Below are positions 1-64,000 of a DNA stretch of 64,000 bases, piece by piece. The stretch is from NCBI GenBank assembly GCA_010093745.1, contig MU006011.1, forward strand, positions 1 through 64,000, given 5' to 3'. A model generated the notes under the pieces. That model worked only from the letters and a program-made list of their open reading frames with translations, did not search any database and was not told where the DNA came from. The stretch is from Piedraia hortae CBS 480.64 (Eukaryota). Numbering within the stretch: the first letter of the stretch is position 1; every line of letters starts with the position of its first letter. A program made the translations under genes and the position numbers.

Positions 1-81
1 CGGAAAACTAGTTGACGCGTGAAGTCGAGAGCCGAGCGCCGGTTACTAATAATGCGCGTAATATACCGCATATTCACAACA
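1..81. repeat. LTR-like repeat fragment (family D), cut by the window edge
   Basis: CGGAAAACTAGTTGAC...AATGCGCGTAATATAC..CA..TTC.CAACA matches 20143-20219 and ends in an LTR-type CA. Confidence 0.6.
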
Positions 82-600
82 AAGAGTGCAAGCCTTCTCT
101 AGACCTCAATACGGATTCCATAGTGAGGTATTACACAACTGTTGACTGCGTCACCATTCACCAATATTGAAGTGATGTTAGTAGATTCCTCTCTTCTTCC
201 GATAGCTTCCGCTTGGTCCTTCTTCTGAGGCTGAATGACGCTTCAAACGATTGGGAATGTGGTGCAACACTTCCACGCAGTTGCGCAGATTGTCGCGCTG
301 CGGGTGACCCCAACCCAACCTTTTTTTTCCAGTGCGCAAAACTAAAACAATACGAACGTCCACTACGAGCCTCGTTCGAGCGGGTTGGTAGAGAGTTTAT
401 CGGTCTCGCGGGCGGTAGAGGATGGGAAATCTCCAAAGCGTTAGCCAGCAGCGTTCGCTGCGAAGAAAAAAGTAAGAGGCCTAGCCTGAAGCTTGTCAGC
501 GTTAGAACAGTCTCCTTCTCTGTGTTTGAACGGCAGAAAACGTACAGGTGTTAGCTCGAGAGGCGAGAAATAGCCGTCGAGCTAAAGTCCATATCGATCA

Positions 601-975
601 TTTTGCATTTAAGCATTACCACTAGCGCGTATGCGGGGCACTTGCATAGCAAGTCAGCGATACCTCCCCAGCTGCAACTTAGGTTTTTCCCTCCCAGAGG
701 TTTCCCTAAGGGTCATGTCGCACGTGACATGGTGAATGCGCCCTGCTACTGTTTGAAGTGAGTCATGGAGTAAGACTGCATGCTGACGGTCTTACTGCCT
801 GTATGAACACTTGCTCACGGTCATACGATTGATGACTCTTCATACGAGGCTACGCACGGGCCTTCCAGCCCAGAGTATATTCTCTGATGTCCCTTCGTAA
901 ATACACTCGTATTCACTCATAAACACATCTCTACTCTCCATCCATCGTTCTCACTCGCACATACCGTCTGTTTCA
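601..975 (+). mobile_element. Solo LTR, hybrid of family A2 (5' part) and A1 (3' part)
   Basis: 5' part matches the start of the 51504 LTR; 3' part matches the end of the 10051 LTR; ends TTTCA; no TSD seen. Confidence 0.8.
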
Positions 976-3900
976 AATTTGCCCAGCTTACGACCGCCTG
1001 CGACGAAGAGGTGGTCTCCATGGTGAGCTTGCTCCGAATTGCAGGCCGCACCAGACAGACACTCACAACATCTGCTGGAGAAGTTGTTCCACCCTTGCCA
1101 TAGGAGCAGAATTTCCCGGGCGACAGCTAGTAGTCGGTGCCGGCGTGCAGTTCTGTCGCCGTGTGGTTAACCTGTTTTGCCCTAGGTTCTGTGGCTTGGA
1201 AAAAAATGAAGCGAGGGTTTGTGTCACGAACAGAGGATCATTTCGCCACTTGCAGCTCATCGAATGCCAAATCGAACCCAGGTCGGAGGGACGGTGAAGA
1301 AGCCTTTTTGGATCAGTTAGTCTTGGGCGGCGAATTGCCTACAGACAAGTGATAGGGGATGGATTGATGAGCTGGAAAAAGGTCGATGTGACGCGGAACT
1401 TGTCGAAAGGAATGCAAGATCTACGCCGACCAACGTTTCGATCATGCCATGGTGGGCATGGCTTCCAAACACCTCAGGCGGATAATTCGAGATAAACCCG
1501 GCGCGGCTGCTGCGATTTTCGGTCCTAATGACGTCGGGTTTCTTGGCTTTTGAAGCGATTTCTCTTGATAGGAGGAGTTCAACTGCCGGTTTATTGTTCG
1601 GAACGACATTGAGATTGTTGAGATCGTGGAGATGGCTGCATTTATTTTCCTATATCCACTGGCACACTGTTAAAGTAGTGGAGGGAATGCGAGGAACTCC
1701 TTTCCTATTGGATCGATGCTAGTTAAAATGGAACGATACCTGCCTAGGCACAGTAATTCTATCAGAAGGAGCAGAGGGACCGAGAATGGATCCTTCCTTG
1801 CGTTTAGTCTAACATTACGTATTATCTCAACTCCTTAATCCCAAAATCTTCACTTCATGTCTACGCAAGCGTGAGCCTTGCCGTCCACTCTCAAAGCAAT
1901 TCACCACCCGAAATGCCTCAGGCCACCCTCAGACAATGACCCCGGCGGCAAGTCTCACCCTTATTGGAAATCAAGTGCGGATGTTTCCGCCGTGGGGATC
2001 GTGTCCACATCGTGCTCAAAACCTTTTTTCCCTAACAAACTCATTCCACCGCACACAAACACATCGACCTTTTTCTTTCTCTTTGACATGTTGTTTGCGT
2101 GGTTTCTTTTTCATTGAGATTCATACTGTAACTATGGTTTGCTGTCTCGCTTGTGGCATGTTTTGTGCTGCGCAATGCTGTGCGGTCTGTTATATTTCCA
2201 GTACAAGCCAGTGCGAGGAGAGTATGTCGCACGCTGCCGGGGGTTGTGTGGTGGTAGACAACGGAAGGGGGTGAACGGCAAGACAGAAGATGATTTGATC
2301 AAGTTGGGCCATTGGATGTGGTGCATGATAAGAGATTGTGGTGGTGTCAAGGGACACCGCGTGTGCGTGAGAAGTGGAATACTCATTCAATTCCCGCCTC
2401 GGACAATGTCTGGGTCTTAATCTACTTCTGACGCGGCCAAAGATCTTTCCGGTGTCCTTCCACGCCCAGTATGGGAAGCGTACAAGCATCTGCCTAACGG
2501 CGCTACATTTGATGTTGCGCTGAAATGAGCATTCATATATATACGAAGATAGAAGTGCAGTCCCCTTAGCGAGATGCAAACGAGGACACCGAGTATCAAG
2601 GAGACAGCAGGGCTTTGGTCTCCGCACAGGAAGAAGACATCTGGAAGGAAAGTATTGTGCATATCCTGCTACTGGAAAAAGCTTTCCAACTTCAAAGCCA
2701 TCATTTCTTGGACATGGGGGTGTCCAGCCAAAAAAAATTCGTGGTCATAATCCGATGCAAGGACTAATCAACACAACCGCAGTCTTTTGCAATGGTTGTG
2801 GCTTTTCGAAGTGAATTCACGCACAATAGTGTTTGACTACCTCTATCATGACCTTCCGACGTTCTGCAGGGGATCGACGAAGGTGCAGTGTGAAACTGAG
2901 GTATTGTCTAATGTATCTCTACCCTCTGCGGTCGAGCGGCGAGGAGCCGCTCTTGATCCTTAGTTTTACATCACCTCTTCCAAGACACACATGGTTCAAC
3001 CACTGTGATTTGAGGAAAAGAACCCTCGTTCCGAATAGCGTAGTAGAGCGGCTGCTTCGCTACCAATATATTGTCGTGTCATGACAAGTACACGACATAA
3101 TCTTCCAGGATTGACCACCTAAATCCATCCTCATGGCACTATGAGCCCGAATATAACGAATTCATCATCTTCGCCATCGAAGGTGTTGCTCTGAAGACCG
3201 AATGTGGTTATCACATCCTTATAACGTGATGAATGCACGGCCAACAGGTGTCTCATCCCAACAGTAGCGTACGGACAGCACCAAGCAAGAATGTTCTTCG
3301 GTTGCGCTTCTGTGATGGAGAGGAGAATTCTGTGAGTTCCAAAAAACGAATTGGGATTGAACGATGGCGATCACACAAGCCCCTTCATTGCTAGTGCGTT
3401 TTACTTCAGCGCGAACATGAAGTTGCTTCAACTGGGCGGAGGTTCTTTTATAACTGGCAATGGGACCGGAAGATGGAGATACGATGCCTTTGGCGTTCAG
3501 GTGGCCAATCTGGTTTTTTTTTTCAGGCATTGTCATCCAACGGAGTGCACAAGATTGTGGTGAGCAACTTTACGCTCCTAGCAGAGTCTGGCTCTTGAGT
3601 TCCCGTGCGGTTGAATTAGTGAATATAGGAATGGGAAATGACATGAAAGACAATGTTGTTGCTGCTCTCTTTTTCTAAGACTCTAGAGGAGATGAGGTTA
3701 CTAGCCAGCCTAGCCCTACCGGGACTGGCTCCCGACAAACATCAACATGAATATTTGATTAGCAGGCTACTCCGCGTGAGAGAAGAAGAATAGTGGCTTA
3801 CACTGAGGGTGTCAACACGGGAACGATATCTTTTCCATATTTGCTCGGCGCAGGACACACCGGAGGTGCTGGAGTGGGGAGCAAGCAGCCGACAGCCGAG

Positions 3901-4374
3901 AGCCAACGAGCTTCAGCTCTGATTGAACCACATGCGTCTGGCTAAGCAAGGCACTGGCCCACAACTAATCATCTCAGCAAGACATGTCGAGTCGCAACCT
4001 CATCGGCGGTCTTGTGTGGGTGACGTAAGTCCTTCGGACAAAGAGAAAATTTAGCGGATCATACCCCACCATACACGACATAAATCGGTCCATGATCATA
4101 ACAAAATGCGCTGAACTTTTACGATTTCCTGCATTGCGGTCTACTTGCTACGCCCAGCCGCAGCTCGAAGGCTAAAAACATGCCAAACACGCATACCATC
4201 GGGCGCAACAAACGGAATTCCAGGCTTTGACACCAAGCAAAGCACGACAGTGGCTCTAGTGGACTCATGGAACTTCTATTTAGCCCCTTTGCCGTCACAT
4301 CTGCACAGGGTCTATCACTTTTACCACGACTGAGGCCTGTTTGCAGCTCTATGGTGCAAACGAAGATTTAGAGG

Positions 4375-4678
4375 TGTCGGAGGGATGAACCTCCGAGGAC
4401 TAAAGGGGAGCGGATATCGACGACAAAAGTTTTTACTCAACTTTGACTGAAAAAGTGAAATGTAGATGTTTATCTCTCTGAGGTGAGGTTCGAAACCTTC
4501 CCCACACTACCTCAGTCTAACCGCATTCACCAGGACAACGTCAGCGAACCATGCCCTTAAGCATGAACGAGACAATGACCCATCCCAGGGGAAACCTCCT
4601 CTATAGAGGTAAAAACCCTGAGAAGTTTCGACTTCTATCTATAGTTCTGGTCATGGTAAGTGCCACATCCTTCTGACA
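4375..4678. mobile_element. Solo LTR (family C)
   Basis: Termini TGTCGGAGGG...CCTTCTGACA; 5-bp TSD AGAGG (4370-4374 and 4679-4683); partial reverse-complement copies near 31940-32337 and 60390-60545. Confidence 0.85.
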
Positions 4679-6604
4679 AGAGGGAAACATCTGTACACGC
4701 CCTTGACTGACGAGAAAGAGTAATTTGCTCCCGTCAATGTATTCAGACTTTGCATGATTCAACAAATGCACATCCAAATCATAATTTGAAAAGTATTGAT
4801 GGCCTTATTTACAAGATGAACAAGCTTCTGCTCAATGGGTTTGGTGGGTGTGTGTTTATGAGCTTCGCAATATCGTTCTAGGGCCCGTTCTGCGAGGATT
4901 GTGTGTGGCTGGGCCTATCGAATAAATTCCACCCTCTGGTCGAAGCTTTACAGTAGATCTGGACACCATTCTCCAGGCCAATGACGACAACCACGGTCCT
5001 TCAGAATCACCAAGAGTTGTAAAGAGACCGGTCCGATTCTATTAACTGCCCGTCTGCCCCCCATCTGCGGTTGTTTAGCCCCAGCGACCAGCATAAACCC
5101 AGTGGTTATGGGCCAAATGAACCGCTGCATGCAGATGTACTACATACCAACCGCAAATTCCTATGGCGTCTGGGTTCGCATTTCCCATGAATGTAGATCA
5201 CATTCTACACATGTCTCTGGATGATTGGGTCCTTTGACAGAGGAAAGTCATTGTGTTCGCCTGACACTTTCATCTCAAAATGGTTAATTGGGACAATAGG
5301 AACAGCAAGACGCCGGTTTTGGTAAGTTTCTCCTTGTCGATGTTCTGCACGACTTCGACTGCATTTCCCTTGCAAGAGGCCATTGGGAGGACGTGGGTTT
5401 GTAAGTTGCCTCTCAATGAGCTTATGAAAGCTGGACCCGAACACTTTTGGGTCTTTATGCATTCGGCCAATAACGAGGAACTGAAACTATAGCCCTCGGC
5501 GAATCTGAACGCTCGTTTCAAGGAGAACTCGTCTGAATACAGCATCTGCTAAATGAATCGGACGCAGATCTAATATTAAAGCGGCGTTCTCGTCCTCATA
5601 AATTGAAGGAGACAGTTATCTGCAAAGGGAAATTGTGATTTTGAGAGGAGAATTGGGAATGGCTGGTAGAAAGCTATTTTGCTATGCCCAATCAGATAGC
5701 TATGGTCTCAAATTTTAAATGCACCAGTGTCCATTGTAACATAAAATTCTCTCAAATGCCTTCGATTCTAAGAAACAGCACCCTCCAGAATACCACCAGG
5801 GCTACGCTCAGAGTACAACAACCAGCATGGAGAAGACTGGTTTACGCCATATTACTCAAGTCTTCTCGGACGACAAAAGCACCGCCATCATGGATAAAAG
5901 ACGGAAAACGTTACAGTGCACATCCTCTCCCTCTTTGCCCTCCTGTATTACCTTTTTGTGGCTCCATAAACAAACAGCTCCGATGGTTCCTTTCCTCCAG
6001 TTCGCTTAACGCCCTGAGCCAACGACAAGGTCCAAAATGCCTGAGGCCACTATAACACTATCCCTGGAGCTGGAATATTCTATTAGATCTCGGCAGCGGG
6101 AGGCCCCGGTGCGGCCTTTTTGCCATGGCTGCAGAATTCCGCACTTTTTTGTCAGCAAACTTCACACCGCTGCACACAAACACATGTGACAATTCCTTTT
6201 GTTAGTTTGGCTCGTTTCTCCTTTTGGGATCTATTGTTAAGGGTCTTTTGCTGCCGCTAATTTGGCAATGCTCTGCATTTTACCGCAGTCGTTTCGCGTT
6301 CCGCGTTTGTCTTACTTTGCAGCGCATGGAGGTGGTCTCCGCGAGGGAGTACGAACATAATTTGATCGTTCAGCGTTGGTGGAAAGAAGAACCGGTACGA
6401 CGGGAAGGGATGAGGGGACGTTTACCAAGGGTTATGGTTGACTTCGGTGCATGACGGGAGGGTGTACCATTACTGTTGAATGTGGCGTGAGCGCTGGCAA
6501 GATGAGTCAGTGCTCTTCACGATGTAATCTTTGCCCGACGCGGAGCAGGTTTCGGTTTTGCTTTCTTGCCCTCATCGCGCTACACCTACCGTTGCTGGGA
6601 AGGG

Positions 6605-6980
6605 TGACGAAGACAGATAGTATGTATGAGTGAGAACGATGGATGGAAAGTAGAGATGTGTTTTATGAGTGAATACAAGTATATCTTCGAGGGAACATCA
6701 GAGAATATATTCTGGGCTGGAAGGCCCGTGTGTAGCCTCGTATGAAGAGTCATCAATTGTATGACCATAAGCAAGTGGTCATACATGCAGTAAGACTGTC
6801 AGCATGCAGTCTTACTCCATGACTCACCTCATAACAGTAGCAGGGCGCATTCACCATGTCGCATGCGACATGACCCTGAGGGAAACCTCTGTGAGGACAA
6901 AACCTAGGGTGCAGCTGCTGGTGTAAGAGGTGTCGCGCAGTGGCATCGTACACTGATAGCAACGAGACTTCATGCCAACA
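6605..6980 (-). mobile_element. Solo LTR (family A1)
   Basis: TG...CA termini; TSD AAGGG (6600-6604 and 6981-6985); near-identical reverse complement of 10051-10424. Confidence 0.92.
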
Positions 6981-9900
6981 AAGGGTTGACAGAACTTTTT
7001 AAACATGCAAGGACGAGTGTGGTCATGGCAATGTTCAAAACCTACGGTGGAGGTGGGATGGTTTTGGTTTCCCAAGGAGGTGTAACCATTGCAATGGCAC
7101 GATGGTTGGAGTTGGGCTGTCGGTAAGAGATCATCGGGTCCAAAGCCAATCATTAACTGGAACTTAATTGGCTTGGAGGCGACCCGGGCTCCAAAGTCTT
7201 TTGCGCGCTGATGTCAAGCTTTAAACACTGAAACTTCATGGCCTGGTGCAGGGACTGGTCAATGCAACCGCATGCTGTTACAACAGTCTAATTTCTGTTG
7301 TACGAAGAACGAAGGCCTTCATCCAAAGGGCGAAATGTACTCAGTTTACGCGGATGCAATGTTTCAACACTAGGCTGCTGTCGTATCACGACAGATTAAG
7401 ATTGTTCTACGGTCTGATCGATCTCAATTGAACATTGATTTCCCTTCATATGGCTCTTTGATGGTCAGCTATCCGCCCACATCCTCGATTATGCCGCTCC
7501 GGTGGCCAGGTGCAATCACCATTTTCATTTTGTGAAACGATGTCGGCACATCTAAAGAACAGTTTACGATTTGCAGACCCGACACCGATTCTCCAGCCAG
7601 GGGGCTCAATCGCCGATGGGCTTGGTGATGGAAGAGCACAGCTAGGGGTGGTTAAAAAGTGAATCTACTCCCTTACTAGGGTTGCCATCCACCGGAGTTC
7701 ACAAACAAAGCTGCTGCACGTTTTGATCGCAACTAGATTCGGGAAACGTCGATTCAAACCTTGACACTTTTCGCGCCGAAGGACATTGCTAGTTCTTACA
7801 GCTATGGCCTCCCACATTATCAAGAAATACCGACCAAAACCTTCCCCCATCAGGACAATCCAAATTTGAAGAGGACGCAAATTTGCAGATTTTGCAGCCC
7901 ATCGATCCACAGTATTTGAGGGCGCAAAACATTGTTCACGAGCACGTGAAGAGTATCATGAGCTGGATTTCAACCCTATCCATGCCAGCACCAACACACT
8001 TGTCTAAAGCATCATGGGCCTGATAGCCCATGCGGTCTGGGAAGGCCCAGAAATTTCTCTTGATAGGGTCCCCAGGTCAATTCTGGAGGTACCAACTACT
8101 CGCGCAAGGTTTTACATTCGGCAGAGCGTAAGGATGTGGAAATGCTTTACATTTCGTGAACATGATGCAGATGTGGCCGATGGTTTCCTTTTCCCGGTAC
8201 AAGGCTCCCCCGTCCGCCCTTGACTTTTCCGCGGTAATATCAAATCCAGGCGGTAATGTATTCGACGGGACTATGCTCGTATTCCCGCGATACGGTCTTC
8301 CCGTTGAGAACACCGTACGATGCGTTTCAAGCCCCGTCCTGCCTTTCCACGAGTTTGCGGAAACGATCATCGGCTGCCTTGCCAATCCAGAGATCAACGA
8401 CCTTGGCCAATCCAACGGTGGCTCGTAGACCTTCGGGAGAAAGTAATTTTTTGGTTCGACAAGGACCAAAGACCCAGCCATGGTAGTATATTCACCCACC
8501 ACGCTGGAAAGAACGATTTACCCTGGCATCACAATACCGTGCGCACAGCCTCACCCCGATTTCCTTGCACGGTGCGTGGCATTTCCAATCTTTGTGCCAT
8601 CGCGAACGCGGTTCCTTAGGCTTCCACAGGAAGCCTAGGTCAGACCAGCCAGCAGCTGGTGGGCAGTCCTAACAATCTCAGAGGATGGTTTCCTGTTTTG
8701 CGTGCAATGGTCCGTCTACTCTGGTTTCTCCGAGGTGGTATCACATGCAAACAATTCCGTATCCCACCAGGGTATATACGTGTTCCCGCCCACAAGGTCC
8801 TTCATAAAACCAATAAATATTCTCTCTCACTCTACGATGTCAAGGGAGTTTATCAACGAGATCATCACCCGCTTCACCAACCCAATGCGAGAGCCTACGG
8901 TACATCAAACGCCTGGTGAACCGACTTTTAAACCCAACCCGCCAGCGTCTCATCATCAGACGGCTCAGAGTACGATCAAGTGTGGTCTCGCTTTGCACTT
9001 CAAACTCAGTAACGACATGAAGGGAAATAAGAGCAAAAGTCTTCGTCGCTGCAGCAGTGTATAATTATTTACTCAAGGTGCTGCGGCTGCGGGTTCAGAA
9101 CAAAACCCTACGAATCTTCATCAGCTCGTCAATTAGCAAGCCTACAAGGATTGGCGTCGATGAGGATGATCCGAGAATTGAAGTGGAGACTCTTGGGACT
9201 TTGGACACACAAGAGAACGCAGCAGAGGAAAGAAGCTATCGGTGGCTCGAGCGAGGTGTTTAAATCAACGCGAAGGAGCTGCTTCAGCAAGGCCATTGAA
9301 CATTTGTGTTGAAGGGTGAAGGGACGAAGACATGGATTAGGATTTTTTTGACAGGGTATAATTCCCTTTGCGTAAAGACCACATTCTGAGTAGGCCATAT
9401 TTTCAATCACAAGTTATACAACCGCATCTTTTGTCCCTTATGGGATTTTTCCTCGAGATCGTTCGACTATTCAGACTATATGATATAAATCCCGATGGAA
9501 TGGTCGGACTGCATCTATCAAGACCTTCGGATGTTCGAAAGGTGAATTGCCAGAGTGTTATCTCGAATGCTGAGGTGATCTTTACGCCAAACTTTATTAC
9601 TACGAACATCTTTAACTTTTCCTCTCGCATGTGCACTTCTGGGGTTATGACTTGGCTATGTTTACGTACAATTTACGCTCCATCGCGTACTGGTTTGGCC
9701 CAAGTTTAGCATTGGAAGAATCCAAACTTTACCCATTGTCCAGTTCCCCTCAGCCTTGAGCATCAACCAATCTCTTCACCTAAGAGTCGTAATGACAGTC
9801 GAATCGGCTACATACACATCTCAAATCTCCGAGGGCATTTTGTCTATAAAAATGATGGTTTTCCCGCGATGGAACCTCGTTCAGTGCAACCTATCTTCAC

Positions 9901-10050
9901 GACTGTCGAGTTTTCTTCAGTGGACATACCCCTGGCCAGACCTCATTCGCCGAAGTCATGCACTAGCTTGATGTCAACGCAGGGGAGAGCCCTTCTTGAA
10001 CTAGAAACCCCTTCGATTCACATGGGATCTTCTTTGGTCCTGCAGTCTGC

Positions 10051-10424
10051 TGTTGGCATGAAGTCTCGTTGCTATCAGTGTATGCTGCCACTGCGCGACA
10101 CCTCTTACACCAGCAGCTGCACCCTAGGTTTTGTCCTCACAGAGGTTTCCCTCAGGGTCATGTCGCATGCGACATGGTGAATGCGCCCTGCTACTGTTTG
10201 AGGTGAGTCATGGAGTAAGACTGCATGCTGACAGTCTTACTGCATGTATAACCACTTGCTTAGGGTCACACAATTGATGACTCTTCATACGAGGCTACGC
10301 ACGGGCCTTCCAGCCCAGAATATATTCTGTGATGTTCCCTCGAAGACATACTTGTATTCACTCATAAAACACATCTCTACTTTCCATCCATCGTTCTCAC
10401 TCGTACATACTATCTGTCTTTTCA
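10051..10424 (+). mobile_element. Solo LTR (family A1)
   Basis: TGTTGG...TTCA termini; TSD TCTGC (10046-10050 and 10425-10429). Confidence 0.92.
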
Positions 10425-11807
10425 TCTGCGAGGCCTCGGTCGCCTGCTATAGCTCACTGGGTCTACTCATTTGAAGCTGTCGAGCGGCATAACGCACTCG
10501 AGGGATAAGGGAATGTTTGAACTCTCCATCGATGACCTTCCGGGTGTGAGGACTCCATCTAATCGAGGGCCAGCCTTTGTCGAAGATCAGACTGCAAACC
10601 GCAGAAAAGCAAAACAATCTGGAAGCCACAAATCGCCTGGCCTGCCTGTGTGCTAGGTCCACCGCGTCACCGAAGCAGCTCATCATGCTCTTCGCCTGTG
10701 TCTTGCACATCTCAAATGAACTCCGGAGAGGCACGACGGGATCTACAACGTCTCCGTCCAGATTTTGAGAACAGGGGGACTTCACAGAGGTCCATGCTGA
10801 TTTTTTTTGGTTTATATGTCCTTTCGCTTGGCTTTGTAAACAGGTCGCTGAGCTGGCAGGCGAGAGCAGGCGAGTCTGTCCCATCCGAGGCATTGAGCTT
10901 GCCACAGGCTTGGGGCCGATGTCATGGCCCTTAAGAAAACGAGAAGGGGCGGTCGCACCCACATGATCTGGCACCTTTGAAGAAGCTAGCAGCGATATTC
11001 CCGTTGATAAAAATAGGACTTGACGGCAGCACCATGGTGAAAGGCATCGAATCATAGTCCTTGTCGCTGCCCTAACACGATGATGCGTATGTGCGTAGTC
11101 CGGCTTACACACAGATTATCCGCCCATGACATTCCGTTCCGATCAAAATATTCAGAATCTTTCACCATTCCGGCCGATTGTCTTCGACTACCCTCCTTGG
11201 CAGCTTCCTCTTGTTCTCTGCACTAGTTGTGGGGGCTACAGAACCCAGAAATGCATTTCTCCCATCACACAATGATCTGAAGAGCTTTGCGCTCTCAGTG
11301 GTAGTAGTGGGGACACGAGTGACTAGAACGCTACGTGTGGCATTCAGTCGAGTGACGTCCCAAGTAGACCAGGTCTGTGCAGGTCGAGACGTACAAACAT
11401 CATTCTTGGCCTTGGTTGCAAACACTCTCGTGGCTGTAGACGATACAATAAACTGCACCCCAGTCTGAAGATTAATATGTGTAGAGCCTGACGTCACTCA
11501 TGATTGAGGTTCGCTGATCTCAACGTACAGAGGTATTGGCGGTGGAGAACCGCTCGACCATTAACAAGAATTTACTGTGCCGAGATGAAAAAGCTCCTAC
11601 AAGTATGTAAAAATGAAGGTTTTTTTTTGAGCTGGGAAGATTGGCCTAAAGACTGTGCTGGCCAGTCACATTCCTGTCGTCCAATTCACAAATTGACTCA
11701 ACGCAAAGCTACCCTGCACAGTGAAACAACAAAGCACTGAATATCGATAAACTAGGACTCAATATGAATGCCTGTACAACCACCCAGAAGCCACGCTTGA
11801 CTCAGGT

Positions 11808-12941
11808 TCAAATAATCCATCCCTTCACAGAATCAGGCCCATACCAGCACGCCGTCAGATGCGGACAAAGCTCATTGATGTAGTCCAGAGTTTTTGAAGT
11901 CAAGCGGTTGTCGCATTCCATATAAAAATACTTCAGCGAACGGAGGTTGTAAAAGAGCAAGCCAAAGTCCTCGTCCTTTAATGAATGAGCGCGTGGGAGA
12001 GGTACTCTACGATTGCGGACAACAACTTCCAAATGACGAAGTTTGTGCATGGTTTGGAGGTGCTTAAAATCGTCTTTTGTGAATGTCGGTATTCCGTTGG
12101 ACAGGGAAGTTTGAATACATAGGACAAGATGCTCTAGGTTGTGCAACGCGCTCACGGACTTGAAGACTTCTTCCAACGGCCCCTCAAGGTTGACCCGGAG
12201 GGAGCGTAGGTCTTGGGCAATCTTGGAAAAGATTGAAACAGTCGCCGCACTGGCTACCATCTCAAGCTCTCGCAACTGCGAAAAGTATGTGGCATAGCTT
12301 TGAGACGCTCTCTGAACCGCATTCTCTGTCACAGGAATAGGACCTTTTAGCGAGAAAAAGCTGGGTCGCTGAGAGAAATGCCCGACGAGGCTGTCCGCGA
12401 TGGTAGTGCTCATCCCCACGGGATTAGATATCTCGACGGATTGGAGGTTGTCAATCTTCATGAAGAATTCCTGGACCATTTTCCAATCATCGGGTTGGCC
12501 GTGCAAGACAACGTGTCTAAGTCTTGGCATTCGGGCAGGCATGAGATCCAGCAAATTTTCCATCGCTTGAATTGGTTGAACGCCACGAATCTCCGATGGC
12601 TGTGCCCTCTCGTTGTTGATTTGTTGCAGTGTAATCTGGAGTGAGTTAAGGCGCGGGAATGATAGACCTCCAGTTCTCACGAGCATCTGTTTGTCAGCCG
12701 GACAACTTAAATCAAAGATTTTTACGGCATAGTGCTGCCTCCGTTCAAGGGGTATGCCATCGAGTAACTCGCTGTTCACGGTATGCCATGTGATTGCTGT
12801 GCCGGCGTCTTCCCAGTCTTTGCAAACTCGAATTGCGTTGTACAGTGCATCGGGGTGGCATGCTAGTCTTCCAAAGACATCCAGCAAAATCTCCGTGGGG
12901 AAGGTATCTGTCATGTCTAATGGTCCGTCAGGAAATTTCAT
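11808..12941 (-). CDS. F-box protein with LRR/RNI-like C-terminus
   Basis: Intact ORF; F-box-like FPTEILLDVFGRL...AIRVCKDW followed by LxxLxL repeats (LRHVVL, LRELEM, LRSLRV, LEHLVL, LRHLEV); first ATG 12941, alternative 12914. Confidence 0.75.
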   Translation of the reverse strand: MKFPDGPLDMTDTFPTEILLDVFGRLACHPDALYNAIRVCKDWEDAGTAITWHTVNSELLDGIPLERRQHYAVKIFDLSCPADKQMLVRTGGLSFPRLNSLQITLQQINNERAQPSEIRGVQPIQAMENLLDLMPARMPRLRHVVLHGQPDDWKMVQEFFMKIDNLQSVEISNPVGMSTTIADSLVGHFSQRPSFFSLKGPIPVTENAVQRASQSYATYFSQLRELEMVASAATVSIFSKIAQDLRSLRVNLEGPLEEVFKSVSALHNLEHLVLCIQTSLSNGIPTFTKDDFKHLQTMHKLRHLEVVVRNRRVPLPRAHSLKDEDFGLLFYNLRSLKYFYMECDNRLTSKTLDYINELCPHLTACWYGPDSVKGWII

Positions 12942-14487
12942 CGTAGCGTGATGTATAAGAATTGATACAGCGATGGATACAGAAGTATACGTCGCAAGCT
13001 GTGGTGAATTGCAGTGAACAAATGATATTGCTCTCAAGTTGTTCAGGATGACTCGTGCCAACACATGGTGGCAGTAACTACCGAAGTATAGGGCGCGTTA
13101 CTGTTGTAGATTTAGTCACCAAATCTTAGGTAATACCAGATATCTTCCGAACCTCCAAAGTTATTTATGGGCAACAATACGTTCCTCGATATAAGGAGAG
13201 TCGATGGTCGACAAAAAATTTGCTTGTGAATTTTTTCCGGGACATCATGTAGCTAATCTGGACGAATCTTCCCTCAAAGTCTGACACAAAGAGTCGAGAA
13301 TATGACAGACCGTAAATTCGTGCCTCGGGAAGCTGACAATGTAATTCATTGTTGGTAACTTGGCTCGCGTTTGATCAAGCCCTCACAAAGCGCTTTATTG
13401 CACGGCATGTGCCAATGACAGTCGACAAGCTCCACATCATGGCTTCAACAGGCACACGTGATGCGTAATCTCCGATAAGATTCATATACCAAGAGTTAAG
13501 AGCGTGTAGGCGTAGTTCAGCATGCCAAAGCAGCAATTCATGTTGGATTGAAAGCCCGATGGAAGCTACAGACAAAGCACACAGTGCTTCTTGATGCATA
13601 AAGGAGTAAAGCGCAGCACAAACATGCTAGCTGAAAATGCAAACACATTGCCAACTTGTCCAAAAGCATTAAGTCACTTACTCGCAACTCCATTCATACA
13701 GAAGATCGTTTGTGTAGAGGTAGTGACGAACACCGCCAGCTGAGCTATGAACACCAAGGAGTGTCAGCTTTACCATTTTTAAAAGGCGAACAGGATGCAC
13801 AGCAGGTTTGTTCAGTATATCGCCCGTTATTTCTTTGCATATGAATTGCTTTCAAAGACGTGGTCAATATGAATTTTGTCTCCGCTCAATTCATCGGCCT
13901 TGCGTGGCCAAGAGGGATCGGCGTCATGGTACAAACACTGTCGCGATCATTTGAACAATTTTGAGGAGGTACTTCACCTGAATATTTGTCCAAGCCCGTG
14001 TTCTGATTGGCTTGTTTTTCGGGGACGCTAGTGGTGGTGCAAAAATTTTTGAACCTTCTCGAAAATTCTCGCATCGATCCAGCTGCGGCGGGGTGTGGCC
14101 ACCTGACAGTGATGAGTGTTCGCACGAGGTTGAGTTTTGAAGGAGTATGATAATTCTCATGGTACAGTCATCGCCTGGAAGACGGACGCACCGTAAGACT
14201 TATGCCTGAGGGAGCTTGTAGCCTCTTCGATGTGACCAAGTGGAGCTCGCAATGCCGAGCTTTATCTCAAGGTGATTAAAACACGCAATCCAACCGGCCC
14301 TTGACACTCATAATATAAACGCTAAGATAGCTGGCTACAGTCAATGCTTTGTACCGTGCCAGAAAGCACCACAATGACAAAAAGCAAACAACGGCTGTAC
14401 CTGTACACAAAACGCTCCTTCAACCTGTTCCGTTTCTAGCCAGCAATTAAACAGACCCAACCATTAAAGCCAACGTACAGTAGGGAG

Positions 14488-16701
14488 TCACGGAGCGGCA
14501 TCCTCCATCATCTCCTTAATTAATCGATGCATTTCATCAGTGTTCCGGTGGTCGGCAGACGAGTTCGGAGAGCTAATAACCACCGCCCCGCCCTTTACAG
14601 GACTCAGTGGTGTTCGGGAAAAGTTGACGACGCCGGAGCTCGCCCTGGAAACGCAATGGCTGTCTGGGAATTCCAGTTTCGCGCGAAGCTCATTCATTTC
14701 TTCATCTTTTTGCTTCAGTCGCCGCTCCAGAGCGGTGATGTAGCTGTTCTTGTCGTAAAGATCTGCACGCAGCATACGAATTTGCTGCGTGTGGTCTGCC
14801 TCGCAATCATCAAAGAAGTCGTCATCGGCCTCTTCGGTGGCGTGCGAGATTGCAGCAGCCGGCATGAAGCCCGAGACAACGGAGCCGCCGGACCAGAGGC
14901 CGCTGGCGTGACCGTTGTATGGGGCACTGACAGCGCGGCTGAAACGAACAGAGTTTACACCTTGAGATTTGGACGAAAGGATTAACCGGTTCAGGTGGCT
15001 GATTCGTTCCTTAAGAGCTGTACGGGCCAGTTGCATCTCCAACAGCTGTTCCTGATGCCGCGTTCGTTCTTGCCGCTCGAGCTCTGCTTCGACTTTGCGA
15101 TCTTCTTCCATGGCCGCCCGCTGTTCGGCTTCCTCCTTTGCGCGGTTCTGCGCCTGGAGCTGCGACCGAAGCTCCTGAATCTCTAATCGATAGCGCTCCA
15201 AGAGCGCACTGCCGCCAGCCATTGGTGTTGATTCGTTCCGCTTTGCGTGACTGATGATGTTGTTCTTTGCTCGACTTGCGAACTTCAGCGTATTTAGTGT
15301 CTCCGTCTGCCCGACTGAAGAAAGCTGGATGGTGCACAATATGGACACCAGCGAGTCGCCAGACAAGGCCGGTTGGAGCAGCCGCGTGAGCTTGCTATCG
15401 CGATACGGCAGATACCTCCTGCCGCCGCCGTCGTCTTCTGACAGTCGGCCGATAATTGTGCCGAGCGTCAGAAGTGACTTGTTGATGTGTCCACCCTCTG
15501 TCCGCCGTTCTTTTTGATCCGCCGCACGCTCTGATCCAGCCAGATCAATGAGGGAGAGCGTCGAGACTAGGACGCCGCCAGGAAGGATGCGGTCGCGGCG
15601 GCCAGCGCGAGGTTCATCATTCTGGCCAGCGCGTTCCCGCGACTCGATTACAATCTGTACTACAGCATGGGAACGTGATGAACGCGCGTTGGCAGCGGTG
15701 CTGGCGACGCGGCGCGCCTGGTCTCCGCGCGCAATCATCCGCAGCAGTTGGTTAGGTGACTGTACAATCTCCTCCTTTAGTGGAGTCGCAAACACGCCCC
15801 GTTTGGCGTCCTCCCGCAGCTTAATTTCATCCGTTTGCGATCCTGGCGTCCCCAGCAGATCAAATATCTTCTCATTATATATCTCAAGGTAGCTGACCCG
15901 CAGCAAAAATTCCCGTCTCGGATGCTCGCGGATGTACGAGAAAATGTCGGTGATGGCGAGCGGGATAAGGCCCGGCGACATTGCGGTTCCCTGCATCGAA
16001 AATGTCTTGCCCGTGCCCGTTGTACCGTACGCAAACACGGTACCGTTGTAGCCGTTCATAACACGCCGGACCAGCCGCTTAGCCGCATCATCGTAAACGC
16101 GCGCATTGTTGTCACCCGGCGTGAATACATTGTCGTAGCGAAACTCGCCGCCATCTCGGCTACGGCAGGAAACAACGCCGCGGGTGCCGTCTATGGCGTA
16201 GTCAGTCGAGGCCTCGGCACCTGGCCGCACCCGCACACTAACCAGGACGTTCCCGCGGGCATCACCCTCAGATGTCTCGGCAGATGGCCACTTCGTCTCA
16301 GATGTTCCCGTGGTTCGAAGCTTCCCCTCCTGGTACCCGCTCGCCTGCAGTCCGGTTTCTGGTGCACTCGGTCGACGTAACGCCGCTTCAGCCGCCTCGG
16401 AAAAGGTCGTTACAGACAGCGGGCTCGTTGGCGGTCCATTTCGCAACGTTGGCGGTAGCGGAAACGACCCGATGCCGGTTGTCTTGCGTATCGTCCGGGA
16501 AGGGGTTGGTAGTGATGATGGGGGTCCCGAAGATACTGAGAGCGGCGATGATGGCGACGCTGCTGCTCGATTCTTGGACGGAGTCGGTAGCCCCGACGTT
16601 GTCACCGAGCGCCGGCCTATCTCCCGTCGCGCACGCGACACAGGTAACGTCTGACGCGAAACCGGCGACACGGACGGCCGACGGGAGGTTGTGGTGGCCA
16701 T
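14488..16701 (-). CDS. Kinesin, Kip2/KipA-like
   Basis: Motor motifs VSVRVRP, FAYGTTGTGKTFSM, SSRSH, DLAGSER, INKSLLTLG, PYRDSKLTRLLQ; S/P-rich N-terminus and coiled-coil tail; no intron; first ATG 16701. Confidence 0.92.
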   Translation of the reverse strand: MATTTSRRPSVSPVSRQTLPVSRARREIGRRSVTTSGLPTPSKNRAAASPSSPLSVSSGPPSSLPTPSRTIRKTTGIGSFPLPPTLRNGPPTSPLSVTTFSEAAEAALRRPSAPETGLQASGYQEGKLRTTGTSETKWPSAETSEGDARGNVLVSVRVRPGAEASTDYAIDGTRGVVSCRSRDGGEFRYDNVFTPGDNNARVYDDAAKRLVRRVMNGYNGTVFAYGTTGTGKTFSMQGTAMSPGLIPLAITDIFSYIREHPRREFLLRVSYLEIYNEKIFDLLGTPGSQTDEIKLREDAKRGVFATPLKEEIVQSPNQLLRMIARGDQARRVASTAANARSSRSHAVVQIVIESRERAGQNDEPRAGRRDRILPGGVLVSTLSLIDLAGSERAADQKERRTEGGHINKSLLTLGTIIGRLSEDDGGGRRYLPYRDSKLTRLLQPALSGDSLVSILCTIQLSSVGQTETLNTLKFASRAKNNIISHAKRNESTPMAGGSALLERYRLEIQELRSQLQAQNRAKEEAEQRAAMEEDRKVEAELERQERTRHQEQLLEMQLARTALKERISHLNRLILSSKSQGVNSVRFSRAVSAPYNGHASGLWSGGSVVSGFMPAAAISHATEEADDDFFDDCEADHTQQIRMLRADLYDKNSYITALERRLKQKDEEMNELRAKLEFPDSHCVSRASSGVVNFSRTPLSPVKGGAVVISSPNSSADHRNTDEMHRLIKEMMEDAAP

Positions 16702-17219
16702 GTCGCTGCCCGTCAAGACATCAGTCTGTCGCGACTCGTAGCGAGGGGGCGGGACGGGCCAGCGGCTGTTTCCGCGCCATTTTGGAGTTGTCACAGACCG
16801 AAAAGACCGAAACCAATTGCGAGTTGGCAAAAAGTAGGACAATGTCTTTCCCTTTGTGACTTTTGTTCAACAATTGCTACTGTTTGTTTGTCCCAGCGAG
16901 TCGCACAAACGCTCGGGCCTTGGCTGACTCGGGGGCTGTGCGCCAAATCCGCCCCTACTATGCGCCAGGCACAAAAAGAAAAACGTACAGCAGCGGGGGA
17001 TTCCCACGTGGTCACCCACCGTAGTACTAATCTGCCGGTGGACAGTTTAGGTTCAGGAGAGCGGACGGGATCCTCTGTTCTCTGTCACCTATGGCCGTAC
17101 GTATTGCAACAGTGTGTGCTAGAAGTTTTTATACCTGGGTTGAGTTACCTGCGCAACCAAAGTGGTATGATAATCGGACCACAAGATCGCCCGCTTCAAA
17201 ACAAGCCAGTCGAAGCTAA

Positions 17220-17888
17220 TTAATGAACCACTTTTGCCTTTAAAATCTTTTCTTGCGCTTGCAATCTCTCCACGGAGGACATGATTGCTTTCATCTTCGC
17301 CCTCAAGTCCGCCATCTCTTTGTTAGCGTTGGAGCTGGCAACACCGATAACCTTGCGCAAGGTTTGATAATCGGCCAATTCCTGCGATTTGATGCCCACT
17401 TGTCCACCTGTGGAGTCGCGCTCCGCGTTTAGAATCTTCTCCACCGCTTTGACCAGCGGAAGCAGGTCAGGAGCGTTGAACGTCAACCAAACCGCATTTT
17501 GCTGGTCAATGTCTTGGTCTTTGAACAATACACGCATCGCGGCTGCACGCTTAGAGAAATGGGCATCGGACTGCGGTCCTCCCGGCACATCCACGCGTGA
17601 AACGGTCCACTCGATTTGCGGAAGATCTGCGCCACTTTTCCATCCGCGATATGCCAGTTCCTGTTCCGGGGTCATATGTGACATTGCAGCATCCTCTGGT
17701 GGTACTGGTTTATTCGTTGCAAGAACGTAGCCCGTAGCTGCTGCAATGCTCTTGCCCTCGTCGACCACAGAGCTAAGCGCTTGGACTATTTTCATCGTTT
17801 TATCCATATCGTCCCCGGGATTGGGAACTTGGAGGATTTGTTCGTGCGTGGACGACATCACCGAAGACTCCATGTTACCGTCCAGCAT
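17220..17888 (-). CDS. Hypothetical protein with C-terminal coiled coil
   Basis: Intact ~222-aa ORF with protein-like composition; TGACGTCA site upstream at 18034. Confidence 0.6.
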   Translation of the reverse strand: MLDGNMESSVMSSTHEQILQVPNPGDDMDKTMKIVQALSSVVDEGKSIAAATGYVLATNKPVPPEDAAMSHMTPEQELAYRGWKSGADLPQIEWTVSRVDVPGGPQSDAHFSKRAAAMRVLFKDQDIDQQNAVWLTFNAPDLLPLVKAVEKILNAERDSTGGQVGIKSQELADYQTLRKVIGVASSNANKEMADLRAKMKAIMSSVERLQAQEKILKAKVVH

Positions 17889-20020
17889 GAATGTCCAGTA
17901 GTAAACCAACGCATATAAGAAGTGCTTCTATAGCAAGTTATCGGCGCCACCGAAATCGTCTGACAAGCCTTGGGTATATGTGCGTTCAACTGTAGTCGTG
18001 AAACGAGTTGGTCGCCACGGTCCACACAGCCAGTGACGTCACGCGATAGCAAACGTTACTATGCACCATCTAGCATAGCCAGGACGAATCGTTGCATATT
18101 AAAATTCACGAGCTTCTGCATCAATCGCAAACATATCTTCCGATAAAAATTTTTGGCAAACCAACGGTCGTCAACCGTTAGTTTGCCTCGAGCTATAACT
18201 TGCTTCCTGGCACGCAAGCGTGACGCACAGACAGAGCATAAAGCACAGACCCAACGCCCACATTTTGCTTATATCAAGTTGAATGCGATTCAGAACGTAG
18301 AGCAAGATGAAGGTGGCTTCATGTTGACAACACTTTCGATGGTTTTTGTGTCTAGCGAAAATTCATTCGACCCAAACGTCGATGCATTTGCACTGAGACA
18401 CGGGTGATCCTAGCCTAAATTATGAAAAAAACAAACGTATAAGTTAGAAGGCAGGTGGCCTCGGCGGACGAACGGGAGGATGTGAGCGGTAGGGAGGCAT
18501 TCCAACCTCCTATCATGCATCATGGTAAGCTTTCCACCAACGGGAGCACCGACAAATGCGGCTCAGCCTCCAAGACAATCGCTGAAGAATAGATGACGAG
18601 CGTGGAGGAGGCAAGACTTTACATACCTCCGGCAGCAGCCGGGGGTGTGATTTCGCTCGCGACAGCTAATATTGACATAGTGCTCGTAGATCCGCAAGGG
18701 AACCAGATAGCACTTTTAGTTCATTTATCAGTTTTAAGTTTGAAGGCAGCAAGGTGGGCCAGCTTGTCTCAAAACCATCATTGAATACGCTCAAATGCAC
18801 ATATATATACCTCGAAATCTTGTCTCATCATCATCATCATCCCAGGCAGGTTCCCGCCAGTACCAAACCGACTGAAGTACGTAGGTATGTATCTAACCCC
18901 TCATACCTTAAAGAGCGTAGCCCTTGTGTGTACGTTTCTGACAGCTCTCCTGAACCACAGAGAATTACTATATACATATATACTTCTGGTTACATTGTAT
19001 TGATGTTTTTGGGAGATGTGGTTGCACAGGCTTCGAAGGCGCCGTTTAAGGGTGGGAGACATATATCTCCATTGGCCCAGCGTGGGACATACGTCCTCAA
19101 GGTGATATGACCACTCATCCAATCCGTCATCAATGGACAAAATTCAGCGCCATCTTGTCGCCCAGGCACGCGGCCAGCGATCCTTATTGTTGTGAGAGCC
19201 CCTCCACACCATGGAAAAGGAGCTTCGATCTCAAAGTTCTGATAATCTCCGCAGAAAAAACAATCGCGGTCGTATGCGAAGGTAGTCTCCACAGCCAGCA
19301 GTAGAAACTGGTAGACGTATTCGCTTAGTGGCTATTTTGCCCTGAGGCAAATGGTAGATGGCTTCCTCCGGTGTTGACGAGAAGATGGTGGGAGTAGAGG
19401 AAACATGCATCCTAAAGTGATGATCGGTGTCCGGATGTAGAATGCTGTGTGATGGAAAACAGAGATAGTATGTCGGGTAGTTCCAGTTTGGAGCGGCTAA
19501 AAGACCCCCGTGTAGACCGAGAAGGAACCCATGGTCCCTCATATTCTAGACTATGATTTTGACGTGGGGGACCTTGTAGAATGGGAGGCTTGAGGGTTCA
19601 AATGAGATAGAGTGCAGGTCAAATGAGCCACTCGACTCTAACATTCGATGAACTGGAGGCATTGCCATATACTGTAGCTTTTCAGAGCAGATGAGTCGAG
19701 TTGATATACCAATGCTTTTTCGGGCCTCGGCACGGTTGGTCTCACAATGTCGTGAGCTCCCGCCACCGTCGGACAGGCTGAGCGCCTGTGATGGAGCCAA
19801 AGACGAGCCAATAGAAAAAGCCTCAGTTGTGGGCATAAATCCTTCTGCATCGTCATGAGCTGTGATGAAAGGAGACGAATTTGTTAGATTTTGCATGAGT
19901 AAATGGTGTTCATTGAAACTGTGTGCTCTTGCAGGTTGTGATGGATTGGCGCTTGTTCTCCAGATGTTAGAGTATGTGTATAACAAGTACGCCATTTGCA
20001 GTTTTCAGAGAAAGCCTCAG

Positions 20021-20219
20021 TGTCACGGGAGAACTGGGCTGGAAACTACTGGCTTTACAACTGTGTTTTAGCTTAGAAAGGAACTATGGATGTGATGTTA
20101 CAGTTGTGAGTAGATGTGTACCAGTATGCATACAAGTCTCCACGGAAAACTAGTTGACACGTCAAAGAGCCGAGCGCTGATTACTACTAATGCGCGTAAT
20201 ATACTGCATGTTCGCAACA
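20021..20219. mobile_element. Probable solo LTR (family D)
   Basis: TGTCACG...CGCAACA termini; 3' part repeated at 1-81; no clear TSD. Confidence 0.55.
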
Positions 20220-20619
20220 TATGAGGTGTAGAGGGCGGGAATGGTTCCGTGGCACTCAGGTAGGGAGGCCTGGATAAACGATTTGCATAGCTATGACATG
20301 CACTCTTCGACTTACAACAATAATGAGAACTTTCCTCTCGCAATGTAGAGACGAGCTAAAATGCGTTGGAGTTATGCTGTCTAGTATTGAGCCGCACATA
20401 TGGAAGCGAAAAGTGATGAGCCAACACATGAACCGCGACGATTGCGAAGGATGGTAAAAATCTAGCTTTGAGGAGAGGAATGGGAGTTGTGGAGCCACTC
20501 GTGCCAAATGCTGGCCATTCGAACGATCGCACCGTCCATACCGTCCATCAAGCCCCCATCTTGGTCAATACAACAATTAAAGTAGGACAGCTATTTGATT
20601 ATAAGATACGTGTTCTGTT

Positions 20620-21270
20620 GAATGTCACAAGCAGCCAAACCGTTCCAATACTTTTGGAATCTTAGGAACCAAGTTGAACATAGATGCAGATCGGTGTCCT
20701 CTCACCGAGAGAGGGCCAGCTATATACTGTCAAACCTACTGCCTAGAAGTGAGAATCCAACACCGGTGCTATGCCAGGTGTAGCCATGGCTCTAATGTCC
20801 GGCACGCCCTTCAGCCTCACTCTGTTCGACTGACTAGGAGCCAGCTGAGAGGTCGACCATGTTGAGTCCCCAGACGAAAGTGGCGAATTTTTGTCAAGGA
20901 AGGGCCTTGGTGAGCCTATCAGCTACCACGTAATTGGTCGAGACCTAGTCGACGTCAATCGCTTGTTGCTGGACCTCCCGACGAATCCAGAACCGGTGAA
21001 TCGACACACGGCACAGCTTGGTCGTGGGGGTTGCATGAGCCTCCTTGAGAAGCCGCTTTGTTATGAGGTTGTCTGTCACGAGGCGGCAGCTCTCGTCGAG
21101 CTCCAGCGTTATCTCATCGAACAGGCGGCTGAGGGCGATCAGCTCCCGGGCGTCATCCGACGTCCCCTGAAGCTCCGCCTCAGTGGATGATGTGGTGACT
21201 GTTTTCTGTTTGTGGAATTTCCTGGCCACTGGGGTGCCAAACAACGTGAGTGTTCTAATAAGCAGCGGCA
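20620..21270 (-). mobile_element. Ty1/copia 3' remnant: RNase H, polypurine tract and LTR
   Basis: KQKTVTTSSTEAEL, TDN, HRFWIRREV and ADRLTKAL copia RNase H motifs; purine-rich GAAGGGCG then TG starting at 20804. Confidence 0.85.
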
Positions 21271-22199
21271 CCTCACAGGTGTGTCCGTATACACGCGTAT
21301 CTTGAGCTACAAGATAATTTCTGAGTACTCGAACCCTGGTCAGGGATGTGGGTCATCACCTGCGGATCGCTCCGTGGCAAACTGCACAACAGTGAGGACG
21401 TAGTCCCCATGGCTCTTCCAGTCAAGGAGTCTCCCTCTAAGCCACGGTACAGGGAAGTCGGAAACTTCTCAAAAGATGTTATCTGCGTTCAACATTGTGA
21501 GGGCGTGAGACCGGGACGGGTGGATGGGAGGGACTATCGGCTAGAGACTAGGACAGAACAACGCATGAAGAAGAAGAAAAGGAAAGGGCGCCAAAACCTA
21601 GGGTGTCGTGTGTCACTAGGTCCGGGCCGTGCCGCACGGGTCAAGCGGTGGCGGATCGGGCCGCCTAATGGGGAGAGGTCTTTGATGCTGACAAACACAG
21701 AATGAAATTCATAACAAAGATCTGCTTTGCGAGAGTCATAGAGTCAATCACCATCGCCGCGACAAAAACACATGTTGTGTTTTCGTCGTTCAATAGTACG
21801 GACTGTCCGACGCCCCGGCGTAGGCAATAATGCCCGCTGGAGGATGCACTATCGTTTAACGGCTGTTAAACTCTAATCTGAATGATGACAAGGATGGGTG
21901 GCACTGGTGCGCTTGGCATGGCGGCCGATCGACAGGGTTGCTGTACTCAGGCCTGTTAAGAAGGTAAATAGGAATAAATAGTGGGGCCTTTTTCAGGCAT
22001 CACGGACCGTTCCGACCCAAAATTACGCGGAGCTGCTGATGTAATCCAACTTGACCTTCCTTGAACAGCAACTTTCAGTAATTTCTAGGATCGGGCCGGC
22101 CCCTAGTGCCTGGAGTAGATGCCTGAAAGCCCCACCGTTTATTCAATTTACTTTTTTAACAGATCTGGCTGTATTCCCGGCGAATACTAACCCTAGGGA

Positions 22200-22949
22200 A
22201 TGTCTTCGACCTCACGCGTCCTTGTCGGACCAGACTTGGCCATGGCTCAGCGAATGGCACGGCTGCGACATGCTCTACCGGCTCAATTCTCACGAACATA
22301 TCACTATTTGAACCGCACCACTCCCAAAATCCCGTCCCCGACGCCTTTTGTGCCTGACGTGCCGACCTTCCTCACCCTCATCGGGCGCGACCTCTCTCAG
22401 CACGCGACGAAAATTCCGTCGTGGGAGGCACTGTTCTCTTGGAACAGCGCACAGTTTAGAGAGGTCGGCATCGAGCCTGCGCGGTCCAGACGCTACCTAC
22501 TGGCATGGCGCGAGCGGTTCCGCAATGGAGTCACCGGCATAGGCGGCGATTGCAAGAATGTTAGAGATGGGGTGGCCAAACTTCGAGCCGTCGAGCTCCA
22601 GAGCAATAAACCACAAGGTAATGACACAACGCCGAAATCAAGGAAGACTGTTGCCAATGAAAAGGCCGACGAAGATGGCAAGGGGAATTTGGAAGAGGAA
22701 GGAAGCGACTCCAAGCTGCCTTTGGTCGGAGATAACGTGCCAACAAACTTGAGGGGCGTCAAATTGTTGCGTGGACATTACATTGCCGGAAGTGGAGTGG
22801 AGCAAGTCAAAGGCTTTGGCGTCGCGCAACTAAGGGTGAAGCCAGGCCTATGGGAGATCCGTCGCGGGCACAAGGTTGACGGAGGCGAAAGGAGAAAGGC
22901 CGAAGTGAGATACAAGCGAAGATTGGCCGAGAGAAGGGCGACAGCATAG
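22200..22949 (+). CDS. FYV4: Mitochondrial ribosomal small-subunit protein mS41/Fyv4 (IGR domain)
   Basis: PFVPDVPTFLTLIGRDLSQH...WEALF...GIEPARSRRYLL and C-terminal GHKVDGGERR; N-terminal presequence-like segment; alternative start 22242. Confidence 0.85.
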   Translation: MSSTSRVLVGPDLAMAQRMARLRHALPAQFSRTYHYLNRTTPKIPSPTPFVPDVPTFLTLIGRDLSQHATKIPSWEALFSWNSAQFREVGIEPARSRRYLLAWRERFRNGVTGIGGDCKNVRDGVAKLRAVELQSNKPQGNDTTPKSRKTVANEKADEDGKGNLEEEGSDSKLPLVGDNVPTNLRGVKLLRGHYIAGSGVEQVKGFGVAQLRVKPGLWEIRRGHKVDGGERRKAEVRYKRRLAERRATA

Positions 22950-22989
22950 ACCGAACATAATGTGTAGAATAACGTGTACAGTTCCATGT

Positions 22990-23916
22990 TTATCTGGCTC
23001 GCACACCGATGCCGACGGGCGTCTGGAAAAGGTCGACAAGACCCGATCCAACAGCTTCGGCCAGCACATAGTCGAACTCGAGTCCGTAAAACTCGCGCCA
23101 TTTCTTGGTCTTGCCTGCTTTGACCGTGTCTCTATTGCCATCCCAGCTCTCTTTAAGTGAGGCCATGGTGCATTCACGGTGTTTCGGACTTACCCGTTTC
23201 AAAAGTGCCAACAGACGCGTTCGGGCGTCTGTGATAAGCTTGAAGTAAGTGCCCATTCCAGGCAGGGTGAGTGTCATATCCTCTGATTTGCTCTTGCTGC
23301 GGCGTTCAGACATTGAGCTGCTGCCGCCGCCTCGTTCATGAATCGGATCTCCGCCTCCCACAGCTGCCAAACTGCCACTGATGCCTAGAGCAAGACTTGA
23401 TACGTCCTTGCTAGCCGGGGCAGCGGCTGTTATAGCTGGATATGTTAGATATCCTGCTTTTACAAGCACCTTGACTTCGTCAGGCGTCAGGGAAGCCATG
23501 GAGACACTTTGTCCGGTGGCAGCGGTCAACAGAGAGATGTATTTCTCCTGAAGGGCCTTGTCTAGATCATCTATTTGAACTCGTCGCGTCCAATCGGCGA
23601 TAAGAACGTAGCCCTCGCCCACCGCCGATTCTCCAACGCCGCGAGAGACGGTTAGCTTCCGCAACGTACCATGAGTCACGAGACGCGCGAGTTCACGCTC
23701 CGTTTGGGTTGCGTTCCTTCCTAAAGCAATCAAGTGGGCCACACTGACTACAGGTGGCCATTTGCGGCGGAAATTCAATACGGTGGCGATTCGCTCGCTG
23801 CCCATGCCCGACGCCCGCTCCGGTATCGGCTCCCACATGTGCTCTTGCGCGTGTTTCATCAACGCGACGACGCCCACGAGACCTCGCGGAGCAAGAGAAG
23901 TAGCGTCCTCTCCCAT
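22990..23916 (-). CDS. Stk19-family protein
   Basis: Intact 308-aa ORF; MWEPIPERASGM..RIATVLNFRR..PPVV, TERELARL, LPGMGTYFKL and KKWREFYGLEF match fungal Stk19-like proteins as recalled. Confidence 0.7.
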   Translation of the reverse strand: MGEDATSLAPRGLVGVVALMKHAQEHMWEPIPERASGMGSERIATVLNFRRKWPPVVSVAHLIALGRNATQTERELARLVTHGTLRKLTVSRGVGESAVGEGYVLIADWTRRVQIDDLDKALQEKYISLLTAATGQSVSMASLTPDEVKVLVKAGYLTYPAITAAAPASKDVSSLALGISGSLAAVGGGDPIHERGGGSSSMSERRSKSKSEDMTLTLPGMGTYFKLITDARTRLLALLKRVSPKHRECTMASLKESWDGNRDTVKAGKTKKWREFYGLEFDYVLAEAVGSGLVDLFQTPVGIGVRAR

Positions 23917-23994
23917 TTGGAATTCTATCGAATTGCCTATTTGGGGCTCGCCGCCCTTTGTGCCGGCGCTGACGTCAGCCCCAGACGTTCAACA

Positions 23995-25170
23995 ATGGCA
24001 CAAGTCACCAATGGCGAGGCTCACTGGGAGAAACTGCATAACGGAAGTGGTGAAGAACTCGCCTCGATCAAGTCGCGCGATGCCACCAATATCAAGCCTC
24101 GCAGAGACACGCTTGTGTCTGGTCGTCGCGCCGGGGCCGGTTGGTCCCATAGTGCCATTCATTGGGCACCATTGAACGTACCCTTACAGCGCAGACTGCA
24201 GATGGGCATGGTCTTGGCCCACACCCTTTCAATCGGCGTGTTTCTCACTGTATTCTTCCTTCTTTGCGCCATTCCCTTGCTATGGCCCATCCTCCTGCCG
24301 TATCTAATTCACGTGCTTCGGTCCCGTTCGGCTGTTAACGGGAAGCTGTCCCATCGCAGCGAACGCCTACGCAGCTTAAAAGTCTGGTCCCTCTTTGCCG
24401 GGTACTTCCCCGCCCGTCTGCACCGCGTGCAGATGCTGGAGCCGCGACGAAAATACGTGTTTGGCTACCATCCGCACGGAATAATCAGCCATGGGGCGTT
24501 TGCGGCTTTTGCAACTGAAGCTTTGGGCTTTAGCCAGCTTTTTCCAGGAATCACAAACACGCTGCTAACTCTCGACTCCAACTTCCGCATTCCGCTGTAT
24601 CGCGACTATATCCTACGCTTGGGCCTCGCCTCCGTATCCCGCGAGTCCTGCGAGAACATTCTCTCTCGCGGTGGACCGAACGGTGAGGGCATGGGTCGTG
24701 CAATCACGATTGTCGTAGGCGGTGCTCGAGAGTCCCTTGATGCAAAGCCTCATACGCTTCGTCTAGTGCTGAAGAGAAGAAAAGGCTTCGTCAAACTAGC
24801 TATCCGTACGGGCGCAGACCTTGTGCCTGTCCTAGCGTTTGGTGAAAACAATCTGTACGAGCAAGTTGACGCTGAAACTCATCCGCTCGTTCACAAAGTT
24901 CAGATGATCATCAAGAAAATTCTCGGTTGGACAGTGCCATTATTCCATGCGCGAGGAATCTTCAACTATGATGTCGGCCTTATGCCTTACCGAAGACCGG
25001 TGAACATCCTTGTCGGAAGGCCTATCCAGGTTATACAGGCCGCTGAGCCTGATCAAGAATACGTCGATCAAGTTCACGACCTTTATACAGAAGAGCTTGT
25101 CAGAATGTGGGACGAGTGGAAAGATGTCTTTGCAAGAGACAGGATGGAGGAATTGGAGTTCATAGAGTAA
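23995..25170 (+). CDS. DGA1: Diacylglycerol O-acyltransferase (DGAT2 family)
   Basis: WAPLNVPLQRRLQ, YFP, FGYHPHGII, VGGARE, RRKGFVKLA and LVPVLAFGEN motifs; ATG at 23995. Confidence 0.95.
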   Translation: MAQVTNGEAHWEKLHNGSGEELASIKSRDATNIKPRRDTLVSGRRAGAGWSHSAIHWAPLNVPLQRRLQMGMVLAHTLSIGVFLTVFFLLCAIPLLWPILLPYLIHVLRSRSAVNGKLSHRSERLRSLKVWSLFAGYFPARLHRVQMLEPRRKYVFGYHPHGIISHGAFAAFATEALGFSQLFPGITNTLLTLDSNFRIPLYRDYILRLGLASVSRESCENILSRGGPNGEGMGRAITIVVGGARESLDAKPHTLRLVLKRRKGFVKLAIRTGADLVPVLAFGENNLYEQVDAETHPLVHKVQMIIKKILGWTVPLFHARGIFNYDVGLMPYRRPVNILVGRPIQVIQAAEPDQEYVDQVHDLYTEELVRMWDEWKDVFARDRMEELEFIE

Positions 25171-25243
25171 TGGCTTGTAACGTCTGGTACAATATTGTAC
25201 GGTTATGACAGGAGATATCTAGAGGAATGGTCTACAAGAGCAG

Positions 25244-25620
25244 TACAGTCGAATCTGGATACAGCGAATACTGGATACTGCGAAAATTTCTTATGGCGGA
25301 CTGTCAATACCCCCGATCCGGTCTTCGCGCCTTTGTTTACATCAAATTTCAGCGGATTCTCCATGTAGCGGACTGAGCTCTTGTATCAGGTCGATCCGCC
25401 GTAACCAGGCGCCACTGGAGGAAGTTCAAGGAGCTTTACCGTGAAATTCATCGAAGAACCTAGTCGTTACGGAAATACCATTGCTGTCAGCAAGCCGACT
25501 CCCAAATCATCTCGCGCTGCAAAAGGCTAATCTCAACGAGTGGCGAGAAGGGTATTGGAAATGGGCACCACCACGAGGAATAACTCAATACGCCTGGAGA
25601 TTGCTGTGAAGTCACCGATC
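25244..25620 (+). mobile_element. Possible pogo/Tc1-mariner remnant (one TIR plus a DDE fragment)
   Basis: TA followed by CAGTCGAATCTGGATACAGCGAATACTGGATACTGCGAA (internal direct repeat); frameshifted NTIA/CQQADSQIISRCK resembles the DDE_1 motif NTT..QPxDQGII. Confidence 0.4.
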
Positions 25621-27009
25621 AGAGGCTAATAATAAGCCATCGACACCCCAGACCACATCACGCGAGCAATTTCCGCTTGAACTGAGAAACCCTTACGACG
25701 GAGTAGGACGGATCAATCGAGTTAACAGTTACCATAGACATTTGCAGTATGAGCCATTTCAGAGGGTTGGGGTGAAGGCCAAAAGTAAACAGCCAAGAAC
25801 ACTGCGTACTGAGATGCAAGTACAGTGACACATGATACCCCAAGTTTTTCGTGAATGTGAATGCGGGCAACAATCACCTGTGCAAGACCTCACCATTGCC
25901 CACTGGCCTTCACTGAAGTCAAGAACAGAACCTCGGGAAAGCCTATGGGGATGAGTTAACCAGAGGGTTTGCATAAGTACCATGGATGCTGTGTTGATTG
26001 GTCAGCTTTCAACATTTTCCAAAACGATCCCTTTCACAAAGAAAAGTTGCTGTCCTCTGAGATCTCTATGAAACACTTGAATGAACACCAAAGGCGGATT
26101 TGATGGGCTTATTCCACTCTCATGGAAGGAACGAGTTGTTCCACTTGCCGCTCCGTGCATTACCTTGAGCTGCTGATCCTCCCGTGTGCCGACGGCGCCA
26201 CACTCGTACAGGAGGTTCATAACCCTAGACCTCCAACCTTCATCGACAGAAAACAAAACTTTTGTCATATTAGCGCTACTACAACAATCGAGTGGACTAC
26301 TGCATGCGTACAACAATACGTGAGATGACAATGATGTCGTGTCACGGTCAAACCTTCAATACACTTGATTCTTGTGCTAGGGCCTGCTGTTAGCAATGCT
26401 TGAGCAATCGTCAATTTCTCAATCTTCATGAGGGCTCAGTCACGCTGAGCTTGCAGCAACATAATTCGCCGCAATCTGCTGTAAAAATCGGCGAAACTCT
26501 CGCGCCCACATCGAAGTTATCCTCTTGAAAATCTTGAAGGAAATTCAAGGATGTGTCGACAGTACGATCGAGCGTCCGGGCCTTTGGGCAGTTGGTGTTT
26601 TGGCCGAAAATGAGTGTCCCAAACGCCAGGATCAGACACAGGGCCCATGCTGGTTGAATCGATTCTCACACGGACTATAATGTGCAGAAGAAGTGAGCAG
26701 CTTCAAATAGAATTTAATCGGCATTATCTATGCAGGGATATGAGGCGTATTGATATGGCAGGATAGTGTCGGACAAGGCTATTGCAACTCGATTGTCACG
26801 AGTGGATTGCGCTACCACATAAAGAAATGTTCCAACCCACCTGCTTTAAGAGTGCAATTCAGGTTTCACACGTCACCTGCGCAGTCCATGCATGCACGCC
26901 ACTCTTACCCCGCCTGATGAGACCGCACGATGTTCGAAGCCTTTCAACAACATCCTCTATTCCAAACCTTGGTTCGCTCATTCGCTCTTACCGTGCCCAG
27001 TATGCCCGG

Positions 27010-30000
27010 ATGGGCGAGGCGTTTTAGGTCGAAAGGAAAACCGCAAACCTCGAAGTTGCACACTCTTACCAAAGATGCCTCCGTATCACAGGCTACAGTT
27101 CTCACTTCTCAGCCTTCACAGCTACCCAATGTGCCAGTGCAAGTTTTACATTCAGTGGTAGTTCCCAAAAACCCTTCCAAGACAAGGGCCAATTGTTGCT
27201 TAATGCGCTTGCCGGTCTTACCTCCGATGATCGCATGCTTGTTCAGAAGGAACTAGGTAAAAGCAGCCATCTCGAAAGAGACACAGCTCGCATTATAGCC
27301 TCAAGGGGGCGAAATCAAACTCAAAGTTCCAATCGATGGATCATCGGGATGAGAAAGATTGTTTGTCTGATGATGCAATTTGCACCAGTAGTTGACGTCG
27401 CAGTGAATGTCCAAGGAGACATACTGAGCCTACCATGGGCTGGAATTCGTTCCCTACTGATGGTATGCAGCAATTTCGTAGTTGCAACCCTCATTGACGC
27501 AGTGTCTACAGGTGGCTCAGAAGGTTCACGAGCAAAGTGAGTCGACTTTGAAGGGAAGCGAAACAGCACTGGATACCAGCTACCTCTTGAGGGAGTACTT
27601 TGACATTTACAGTCAAGTCAATTGCACGCCCTAGGTTAAGCATTTGTACGACAACATTGCAAAGTTATACGGCCTCATTCTGAAGTTCTTGGCGAATGTT
27701 CATGAAACGTGCGTTATGAACCGTTTGGAACGTGTGGAACGTATCATTCACACTCTTGCTGGTGATGTTATACCAAACTTTAAGGCCGACCACGACAGAA
27801 CGTTGAAGACTGTTGAATCTCATGCAAGAGTTTGCGACCTTGAGGTATCCGAGGGACAGCGAACAATAATCAATGAACAGCTGAAGACGCTGAGAAAGAC
27901 CCAGGAAGAGATCAATGAAGGAATGAAGGGCACTCAACAAACCCTAGATCTTCGTGCTCTTCCAATCGTTGATGGAGCATCTTGCAACTCCATAGACTAC
28001 CGTAATGGCGATCATAATGGCGAACTAAAATTGTGTCTGGACGGTACCCGGGTGCAGATCGGGAAGAGAATAATGGACTGGGCCACAACCGCCGACGATC
28101 AAAGGGTATTCTGGCTGTCTGGAATGGCAGGGACGGGTAGGTCCGCCATTGCTTGAACTGTTGCCCACGAACTGGGAAACCAAGGTTACTTAGTCCGAAG
28201 CTTCTTTTTCAAGCGTGGCCAGGGCGAACTAAGCCACGTGCGTCGTCTGTTTCCCACTATTGCCCGTTAAATGGCCGAATTCATACCTTATATTAGCCGC
28301 AAGATTGCTGCCGCCTCTGATGGCGTACCTCCTGTTGATGAAAGGCCATTGACAAGTTAGTTCGAGACGCTTATTAAGGAGCCGCTTGTGTGATATAGCA
28401 CAGGCCAGGCAACAGATGTTAGGGTGATTGTCATCGATGCTCTCGATGAGTGCGAGGAATGGGGAGCGATAGGCAACGCCATGACCCTTTGGCACAAGCT
28501 TAGGGCCCACACTTCCATGAATTTGAGGGTGATTGTGACAAGCCGATCCGACAATAAGATTGGAGACAAACTCAAGCAAATAGATTCCGAAGACCTTCAG
28601 CACGCGAAGCTTGAACACTTGCAATCCAGTACTATCAGGCATGACTTGGCCCTGTTTTGTTACAACGAACTTAGCAAGATCCGCGAAAAGAGCAGGGAGG
28701 ATTTAGGTCTTGATGAACTAGAGGATGCCTGGCCAGGAGAGATCGTCGTAAACAAACTTGTTGACATATCTCAGCCACTGTTCATCGCTGCTTCCACGAT
28801 ATTAAGGGACGTGAACAATAATCCACGACAACAATCTCGTAAATGGGTGGGCCGGCTCAACTTCACTGGCGCACAGACGCTAACCGTGATATACTCTGAA
28901 ATCCTGGAAGAAGCCGCTGACCTCGACAAGGAGTGGCTGAGTTGGTTCAGCAAAGTCATTCAATCACTCGCACTTCTACAATCCCCACTCAGCATCCCAG
29001 CACTTACGGATCTGCTTGGAGACGGAGACAACATGGTCGTTCCGAATGCTCTCAAACCTTTGAGCTCCGTAATTGAGTCTCCAAGTGGCAAAGAGATGAG
29101 AGCGGGCTTGCAATCTACTGCAAGAATTTATCACGAGTCGTCCCGAGACTTTCTTTTGGATCCTAATCTCATGACCATATCTCGGTTCTGGACTGACCAA
29201 GAAAAGACACATGTTTTCCTCCTTAACAAATGCATGAAACTGCTCAAGCACAAGCTAGGTCGCGATGTGTGCAAGCGCAAAGGTCCAGGAACAGATTGGA
29301 AATCCACGCCATCAGAGCATGTTTACAAGCATATTCCTGAGTCAGTGCAGTATGCTTGCGTTAATTGGGCCAGCCATGCAACCCAGAGCAATCAGACGAT
29401 CCAAGATGGTGGACAAGTGGGCTGTGTCTTGCGCGAATGTTTCCTATTTTGGACAGAAGCAATGTCTTAGCTGGACAAGCTTGGGAAAATGACGATCAGC
29501 CTAAGCAGTTGGAACGAGCTATTGACATAAGTTTATTGTCCGTTTTTGGTCGAGGGTTTAGCGACTAATCATACGTAGGGAGATCTCTCACCTGGTGTAC
29601 AGTCATTTTTCGCCGATGCTCTAAGATGGCTACCGGCACATCGAATCACGATAAGCGGCGCACCGCTTCAAACATATCTCCCAGCACTGGTTTTTGCGCC
29701 AAATAAGAGTATTGTAAGAAACAGCTTCAAGCAAGAAGTGGACGACTTCTTGCAAGTTTGGTCGCCAGTCGAGAGTGATTGGGGGCTCGAACTGCAAACA
29801 CTGAAAATGCGTGTTGGTTACATGTGGTCGATAGCACCTTCAATTGACGGCAAAAGACTTGTAACGGCTTTGGATGATGGGACAATACGACTATGGAATG
29901 TACAAGACTGTGCCGAAGAGGGGTGTTTGGAGATTGTCTCACGTGGCGTTGCTTCATCTCCCTCTAGAGACAACCTTTCGGTAATCACTGGGGCGAATGG

Positions 30001-31750
30001 TGGTCTTATGAAGTTGCAATCGAGCGAAGAGCCCAGAAGAATCGATTTAAAGCTGCCTGGTCGTGCATGTTGCGTTTCTGTATCTCCAGATGGCCGATTT
30101 TTTGCCGCTCGGGGCCTGGACACGGGCGGCATTTACATTTGGCATGCCGATAACAACCCCAGGAAGGTGATTCAGGGTCACAATTCTCAAGTGCATGGCA
30201 TGGCATTCTCATCGGAAAACGGGTCATTGGTTTCTGGATTCACGGATATCTGGATATGGAGCGCCAAAGGTGGACATGAGATGATGTGCCAAGTAGATGC
30301 TGACGTTGAACACATCGTCATATCACCGGACGGCACTTTCGTAGATTTTTATTCTGAATGCAGTATTTTTGTATTATACTGTGAGACTCGTGAAGTTGAG
30401 CGGATAATGGAAGGGATATGGGATCCTTCGGTTCTCACGTTTACTCCCGACGGCCAGAAAGTCTTGATCACGATTGTCCGAGAACTTTTCCTGTATGCAT
30501 TTGGAACAAAATCCAAGCCTATCAAGCTATCTTTGGATGATCGGGTTGGAAGCTTCCTGTATATCATGGCATTCTCTCCCGATGGAAAAACCACCTGGGC
30601 TGGGTACTCGGATGGAGTGGTGATACAGTTTGACACAACCTTGTTATTGGATAGTCAGCGGCCGAGAGCTGGTGATGCTGCTGTCGCCTTGTCAACAGAT
30701 GGCTTGACGCTCTCTGCCTTATCTCGGTATAGCCAGCTCAGTCTCTGGAATACTGAAACACAGAGTTGCACACACCACATATCACATGAGAGGCTCCACA
30801 ACTTTCACAATTTTGGAAGACATGTCTTAATCTCATCCGATAGCCGTTCAGTGGTTGTTGCCGGTACAGCATGTCGCCAGGGCCAAGTAGTTTTGATTTG
30901 GAACCCTGAAACAGATGAATTGAAGGAGCTCGAAGAGATTCCAGGCCACATTACTGCGACCGCGATCTCAGTTGACAGCAGGACTCTACTTTGCGGCTCA
31001 AAGGAAGGCCAAATATATGCCTATGAATTGAAAAGTGGTGTCCGACCGAGAACGTCAACGGTGCATACGCGCAGTATCAGAGAAATCGTGTGTTCTCCAA
31101 CTGGGCAAGATTTTGCTTCACTATCAGGCGATGAAGAGATAAAGATGTGGAGCCTTCAATCACAAAACCCCTTGACACTCGGCGACAAGGCTACCATACT
31201 CAAATCAGTTTTCTCAGCAGACGTCGTAGGGTTTTCACATTTGATACTTTCAACGACATCTGTGGATGGGACATTGAAAAAGAGTGCAAGGTGCGAAAGC
31301 TTGGAAACGGACCTTTGGTTGGTGGTTCTATACTATTCAATGGTCGCTTCGTGGCTGCAGAATTTCTGCCCCTTCTGCAGAGGTCAAAGGAGGATGAAGG
31401 TGACCAAGCTCTGGCGAAGGCAAATGTTTCGGCATCTACAAAAGCCCCTCAACATTTAAAGACCGCGAGCTTTGGGCTTTGCAAGCATTCGGTATGGGAA
31501 CTGCACGGTGGGTCACTGTGAGTGGTCGGAAAGTAGTCCAGTTTCCAGTTCAGATGAGCCATGGACTTGGGACCTCGTGTGGGCAGAAAATGGTCGTTCC
31601 TCACGATCAGACTGGTTTCACTTTCTTCAATTTTACGGGAAAGATGTCTTTCTAGCGGAGGATACATTTATTGGTGGGCACGAGAATTTTCATAACGCCA
31701 CATACCCAGCATATGTTGTTGAGAAGTATCAGTGCCATACCTCGGCCTGA
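27010..31750 (+). pseudogene. NACHT-WD40 (HET-E/NWD-like fungal NLR) pseudogene
   Basis: N-terminal SLPWAGIR; intron ~27463-27511; CLDGTRV; P-loop WLSGMAGTGRSAIA*; VIDALDEC; IYHES; WD40 repeats; in-frame stops at 28154, 28268, 28358 and 29468. Confidence 0.9.
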
Positions 31751-31939
31751 TAACAAAGACTTTACAAAGAAAAATCCTGTGTAGCAAAATGCTCAAAGAG
31801 CATTATAAAGAGGACAAAGGGGCAGTGGAGTAATATCTGAGACTGTCTGAACAATGAAGCTACTTGTATATAAGCTCGCTGCTGAACGTCAGAAAAGATA
31901 GTTTTGTAAAAACTCAATCTTCAGAACGATTACGCTAAT

Positions 31940-32337
31940 TGTTCTGGGGAATGCGGTGAGACTGAGGTAGTGTGAGGAAGGTTTTGTTACGCTGCTCAGA
32001 GGAAAAGGTTCAATAAGTCCAAACAACGAGGACAATCCAGACTGCTATCTACTGGGAAGCTAGGATACTATAAACCAATCCAGAAGCGCCGTTCATTCGT
32101 GCGTGGTAGCGAGCGTAGCTATGAATAACTAGCAGGGCGCGTCCGTGTATCAAATTCCCTGTGCGCTTAGGCGGCGCGAATCGTCCCGCGCACACACGGT
32201 CTCGCCGTAACAGGTTTCGAACCTCGCCTCATATAGAAATAGACATCTAAATTTCGCTTTTTCAGTCAAAGTTGAGTGAAAACTTTTATCGTCGATATCC
32301 GCTCTCCTTTGGTCATCGGTGGTTCAACCCTCCGAGA
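31940..32337 (-). repeat. Partial family C LTR, interrupted by a family B LTR
   Basis: Reverse complement of ~4375-4540 on both sides of 31985-32212. Confidence 0.8.
31985..32212 (-). mobile_element. Solo LTR (family B)
   Basis: TGTTACG...CGTAACA termini; TSD GGTTT (31980-31984 and 32213-32217); second copy at 62061-62288. Confidence 0.92.
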
Positions 32338-33236
32338 GATAACATTGGACCAGAGCCAACTCGATATGAGGGTAGAGATGGCTTTGGGCCCGAGTTTATC
32401 TGGCAAAAGTCACTGGAGGTATTGACATATACACGATCTACAGCCTGAGCTTGTCCAAGTATTGTCGATTTGTTTATCCAGTTATACAGAAAATACTAAA
32501 GCCTTGCCCCAGACATTGACTCTCAACTCTTTTCAAAAGCAACTCGAGCTTGTTGTAGAAAAGAAACTTGTTGTGATCTATTCCTCGAGGCTGAACTGAG
32601 CAATTTATATGACTTTTACAAGAGGCCACCGCAACTGCATGTCACCAGTAACACTCCGTATGCATTGAATTCTTCCATTGTTGAACTTAACTACTGCCAA
32701 GGTCTTATATCTTGAGTTCCGAATTGTGATACAGTTTGCGAACTACGGCCGCTAACGGGATTTAATCGATGCGAGCGAAGTACTCTCAGTGCAAATTCAA
32801 ATAGACTACTGGGTTTTTATGCGCTATCCCAATGGTGCACCAATGAAATACTTAAATTAAAGTTGTAACATTGTTCTGTTAGCACGAGCATCACTCATCC
32901 CAATGTGGATGGACGGGCGTCTGAAGTGTCTGTGGCTTTTGTGGACATGCTCACGCGAAATTTTCAAGTTAAAAAAATGGCTCATGAGACAATATCTGCC
33001 AAGTTGGCCGACCATGAGAAACTTGAATGGTCCCCTCCATGCTAATTTTGCAAAGGTTTCTATAGAGTCACTCCTGCTGACACAATCAGTAGCTGTTAAG
33101 AGTCATTCTTGTGTTAGCTCAGTCATTGTATAAGATCCCACTGCTGTAGCAAGAAAGTTTGAAACAGGCAAGGAAATTGATTGTGCATATATCCTACTCG
33201 TCTGCCCACACAAATATCGCTATCCGATTGCATCGC

Positions 33237-34121
33237 TCATTTGATCAATTCGGTCAGCAGACCATTATCTAACCACTGCTGCGGTACTCCCAACCTTGAT
33301 CCCTTCGCATTAGAAACATAGCGCGTGAATAGACCATCTGGTCGCTCATGATCGACATATTCGGCTGGAGTGGCCGCCTCGGCCATGATCTCAGCTCGAG
33401 TTCGGCGCCTAGGTGCCGGCTTTTTGAGCAGCTTATTGATTGTCTCCATTTTAACTTCCTCGCTGCGCTTCTCTGACAAATTCTTCCTTCGCCGAGCCAT
33501 TTCTGCGCGACGCATGGCGTGCTCTTCGGCTGTTAGGTGCTTTTTCCTCTGAGCTTCGTTGGGGAGAGCCAGAAGTCCGCCGCTGCCAGACTCTTCATCA
33601 TGTTGCATCCGTTGTCTACGTGTGAGCTTGCTCGGATCGGCGGGGGTCACGCTCCGGGAAAAGGGACTCTCCTCATCGTCATCGTCATCATCGTCCTCTT
33701 CTCCATCCTCGCCGGCCGGTCGCGCGTCTTCCAGCGACGAGAGTTCGTCATCACTGGAGCTTAATTTTGCCGGCGCCTTAACACCCGCATCATCATCTAC
33801 TTCTTCATCTGATTCTTCGGACAAGACTTCATCGTCCACCTCGTCGCTGTCTGGTTCGACGATGACTTTGGGATTTCTAGTGGCCCTGGACAGTCGAACG
33901 GCTGGTTGAGGCGTGACATCGCTTTCGCTTGCATCCTGATCAGGCGCTGATATGGCCTGGCGTAGTTTGCTTGGCGGTTGGCGAACGGTGATGTTCAGTC
34001 TTTTTCTGGTTAGTTTAGCCGCAAAAAAGGGCCCGCTGACTGACCTGCCTGTCCCACGATTGGAGGGTGGAGGAGCAGCCGCACCGGTGTTAGCTTTGAG
34101 ACGCTTGTTGCTCCCTTCCAT
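33237..34121 (-). CDS. IES2: INO80 complex subunit Ies2 (PAPA-1 domain)
   Basis: Acidic middle region; LTRRQR; EEHAMRRAEMARRRKNLSEKRSEEVKMETINKLLKK; RYVS...LGVP. Confidence 0.88.
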   Translation of the reverse strand: MEGSNKRLKANTGAAAPPPSNRGTGRSVSGPFFAAKLTRKRLNITVRQPPSKLRQAISAPDQDASESDVTPQPAVRLSRATRNPKVIVEPDSDEVDDEVLSEESDEEVDDDAGVKAPAKLSSSDDELSSLEDARPAGEDGEEDDDDDDDEESPFSRSVTPADPSKLTRRQRMQHDEESGSGGLLALPNEAQRKKHLTAEEHAMRRAEMARRRKNLSEKRSEEVKMETINKLLKKPAPRRRTRAEIMAEAATPAEYVDHERPDGLFTRYVSNAKGSRLGVPQQWLDNGLLTELIK

Positions 34122-34272
34122 GTTGACTGGAAGGTGCCTTTACTGTTGCGTTGATTGGTCATAGGTGGTCGGCTCCCATTGGCTCGGAATTTGCCGTGCA
34201 ATCCTAACCCTAGAACCGCTACTCTGGGTTTGTCACGTCCGAGCCGAGGTTAGCGCGTCAACGTTACCAACG

Positions 34273-35052
34273 ATGAGCGATGACAGTGACAGGCCAAATT
34301 GGCAGAAGCCACAAGATGAACAATCACGCGATGAAGCTCCAGCAGAGAAATATTCCGCACCTAACGCCTCTGAGTTTCTTCGCACCCATCAACCCCAGCA
34401 ACCTCAGCAACCACAGGCGCCCATAATAACTTATCCCGAGTTTCTCGTGGAGGCGCACCAGCCTGCTCCATTGATAACTGCCTCTCGTGTTGTAAATACC
34501 ATATACGCAGCTTCTGGCGTTGTTGCTTTGGCCTATGGTGTCAGCAAGTTTCTCATCCAGCCAATGGTGGACACTCTCTCGAAATCTCGCCAGGAATTTG
34601 CGTTGCATACCATTTCGCATATCGAAGAGCTGAACGATCGATTGGAGAAGCTCGTATCCACATCGCCGTCATTCTTGTCCGACAGCTCCAGCACCGTTAG
34701 TGATGATCCTGCGGAGTTATATCACAGAGATGTCGGTACCCAAACATCTCCACAGTCTTCCCGCAGTCCTTCCATATCTGGGGAATTTCACAATACGTTG
34801 AGTGCTCAGGTCAATGTGCTTTCTAACCTCAAAAAGAAGCTCGCGGAGGCGAATGATAGCAATAACCCGAACGAGGCTCCCTTGCGGGAGATTGACGAGC
34901 TGAAGGAGTACTTGGGGACGGTCATTTATTCTCCACCAATATTTGGAACGAACCAGGGTCAGCGAAAGGATTATGAGGATTTGAAGAAAGAGATGAGGGC
35001 AATCAAGGGTGTTTTGTTGAGTACTAAGCGCTTCCCTGCTGTAAGGGATTAA
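34273..35052 (+). CDS. Peroxin Pex14/17 (Pex33)-like protein
   Basis: PIITYPEFL, PLIT, hydrophobic AYGVSKFLIQPMV, DPAELYHRDVGTQTS and C-terminal KKEMRAIKGVLLSTKRFP. Confidence 0.75.
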   Translation: MSDDSDRPNWQKPQDEQSRDEAPAEKYSAPNASEFLRTHQPQQPQQPQAPIITYPEFLVEAHQPAPLITASRVVNTIYAASGVVALAYGVSKFLIQPMVDTLSKSRQEFALHTISHIEELNDRLEKLVSTSPSFLSDSSSTVSDDPAELYHRDVGTQTSPQSSRSPSISGEFHNTLSAQVNVLSNLKKKLAEANDSNNPNEAPLREIDELKEYLGTVIYSPPIFGTNQGQRKDYEDLKKEMRAIKGVLLSTKRFPAVRD

Positions 35053-35668
35053 TGGGTTACATGTAATGTATAATGCCTTGCTATAGTTTGCTATCGCCGT
35101 TGGAATCCATCGCAAGTGGGAGGCATAGAATGAGTTGTCCACGCTTGCGTTTGGCTGGTATATACATTAATCTAGCGCAAGGTATAATCAGTTAAAAGCT
35201 TCGTGGCGCAGCGGAAGCGCGCCGGGCTCATAACCCGGAGGACCATCGATCGAAACGATGCGAAGCTATTTTTTTTTTCTGGTCGCACGCTCACTTTCAG
35301 CATTGGTCTGTAATTTTCGAATACCATAGAGACTGGCAAACAAGGCATTCCGAGCTAAACCCTTTTGGGCTATGCGGAACCAGGTCCGCAAGCTATTTTC
35401 GGACTGGAGTGACCGGTGATCCCGCATCCCATTAATCCCATTGGCGGAAACACGCTTCTCCACAGCCCAAAAGGGTTTAGCTCAGAATGCCTTGTTTGCC
35501 AGTCTCTACGAAATCCTGAGAATCTGCATTCTAGCCTTCGATTCAACTTGATATCTCCCAAATAATTCTCCATGGTGTCTTGGCATACAAAAGTTTGACA
35601 TGCGACGCTAATCCTAATTAGGCTAGCCTTCGTGTTGAATCTAAAGGGAAGTCCAACAACAGGAGCGT

Positions 35669-35844
35669 TATCACTGGCGTGGACAGAGGAAACAGCGATG
35701 AAAGAAAGACAACGCAACTGCCCGCCCGAGCCGGTTGGCGGAACTATGTACAAGAAACAACTAGTGTATGAGCGACAACACTGTCGATTATGCGATCGAC
35801 ACGCCGAGGCATCGGCAAGGATCGATGCTGGCCACCGCCTCGTA
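35669..35844. mobile_element. Short solo LTR (family E)
   Basis: TSD AGCGT (35664-35668 and 35845-35849); homologous to 52472-52650. Confidence 0.85.
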
Positions 35845-36369
35845 AGCGTACCACAAGAAAATCAGAGAAAATCTTGCGCACTTTTCACTCCAAGCCTACA
35901 ATGATCCACCCATTCTTGCTCCACTTAAGTAGTGAGCGATTGCTGAATAAGGAAACCGGCGACCAGGAGCGATATCTGGATTCAAGTACTTCGTGAGTGG
36001 AAGTTGTTTCCAGCGTGTCAAGAATTGAGTCAACACAAAATGAGTTTAAATTGATGGAAAGATCTATGGGCAAAGCTTGAAGTTTATCGAAAGCCGGCAA
36101 TTCAATGGCAATGATCCATCTGTAGACACTATGTTAATTCAATGCAACTCCAAGCCGTGAAACCATGCTGTCACCCTTCACAGAAACTAGGATGTCGTTC
36201 ATGACTACACCGCTGAGAGTTTACTCACGTTTCGGCACCGGGGTCAACGTCAAACTTCCCCCACCTTTTGCCCTTTGCTCTTCCCTCCGCACTCTGTCAT
36301 TTCATTCTGCACCACCATTCTACCTCTCAACTCTGACGCTCCACCCTGTTACTCCACTCTACTATCATT

Positions 36370-36950
36370 AGCGATCAAGGTAGCCAGGCAGGCGACTGTC
36401 CTTTGCTTTGACAAATTCCAGTGTTCAGACGTCTCCGAGGCGATGATCCTAAGCCGTTTGATAGAGAGCCTCTTGGCGCATGAAACAGTCCTGGTGGCGA
36501 CAAGAAACTGGCATTTTAATGACTTATATAAAATCGACATTCAACGGAAATCGTTCATCCCTGCCATCAAACTGGACTCTCACACAGATTACCGCCGTAT
36601 CCTGCGCAAGTCTCTGAACGTCTTCTACTATTCCCTAGATGAGTCCTCAGAGAAGCATGAAAACTATGGTTCCGCATCTTTGGCAATTTCGAGCGTGACC
36701 CTCCGTGTCCGGCAATGCATGAGGTACGGGAACGCCAGGTCAACTTACCCAAAGCCAGTGGCAAGACGTGCTGGTTTGAATTCAATGAGCTCATGGGCCG
36801 TAACACTGGCGCCGCAGACTACTTCGAGTTGACGCGGGCATAGAGGCTTTCATCGTCAATGTCCCCGGCATGAACGTTCGCAGCCCTGACTTGGCAAAAA
36901 GATTCATTATGTTCATTGATGTCATTCATGAGTCTAGAGGCAATTTCGCA
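36370..36950 (+). pseudogene. AFG1/ZapE-like ATPase fragment
   Basis: VLCFDKFQCSDVSEAMILSRL, NDLYKIDIQRKSFIPAI, LDSHTDYRR, then frameshifted PKASGKTCWFEFNELMGRNTGAADYFEL. Confidence 0.85.
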
Positions 36951-37484
36951 CTGGTCATGTAGAAACTGTTAATGGCGAAGGACAAAGTGTCGGATACCCT
37001 CAGATCTGATGGAAACGAACCATGTGCGTACTTCAAAATATGCCAAGGGATACAGTACACGATGCAACCAAGAGAGGTGTGTAGAACGTTACGGTCTTTT
37101 AATTGCAAGAGCCACTCACTGAATGCAAGGAAGAAGGCTGCCTTTTCGCGACAAATTCCAAGGCAGGAGGGCCGCCAATTTTGCAAGCCACTCATCAGGT
37201 GCTTTGCAAAGTCCATGCCCGGCCACTCCTTTGACCGATGCAGCCTTGAGGTGTCCACGGATGACTCACACTTCCATTTGGTTGTCCCTGGCCCTGCTCC
37301 CGTGCGGGCATTAACGGATTAGTCATTCGGACATGCCAGCCAGCACCAGCTAACTGGCTGCGGCGAAGTCCGCTAATGGCGCTGCCTCAAGAATGTCCAC
37401 CTTCAAATTCTCCGTTGATTCTGCAATAGGTTGGTCAGACATCCTGCATAGCACTCCCATCCTAATGTAGTCACCATTGGCTCA

Positions 37485-37830
37485 TGACAGGAGTCTGTAG
37501 CAGGCTTACATGTACCAGAACTCACGAGGTCGATTCCCTTTGACCAAGTTGACATCAAAGATCGAAGTATGAATCGGAACAGGGATCTGGTTGAAACCCT
37601 CGAATTGCATAACCTCCTGATCGTGTTGTTCAAATGGCTGAATCGGTTTCGGCACGGAAGGAGTTTAAGGGCGCCCCTTCACGCGAGGGCTACCCTGAGC
37701 GCGACGGCAAAAATTGGATGAAACAATTCTTGGCGTAGCGGCATGAGCCCCTTGGCAAGACCTAACTTGCCTATCGGCCGGTTATTATGACCACTCTAGA
37801 GGAGAAGGAGTGTAAGAATTGCACCCAATC
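37485..37830 (+). pseudogene. SDH1 (succinate dehydrogenase flavoprotein) C-terminal fragment
   Basis: FDQVDIKDRSMNRNRDLVETLELHNLL, RKE.KGA..REGYPERDGKNWMK and TTLEEKECK, with frameshifts. Confidence 0.85.
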
Positions 37831-38454
37831 TTGAATTGATATCCTACTCAATAAGACGGAGCATCATCATCGCAAGCACGTCATATACGCCAAGCAGGGG
37901 GGAGGCCAAGGGGATCAGGTTGGTGAAGAAGGACAAGAAGGGAAATGAGGACGAATTTGATGAACTAGAGGGCAAGACAGTCGGCCGCGAAGCAGAGACG
38001 TGGTCGTCCCTCAAATACAGGAACATCCTCGACGTGTTACCATCGAGGGACTCAGGGAGGGAATATCTGGCTATACTGGGAATAAAAGAAACTGAATCTG
38101 CACCAAGAGTAAAGAGACTCAAGATCTCAAATAACGAAGTTTATTGAATTCGGTTGAAAAAACTACTTCATTGAACGTTTGTATTTGTTTTGGTCATCGT
38201 ATAGACCAAAGTCTCTCATGACATCAAGATAAAAACTTGCAGCGCTGTTGCCTCAAACATGAATGTCCCCTTAAACCTAGGAGTTTATGCCATCCTCATT
38301 CACATTTAGGCATTGGAAGTAATACAAACCCTGCCTGTCAGATTTTCTTTGTTCTAAGATGATGACCATGATGAGGCTATCACTGCTCCCGAGCCTGGCA
38401 TGGGCAGGTGGTCGACACGCCGTTCACCAAAGGTATATCCAGCAGAAGCGAACT

Positions 38455-38566
38455 ACGAATCGACGACAGGCAATACAGATACCTTTCAAGAGCATTATGA
38501 GCCGCAGCATTGAGGCTTACAAACCACAGGCGATTATATGGCAGCGAGGTGTCTACAGTCTTGGCG
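38455..38566 (+). pseudogene. Class I histone deacetylase (Hos2/Rpd3-like) fragment
   Basis: IDDRQY../FKSIMSRSIEAYKPQAIIWQRGVYSLG, compared with the consensus GIDD..Y..F..I....E.Y.P.AIVLQCGADSLG. Confidence 0.6.
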
Positions 38567-38845
38567 CGCTGAGTTGAAAAAGGAGGTCCTGATTGACATG
38601 ATCTGCCACCGCAAGCTAAGCCGTGACGAGATGGACCAGTCTTCGTATACTCAACCTCTGATGTTCAAGAAGATAGTAGAGCAGCCGCCTGCCCTGGAGG
38701 TTTACAATTAGCAGCTCCTGGGGGCCAAGACCCTCAGCAAGGGCATCGGTGAGCAGGAGCAGTGGCTGTGAGCGAGGCTCAATGATTCTCTGCTAAACCG
38801 GGAGATCACGAGCCCACTGCGTGGGAGTGGTTGACCAGTGCCTGG
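38562..38845 (+). pseudogene. KGD1 (2-oxoglutarate dehydrogenase E1) fragment
   Basis: WRAELKKEVLIDMICHRK..RDEMDQSSYTQPLMFKKI...[15 protein letters not shown]. Confidence 0.85.
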
Positions 38846-39150
38846 TTCCACCTAGGGGCATCTACGGCGCCGACTGTCTCACCACAGAGGGCTCCCGCGG
38901 CAAGGGCAGTTACCTCCTCCACTCTGAGGGCAAACGCTTCATTGAGCGGCACGCGCCGACCGGCAAAGATCTGGCTTCACGGGATGTTGTCTTCAGGTCC
39001 ATGATAATGGAAATCCGTGAGGGCCGCGAATTCGGACCAGAAAAGTACCACATCTACCTTCAGCCCTCGCATTTGCCTTCAGAGGTCCTCCACAAGCGGC
39101 TCCCTGGCATATCAGAGACCGCTATGTTTGCTGGGGTTGTCATGACACGT
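38846..39150 (+). pseudogene. SDH1 middle fragment
   Basis: FH../[45 protein letters not shown]...RLPGISETA. Confidence 0.9.
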
Positions 39151-39599
39151 AAGTCCTTGGGAATACTTATACTTCAGTGTCTCGATGCGCTCGCTTCTCA
39201 GGAGAGAACTGCTTGCAGATCGACGCACCTCATCCCGCGAGTAATTTTCTGATACGTCAAGAATCAGAGGAAGGGTGAGACTAGTAATCCAATCATGCCG
39301 CTGAAAATGAGATCTTCCCATTCCAAACGTTCTTGAGATATATTCCTAGCAACTATCTTTCATGTGAGCCGTCTCCCTGCACTTTTTCCAATCCCTATCA
39401 TGGCATGTTCAGACTTCCAGAAGGATGTTTCCCCAAGTAAGGAACGAGAATCTTAAACCAAATCTCAGTCATAGCTTGCTAATCTCAAGGGGGCCTTGCT
39501 ATGCAAAGCCAGCATCAGAATTCGCAAATTTAGTCTAGTCATCCGCTCGTCTACAGAAAAGCTGCGCCCGACATCCTGGACGAAATAATGTCCAGTCTC

Positions 39600-39970
39600 T
39601 GTAGCGATAAGGCTCTCATTGATGGGAGTGCGTAGCGGCCCGAGCTAAGAGGACGAAGCAATAGACGGAAATCGACAACAGGGACAGGACAGATGCAGAT
39701 GGATATGAGTTAATACCAGTGTCGACATAACAGTGTGAATGACCATCTATCTCTATGAGGGGACGTTCAGAATGAAAATCTGTACCGGTGGGCCGGTGAC
39801 GTCACGTCGCACATTAGCAGGGCGCATTCGCCATGTCACATATGACATGACCCTGAGGGAAAACCTCTGTGAGGGAAAAATCTAGAGTGCAGCTGGTAGT
39901 GTAGGAGGTATCGCTGACTTGCTATGCAAGTGCCCCGCATACGCGCTAGCGGCGATGCTTAAATCCAACA
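39600..39970 (-). mobile_element. Solo LTR (family A2)
   Basis: Reverse complement of 51504-51866; TG...CA termini; flanks do not form a TSD. Confidence 0.85.
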
Positions 39971-40219
39971 TACCAACGAGCTTCCCACTTCTACAAGGGT
40001 CCCATGCACTACAATGACGTTCTGTTATGGAGGTAGGCAACGGGTTATATGTTCAACGTTGCGAAGAGAGCCAGTTCGTTGGCAGGCAACCCTGTTTGGA
40101 GAGATTGTTTGAGCAATATCTTGTGTTGGTTTTGTAGGTTTAGTGTGCATGAATAGTGTGGTCGTTTAAGATTGTCTGCATGGCCTTGAAATTATGTAGC
40201 ATCGTCTCTGGTCGTAGAG

Positions 40220-40337
40220 TGTCACGTCGCGGACTATGCTATCCTTATAACTGTGTTGTGCCTTACGGAAGAGCTAACTACGCTATGGGCTGGAGGTGAG
40301 GTGTCGGGTCACGTGGCTGCGATATGGTTCCGTGACA
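40220..40337. mobile_element. 118-bp mini solo LTR
   Basis: TGTCACG...CGTGACA inverted termini; TSD TAGAG (40215-40219 and 40338-40342). Confidence 0.8.
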
Positions 40338-40639
40338 TAGAGGCATGTGTAGTTTTCATGGCCCTAATGGTTGTCACAGCATATTTGTGGGAATATGAGG
40401 AAGACCAGGTGGTTCACGATACCGGGAGAGAAGGGGCCCATTGAGGACGGGGTACGTGAATCGGACCCACCCACCTACACAGTAGCTTGAACTGAATTAC
40501 AATTGACAACTGATCAACATAAATAACTACTCACAAAACGCAAACTCACTCAACAAACGACCATGACATATTGACAACTCGCTCCAGATTAAACCCGCGC
40601 GCCACGCTTTCATCACTCATCATAACTCATGGTATCATT

Positions 40640-41512
40640 TCAATTATTCTTCTCATCAGCAGGGGGCGAAGCGGAAAGGCTCTCGGCCCTTTCTTCTTGT
40701 TTGATGGTCTTGTCTGTCGGCTCATGCTCTGTCTTTCGTCTCTTCCAGAGGTTTCCATTTGCGGTTTCCAGGGGCGTACAGCTGAATGTATACTGTTTGT
40801 CATTGTTAGAATGAGTGTGATGTGTGCGGATGGGAAGGCTTACGGTTCTGGTTACGACCTGGCGGATGCTGACTGTGGGATGGCCTGACTCGTCGGTGCT
40901 TCGTGCGCTCCGGGGGGTTGCGGTGTGGGGGGTTGTGAGGTATGGGGACGCTACGTAGGGAGAACGCATTGCCGAGGAGGCGGAGGACATAGGATGGGGT
41001 GAATAGGCCGGCGTTGGCGGGATGCGTAATCGAGGCGTGGATCGCATAGGCCGCAGAGCCGGCTTGGCAGTGACGGAAGGAGGTGGATGGGGGGCGTCTT
41101 TCCGAACCTCGTTGGGAGGAGACTCGTCTTTACGGGCCTCTTTGGGAGCAGAGACAGGTTCTTCTGCATCCATTTCCTTTCTCTTCTGGCCGCCTGCCGT
41201 CGTGATGGATGTGGATGTGGAGATGGAACTGTCGGTAGAGGTATCGGACTCGAAGGAGGTATTACGAGAAAGGGATGGTGGCTGCTGCTGCTGCTCAGGA
41301 GGCACGGAGGGAGACATGGTGCGAAGGTAGTCGTAATAGGCTATGGGAGGCGTGATGGGGGTTTTGCCATCCTCCCGCCTGGAGAAGCTGGCAGAGGCCG
41401 ACAGCGGCGTGCGCAGCTCCGATGGGAAACTTGCAGAGGCGGGAGTTTGCAGGAACGAGCTTTTTTCTAGGCCGGCGGCGGCCTTTAAGGCCATGGACGA
41501 CGCAGAGTCCAT
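40640..41512 (-). CDS. S/P/T-rich conserved fungal hypothetical protein; probable 51-nt intron at 40793-40843
   Basis: KTPITPPIAY and SIRQVVTRT motifs; GTAAGC...CTAAC...CAG intron signals. Confidence 0.75.
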   Translation of the reverse strand: MDSASSMALKAAAGLEKSSFLQTPASASFPSELRTPLSASASFSRREDGKTPITPPIAYYDYLRTMSPSVPPEQQQQPPSLSRNTSFESDTSTDSSISTSTSITTAGGQKRKEMDAEEPVSAPKEARKDESPPNEVRKDAPHPPPSVTAKPALRPMRSTPRLRIPPTPAYSPHPMSSASSAMRSPYVASPYLTTPHTATPRSARSTDESGHPTVSIRQVVTRTVSLPIRTHHTHSNNDKQYTFSCTPLETANGNLWKRRKTEHEPTDKTIKQEERAESLSASPPADEKNN

Positions 41513-42226
41513 TGCAGATGGGAGAGGGGGATTGCGGAACTATTTACGATGCCGCTGCAACTACATGACCGTCGCAGTAGGCTATTCATGGCGCCGGCGC
41601 GTAAGCGACAGGCTCCGTCGACGGTGACTGGTCGTCGTCGCGCGCGTCGGCCAATCAGATGCCGTCTTACAGCTCGCAGCCTAACGCCGCCGTAGTAGCT
41701 TGGCGCCAATGCAGCTCCAAGCGCCCTTGCCTGGCCAATCCACTGCTGGTGCGTTTTCACCGTCTTGCCTATACAGCACTGGCTATCTCAGCGGTAACAG
41801 TATGTAGATTCGAATGATCTGGAGACGATCAAAGCGTTTACTGTATCAACCAAGCGTTTACCGTGTGGAACTGCCAGCGTCTAGTAGACAAGCGCTCATC
41901 ACGAGGCAAGAGAGGTGATTTTGGCATTGCCAAAGGTCATCTGACAACAGAGGCGATAGAATCACGCGCCAGCGTCATGTGATCGAGATGGTAGAGGACT
42001 ACGTCATACGACGAAAGGTCACGGCACACAAACAAGGCTGATGACACAACACAAGACTCAGTCATAGAAAAACGATTCGATACAGCTTAGAGTCACAATG
42101 TTTGTGCGTAGCAGAGGTGAATTACATCTGCGAAAGAGAGTGGCATACTTCGGAATAATTCCGCTTCGCGCAGCGTCCAGTCATTGACGGCCAGCGAGCA
42201 GCTGCTCCAATTCAATACATACAATA

Positions 42227-44122
42227 ATGAACGCACCTCCACCGCCTCCTGGAACTCCTCCTCCGCCTCCACCACCGCCTAGCGGAGTCTTCCAACCCAA
42301 ACGGCAACCTGTAGATGTGGAAAAGCTCCTGGCGCAAAGAGAAGCCGAAAAAGCCGCATCTGGGAAGTTCAAATTCATGAACAAGGCCGAGCGCGAGCGG
42401 CTGAAGCGGGAAAAGGAGGAGAAAGCCAAATGTGAAGAAGCCGAGCGGCAATCCAGAATCCATGGCCCAAAATTCGCGACCAAAGACATTCCAAAAGAAG
42501 TAGATAGCGCCCCCTCAGAAGATACGGAGAAACGAAGGAAGCTCTACCTCGGCTTAGACCGGAATACTTCCAAGTTCTCGGCAGAGAAGAAGCGCAAGCG
42601 AATGAGAGAGCCAAAGTTCAAGTTTGATTGGGATCTAACAGAAGATACGAGTGCGGTGAACGATCCTCTGTACGCAAATCACACGGCTGCGAATGGAGGG
42701 ATCAAAGAAGGACCAGCACAGTCGAAGAAGTCGCGCTACAACGATGTGGGCAAACATTGGTCAGAGAAGACGTTAGACGAGATGAAGCCGCGGGACTGGC
42801 GTTACGTGAAGGAGAATTTCAACATATCCACCACTGGCGGATCCGTGCCGAATCCGATGCGGTGCTGGGAAGAGTCGGGGTTGCCCCAACGATTGCTGAA
42901 CATCGTGGAGCAGGTGGGATATACCGAACCATCGCCTGTGCAGAGAGCGGCCATTCCAATCGCGCTGCAGAATAGAGACTTGATCGCCGTTGCATCGACC
43001 GGTTCAGGAAAGACTGCGGCTTTTCTTCTTCCTTTACTCGTTTACATCTCCGAACTGCCCACACTCGATGAGGACACGCGGTACGACGGCCCGTACGCAA
43101 TCATCCTAGCCCCGACACGTGAATTGGCGCAGCAGATTGAGCTGGAGGCGAAGAAATTCGCCACGCCAATGGGCTTCAACTGCGTCTCTCTGGTCGGGGG
43201 GCATTCCATAGAGAGCCAAATTTACAACATGCGTGACGGTGCGGAGATCATAATTGCCACTCCCGGCCGCCTGGTAGACTGCATCGAGCGACGGGTGCTG
43301 GTTTTGAACCAATGCTGCTACATCATCATGGACGAGGCAGATCGTATGATTGACATGGGCTTCGAAGAACCTGTTAACAAGATTCTCGAGGCGTTACCAG
43401 TTTCGAACGAGAAACTAGACACGGAAGACGCAGAGGATGGGCTGAAAATGGCGCAGCAGATTGGTGGCCGTGACCGCTACAGACAGACGATGATGTACAC
43501 GGCCACGATGCCTGCTGCGGTGGAGCGTATCGCAAAAAGATACCTCCGACGGCCAGCTACGGTGCGCATTGGCGCCGACGAGGCCGCCTCGACAGTAGAG
43601 CAAAAGGTCGAGTTTATCAATGGAGAAGACAGAAGAAAACGACGGCTGGAAGAGATTCTGAACTCTGGGAACTACGCACCGCCGATCATCGTGTTTGTAA
43701 ATGTCAAACGCAGCTGCGACGGCATCGCGAGGGACATACAGAAGATGGGCTTCAGCTGTGTCTCACTGCACGGATCGAAGACGCAGGATCAGCGAGAAGC
43801 TGCTCTGGCATCGTTGCGAAACGGACAGACAGATGTGCTGGTTGCTACAGACTTGGCAGGAAGAGGTATCGATGTGCCAAACGTCAGTCTGGTTATCAAC
43901 TTCACCATGGCAGGTAATATAGAGGCATATACCCATCGCATCGGAAGAACGGGTCGTGCGGGTAAGGAGGGCACGGCGATTACGTTCTTGGGAGATGAGG
44001 ATATCGACGTCTTGCCAGATCTCAAGTTGTTGATCAGCAGGAGCGCGTCTTCTAAGGTGTCTGAAGAACTAGAGCGACATGAATCCGCTGCTCAGAGGAA
44101 GCGCCTAGCTAGGGCGGTGTAG
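42227..44122 (+). CDS. PRP28: Pre-mRNA splicing DEAD-box helicase Prp28
   Basis: FKFDWD..EDTS, KHWSEKTLDEMKPRDWR, STGSGKT, APTRELAQQI, DEADRMIDMGFE, YTHRIGRTGRAG. Confidence 0.95.
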   Translation: MNAPPPPPGTPPPPPPPPSGVFQPKRQPVDVEKLLAQREAEKAASGKFKFMNKAERERLKREKEEKAKCEEAERQSRIHGPKFATKDIPKEVDSAPSEDTEKRRKLYLGLDRNTSKFSAEKKRKRMREPKFKFDWDLTEDTSAVNDPLYANHTAANGGIKEGPAQSKKSRYNDVGKHWSEKTLDEMKPRDWRYVKENFNISTTGGSVPNPMRCWEESGLPQRLLNIVEQVGYTEPSPVQRAAIPIALQNRDLIAVASTGSGKTAAFLLPLLVYISELPTLDEDTRYDGPYAIILAPTRELAQQIELEAKKFATPMGFNCVSLVGGHSIESQIYNMRDGAEIIIATPGRLVDCIERRVLVLNQCCYIIMDEADRMIDMGFEEPVNKILEALPVSNEKLDTEDAEDGLKMAQQIGGRDRYRQTMMYTATMPAAVERIAKRYLRRPATVRIGADEAASTVEQKVEFINGEDRRKRRLEEILNSGNYAPPIIVFVNVKRSCDGIARDIQKMGFSCVSLHGSKTQDQREAALASLRNGQTDVLVATDLAGRGIDVPNVSLVINFTMAGNIEAYTHRIGRTGRAGKEGTAITFLGDEDIDVLPDLKLLISRSASSKVSEELERHESAAQRKRLARAV

Positions 44123-44253
44123 TCTAGCTATCTAGGCTACAGGACCCGGGAGGTAACATATATACCCTACCCCTCCTGACGTCATCATGCTGGCCGCATT
44201 GCCCAGCGTCTGGTTTGTCCTTCGGCGCGCCCTCTTCTCTACCTCTTTACATC

Positions 44254-45219
44254 ATGGCCGAAGAAAAGATGAAGTATTGCCGCCTGGGAGAGTCTGGGCT
44301 GAAAGTGTCTCAGGTGATATTCGGCTGCATGAGCCTTGGATCGCCCAAATGGCAAGAGTGGGTTCTGGACGAGGATGCGTCGCTACCTTTGCTCAAACAT
44401 GCCTACGACCGTGGCATCAACACCTGGGATACTGCTGACATTTACTCGCACGGCGTTTCCGAGCAAATCGTCGGCAAAGCGCTGAAGAAGTACAACATCC
44501 CACGCTCCAAGGTCGTCATCTTGTCCAAATGTTACTTTGGCGTGCAAGCGGACGGCACCCAGCCGCCGATCGCAGGATCGCTCACCAACGATGGCGATAT
44601 GGTGAACCAAGTTGGCCTCAGCCGTAAACACATCTTCGACGCTGTCCAAGCCTCCGTCGAGCGTCTGGGCACGTATATCGACGTGCTGCAGATCCACAGA
44701 CTGGACCGCGACACGTCGCCGCGCGAGATCATGCGTGCCCTGCACGACGTTATCCAGCAGGGCTGGGTGCGGTACATTGGTGCCTCGTCCATGGCGTGCT
44801 GGGAGTTTCAGCGTCTGCAGAACATTGCACGCGAGAACGGTTGGACGGAGTTTATTTCTATGCAAAACTACCACAATCTCATCTATCGTGAGGAAGAAAG
44901 GGAGATGATTCCCTACTGTAAGGCCACGGGCGTGGGGCTCGTGCCGTGGTCGCCGATTGCGCGCGGCATCCTAACGCGGCCGTGGGGTGATAGATCCTCG
45001 AAACGCGAAGATTCAGACAATTCGCTCAAGAACTTGTACCGAAAGCGGGAGTCGGAAGTTGACAAAGCCATCGTCGACCGCGTCGAGGAGGTCGCCAAGA
45101 AAAACAGTGTTAGCATGGCATGCATTGCCACGGCGTGGAGCATCTACAAGGGCTGCATCCCGATTGTGGGGCTCAGCAGCAAGGAACGCATCGACGAAAC
45201 GGTTAAGAATTCGAATTAT
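44254..45219 (+). CDS. Aldo-keto reductase (aryl-alcohol dehydrogenase-like); 3' end falls in the gap
   Basis: LGESGLKVS, GINTWDTADIYSHG, GLSRKHI, RLGTYIDVLQIHR, YIGASSM, PWSPIARG. Confidence 0.92.
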
Positions 45220-45800
45220 NNNNNNNNNNNNNNNNNNNNNNNNNNNNNNNNNNNNNNNNNNNNNNNNNNNNNNNNNNNNNNNNNNNNNNNNNNNNNNNNN
45301 NNNNNNNNNNNNNNNNNNNNNNNNNNNNNNNNNNNNNNNNNNNNNNNNNNNNNNNNNNNNNNNNNNNNNNNNNNNNNNNNNNNNNNNNNNNNNNNNNNNN
45401 NNNNNNNNNNNNNNNNNNNNNNNNNNNNNNNNNNNNNNNNNNNNNNNNNNNNNNNNNNNNNNNNNNNNNNNNNNNNNNNNNNNNNNNNNNNNNNNNNNNN
45501 NNNNNNNNNNNNNNNNNNNNNNNNNNNNNNNNNNNNNNNNNNNNNNNNNNNNNNNNNNNNNNNNNNNNNNNNNNNNNNNNNNNNNNNNNNNNNNNNNNNN
45601 NNNNNNNNNNNNNNNNNNNNNNNNNNNNNNNNNNNNNNNNNNNNNNNNNNNNNNNNNNNNNNNNNNNNNNNNNNNNNNNNNNNNNNNNNNNNNNNNNNNN
45701 NNNNNNNNNNNNNNNNNNNNNNNNNNNNNNNNNNNNNNNNNNNNNNNNNNNNNNNNNNNNNNNNNNNNNNNNNNNNNNNNNNNNNNNNNNNNNNNNNNNC
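45220..45800. other. Assembly gap (581 N)
   Basis: Run of N. Confidence 1.
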
Positions 45801-46105
45801 CCTCGTCCCAAACCCCAACCCTCGACGAAATCAAAGCCGCCTATACAACTCTCTCCACGCCCTCCCTCCGCACGGCATACGACCTCTCCCTCGTGAAGCA
45901 GGCCGTCGTAGGCGACGTGGTGGATCTTAGCGAGATGAGTACGAACGGGGAGGGGGAGTGGTGGATGGATTGTCCCCGGTGTAGAGCCGAAAAGGGGTTC
46001 GTTCTTCATGAGAGGGAGTTGGAGGGGGATGAAGGGAAGGGGGAGGTGGGCTTGCAGTGTTGTTGGTGTAGTTTGATGGTTAGGGTTGAGTTTGCCTTTG
46101 GGTAG
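45801..46105 (+). CDS. DPH4: Diphthamide biosynthesis protein 4 (J domain plus CSL zinc finger); 5' end falls in the gap
   Basis: J-domain helix IKAAYTTLS..LRTAYD, then VDLSEM, CPRC, CCWCSL. Confidence 0.8.
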
Positions 46106-46254
46106 GGGGAGAGAACGCTGGACGAAATGGGGAGAGGAACCTGCCAGGACTTGCTGGAAGGATGCCCCGTTCCACAGGGATTACAAGAGCTAGGAAAGCA
46201 CTCGGTGACGGGGATGGGCTGGGTAAGAAATTACAAGAGTAGACATCTGCAGGT

Positions 46255-48006
46255 CTACTCATCTACAATGTCCAAGAAACAATTATGCGTTTCCTCCCTC
46301 CATCCATCGTCCGCGACTCGGAAGTCCATATTGTGTCTCACACTGCGTGGGCCGTTGAGTTCAACGTCTAGGGAAGCAAGTTCGCTCATTGCGTCTTTTC
46401 CTCCAAGGTCGCGGAGGAGGGAAAAGTACCGCGCTGTGATGGTGCGGATTGCAGTCGCCGAGAGACTCTGGCTCTGTTTCGCGGCGTCATAGACTGCTTT
46501 GACGCGTTCGAAGTTGGGGGAGGTAAGCTTCGCCTCGAAATCGAGATATCCGAGCCAGAAGGGCGCGCTGTCTTGGTAGAGTTGCGTTTGGGATGAGTAG
46601 AGCTTGCGTACGGCGTCAATGTCGCCCTGTTGGTATAGCAGTCGCGCTTGCTCGGCTACGATCGCCCCGCGCGTGTGCTGTGTTATAGCTCCAGACGCGT
46701 CGTGCATGTATTGGTCTAGACATTGCAGGGCGGCCTGCACATCGCGCGTACGTCGCTGCACGTTGGCCATGGAAATGATGGTTTCGACGTGGTTGGGCAG
46801 GAAGGAGAGGATCGCATGGTGGATGTCCATTGCGATTGCGATGTTACCGGCCGCCTCTTCCCAGTAGGCGTAGTAGAGCCGTATTGCGGGCCGGGAGATG
46901 GCTATGAAGAGGGCGCTGGCGCGGGCGTAGATGTTACGTACTTCCTGCGACTTGCTCTTGCCCTGCGCCTGCATCCAGCGTGCGTAACGGAACCAGAACT
47001 CGTCGTAGTTGGCACACGTTACGAGACATCTTTCGTACAGAAACTTGATGCGCGTGTAGTCTCCCTCTGCCTCCTCAAAGTCGAGGTATCGACGCCAGTT
47101 GGTTAGTTGTGCAGAGTCCAGCTCGGTGACGTGATAATAAGGCCGTTTAATCTCCTGTTCATACGTCCACCGCTTCGTTGTCTCAGCCTGTGTCTTTTGA
47201 AAGACGTCAACATGATATGCATCCAGCCTCTGGCGCAATTCAACTTCATTGAGAGGTCCAAACGAGCTCAGAACGGATTCCGGCGCTAACTCTGATACCG
47301 GACGCGTCGCAGCCATGGAGCGATATCGCTCAAAATATCGCGCATACTGGTGCAGCGGGATATGGATTATCCTGCCGAGCAGCTTGAAGATATTCTGAGG
47401 AGACTCGCAACGGTCCTCAAACTCGAGATATTTATCCCAGAGCGGATGGGCGAGAAAGTCCAGACCGGCGCTTTCTACGCCTCTTTCAAACAGCCTACAT
47501 CCCACCGTCAGCAAAGATGATGACTGGGAAAGGAAACGGGAGGGAAAGGTGTGCGCGAACATCGATAACTGCCTCCATTGCTCTCCATCGTCCAAGGTTC
47601 CTGTGTTAGCGAGGAAATGGACAACTTACTCGCGAATCGCGTCCATATCGTGCCATGTATCCGTTTTGAATGCGCAGTAATTGGCCCACAGATCGACCGA
47701 CGTTCCTATGCTGGCAATGCCCCGTTCGTACACCAGCTCGGCGGCTTCCGGCCCCGTAACAACAAACTCCAGGTCCGCATACTTTTTCCAGTAGCCGAAG
47801 AATAAAGGAAAGCGAGCGAGCAGCCGATCATAGACTTCGCGGACAGCTGTAATGGCCTGCGGGCTGGAGTTGCGGTTCAGCCCCCCTTCCTGCGCCTCCG
47901 CCGCCCGCACCAGTTTTTCCCAATGGTCGAAATTGTCAGGGTCTGCGAGAGTCTGGGCATTCAGCTGCTGCAGCTCGCGATCGTCGCTGAAGCTGAAGTC
48001 GCCCAT
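46255..48006 (-). CDS. PRP39: U1 snRNP HAT-repeat protein Prp39; exons 48006-47630 and 47494-46255
   Basis: RFPLFFGYWKKYADLE, SVDLWANYC, spliced IRE/LFERG, GLDFLAHPLWDKY, IKRPYYHV; GTAAGT...GCTGAC...TAG intron. Confidence 0.92.
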
Positions 48007-48219
48007 TGTTGTTGGTGCTGCCTGACGCGGCAGTCGCATCGAAGTGGGGCATGGTCAGCCTAACCCTAGTCCTCGAAAGCGCCCGGGAAGTGGGCGGTCG
48101 AAGGTGGTGGATGAAGATCCGTGATTGGAACAAACCAGGGCAGACATCAGCTGGTTCAGATAATCGTGAACGTGGATGGTCTTCATCAGCCAACCACTGC
48201 GGTATCAATGTTCACACGT

Positions 48220-49407
48220 CTAGGAGAACGTCACTTGTTGCTCCGTCAATCCACGAACAATATCTTCCAAAACGTTAGCCTCATCACCGTCATCCCTCTT
48301 CCTCTTCTTCCCGCTTTCATCCCCTCCAGCCTCGGGCTTCCACATCCTAATCGTGCCATCACCATGCGCCGCATAAACCTCCACTGACCCCGTCCTCCAC
48401 TGTATGTCCATGATCCTCCCCTCCATCTTCGGTAAGAACAACCTCTTCACACTAGTTCCAGACATCAAATCAAATACCTCCAACCCCCCACTGGCCGTGA
48501 ACGCTACATAATTCGCCCCAGTCCAACTAGGAGCCACCACGGGATTGAGAACTCCCCTCTTCTCATCCTTAACCCTCGGCCCAAAATGTACAAGAGTATT
48601 AACGAATCTCCTGCCCCCATCCCAAACCCTCATACGCTCATCCTTCCCAACCGTGACCAAAAACCTCCCATCTTCCGTCCACGCAAGTCCATTAACCGGC
48701 CCCTCATGTGCCTTTGCCCGCGAAGCATAATTCCTACCCTCCCTCCCCTCCCAAACCTCCAAATCCAACTCCGCAACCGCCGCATCCGCCCTCCTGGTAT
48801 CCCAGATCCTGACCCTCCCATCCGACGCCGCAGAAGCGAGTACACACATCCTTTGCGGCCTCCAAGCCACACTCAACACCTCTCCCCTTGAATGCGGAAG
48901 CGTATGCGTACTCCCTCCCGTCCGCAAATCCACGAGCCTCGCAACCGGCGCCGCAAGCGCACACGCCACGCTCAACTCCGCCGACGTATCATGACTATTC
49001 ACCGCATTCCCCAGCGGGAACGTCACCCTCGGAGCAAGCCTTTCCGTTTCGCAGAACCGCACCGAGCCATCAACACATGAGAGAAGGAACGCGTTCGCAT
49101 CAAACGGGTAATACGACACTTTGTTTATCGAAAGGGGTGGATCAGGCGTCGTGCGAGGGTTAGAAGCTACCGGTGCGTTAGCGCCATATAGATCCCATAA
49201 CGCGACCGACGAGTCCGCGCCCGCTGAGAGGAGGGACGAGCCAGTAAGGGGATCGATTGCGATTGAATTCACCCCGCGGTGGTGGTGCGGCGGTCCGGCG
49301 GGAGATGGCTGGAGGAGTGAGATTAGACGATCGCTTGTCTTGGATTGGAAGGTCGAGAGTGCATCTCGGCCGAGTTCGCGCGCGAATAGGGATCGCGATG
49401 CGGACAT
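48220..49407 (-). CDS. CSA/ERCC8 (Rad28/Ckn1-like) WD40 repair protein
   Basis: LFARELG, GVNSIAID, YPFD...F, RLVDLRTGGSTHTL, AHEGPVNGL, NTLVHFGP. Confidence 0.82.
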   Translation of the reverse strand: MSASRSLFARELGRDALSTFQSKTSDRLISLLQPSPAGPPHHHRGVNSIAIDPLTGSSLLSAGADSSVALWDLYGANAPVASNPRTTPDPPLSINKVSYYPFDANAFLLSCVDGSVRFCETERLAPRVTFPLGNAVNSHDTSAELSVACALAAPVARLVDLRTGGSTHTLPHSRGEVLSVAWRPQRMCVLASAASDGRVRIWDTRRADAAVAELDLEVWEGREGRNYASRAKAHEGPVNGLAWTEDGRFLVTVGKDERMRVWDGGRRFVNTLVHFGPRVKDEKRGVLNPVVAPSWTGANYVAFTASGGLEVFDLMSGTSVKRLFLPKMEGRIMDIQWRTGSVEVYAAHGDGTIRMWKPEAGGDESGKKRKRDDGDEANVLEDIVRGLTEQQVTFS

Positions 49408-49504
49408 TGAAATGACGATGCGCGGATCCGGGAGTTTGGGCGCACGGGTCGGGCCGGGCCTTCTTATCCCACTTCCCACACGGATTTTGGATTTTCTTGC
49501 AAAC

Positions 49505-49936
49505 ATGCCTGCTTCGAATATCAACGTCTATGATGCCTCCGCTGGCCGCGCCGCATGTAATGGCTTCCGCACGACGAAGAAGACTGCTACACGCCCCAGC
49601 GGGCCGGATGAGATTCTGTTTCGCTCTGCGAATGCGCCAACAAGGTACGCGGAGGATGATATCTATGCTGCTGATCGCGAGTTGAGGGATGCGGGGAGGA
49701 CATTACCAGACTCGGATCTGTTGAGGCAGATTTTGGTTTATGTTTCCGAGTACTATAAGGGGGGCGATGAGAGGCTGGATTATCATTCTATGGATGAGAC
49801 GGCTCTGCTGGCTATGGGGATTTTGATTGAGGAGGCGGCAAGGGAGGCGCTGGGGAAGGAAGGGGATGCGGTGCTGGTTCAGTCTGATGTGGAGGGGAGT
49901 GGGAGCGAGGCTGAATCGGAGGGGAGTGGTCGGTGA
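49505..49936 (+). CDS. Pol I upstream activation factor subunit Rrn10-like
   Basis: NVYDASAGR, PDEILFR, LPDSDLL...Y.SEYY, SMDETALLAMGILIEE. Confidence 0.7.
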   Translation: MPASNINVYDASAGRAACNGFRTTKKTATRPSGPDEILFRSANAPTRYAEDDIYAADRELRDAGRTLPDSDLLRQILVYVSEYYKGGDERLDYHSMDETALLAMGILIEEAAREALGKEGDAVLVQSDVEGSGSEAESEGSGR

Positions 49937-50439
49937 AGTCGCATGACCTTTTCATGTGGACCCATAGGCCAAAGAAACTCGCCTTCAACTTCATGGCCTC
50001 CGATTCCCGCGACGATCTTCAAGGAACGCCGTTTCAAAGAGGCCTTCCGCATCAATAGAGTTAACAGCGGACAATCACAATGACCTGCTGGAAAAGACGC
50101 TCGATGATTATAACAGGTCCCACAGCGCGATTAAATTCGTCACTGGCAACAACTGTCGAACGGACCAGGCAATAGCCAACAGGATGGGTCGGCCACCCAT
50201 TCATTGGCTGCGCCAGCCACCATGTTAATCTAACAGCCCAGGACATACTCGAAGGGTTTGATGCCGAGATTCCGCGCATCAGTGGCTTCATGGTGAGATG
50301 CGCAAGCATGCCAAGCTTGAGCCAGTTACCCGTAACGTCACATGATTTGGATCGACATACCACATGCTCGAACGTGTCTTCGAGATCGAGCGGCGACATC
50401 TACCGTAGGGAAAGATTTGACCACGAAGGGCGACCTAGT

Positions 50440-51110
50440 TCGATGCTGAACTCGTATCGTCATACAAGGATTCGCATAGATCCAAGGCATCGACTACTCC
50501 GAGACATACGTCCCTCTTGCCCGCTTCGACTATATCCGACTCCTTCTCGTGCTCGCCGCCTATTTCAGTATCATGCCCCATCAGATGGATTTTGCCACTG
50601 CGTATCTCAATGCGCCTCTGCCCCATGTCATCTGCATGCATCAACCACCAGGCAAGTCCGAGAACGGCCTTACTCGGACTGCAAAAAGGCTCTCTATGGC
50701 CTCAAGCAGTCAGGACGAGAATGATACGGGACCCTCTCCTCCAAACTTGAACAAGGTACACACAGACAAGGCTGGACCCGTGCATCTTCACACATTCCAA
50801 GCAACAGATCTACATCGGAATATACGTCGGCGATATCTTGATTGTGAGGGACTCCAAAGCGGTCAAAAATTTCAAGGAAACCATGAGCAATACTTTCAAG
50901 CGCAAAGATCTGGGCCTAGCAAAGTGTCTTCTTGGCCTTGAGGTTTTCGCCTCGGCAACCACCATCAAGATGCGTCTTAAGCCAAGCGCGTGCTGGAACG
51001 GTACGGGATGTCGACATGCAATGGGTGCATCACGCCAATGGACCCCACCAACTGCCCCGAACCGGACGACGAGGAGGTGTTAGCCAATTACGGCTCTACC
51101 AGCAGAAGAT
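50440..51110 (+). mobile_element. Ty1/copia reverse transcriptase remnant
   Basis: HQMDFATAYLNA, MHQPPG, KALYGLKQSGRE*, DPCIF, IYVGDIL, KDLG...LGLE, LERYGM; frameshifted. Confidence 0.9.
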
Positions 51111-51503
51111 TGGCATTAAGGGTCGGTGCAGAAGGCAGGGAGGCGGGGAGACTCACCAACTACCAACCTCGCCACCACGTTGTACTTCTTCCCCTTAAGT
51201 TCAGCTTCTGTGCATAGAGGTCGATCGATTGCGTGTCTCGACGTCGACTACACAGACCTGGCATAAATCATTGCTCATTTGAGTGCTTTCATGGTGCTTG
51301 TCGGCCAGACACTGTGATGCCTACGAGCCACGACAGATAATCGCCTTCGGTATTCCATTTTTATACTTTCGACTACCGTGGCGCATCCTAGCTGCCTCAT
51401 CCAATGCGGGGGACAGGTCACGTTTCGCCGGATATGAGGATCGTTTCAACCAACAGAATGCAATTACCGCATGCATTATACAAAACTTGTCTTATAACAG
51501 GCT

Positions 51504-51866
51504 TGTTGGATACAAGCACCGCCGCTAGCGCGTATGCGGGGCACTTGCATAGCAAGTCAGCGATACCTCCTACACTACCAGCTGCACCCTAGGTTTTTCC
51601 CTGACAGGGGTTTTCCCTCAGGGTCATGTCATATGTGACATGGCGAATGCGCCCTGCTAGTGTACGACGTGACGTCACCGGCCCACCGATACAGAGTTTA
51701 TATCCTGAACGTCCCCTCAATTTGAGAAAGATAGTCATTTACACTGTCATATCGACACTGGTATTGACTCATATCCATCTGCATCTGTCCTGTCCCTGAT
51801 TCGGTCTATCGCTTCGTCCTCTTCGGGCCGCTGTGTACTCTCACCAACGCGAGCCTAATCGCTACA
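51504..51866 (+). mobile_element. Solo LTR (family A2)
   Basis: TGTTGG...CTACA termini; TSD AGGCT (51499-51503 and 51867-51871). Confidence 0.92.
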
Positions 51867-52471
51867 AGGCTCCAGAGATCAAGGGAGTGATGTACAACGG
51901 CCATGGCCGCCAACTGGAGGTCTCGGATGGAAACAAGTGGGCAGAAGTCAGGCAATGGGCAGGTCTTCACTGAACCACAAACCCAAGACCATAGGTCAAT
52001 CTCACCGGCGTTTCGTCGTCGCGTCTCATCAAGCTTGAGAAGATGCGTGGCTACACCGTGGTGGGCCGAAGGCAATGTTTTGAGACGATGATGAGCCCGG
52101 AGAGGCGGTGCAGACTACCTTTTAGGGAGATATGAATTACTGAACTGGTCAGCCTGATTCTGGTAAAGATTGCTGGGCGCAATTGCAATACGACCCTGAA
52201 CTAGAGAAACCAAATAGTGTGAAACAGCACGGGCCGCAGACTACAGATTTTTGCATACGGAGAAATGCATGAAGCAGATACAAACCTCATTTCAAACGCA
52301 AACTTTGGAGCCTTGATGATTTACCTTTTTACTTAGGTGGTCTGACAACTGCTCAACATTTCACATTTGCGAAAGGGCGAAGTCGTCGCATCTACCTGGC
52401 TCGAGAAAGCATACCCTCAAAACCGCAAATCGCTGCGGTTGTGAAAATTGAGTTCCTCGCCAGTAACGCAC

Positions 52472-52650
52472 TGTCACTGGTGTGAACAGGGGAAACAGCG
52501 ATGAAAGAAAGACAACAACGCGATTGCTCGCCCGAGCCGGCGGGCGGAACTATGTACAAGAAACAACTAATGTATCAGCGATAACAATGTCGATCATGCG
52601 ATCGACATGCCGAGGCACCGGCAAGGATCGACACTGGCCACCATCTCGTA
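52472..52650. mobile_element. Short solo LTR (family E)
   Basis: TSD CGCAC (52467-52471 and 52651-52655); homologous to 35669-35844. Confidence 0.85.
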
Positions 52651-53185
52651 CGCACTGAAGGGTAATCGTGCTGAAACGCACTCGAAGGTCTGCGTTATGG
52701 CAACATCACTTGATCAATCTGCTCAAGCGAAGAGGGAACTCTTTCGCGGAAGAGGATTGCCATCAATTTCACCGCGCACATCCCTGAGGGTATTGAGGAT
52801 GCCAATCCCCAGGACCCCGTCTCTAGACTCGGCTTTGCATCAAGGTGTGTCCATATGCGATTACCCAATCCTCATATGCCTGTATCTGCATTCAGTGTGA
52901 TCACTACTATACTCGGCTCGAAGATCAACAATGTCATGTAGTATCTATGTTCTATCGATCCTGAAGAAGCAGACGAGGACGAGGTTATCACTGCAAATGA
53001 TCTCGTTGCGGCATATGCTGGCATATTCCTACTCATATGGTCGGTCAGCTCGCAATCAAGATCAATTACAGTGCCGTTGCGAAGTAAGGTCCCAGCCATT
53101 TATCAAGGGAATAGTGCCATCGGAGGGATATCGATTCTGATCCATTATCCTGAGACTATGACAACTTGGTTGTTGCCACCACATT

Positions 53186-53371
53186 ATGGAAGAGCACGAC
53201 ATACAGCTTGAGAGAAGGATTCTTGCTGGACTCAATGCTGAACAAAGCGATGCCTTCAGGGAGTGTATCCATGGGCAATCATCCGTATTCTGCACTGGTG
53301 GAGGAGGTACCGGCATGTCCAGGGCCGTCGAGTCGTTTGTCAGGTGCTTCAGGGACACGCACCCAGCATGA
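53186..53371 (+). pseudogene. Pif1/RecD-like SF1 helicase N-terminal fragment
   Basis: LNAEQSDAF...GQSSVFCTGGGGTG(M)S: Q-motif plus Walker A, one base (AAG>ATG) away from GTGKS. Confidence 0.6.
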
Positions 53372-54059
53372 AAAAATATGTATGTAAACCATGTCGAGGT
53401 TAGGAGACAGTTGGCTGGGACACAATCCTCTAGCACTCTTGAGTAACTTAACGTCGGAATCGGACAGATCGATTTAGCTGGTGTGAACGGAGACGGCCAG
53501 GGGTCTTCAAGAACAAGCTAAATGAGAATGACGATCTTGGGGCGGTTCAAGGCGAGTCGGGTAGCACGAGGCTACTCGCAGGTCGAAGGAACAGATTGCC
53601 ACTAAACGTGTGTCGTGGGTGTGATACGGATCGGAAAGCACACCACACGTTCAATAGGCGTTTTGAACTACAAGGTCATATATTTCCGTCTGAGGTTTCC
53701 GGAGCGGAACCCAAGCATCTGCTTGGATTTGCCGACAATGTCTGTCCGTACAGAGCAGAGGAAGGTCTTGCAAGGTCAATTGCTCTTCTGACTCAAAGTG
53801 TTAAAGCAGCTCTGGGGTGGGGGCAGGATAATCGACTGCAGTCCGCTCCAGGCAAGGCTGATCTAATGCACGTCGCTTGGTCGGGACTATGGACGCTTTA
53901 ACCTTGGAGGTTCACAATGACTCCTGAACCGCACTGTCCGCGGAATGAGCATCCCCAATAGCGTGAGCGATTTCGAGACGACCTTTAAGTCGTCACGTTC
54001 TCGTCATTTGCTGCAAGGATAGAAACAGTCATCCACACAGACGATTGATTAATATTACC

Positions 54060-54859
54060 CCGAGCTAGCTGATCTCTGGACCAAACTTCTTGAGAAGTAT
54101 TTGGCATGCACATCCAATGGGAATGTGTACATATTCCTACCTACCCTGAATAAGTGAGATATACTCTGCTCAGATGAGGCCACGATCAGCCTCAATGCCC
54201 TCATGGAGCTCGACTCTGCATCCGTCAATTATGACGAGGCGTTCCGTCCGTACGTCAAGTACATCGAGAGGAATGCTACTGAGAACATTGCGGCTTCAAT
54301 ACATACGAGTGTGTGCATAGGTACAAAGAGACTGCGTGTGAGTATGCAGAAAGACAGACTCATGTTTGCACTATGCGAACCTGTATTGGCCAACAGCCCT
54401 GCTTATACTAAGTCAAGTGCGATATCATCACTGTGCTACATGCCACTATCTATAAAGTATTGGCCCAAAGAATGGAGTCGCACTGATGACTTCCCTATGT
54501 ACAAATTCATTGCACCTCTCTTTGTGGACCCAACTGAGCTCCTGAGCATAGAGCAGGCTATCGGAAATGCCCTAATCGATCCTGTAGCTTCGAGCAAGGC
54601 GGTAATCCTATACGGTGAGGGAGGCACAGGGAAGAGTACGTTATTGGCTGCCATCAAGACCTCATTCATGGGATGCTGCGGAAGTATCCCAGGAAAATCC
54701 CTTGTGGGGCTCTCTAAGGGCAGCTCAAAGAATCAGACCTCTGAGCTTCCTGTGACAGAAACCATAAGTAAGAAAAACCAACCATATCAATGGAAATGGA
54801 AATCGCTCCAATCCATCATGTCCTTAAACCGCCAGCGATTTGATGGCTCCGCATCCTAA
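54060..54859 (+). pseudogene. D5/SF3-like P-loop helicase/ATPase remnant
   Basis: IGNALIDPVASSKAVILYGEGGTGKSTLLAAI (Walker A at 54614-54637); frame extends upstream through a single TGA (GNVYIFLPTLNK*); degenerates after SLVGLSKG. Confidence 0.6.
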
Positions 54860-57800
54860 AATCAATGCACTGTGGGTTCGGTGAGTACCACGACACCAAC
54901 CTTGAAATCGTTCAAGAGCCATTCTTGGCGTTCGTCGATTCGAACAACGTCTGGCCAATTCGCGCATTACTCTTGAGACGAGCCCATCTTTCCCTCTGGT
55001 CGTCGTCTACCCGGTGCGTTTCGTGGACACGTAGTCGGAAACCTTACACGTTGGCAGAGTGCTATTTATAGGCAGGGACTTTCTATTGTCGCAACCTACT
55101 GAGGAGACGAGACACTTGAGTTACAGGAAGCCCTACATCCAGAATCCCTCTGCTTGCGTTGTCGCGCTATGCCCTCATATATCGAACGTACAGTATATAC
55201 GTCAATGAAAGACCCTCCTCGTAGTCAAGCCTCCTCAACGAAAAGGGAAAACAAGCGATTCACATAGATAACAGCTACCTATCGACCAGTCGCCGAATAA
55301 TATAGAGCTGTCTTTGCCGGTGTGCCGGCGATCCTATACCGCAGGGGATCACCAAATCACTTGCTGACTTCCCCGGGCAGACGCAGCTCAGCTTCGCACC
55401 AAGTTTAAATTGTCGAGGCAAAGCTTAAAACAGAAGCCAATGCTCACTTTCTGTGAGCAGTGACTCCGGAGGAGTGAAGAGAGCACCCCAATCGTGGGCG
55501 CAGATACCGGGGATTGGCGCATCCCAACCAGAAAGAGACTGTATAGGATGGGTCACTGTTGGCTTGGAGATGACATGTGACGAGAGGTGTCGGCCCTGCA
55601 AGTATTCTGTGCGTACCGCAGGTCACTCTGTTGAGCGATGCAGGTCAGTTCGTTGGGCGATATATTGCGCACGTCGTTTAGACTCGTGGGAAGCCTGGCG
55701 ACTAGGTTTTCGAGTCATGCTTTATCGTTTCGAGGTGCCGTGGTGCCGACAGACCATGCTATACTTGGAGGTTTTATTGTTCGTTGGTACTTTTGATATA
55801 CGCTTCTTGTAGCAGGCAGTCCTTCGAAAGTTGGTGGCCGTGATGATGCAGAGCGAGAAGCTAATCATATGGTCGGCATTAGATCTTAAACCACGAATGA
55901 GAAGGCCTCTGCAAGACTCTGAAGTGTCTCAATGTTTTGGTTGTGCTACGCTCAAAATTTGTAACACGATGCTTTTCCACGGATAAGAAAGGTGGGGAAA
56001 AGGCCCCACCTGAATAATGGGTAGCACCCAAATACTCGCAAACTCTACTCATGCACAATACCGGCACTTGGTAAACCAGTTTCAGTCCGAAACGTACAAG
56101 GGCTTGAACTTACATCCACAGCTATTCGCACAGCCTCCATGACTATCGAATCACCAAGTTACCGCAGCGCAGGCACAGCGGTGCGACAAACTTAAAGATA
56201 ACATAGCAGCGTGTCCTCGGTTGCGACTCATTCTCACCAACTTCCACAACAGTACGAGATCAAATGGAGTAGTCGCACGGTTTCTACAACCGGCGGACCG
56301 ACACCTCCGCCCAATTATCATCTTGAACAAAATGGCTAGTCCCATCCGGCTTCAGCCGGTTGGGATGCACGCCATGCCCTGGTCACAATTGCCGTGTATC
56401 CACGGTCTTGGGCGCTCAGTCCTGGTATTTGGGCAGGGACTGCTATTACCTATTGAAATCCTGCCCCGATGAACTCATGTCATTTCACGAGGGACAGGTT
56501 GCACTTGCCTGGAACGCCAGCAAGTTGCAAATCCTGTATGGGATCCAGATCCTGCTTTTCAGACACCAATGGCCTTTAAGATCAAAATGCAGCCGAGCGA
56601 GGGAGCTAGTTGAAGGAGGCCATGTTCAAGTTGAGTCACACGAGGCTCTTTAGGGATTTGCTGGGTTGCCGTGCCTTGGAGCATTCCGACGGTTGATGGG
56701 CTCCGCGAACCAAGATCCACTGGCACCGTTTGAAACAACCCATCCTAGCGCAACTCAAGGGGATCGCTAGGGCATCTCAAAAGCAGCCAGTTCGGGACCG
56801 CTAGGCTGGTGGCGTGCTGCTGTGCCATCAGCAAACCATGAATAAACCTTGGTAAGAAGCTGATGCTCTTCTGCAAAATACTAATTCACAGTAGCAAACA
56901 AGGACAAACATTGCGACTACGCTGTTCATCATGAAATGTTTTGGCATACAATGACACGACTGTTCTCGCGTTCCTTTCAAGATCCCAGTGTACCTCTACC
57001 TTGTCCCTGGTGGAGTGATAGCCAGCCTCGTTCCACGCAATGGTTCATTCGACACATCTCTATGTCGATCACTGTGTACAACGACAAAGTCGACTGTCCC
57101 ATGATTTTTCCTCCCATTGAACTGTATTCTTCTTTCTGATTCCCATTATGACGCTGGAATTGCTTCCGTCACTCGTGGCTCTCTACACATTACTCACGTT
57201 ATTGGAGAGTCCACTAGCAACTTTCGCACACTGGCAATAGGTTTACCTTGCCATACCCGAACATGTCTTTGCAGAAGCATTTGTGAAGTTTGCAGAGTAG
57301 TTATATATGTCTGAGAAAGCATATCTTGCAGCTCCTCGCGTTTTGGGCGTGAGCTGCTCACATGGGAAAGTAATGGAGCAAAATTTGTCTGGTGCCTGGG
57401 ACAGAGATGTCTTACGCGCATCCTATGCGGCAAAGATAACATTACTACAGTAAGCATTACGACTTAACGCGAGTAGATTATTTGAATGCATCGATTGCTG
57501 GGGCTTCAATTGGACAGTCTGGGCGAGAGAGAACGTTGGGAGTACCGTGTTTGGAAATGGCCACTTGGGCATCGGCCATAGAGAATCCAGACATCATGCC
57601 ATGTAGAGATCGGGATGAATTTATTTATATGCCAAGCCTCTTTACACGGGCCTAATTACCCAAACTTCACTCCATGTCCTCCTAATGGATAGCATTCGCA
57701 TGACAGCATGTGCAAAACGTTTTAAATTAAATAATAGCGACGCACGAAGGCGAATTAAATTGACGTGACACGTTCAGAGGTCATATTCATGGATAGGACG

Positions 57801-58082
57801 CGAAGTGACACGCAGTGACGCGCCCAAGTCAACCCGCGAATATTCATTCCGCTTCCTCCGCTTCCTCTGTCTCTTCTACAACATCCTATCCCGAAATCAT
57901 ATTTACTCATAATGCCACGCCGCACCAGCCTCGCTGCTGCCATGCGCGGACGAACATGTTGATAAGGCAGTTGCCGACAAGTTGCTGTTGGAGCTTGCTG
58001 CCGACGCCAGCATTTTGCGCGTTTCAGGTGAGCCTATGCCACGTGTTGCAATTAAATATTCCCCTCGCAATGGGCCCTAAGT

Positions 58083-58645
58083 ATGACTTCCGATACTAAC
58101 GATACCCTAAATAGCAACGTGGTTGGCACCGTAGATCTCGACATCATCGTCAAGCTTCAAACGGTGGGCGAGAGCGCCATCAATGTGGAATACTTTCCCA
58201 GTCGTTTCACTGAAGCGAGGATCCGCTTGCCGGAGCTGAGATCCTGCACGTCGGTCTTTCCCAACGGCATGCTTGTTGTGACAGGGACATCGTACTGAGC
58301 CAACTGTCGTCTTGCTGGGCTTAAGATTGCGCGCATGCTGCAAACTGTCGGGTACAAGCTACTTTTTGGGGGCTCCAAGGTCACTAATATGGTAGCGAGT
58401 GCCGATCTGGGCTACTAAGTGCATATGCATGCAATGAAGGCATCACTGGAACTAGAAGAGCATATTTTACTGTGCATCTTTGAATCTGAGTTGTGCTGTG
58501 TATTGACCTACAGATTCGAGAAGCTTTCAGTAGCCGTGTATTCCACTGGAAATGTGGTGTTCAGTGGCGCCACAGCTGGAGACGCTATCACGGACACTTA
58601 AAATCATATCACCACTTTTCCTCGCCCGTTTTGCATCGAGAAGTC
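58083..58645 (+). pseudogene. Divergent intronless TATA-binding-protein-like gene
   Basis: Both TBP repeats in one frame: NVVGTVDL..EYFPSRF..SVFPNGMLVVTG* ..KIARMLQTVGY..KVTNMVASADL..* ..FESEL..LTYR..VYSTGNVVFSGA; stops at 58296, 58416 and 58599. Confidence 0.85.
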
Positions 58646-59037
58646 ACGAATACTGAGCAGCATTGATGGCCGTTGTTAGGAGGTAGCGCGATCAGTAGCG
58701 GATGTTGGCCTATCGGTATGACACGTTCTTAAGGCATGGCGGGACTGGGTGGGCTAGGGCTCTCATAATAGCTGAGCATAGATTTATATGCAATTTACAG
58801 ACTATTCTGTTCATTAAAGTTCTCTTTCCACTGATCTGATACACAGATGCGGCCCCAAAGAAACGTAATGCAAAGCGCTGGGCATCCACTTTCCAGTACA
58901 TCAAACGTTTTTCCGAGTTGCTGCATTACTTGGCAGACGAGATCCAAAGGTCGTATTACTTCTGCCAAAGGTGATATGTCAGGGGTTTTTGACCGGTGGA
59001 AGGATGGAAACCTGTAATCATGAAAACAGACCCCGAT

Positions 59038-59814
59038 CTACTCACTACACACGGATCTGTCTCGACAACTCGCAAAATCCTTGCTGCCCAACTCACTCTC
59101 GCCTTCATCATTTGACTCGGGTGCATTGTCCTTGCAACGCTGCTTTCCCTTGAATGCCGCTCTCTGGGCCTGAAAATCTTCCCCTAAATCTCGCCGGTAA
59201 TTGCGCGAAAAACTCAAGGCCTCGTTATGCTTGCTACTTGCAGAGATGGGGAACTCCTTGACGGGACACTCCGCCAGAACAATCGGAGGAAGGGAGATGG
59301 GCACCAGCCCCCTTGTCTGCGGACGCTTGCCGCGGAGCGGTTTATGATTTTCCCGTTCGGAGACCATCTTTCTTGCCCTCCTTTCCATTTCTGTCTCCTC
59401 CTTCTCAATTGCCCGAGGCGCCTTTCGTTTCTTCTGGAGCTTGCGGCGTGGGCGTTCAGGCTTGGAGAGGATACGGTGAAGGGGATTTGAAGGTTTGCTG
59501 TCCTCGGGGGCCGCCACTGCCTCGAACACAGGCACGTCCGCCTTGGGGTGGTAAAATGGAGTACCGGTAGGGTCTGGCGCAGAGTTGTGAAATTGCGCCG
59601 CTTGAATGGCGCCATCGTCGTCTGTGTAAAAGAATATATGGTTTTCCGTTTTATATATGATGTCGGGCTCAACTGGTGCCGGCCAGCGGCAGTTTTCCCA
59701 TGCGAAATTTGCCTGGTCTTCATGGCGTGAGGAATTTGCTGTGTTCTTGCATAGTCTAAGAACATGGTCCTTCACGGAGAGAAGAATTTTCTTCAGGGTC
59801 GTCTTGGAAGGCAT
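59038..59814 (-). CDS. Hypothetical basic protein (orphan)
   Basis: Intact 258-aa ORF from an ATG with a pyrimidine-rich leader; K/R-rich RRKLQKKRK; no recognisable domain. Confidence 0.5.
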   Translation of the reverse strand: MPSKTTLKKILLSVKDHVLRLCKNTANSSRHEDQANFAWENCRWPAPVEPDIIYKTENHIFFYTDDDGAIQAAQFHNSAPDPTGTPFYHPKADVPVFEAVAAPEDSKPSNPLHRILSKPERPRRKLQKKRKAPRAIEKEETEMERRARKMVSERENHKPLRGKRPQTRGLVPISLPPIVLAECPVKEFPISASSKHNEALSFSRNYRRDLGEDFQAQRAAFKGKQRCKDNAPESNDEGESELGSKDFASCRDRSVCSE

Positions 59815-60118
59815 TGTGGAGATCGTGTGTAGACGATATTGGTATCAGGAAGATTGAAGGAGGGTTTCGACAGTAGAAGATAGAACAGAGGAGGTTGCAA
59901 ACATGATTTGTTGCTATCTTTCCGTGAGCCACACATGTTGGCTTGGAGAGTTAAAAATCACAGTGGATTGACTCAAGACAACTCTATTGTCTCCGAGAGG
60001 AAAGTGGGTGCAAGAACAACACATGTACCAAGGATGAGCTGGAGATAACTTCAAAGTCGTTACGACTGATTAACTTGAGCTTGTGGTTTATTATCGTAGC
60101 TTCATCACCGAAGGAGTC

Positions 60119-60172
60119 CATGTCAAGTTCTGTCGAGTGACATGTCAAGTTCTGTCGAGTGGCATGTCAAGT
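60119..60172. repeat. 22-bp tandem repeat, ~2.5 copies
   Basis: CATGTCAAGTTCTGTCGAGTG(A/G) twice, plus CATGTCAAGT. Confidence 0.9.
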
Positions 60173-60389
60173 AACTGGGACGGTGCAGGCGAGGAAGTGT
60201 CCCTTGACACATTCAAGGTCTCTTGACGAACGTCAGCAGTATTGGAGCTGCGTGTCAACTCAGCTCTGGGATTGCCTTTCTTGTTGTAGTTGACAAACCC
60301 CCACTGTGTAGCAACGCTGACTTCTGCAGGTTCTACTATGAGGCGTTAAACCCTCTAATATAGTATACAGCTAGCTCGCAACTGTGAGC

Positions 60390-60545
60390 TTAGATAGAGG
60401 TCGACGCTTCTCAGGGTTTTTACCTCCATAGGAGGAAGTTTTCCCTGGGACGAGGCACGATGCCGTTCATGCTCTGTGCGTGCACGGTGACGTGGTCTCG
60501 GTGAATGCGGCTGGACCTGGGCTAGCCTGGGGTAAAGTTTCATAC
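60390..60545 (-). repeat. Degenerate partial family C LTR
   Basis: Reverse complement matches CCGCATTCACC...GGTAAAAACCCTGAGAAG...TCTATCTA of 4521-4641. Confidence 0.65.
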
Positions 60546-61920
60546 TTCACCTCACCACATTACCTCAGCATTTACATACACACATAGCAACACATATATG
60601 TGTCTCACACACCATTGCCTGACCCATAAAATCCGACATCAACTATCATCTGAATCGTTGGTATATCATGGCGAGTAACGCATCGTTGTACACAATGCTC
60701 GCTTCGAGGCTGTTTTGCGAAACTTCACGTCACTCGCACAGACCATCTGGAAATGTCTGCACCGTAAAGCTTGAATGAGCAATGCTCTTGTCAAATATTT
60801 GGAACAAAGCAGCAAAATAATAGCAAGGTATCCGAATTCCACATTCAATGTACCTTAACAACAATGACACACCGTTCGGTAATGGCTTCGTGTCGGTGAA
60901 ATGTACGGCTCGGAAATCCTCCCTTACCAATAACCACACATTCGTCCAGCTCTTCGATACATAAAATCACTCAACGCCCACATTTTAATGTCTACTCATA
61001 CTGCACAACTTAACGCGATAAACCACGACCAACCAAGAATCAAAACGATTACCACGGGTTCACCTCTGGATCTCAAGCCTTTGACTTACTCTCGTCGAGT
61101 TCATGTTAGCCGGCACCTACCATCCTGATAAACCGGTTCTTATCGATGCGGACAACCCTGCGAGGTTTGTCCCTCTTCGCAGGGCACATATCGGCATTAA
61201 ATACCTCCGACGCTTCTTCTATCCTCGCACGGTCGTCTGCACGCATTTGCAGAATGGTGTGCGCTATCCGCTATACGTGCTAAGCATCTTAGCAGCCTGT
61301 GCCATCTGGAACGGCATTCATACTTTATACACGGCGGCAGAGGTCCAGCACCATTTCGTCACCTCGAACACCGCTTAGATCATAACTGAGATGGAACATG
61401 TTGAAACAATTCAAGTTGCGATCGATTCCAGCTCAAGATCAAGGTCCTCCTGCTGTCCGATATGGCAAACAGCACGATGAAGAGTTCTGGACCTCATTCG
61501 TACATTAACCTGATCAGCGTGGCTGTTATGATGAACACGAGCGGCACAGCATGCCTGTCAAAGACTGTGGCCAGCAGCCTTCGTGCTTTCATTAATGACC
61601 TGATCGATGCGGGGTCCACAGAAGGTACCAGGGATTACGAAATTCGTCGAATATTCTGCGTGCCCATCCTCCGCGGATATGGCGCGCCAGAAATGACCTT
61701 CAACGCCTTGCATTATGGCCATGTCAGCTTTTTTCATGCGCCGCCTGGATGGAACGTTTGCGCAGAAATTCCACAATTTCGGCATTACCAAGATGGATGG
61801 GGCTCCGTCTCGGAAGCTGCATCTGGTCAACGACCTGTCTCATTACCATTTCCTCCAGTCGCTGTGCCGCATTTCTGTCGGGGGCGCCAAACTGGCGCCG
61901 GAGTTGAGAAAGGTGACACT

Positions 61921-62060
61921 TGTTGCATTCAACATCGCCGCTAGCGCGTATGCTGGGCACTTACATAGTAAGTCAGCGATACCTCCTACACTACCAGCTG
62001 CACCCTAGGTTTTTCCCTCACAGTGTTCTCCCCTCAGGGTCATGTCATATGTGACATGGT
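61921..62060 (+). mobile_element. 5' part of a family A2 LTR, truncated at a family B LTR
   Basis: Matches the first ~140 bp of the 51504 LTR. Confidence 0.85.
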
Positions 62061-62288
62061 TGTTACGGCAAGACTGTGTGTGCGCGGGACGACCCGCGCT
62101 GCCTAGGCGCACAGGGAATTTGATACACGGACGCGCCCTGCTAGTTATTCATAGTTACGCTCGCTACCACGCACGGATGAACGGCGCTTCTGGATTGGTT
62201 TATAGTATCCTAGTTTCACAGTAGATAGCAGTCTGGATTGTCCTCGTTGTAGGGACTTATTGAACCTTTTCCTCTGAGCACCGTAATA
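62061..62288 (+). mobile_element. Solo LTR (family B)
   Basis: Reverse complement of 31985-32212; TGTTACG...CGTAATA termini; no TSD. Confidence 0.88.
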
Positions 62289-62582
62289 CGCGGCGCCATA
62301 TGCGAGATGAACACAAAAGGCGGGACCGTGAACAATATCTGTAATTCAGTGTCTATTGTAGTTTTGTTGTGCATACGTCCAAGATAGTATGGAACTTTCT
62401 CATTCGCCTGTACTGCCAAAGCGCAATTCTGTTTATACACGTCATCGGTTCACTTCATGGGTGCACACGCCACCGTTACCCCGTCTCATCGCACTTCACC
62501 TTTCAACACGATCATCGAAACCTTTGAAAAGTCTCATCCATTCTGAGTCTTGATTTTCTTGCCCACATATATCGTGCCCTCA

Positions 62583-64000
62583 ATGGGCGCGACGCTTAAA
62601 CTCGCAAGGAAAACCGCAGACTTTGAAGTTACACACTCCCATTTCACATGCTTCCGTGTCACAGACCTTAGATCCCGGTTCAAGACTCTCTAACATGCTC
62701 CTGCAAGCTCCAGCCCCAGTTATACTTCTGGAGAATTCCTTTCAGGATAGGAGGGCGTTGAGGCTCGACTCCCTGGCCGGTCTCCCATCCGATGATCGCA
62801 TGCTTGTTGAGAAAAAACTTTGTTCAAATAGTGACCTCGACCGGGATACGGCCCGCATAATGGCCTTGCAGTGTCAGAATCAAACAGAACGGTCCAATGG
62901 ATGGCAGAGTGGGATGAGAATGATTGGTCGACTGATGATGCAATTTGCGCCAGTATTTAAAGTCGCTACAAATGCCCAAGCAGGCGTGCTCAGCCTGCCT
63001 TGGACTGCTATCTGCTCCCTCTAAATGGTAAGCAGAAGTGGTCTGATTGATACCTTAAGTAACACTATCTCTACAGGTGGCTCAATAGGTTCACCAGCAG
63101 AATGAGTCAATCTGAAAAGGAATTGAATAGCACTAGACACAAGCTACTTCATCACCGTGTATCTTGATATCTACAGCCAGCTTATTGGCACGCCCTCGAT
63201 CACACATCTGTATGAGAACATTGTCAAGTTATATGGTCTTATCCTGATGTTCTTTTCGCGAAAATCGACAGAACAGGCGAAATGAACACGAGGAGAGTGT
63301 TATGCATTCGCTCGCGGATGAGGTTATACTGAGGTTCAGAACCTAAAACGACACATTGCTGGAAACTGTTGGGTCTCATGCAAGAGCTTGCAATGCTGAG
63401 GTATCCGCGGAAAAGAGGGCAGTTGTCCACAGCTAAAGGTGCTGAGAAGGCCCAGGAAGAGGTCAATGACGGAGTGAAGGGCATTCAACAAATCCTAGAT
63501 CTTTGTGCTCTTCCGATCGCTGATAAAGCAGCTTACAACTCCATGGACTACTGTAATCCCGATCACAATGGCGAGCTACAGCCGTGTCTGGACGGTACCT
63601 GGGTGCATATCAGGAAGAGAATAATGGCCTGGACCACCGCCAACGATCAAAGGGTAATGTGACTATCTGGAAATGCAGGGAGGGGTAAATCCACAATTGC
63701 CCGAACCGTTGCCTACGAACTAGGGAAACAGGGTTACTTGGTCGGAAGCTTCTTTTTCAAGCGTGGCCAGGGCAAAATTGCCGGATCACTGAAGTAACTC
63801 GACGCTGATTTGGCATTAAAGGGTCAGGAGAAAAAGCTCGGCCCCGCTACTGTCGCTTTGTCCAAAGACGGCCAATTGATTGCCTCACTGTCTCCACCTC
63901 AGAAACTAGGCCTTTGGAATGCTGGAACACAGATCTGCGGAAAAGAATTACTGGATGCGAGCCTTCTCAATATTACCTTGTCGTCTGGAAGCCTGGTCTT
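62583..64000 (+). pseudogene. Second NACHT-WD40 pseudogene, paralogue of the 27010 locus with a large internal deletion
   Basis: LAGLPSDDRMLV, SLPWTAI, same intron position, CLDGT, GRGKSTIARTVA, SFFFKRGQG, then a jump to WD40 VALSKDG. Confidence 0.88.

Follow-up and report, generated by a model that had tools for sequence, protein, structure and literature searches.

Does the cluster of helicase-like and TBP-like reading frames in the last part of the window (the whole 64-kb stretch of DNA analyzed here) record a large DNA virus that entered an ascomycete-like chromosome, or something else? The initial annotation had proposed one decayed insertion of a large DNA virus or giant mobile element. 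Every gene that it named (helicase, Pif1, and TBP) is real, yet each is a pseudogene, and the window holds the broken remains of what were presumably at least two insertions of an undescribed family of ~30-kb DNA elements.

Layout of the locus and search for element hallmarks

The features of the locus are given in Table 1. Recognizable element-derived sequence made up only ~1.25 kb of 9.3 kb, and the rest of the window showed no match to ORFs of three reference contigs (L070, L073, and L113). The Copia-type fragments are an adjoining retroelement relic that lies outside the element.

Table 1 Features of the locus, with positions counted from the first nucleotide of the window.
Feature	Position	Strand	Evidence
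Copia-type reverse transcriptase fragments	50176..51083	+	Pfam RVT_2 1.2e-12, 8.7e-11
~370-nt dispersed repeat copy	51504..51866	.	self-blastn
Stretch under one 3772-nt X2 contig	52613..56384	.	0 differences, depth 255
helA, D5-type SF3 helicase C-terminal remnant	52735..53106	+	tblastn P0006 42%/108 aa, E 7.9e-20; L070 helicase 40%/89 aa, E 6.5e-17
Pif1/RecD-like SF1 helicase N-terminal remnant, ~70 aa	53144..53353	+	tblastn L070 Pif1
helB, D5-type SF3 helicase N-terminal half	54040..54859	+	P0005 65%/223 aa, E 9.8e-96
TBP-like gene 5' exon (N-terminal extension)	57913..58027	+	P0003 match
TBP-like gene intron, 87 nt, GT..AG	58028..58114	+	X2 contig joint
TBP-like core, two repeats, pseudogene	58115..58598	+	Pfam TBP 2.9e-22; PDB TBPs 1.3e-19

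Self-blastn of the window found further copies of the ~370-nt repeat at 603-974, 6610-6980, 10051-10420, and 39600-39970, with a partial copy at 61919-62060, and its high read depth marks it as multi-copy. A 127-nt direct repeat flanking the region was considered as a pair of element termini and rejected, since it is part of this dispersed repeat. Around the region we detected neither integration boundaries nor target-site duplications nor termini. Its base composition and RIP indices were those of the surrounding non-coding DNA, so that composition is silent on a foreign origin; RIP-like indices occurred nowhere in the window.

A six-frame Pfam search of 51201-64000 returned only TBP, generic P-loop, NPHP3_N, and weak AMP-binding matches. 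The last of these, an AMP-binding-like relic at 61085-61944, was dropped, as its six-frame score was only 0.0068 and single ORFs gave nothing at 0.01. The same search (51.2-64 kb) recognized no capsid, A32 ATPase, polB, or VLTF3, although divergent capsids could escape Pfam, and no integrase or packaging ATPase. This agrees with the initial annotation, which had seen no capsid, polB, integrase, or termini, the bracketing repeat being a dispersed one. Its suggestion of a giant element is not supported, given the missing hallmarks and free relatives of only ~19-36 kb. The 109 ORFs of 100 aa or more in the 64-kb window and the six frames of 51.2-64 kb contained neither a Starship captain (DUF3435 tyrosine recombinase), which may lie farther away, nor a Polinton-Maverick gene pair (protein-primed polB and rve integrase).

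A region that is rich in dispersed repeats and adjoins a Copia relic might also have gathered its genes from unrelated ordinary sources, namely Pif1 from a Helitron, an AAA ATPase of cellular origin, and a retrocopied host SPT15. However, the six frames of 51.2-64 kb contained no Helitron Rep (HUH) domain and no other transposase domain, and the helicase and TBP evidence below also argues against these sources.

Helicase and Pif1 remnants

The D5/SF3-like helicase that had been noted at 54060-54859 is confirmed here as helB. Its homology covers ~54040-54742 on the plus strand (family residues ~34-256) and stops at 54742, while the open frame extends to 54859. In the 460-aa Blumeria protein P0005 the match is to residues 34-256, and helB carries a Walker A motif, GEGGTGKST, at ~54608-54634. 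One in-frame stop lies at 54155-54157, and the coding sequence is cut off before Walker B. Taken by itself, the helB ORF gave only generic P-loop matches in Pfam, as a cellular ATPase might. Its D5-type assignment therefore draws on a match to DNA primase in PHROGs (7.3e-6), on its relatives, and on their fold. An exhaustive search yielded 102 related proteins at E<=1e-3, 54 of them at <=1e-10, with a usual length of 450-470 aa.

Residues G214, G216, G219, K220, and S221 are invariant in this family, as are D268, N308, and R326/R327 in intact relatives; we take the latter to serve as Walker B, motif C (sensor Asn), and arginine finger. DUF5906 was matched at E<=0.01 in 10 of the 18 relatives scanned, in three of them above the Pfam cut-off. 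None of the 18 had a primase Pfam domain, and an archaeo-eukaryotic primase (AEP) domain at the N-terminus is absent. The structure model was built for P0005 with its alignment, over the whole 460 aa, and stands for the family (pLDDT 87, pTM 0.88). Its best PDB matches were vaccinia D5 and mpox E5 (Foldseek 7e-10, prob 1.0), followed by the SaPI5 primase-helicase and ASFV PrimPol; against 8hwh_A, 8wh0_B, and 8apl_A, E ranged from 7e-10 to 7e-9 with prob 1.0 and TM 0.40-0.50. In BFVD, the model matched D5-like proteins of phages and NCLDVs as well as virophage S3H. The family is thus predicted to have the D5/E5 fold, with a collar and an AAA+ core, and no cellular AAA protein was matched. By sequence, a PDB search with the helicase profile gave P-loop noise only (E>=0.2), and an IMG/VR scan with the helicase alignment gave 69 loci, all distant and sharing 23-36% identity across a portion of the core.

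A second remnant of this family, helA, corresponds to about residues 322-443 and has a single in-frame stop at 52939-52941. It had gone unnoticed in the initial annotation. Neither helA nor helB contains family residues 257-321, so that Walker B, motif C, and the arginine finger are gone from the window. In the phylogenetic tree, helB fell into a clade (99*) with the Blumeria proteins P0005, P0106, and P0107. The other remnant showed 62% identity over 121 columns to P0124 of the L070 clade, and its grouping with the Blumeria clade was rejected (AU test, p 0.0015). By tree and test, the two remnants come from different clades of one helicase family, which implies that the locus holds more than one insertion and contradicts the single insertion proposed before.

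The Pif1/RecD-like fragment reported at 53186 was also recovered, directly downstream of helA. In tblastn, the Pif1 protein of L070, a 31.4-kb coding-dense metagenomic contig, matched 70 aa of it at 33% identity, with an E value of 1.8e-7 when the window was the target and 1e-8 when the target was 5.3 kb, and the Pif1 of the G001 assembly matched it with 29% identity (E 1.4e-5). Pfam PIF1 did not match the ~70-aa piece, whereas the L070 and G001 queries themselves scored 6e-39 and 7e-37. Its Walker A (motif I) reads GGTGMS, with the lysine replaced. The order of helA and Pif1 is collinear with L070, where the helicase at 9962-11350 is followed by PIF1 at 11623-13071, a stand-alone protein of 482 aa. 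Contig L072 has no Pif1 at the corresponding place, and the adjacency is therefore specific. This collinearity supports the view that the helicase and Pif1 remnants are foreign and belong together. Along with the D5/E5 fold, it also largely contradicts a derivation of each ORF from an unrelated ordinary source.

These remnants lie under a single contig of run X2 (Table 1), a run that we infer to be RNA from three GT..AG joints; host-gene contigs in this run had depths of 141-463. The question arises whether the helB ORF, with its collar domain and Walker A, has been recruited, either as a shortened protein or as a regulatory RNA. The ORF runs for 233 codons without a stop, keeps high identity to an intact relative (Table 1), is annotated as an identical 139-aa gene model (P0004), and is covered by X2 at a depth within the range of host genes. 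However, it has lost Walker B, motif C, and the arginine finger, and the in-frame stop removes its first ~60 residues. The X2 contig moreover continues through non-coding sequence to its end at 56384, and the Copia relic is covered too, a pattern that resembles pervasive transcription. We thus regard domestication as very improbable. X2 cover was absent from 58674-59861 and from parts of 61-63.4 kb. Three joints in the DNA run X1 (52640 to 62061, 54804 to 61933, and 52604 to 58473) were taken as repeat artefacts, with sides of only 26-34 nt.

Free replicon relatives and the TBP-like gene

Relatives of the helicase family occur on contigs of 19-36 kb in 19 of 40 matches, and the named fungal copies are from Blumeria hordei (on a 669-kb contig) and Golovinomyces. 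The L070 helicase is P0130, whose longest contig measures 31,413 bp (L070, 31,399 bp). One relative sits in a 'Streptomyces' isolate assembly, at 50% GC. Both L070 and the related G001 replicon (contigs C63 and C65) encode RNA polymerase (RNAP) beta- and beta'-like subunits, RNase H, and a UDG-like protein, and the two have seven genes in common. The beta'-like protein contains the motif GDYDGDE, and C65 carries genes for an Rpb2-like protein, a TFIIS-ribbon protein, PIF1, and an Rpb1-like protein. In the parts of the reference replicons scanned (for L070, 21.3 kb of 31.4 kb), we recognized neither a capsid or packaging ATPase nor a DNA polymerase or integrase. The 396-aa ORF of L070 had no match in the PDB by sequence, and its 513-aa ORF gave only a sub-threshold UDG lead in a structure-atlas search (score 0.88, TM 0.35). 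Our search of the literature, limited in coverage, found no description of this replicon family.

Since the replicon family carries RNA polymerase subunits, its gene content supports a self-replicating source, probably with its own transcription apparatus, for the helicase and Pif1 remnants. At ~19-36 kb, the free relatives are not giant. The remnants are best described as relics of mid-size virus-like replicons, with giant virus status putative at most. The earlier idea of a decayed self-replicating element with its own transcription factor thus holds for the replicating element and for a transcription apparatus of its own, through the collinearity with L070 and the RNAP subunits, and is not supported for TBP, which is absent at the sequence level from the 21.3 kb of L070 and from G001.

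The divergent TBP reported at 58083 is real (core match 58083-58598, plus strand) but not intronless. An X2 contig of depth 3.9 skips from 58025 to 58113 (cut +2) across the 87-nt intron, and this joint is absent from the DNA run X1. Upstream, residues 14-47 of the Piedraia hortae protein P0003 match 57946-58047 (56%, E 9e-6) in a frame that differs from that of the core. The window TBP is a spliced nuclear-type gene and, as it keeps an intron, no retrocopy. With ~40% identity to canonical TBPs, it also makes a poor SPT15 copy, and we regard an assembly of ordinary sources as extremely improbable and already largely refuted.

The core contains two tandem TBP repeats (PF00352), aligned to PDB TBPs over residues 9-167, and is broken by an in-frame TGA (58296-58298) and TAA (58416-58418), both of which align with Arg in the Piedraia proteins. 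Its closest relatives are P. hortae P0002 (71%) and P0003 (67%), two copies on one Piedraia contig of 287,431 bp, with no other close relatives; TBP searches gave no close protein from Blumeria or Golovinomyces. A structure-atlas search with P0003 found TBP clusters only, and an IMG/VR scan with the TBP alignment found nothing. The first phenylalanine pair is kept, whereas in the second repeat both residues are exchanged (F->C and F->Y), in the window as well as in the two Piedraia proteins; these pairs are presumably the DNA-inserting residues. In the TBP tree, the branch of the window and Piedraia sequences was very long and had no interpretable place among fungal TBPs. The window TBP belongs to a small, fast-evolving paralogue family also found in P. 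hortae. In TRF2/TBPL1-type factors, the DNA-inserting phenylalanines of the second repeat are replaced. The window TBP is like them a divergent paralogue with such replacements. However, its sequence kinship with metazoan TBPL1 is limited to the TBP domain, its clade comprises only Piedraia and the window genome, and the copy is broken.

What links the TBP-like gene to the helicases is proximity: it lies 3.2 kb from helB on the same strand. This raises the alternative that the TBP-like gene, helA, helB, and Pif1 all came from the same kind of ~30-kb element, which used its own RNA polymerase and its own TBP; this is in effect the proposal of the initial annotation, reduced in scale from a giant virus. 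An initiation factor would be plausible in replicons that encode RNAP beta and beta' and a TFIIS-ribbon protein, and the confinement of the TBP clade to Piedraia and the window genome, with two copies on one contig and no resolved nesting among fungal TBPs, fits such an origin. In addition, A4, a 353-aa protein shared by three replicons, is predicted to have a C-terminal domain for which TBPs are the only structural matches over its full length (Foldseek prob 0.98-0.99, TMt 0.44-0.45; VIA Z 6.4 with 146/189 residues aligned to 1mp9_B, then 5.9 and 5.7, where Z <8 is the tool's stated background). However, the A4 family had no profile similarity to TBPs (hhalign prob 0.1%), and no sequence-level TBP was found in L071-L073 either, nor PF00352 anywhere in the whole G001 assembly. 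By sequence, TBP accompanied the helicases in neither the 21.3 kb of L070 nor G001. A eukaryote-type TBP with a spliceosomal intron also fits a nuclear cellular gene. We consider a shared origin of all four genes possible but doubtful.

Origin of the locus and comparison with known systems

We conclude that the locus probably gathers the remains of two or more separate insertions, now without function, that derive from a single family of mid-size dsDNA replicons. The free replicons would be coding-dense molecules of ~19-36 kb with a D5-type SF3 helicase that lacks the primase domain, Pif1, RNase H, a UDG-like protein, and RNAP beta/beta'-like subunits, a gene set suggesting that replication and transcription are largely self-run. 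One insertion, from an L070-like clade, would have left the helicase C-terminus (helA) and the Pif1 N-terminus, and another, from a Blumeria-like clade, the helicase N-terminal half (helB). None of the remnants can work, owing to stop codons, truncations, and the lost Walker A lysine, and they nevertheless lie under RNA-like contigs. A bolder extension, which we think unlikely, is that ascomycetes are, or recently were, hosts of undescribed ~25-31-kb dsDNA viruses or plasmid-like replicons with a minimal two-subunit RNA polymerase, a primase-less D5-type helicase, Pif1, and a TBP-type initiation factor. Such replicons would have integrated repeatedly (at least twice here and also in powdery mildews), and the divergent Piedraia and window TBPs would be element genes settled in the nucleus.

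Through this locus, an ascomycete-like chromosome is linked to coding-dense replicons of ~19-36 kb with their own replication and transcription genes, as are Blumeria and Golovinomyces by homology, and two clades of this replicon family have left relics at one place. If fungi are the hosts, these relics would single out a definite set of mid-size DNA elements in filamentous fungi that could be sought as episomes or virions, with the helicase, Pif1, and RNAP beta/beta' as a marker set for detecting them. If the TBP link is true, an element-borne TBP would have turned into a nuclear gene. According to a 2026 preprint (10.1101/2025.04.19.649669), fungi have yielded no isolate of a Baltimore class I (dsDNA) virus.

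Among known systems, the D5-type primase-helicases of poxviruses (D5 and mpox E5), ASFV (C962R), and phage P4 and SaPI5, which are SF3 enzymes with a D5N collar and an AAA+ core, resemble the family here in fold over the D5 helicase part (residues 323-785). They also resemble it in Walker A, the invariant D268/N308/R326/R327, and the DUF5906 and PHROG 'DNA primase' matches. Unlike D5/E5-type enzymes, the family has no AEP domain and reaches only 450-470 aa. Sequence identity to them is 10-15%, with no PDB relative by sequence, and the window copies are fragments.

The pGKL-type virus-like elements are 8-14 kb long and AT-rich and have a protein-primed polB and an SF2 helicase, whereas the elements here span ~19-36 kb with 40-50% GC, SF3 and Pif1 helicases, and no recognized polB. 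These yeast cytoplasmic linear elements are described as extrachromosomal dsDNA elements of fungi with their own reduced, non-canonical multisubunit-type RNA polymerase (PMC6211774), and the elements here would resemble them in this.

Endogenous Nucleocytoviricota of fungi (PMC7017919, Gong et al. 2020; Mycodnaviridae, PMC13533422) are likewise dsDNA-virus-like genes preserved as relics in fungal chromosomes, and the former are reported sometimes to adjoin retrotransposons (PMC7017919). Those elements were found through the NCLDV DNA polymerase and have NCLDV core genes, whereas in the present case polB and capsid are both lacking, the relatives measure ~19-36 kb, and the host is ascomycete-like. 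The relics in both reports come from other fungal groups: the main text of PMC7017919 has no mention of 'Ascomycota', and PMC13533422 is presented as concerning zoosporic fungi. Mriyaviruses, small giant-virus relatives of 35-45 kb, are described as having no RNA polymerase subunits and all having an HUH endonuclease (PMC11253617), whereas RNAP beta/beta' are present and no HUH domain was detected here. Like the replicons here, they are mid-size dsDNA entities with an SF3 helicase whose primase domain is absent or inactive.

Helicase and Pif1 remnants

Intact helicase relatives were aligned to the window by tblastn, which placed two remnants of one helicase family, a C-terminal piece (helA) and an N-terminal half (helB); the Pif1 helicases of L070 and G001 matched a Pif1 N-terminus next to helA (see table). 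The ORF at 54158-54859 alone gave only generic P-loop matches in Pfam (best AAA_23 1.8e-4; DUF5906 0.15) and matched 'DNA primase' families of PHROGs at 7e-6 to 1e-5. HMMER, run exhaustively against 1.84 billion representatives, recovered 102 proteins at E ≤ 1e-3 (54 at ≤ 1e-10), mostly 450-470 aa long. After P0004 (139 aa), which is identical to the window helicase ORF, the nearest was P0005 of Blumeria hordei (65% identity), named 'SF3 helicase domain-containing'. DUF5906 was detected at E ≤ 0.01 in 10 of the 18 relatives scanned, three of those 10 being above the Pfam cut-off; the 18 also included one NADAR fusion and one relative with a family B DNA polymerase. In P0008, a NADAR domain is joined N-terminally to the SF3 helicase.

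Features of the window, with their coordinates (P0005, Blumeria helicase; P0006, another helicase relative; L070 and G001, a metagenome contig and an assembly with related replicons)
Feature	Coordinates	Similarity	State
Run of 580 N	45220-45799		
Copia reverse-transcriptase fragments	50.2-51.1 kb		
helA	52735-53106, upstream of helB	family residues ~322-443; 42% to P0006, 31% to P0005	one in-frame stop
Pif1 N-terminus remnant	53144-53353, directly after helA	33% to L070 Pif1, E 1.8e-7; 29% to G001 Pif1, E 1.4e-5	Walker A lysine substituted (GGTGMS); ~70 aa left, nothing further
helB	54074-54742	family residues ~34-256; 65% to P0005	in-frame stop 54155-54157; stops short of Walker B
Copies of ~370-nt dispersed repeat	603-974, 6610-6980, 10051-10420, 39600-39970, 51504-51866, 61919-62060	85-97% identity among copies	
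Other short repeat pairs	52474-52650/35671-35844; 62061-62286/31987-32212; 60391-60554/4479-4641		

P0005 was modelled with AlphaFold from an alignment with 23 relatives (pLDDT 87, pTM 0.88), and the model matched the vaccinia D5 and mpox E5 helicases (E 7e-10, prob 1.0, TM 0.40-0.50) and also resembled the SaPI5 primase-helicase and ASFV PrimPol. Its matches in BFVD were phage primase-helicases, NCLDV D5-like proteins, and virophage S3H. Since a sequence search of the PDB found no relative of the family, the D5/E5-like predicted fold indicates that the family belongs to the D5-type SF3 helicases but is highly divergent and lacks a primase domain.

The two helicase pieces fell into different clades. 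helB grouped with the Blumeria proteins P0005, P0106, and P0107 (99* clade), and in a tree based on the C-terminal columns, helA was nearest to P0124 (62% over 121 columns), within a clade holding the L070 helicase. Constraining helA to the Blumeria clade cost 61.7 log-likelihood units (AU p 0.0015). The pieces therefore derive from two source lineages, implying two or more separate insertions, or nesting of one within the other.

Free replicons related to the remnants

Among the 40 relatives listed, two were named fungal proteins, from Blumeria hordei (669-kb contig) and Golovinomyces cichoracearum, and 19 were located on contigs of 19-36 kb. We examined 21.3 kb of the 31,399-bp metagenome contig L070, which is coding-dense on both strands with ~40% GC. 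The longest contig on record for its helicase (P0130) is 31,413 bp, and the agreement of the two lengths suggests that a complete genome measures about 31.4 kb. Its genes include those for an SF3 helicase and, directly behind it on the same strand, a PIF1 helicase (6e-39), as well as an RNase H-NADAR fusion (7112-8062, minus strand) and a protein resembling the RNA polymerase beta' subunit (Rpb1 domain 2, 2e-5, phrog_2987 1e-9, archaeal Rpo1N 4e-6, GDYDGDE motif). A UDG-like N-terminus of another L070 protein is possible and is only a lead. NADAR domains recur across the replicon family.

A more distant member of the replicon family (33% helicase identity) was found in a 'Streptomyces' isolate assembly, G001, on two coding-dense contigs of 50% GC, C63 (L114) and C65 (L113), of 12.7 and 10.1 kb. 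Streptomyces genomes have ~70% GC, so these contigs probably represent a co-assembled foreign replicon. They encode an SF3 helicase, RNase H, a UDG-like protein, PIF1, an Rpb1-like protein, an 801-aa Rpb2-like protein, and a 745-aa protein with a TFIIS zinc ribbon, and have seven genes in common with L070. Most ORFs in the examined replicon parts had no Pfam or PHROG match.

Gene order varies among the replicons, as no Pif1 follows the helicase in L072 and a different gene precedes it in L071. The helicase-Pif1 adjacency that the window shares with L070 is therefore informative. There is good support for the helicase and Pif1 pieces being viral or mobile in origin; they go back to an apparently undescribed replicon family, ~19-36 kb in size, whose members encode transcription genes of their own. 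The Pif1, D5/SF3-like helicase, and TBP signals reported in the initial annotation were real, and its proposal of a foreign self-replicating element is supported for the helicase and Pif1 pieces by their homology to replicons with RNA polymerase genes. Its attribution to a large DNA virus is not supported by the contig sizes of the relatives, and the examined parts of the reference replicons showed no recognisable capsid, packaging ATPase, DNA polymerase, or integrase.

The TBP-like gene and RNA-like cover

The segment 58083-58598 reads as a complete two-repeat TBP core (Pfam TBP 2.9e-22) in a single frame with two in-frame stops. It scored alike against PDB TBPs of fungi, human, microsporidia, and plants (~1e-19 to 1e-17), and its only close relatives were two Piedraia hortae proteins (71% and 67%), both on a 287,431 bp contig. 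In a profile search retrieving 635 TBPs, the Piedraia proteins scored 388-399 bits and the next 144 bits; below Piedraia, the gene was ~40% identical to canonical TBPs of every eukaryote group. The window and Piedraia TBPs joined at 100* on a very long branch with no placeable position in the tree. Both Piedraia proteins have Arg at the two stop positions. The canonical second-repeat phenylalanines of TBP have a DNA-inserting role, and both are replaced, by C and Y, in the window and in both Piedraia proteins. The N-terminal extension of one of these proteins, P0003, aligned to 57946-58047 in a frame differing from that of the core.

Of the two sequencing runs covering the window, X1 is probably source DNA. 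Contigs of the other run, X2, skip a 66-nt CT..AC segment (GT..AG on the minus strand) in the PRP39 gene and 87 nt (58028-58114) just upstream of the TBP core, and a low-depth X2 contig skips a 43-nt GT..AG segment at 56850/56894, between the helicase remnants and the TBP-like gene, which suggests a spliced transcript in sequence without a recognisable ORF. None of the three joints was present in X1, and X2 depth varied from 0 to 463 between neighbouring contigs; X2 therefore behaves as RNA. The TBP-like pseudogene, weakly represented in X2 (depth ~4), is spliced and hence, contrary to the initial annotation, not intronless. A single 3772 nt X2 contig spans 52613-56384 with 0 differences at a depth of 255 and includes helA, helB, and the Pif1 remnant. 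Since the Copia relic is likewise covered, the cover of these remnants looks like pervasive transcription rather than function.

The TBP-like gene may have been brought by the same element family as the helicase pieces, though this is the less likely reading. It lies nearby on the same strand, its clade is patchy and multi-copy, and the source replicon family encodes its own RNA polymerase. Furthermore, a 353-aa protein is conserved in L070, L071, and G001, and the only whole-domain matches of its predicted fold (pLDDT ~80 over residues 100-345, 63 overall) were TBPs, with Foldseek prob 0.98-0.99, E 5e-3 to 6e-3, and TMt 0.44-0.45. VIA gave Z of 6.4, 5.9, and 5.7 over 136-149 aligned residues, values that fall in the background range stated for the tool, and no similarity emerged when the profile of this protein was compared with TBPs; its putative TBP fold is a lead. 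However, TBP is absent by sequence from the 21.3 kb of L070, from L071-L073, and from all of G001, the TBP-like gene has a spliceosomal intron, and TBP searches recovered nothing close to it from the powdery mildews that have the helicase.

Surroundings and comparison with known elements

Ordinary host genes extend to ~49.5 kb of the window (kinesin, DGAT, mS41, Stk19, PAPA-1, DEAD-box helicase, PRP39, WD40 proteins), with no more long ORFs past 50 kb. The GC content (0.47-0.52) and RIP indices of 50-64 kb are the same as those of the non-coding remainder of the window, so the decay is not RIP-like and composition does not hint at a foreign origin. The ~370-nt repeat occurs in six or more copies across the window, at very high multi-copy depth in X1 and X2. 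It is probably a MITE or solo LTR, and a 127-nt repeat bracketing the candidate region (52650-61920) belongs to it.

The longest open frame of that region (59038-59844, minus strand; 268 aa, its middle rich in Lys/Arg/Glu) had no Pfam, PHROG, or replicon ORF match and no X2 cover. Two adjacent plus-strand frames at 61085-61944 faintly resemble AMP-binding (acyl-CoA ligase-type) enzymes (E 0.0068 in a six-frame scan, under the Pfam cut-off; nothing at 0.01 for single ORFs) and may be an eroded host-type gene. Segments 62773-63773 and 27208-28225 share ~1 kb at 74% identity, and each codes for the N-terminus of an NLR of the NPHP3_N/NACHT type (Pfam 7e-7 and 1.3e-6), the latter running on into a long WD40 array at 29579-31456; they are paralogous NLR-like genes on either side of the repeat-rich zone.

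Helitron, Starship, and Polinton gain no support, as no Rep, DUF3435, polB, or integrase domain was found in six frames of 51.2-64 kb or in the 109 window ORFs of at least 100 aa. Neither this helicase family nor such replicons were described in the literature searched, although supplements may list such regions. NCLDV-like relics in fungi were found via DNA polymerase in a study whose main text does not contain the word 'Ascomycota' (PMC7017919). In the accessible portions of the respective reports, Polinton or PLV signals are given for Glomeromycota and chytrids only (10.64898/2026.06.19.733378), and mriyaviruses are described as having HUH endonucleases and no RNAP (PMC11253617). A further report states that fungi have yet to yield an isolate of a Baltimore class I virus and that 153 fungal assemblies contain viral regions (10.1101/2025.04.19.649669).

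Follow-up and report, generated by a model that had tools for sequence, protein, structure and literature searches.

TBP in fungi is usually regarded as a single-copy and nearly invariant protein. In the passages available from one source, TBP has an expansion index of 1, that of a single-copy family, across the ascomycetes studied (PMC9934661). TBP paralogues are described in animals, and the metazoan TRF1, TRF2/TBPL1 and TRF3/TBPL2 are extra TBP paralogues that retain the saddle fold and that, in the parts of the sources available, belong to animal lineages (PMC7221094, PMC3597702, bioRxiv 10.1101/2025.10.03.680374). One of them, TBPL1, is described in an available passage as having a DNA-contact Phe changed to Trp, suggesting a different promoter preference (PMC7221094). 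The TBP-like proteins of nucleocytoplasmic large DNA viruses likewise have a two-lobe TBP fold, but they are far more distant from the sequences described here, and IMG/VR gave no confirmed relative of these sequences.

Here we describe a locus in Piedraia hortae CBS 480.64 (57912-58679, + strand; coordinates refer to the window, by which we mean the whole 64-kb stretch of DNA that was analysed) that we read, with a probability of roughly 85%, as a two-exon gene copy, now dead, that belongs to a small family of very divergent TBP paralogues restricted to one lineage, referred to below as TBPL. In the databases searched, the only other known members of this family are KAF2860982.1 and KAF2861005.1 (P0002 and P0003 below). 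The window copy would have been born by a duplication at the DNA level, because it keeps its intron, and would then have lost its function. Whereas the metazoan factors belong to animal lineages, the fungal family is confined to one lineage in the databases searched, and it appears to have originated independently of them. On this reading the Piedraia (Dothideomycete) lineage carries a strongly remodelled TBP paralogue family that duplicates and dies, and the intact members, should they be functional, would represent TBP-related factors of fungi in which the second lobe is changed. The P. hortae genome is the smallest of 101 Dothideomycetes, at 16.95 Mb and 7,572 genes, and the passages of that source that name Piedraia do not mention TBP (PMC7082219). 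Neither 'TBP paralog' nor 'TBP duplication' occurs in the text of PMC6672047, and a literature search for fungal TBP paralogues of the TBPL kind found no description of one.

The TBP core, its predicted fold and its relatives

The core was read in frame from 58083 to 58601 on the + strand, in translation with in-frame stops, and contains two repeats:

58116..58367, + strand: TBP repeat 1 (approximate limits, from the best Pfam stretch at residues 11-88, the alignment and the model)
58368..58598, + strand: TBP repeat 2 (approximate limits, from the PDB search, the alignments and the model)

The five motifs that the original prediction had quoted (NVVGTVDL, EYFPSRF, VFPNGMLVVTG, NMVASADL and VYSTGNVVFSGA) are all found there, and Pfam PF00352 matches the core in two tandem stretches (E 2.8e-22, 78.8 bits against a cut-off of 22.9). 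A sequence search of the PDB with the core returned 35 distinct TBP sequences, led by the TBP of Chaetomium thermophilum (7Z7N, E 1.2e-19), with archaeal TBPs at E 1e-8 to 1e-12, and a PHROGs search with the TBP-like read-through gave no match. A structure prediction, which had been proposed as a check, bears out the identification: the AlphaFold model of 58116-58667, for which stops were entered as X and 55 TBP sequences were aligned, has a pLDDT of 91.7, a high value that is driven by the alignment of intact TBPs, and a pTM of 0.79. Searched against PDB structures, this model finds 44 of them at E<=0.001, with TBP chains in the first 43 places (TM 0.87), and it superimposes on human, yeast and plant TBP with TM 0.86-0.87 and an rmsd of 1.4-1.6 A at 26-31% identity. 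We are confident that the core, as modelled, would adopt the TBP saddle fold, in common with canonical TBP/Spt15 (PF00352 twice; PDB 1YTB, 7O4I chain O and 7Z7N chain D).

A word-indexed search of 5.8 billion proteins gave two matches only, both from Piedraia hortae CBS 480.64 and both entered as 'TATA-box binding protein-like protein'. These are P0002 (KAF2860982.1, 183 aa, partial), with 71% identity to the window copy, and P0003 (KAF2861005.1, 230 aa), with 67%; the ungapped tblastn identities are 69% and 66%, respectively. Both lie on another contig, of 287,431 bp, and both are intact open reading frames, unlike the window copy, which has three stops, 44 private replacements and a disrupted exon 1. 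Common to all three are the N-terminal exon and the indels of the second lobe: repeat 2 has an insertion of 4-5 residues after its first helix and a stirrup that is shorter by 2 residues, and in the alignment it carries Cys and Tyr at the two Phe positions. The three form one clade (SH-aLRT 100) in a quick tree that has very long branches, was built without a named TBPL1 sequence and does not give the family's place among eukaryotic TBPs.

Canonical TBP/Spt15 has four DNA-kinking Phe residues, two per lobe, which we take to be F99, F116, F190 and F207 of yeast TBP; the window copy, P0002 and P0003 have the lobe-1 pair only. Both of these positions are kept in repeat 1 of the window copy, where the EYNPKRF motif is changed by N to F and K to S. 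The family is about 31-39% identical to canonical TBP/Spt15 and differs from it in the replaced Phe pair of the second lobe and the shorter C-terminal stirrup, whereas the first-lobe Phe pair is kept and the intact relatives retain the EYNPKRF and ARK motifs. From this combination of a retained saddle and first-lobe Phe pair with Cys/Tyr in the second lobe and a shortened C-terminal stirrup, we infer that the intact TBPL members are probably TBP-related factors with altered promoter recognition.

The family stands apart from other TBPs in the larger searches as well. HMMER against 1.84 billion representatives gave 1154 matches at E<=1e-3, among which only P0002 exceeds 39% identity; the second match is a tandem plant TBP whose high score comes solely from matching twice. 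A profile of the TBPL family together with a further P. hortae protein, P0012, gave 783 matches in 5.8 billion proteins, and the 120 matches listed consist of the three Piedraia proteins plus ordinary plant, fungal, animal and protist TBPs at 36-44%. P0012 (KAF2860983.1, 220 aa, 'putative TATA-box binding protein') represents a second very divergent TBP type. Its accession directly follows that of P0002, with which it shares the 287,431-bp contig. In clustering at 50% it represents its own cluster, and its score against yeast TBP is only 145 bits. Compared with canonical TBP it differs at 69 of the 135 conserved columns, it is only 30-36% identical to TBPL, and unlike TBPL it retains the lobe-2 'ELFPG' and 'IF' Phe positions and a full-length stirrup. 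P0012 and TBPL have identical residues at 10 of 44 co-varying derived positions, which is suggestive, at most, of a common ancestry.

There is also a hint of one more TBPL copy in the same genome. A 302-nt contig of the DNA run X1 has 58473-58506 (34 bases) in common with the window, the stretch at which the run X1 assembly breaks, and its upstream part diverges with a TBPL motif still readable. The count would then be two intact TBPL genes, P0012 beside one of them, the window pseudogene and perhaps one more copy; within the 64-kb window, tblastn with P0002 and P0003 found no second TBPL copy.

Genomic surroundings and the origin of the family

Up to about 49.9 kb the window carries ordinary housekeeping genes, for example those for kinesin, DGAT, a DEAD-box helicase and PRP39. 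Among named sequences the kinesin ORF is matched best, at 62-64%, by Zasmidium, Lecanosticta and Oleoguttula, members of the Mycosphaerellales and allies, which places the window in a Dothideomycete of this group. The region from 49.9 to 64 kb is gene-poor, with Copia reverse transcriptase fragments, a D5-like fragment, copies of a dispersed repeat and an NLR-like paralogue. The dispersed repeat family, about 140-370 nt long, 82-97% identical and present in both orientations, is found at:

669-971: dispersed repeat copy
6610-6980: dispersed repeat copy
10051-10420: dispersed repeat copy
39600-39970: dispersed repeat copy
51504-51866: dispersed repeat copy
61919-62059: dispersed repeat copy

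At 50480-51083 (+) two adjoining ORF fragments match Copia-type RVT_2 (E 1.2e-12 and 8.7e-11), and by its sequence the stretch is classed as a decayed retrotransposon. A 233-aa ORF with a Walker-A motif at 54158-54859 (+) matches phage primase/helicase PHROGs at E 7e-6 to 1e-4, with the primase families at 7e-6 to 1e-5, and ESM Atlas clusters carrying DUF5906/D5_N with a score of 0.95, and Pfam places it with generic P-loops below the cut-off. It appears to be a piece of a D5-like SF3 primase-helicase, a protein that is unusual for a fungal chromosome. The single IMG/VR match of this ORF (locus L001, 61% over 25 residues) was judged too short. Pfam was applied to the + strand of 52-56.2 kb, where it gave P-loop matches only, and elsewhere (minus strand, 56.2-64 kb) to ORFs of at least 109 aa.

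Several further features of the window were recorded. A 1.2-kb stretch at 27010-28228 has a paralogue at 62583-63776 (71.6% nucleotide identity); the former sits a short way upstream of an NLR-like gene of the NACHT/WD40 type (28394-31459), and the latter carries a GRGKST P-loop near 63.8 kb. Convergent with the pseudogene lies a 258-aa orphan ORF at 59038-59814 (-), which has an exact counterpart in the ESM Atlas, where its model is poor (pLDDT 0.43); the best score in the Atlas search was 0.76, and no family was found in it. Inside an aldo/keto reductase gene there is a scaffold gap at 45220-45799, and the low GC and the ORFs open in six frames seen there are due to its run of 580 N.

These surroundings give a weak counter-hint to a cellular origin. 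The TBPL family could have entered on a mobile DNA element or in a large DNA virus, with the TBPL genes as cargo of a virus-derived or other element scattering copies, the window copy as the remnant of an insertion, and the D5-like fragment and the Copia debris as further insertion remains; the fungus would then have gained extra basal transcription factors through mobile DNA. We consider this unlikely. It would fit the very long stem that leads to the TBPL family in the quick tree, the position of the window copy in the gene-poor region with the Copia fragments and about 3.3 kb downstream of the D5-like/DUF5906 SF3 NTPase fragment, and the spread of TBPL copies over two or more contigs, namely that of the window and the 287-kb one with P0002 and P0003, with run X1 hinting at an additional one. 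However, a scan of IMG/VR with the family profile gave 112 pattern matches and 0 confirmed relatives, and viral structures in BFVD superimpose on the model with TM 0.39-0.74 and 7-17% identity, the best of them with an rmsd of at least 3 A and 8-17% identity, as against TM 0.87, 1.4 A and 26-31% for cellular TBPs. The TBPL proteins also share about 35-44% identity with eukaryotic TBPs, the segment ahead of the core included, and the intron of the window copy is spliceosomal and contains a TACTAAC box. The locus is not flanked by terminal repeats, the sole direct repeat (127-142 nt) belonging to the dispersed family that occurs at six places in the window, and no other viral hallmark was found on the + strand of 52-56.2 kb. 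A viral or element-borne origin of the window copy is not supported. The original prediction had left the choice between a viral or element-borne TBP and an unknown TBP-related factor; the second term stands, and against the viral one speak the IMG/VR scan, viral TM values of 0.74 or less at 17% identity or less, and the intron.

Gene structure, splicing and lesions

Our reading of the locus as a dead TBPL copy rests on the following features:

57912..58050, + strand: ancestral exon 1 (N-terminal extension), now in three frames (tblastn with P0003, frame translations)
57942..57945, + strand: putative frameshift 1 (the ATG frame ends early and the P0003-like frame starts here)
58042, + strand: putative frameshift 2 (a single base where P0003 has the second Pro codon of GEPVP-P-VLH)
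58028..58114, + strand: intron as removed, 87 nt, with donor GTGAGC, TACTAAC at 58094-58100 and acceptor TAG at 58112-58114 (run X2 contig)
58051..58114, + strand: putative original intron, 64 nt (CA at 58049-50 and C at 58115 give the His that precedes NVVGT in P0003)
58115..58679, + strand: exon 2, with both TBP repeats and a C-terminal tail, closed by TAG at 58677-79 (tblastn, Pfam, codon reading)
58296..58298, + strand: in-frame TGA, Arg in both relatives (codon reading and alignment)
58416..58418, + strand: in-frame TAA, Arg in both relatives (codon reading and alignment)
58599..58601, + strand: in-frame TAA, Tyr in both relatives (codon reading and alignment, tblastn)

The original prediction had described the gene as having no intron and almost no N-terminal extension. 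This is overturned by an exon 1 that begins with the ATG at 57912 and by the GT..AG intron at 58028-58114. The intron is seen in run X2, for which the same organism was sequenced again in another study; its RNA nature is only guessed, and it covers 57944-58025 and 58113-58201 while leaving most of 57000-60000, including the exon-2 stops, uncovered. A single contig of 172 nt joins these two stretches without mismatches; the joint at 58025|58113, with the cut moved by +2 so that 58027 meets 58115, gives GT..AG ends, has 82 letters on its shorter side and contains no additional letters, and the same joint was not seen in the run X1 DNA contigs at the locus. Because the contig skips 58028-58114, the 'MTSDTNDTLNS' start at 58083 is intronic. 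The window copy is apparently still spliced and probably transcribed.

Exon 1 can be read in three frames: frame 1 with the ATG at 57912 and 11 codons, frame 2 with about 33 codons (57943-58041), and frame 3 with V-L-H(CA) (58043-58050). In tblastn within the window, residues 16-47 of P0003 align to 57952-58047 in a frame other than that of the core (E 1e-5), and the first 11 codons after the ATG are identical to the N-terminus of P0003 at 5 of 11 positions, as judged by eye. Since the VPPVLH before NVVGT in P0003 aligns with the 'VPxLQ' before NIV in human and Chaetomium TBP, the P0003 gene model is credible ahead of the core; the exon-1 frameshifts and the loss of the donor rest on this model and on the 11 codons matched by eye. 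The frame of the ATG at 57912 runs for 16 codons and then meets TGA-TAA at 57960-65, and the P0003-homologous frame begins at 57943, with no ATG upstream of it and a stop that lies directly before 57913 in frame 2. Around 58042 the window reads GEPMP in frame 2, one base, and VLH in frame 3. The donor at 58051 now reads AT, not GT, and a cryptic upstream donor at 58028 would be used in its place.

As originally predicted, the core has three stops and no frameshift: tblastn with P0002 and P0003 aligns it over 58116-58631 in one frame, ungapped. The stop at 58599-601 is internal, with homology to the relatives reaching about 58631 and the frame ending only at the TAG at 58677-79. Three kinds of lesion are seen directly: the three nonsense codons of exon 2, the position of the only upstream ATG out of frame with the homologous coding frame, and, in the run X2 contig, splicing that joins the GTGAGC donor at 58028 to the acceptor at 58114 and removes coding sequence. 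To these would presumably be added two 1-nt-equivalent frameshifts in exon 1, the change of GT to AT at donor 58051 and many replacements at positions conserved in canonical TBPs. The intact reading frame of canonical TBP/Spt15 is absent from the window copy; a TBP-like protein cannot be made from it, and its product is at most an untranslatable RNA.

It is very improbable that the gene is functional, with its stops and frameshifts being assembly errors or bypassed by readthrough or an alternative start. The absence of any indel in exon 2, the confident read-through model and the existence of a spliced contig could be taken that way, but the lesions are of several independent kinds, 17 private replacements fall at conserved TBP sites, neighbouring genes are readable under the standard code, and the high pLDDT stems from the alignment of intact TBPs. 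Over 57000-60000 the run X1 contigs are identical to the window in every letter, including the three exon-2 stops, an agreement that is not independent insofar as run X1 may be the source of the assembly, and run X2 confirms 57944-58025 with the TGA-TAA of the ATG frame.

Divergence of the family and of the window copy

The distance of the window copy from canonical TBP has two components, one common to the family and one private to the copy. Of the 181 sites aligned, the window copy, P0002 and P0003 agree at 108; the private sites number 44 in the window copy, 5 in P0002 and 8 in P0003, and at 16 sites all three differ. In the quick tree the terminal branch of the window copy measures 2.81, compared with 0.075 and 0.14 for the relatives. 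Of the 135 columns conserved in at least 9 of 10 canonical TBPs, 60 are changed in the TBPL family, and identity to ascomycete TBP is about 31% for the window copy and 39% for P0002, against 74% for a canonical pair over the whole aligned length. Because it is common to two intact relatives, most of the distance from canonical TBP arose under selection, as the original prediction had proposed.

The private component has another character. At 17 of the 44 window-private changes the intact relatives carry the residue kept in at least 8 of 10 canonical TBPs, and the reverse pattern, with the window copy canonical and the relatives not, occurs at only 3 sites in our reading of the alignment table; the polarity rests on the three proteins and a reference set of 10 canonical TBPs. 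The changes at conserved sites include, in EYNPKRF, N to F and K to S; in REPK, R to P and P to L; in ARK, R to L; and in EPEL, P to S. The substitutions of the window copy had been said to keep the DNA-contact pattern, and this does not hold for the window-private ones, as EYFPSRF illustrates: EYNPKRF is found in both intact relatives and in 10 of 10 canonical TBPs. Judged from the alignment, the private changes look like relaxed or absent constraint, decay rather than adaptation.

This decay does not carry the mark of RIP. RIP is indicated by TA/AT above about 0.89, (CA+TG)/(AC+GT) below about 1.03 and a dominance of GC>AT transitions. In the window copy TA/AT is 0.68 and (CA+TG)/(AC+GT) is 1.44, and the 37 single-step private replacements comprise 19 transversions, 10 GC>AT, 6 AT>GC and 2 ambiguous changes, so that neither the indices nor the replacement spectrum of the copy contain a RIP signature, as had been expected. 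A recent duplicate or retrocopy of the canonical host SPT15, degraded by RIP or neutral drift, would also be a pseudogene with a TBP fold, but this has next to no probability given the 31% identity to canonical ascomycete TBP against 65% to P0002, the family-specific indels common to the intact genes, the kept intron and the negative RIP indices at a GC of 0.51, and the earlier claim that the locus is no recent SPT15 copy is upheld. A processed pseudogene would be intronless, and here the intron is present in the DNA and skipped in the run X2 contig.

Within the dead TBPL copy, exon 2 has 0 indels in 565 nt beside the 44 private replacements, a count below what long neutral decay usually gives. 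Part of the private divergence may predate the death of the copy or reflect relaxed selection only, and because exon 2 is without an indel, that death may be fairly recent.
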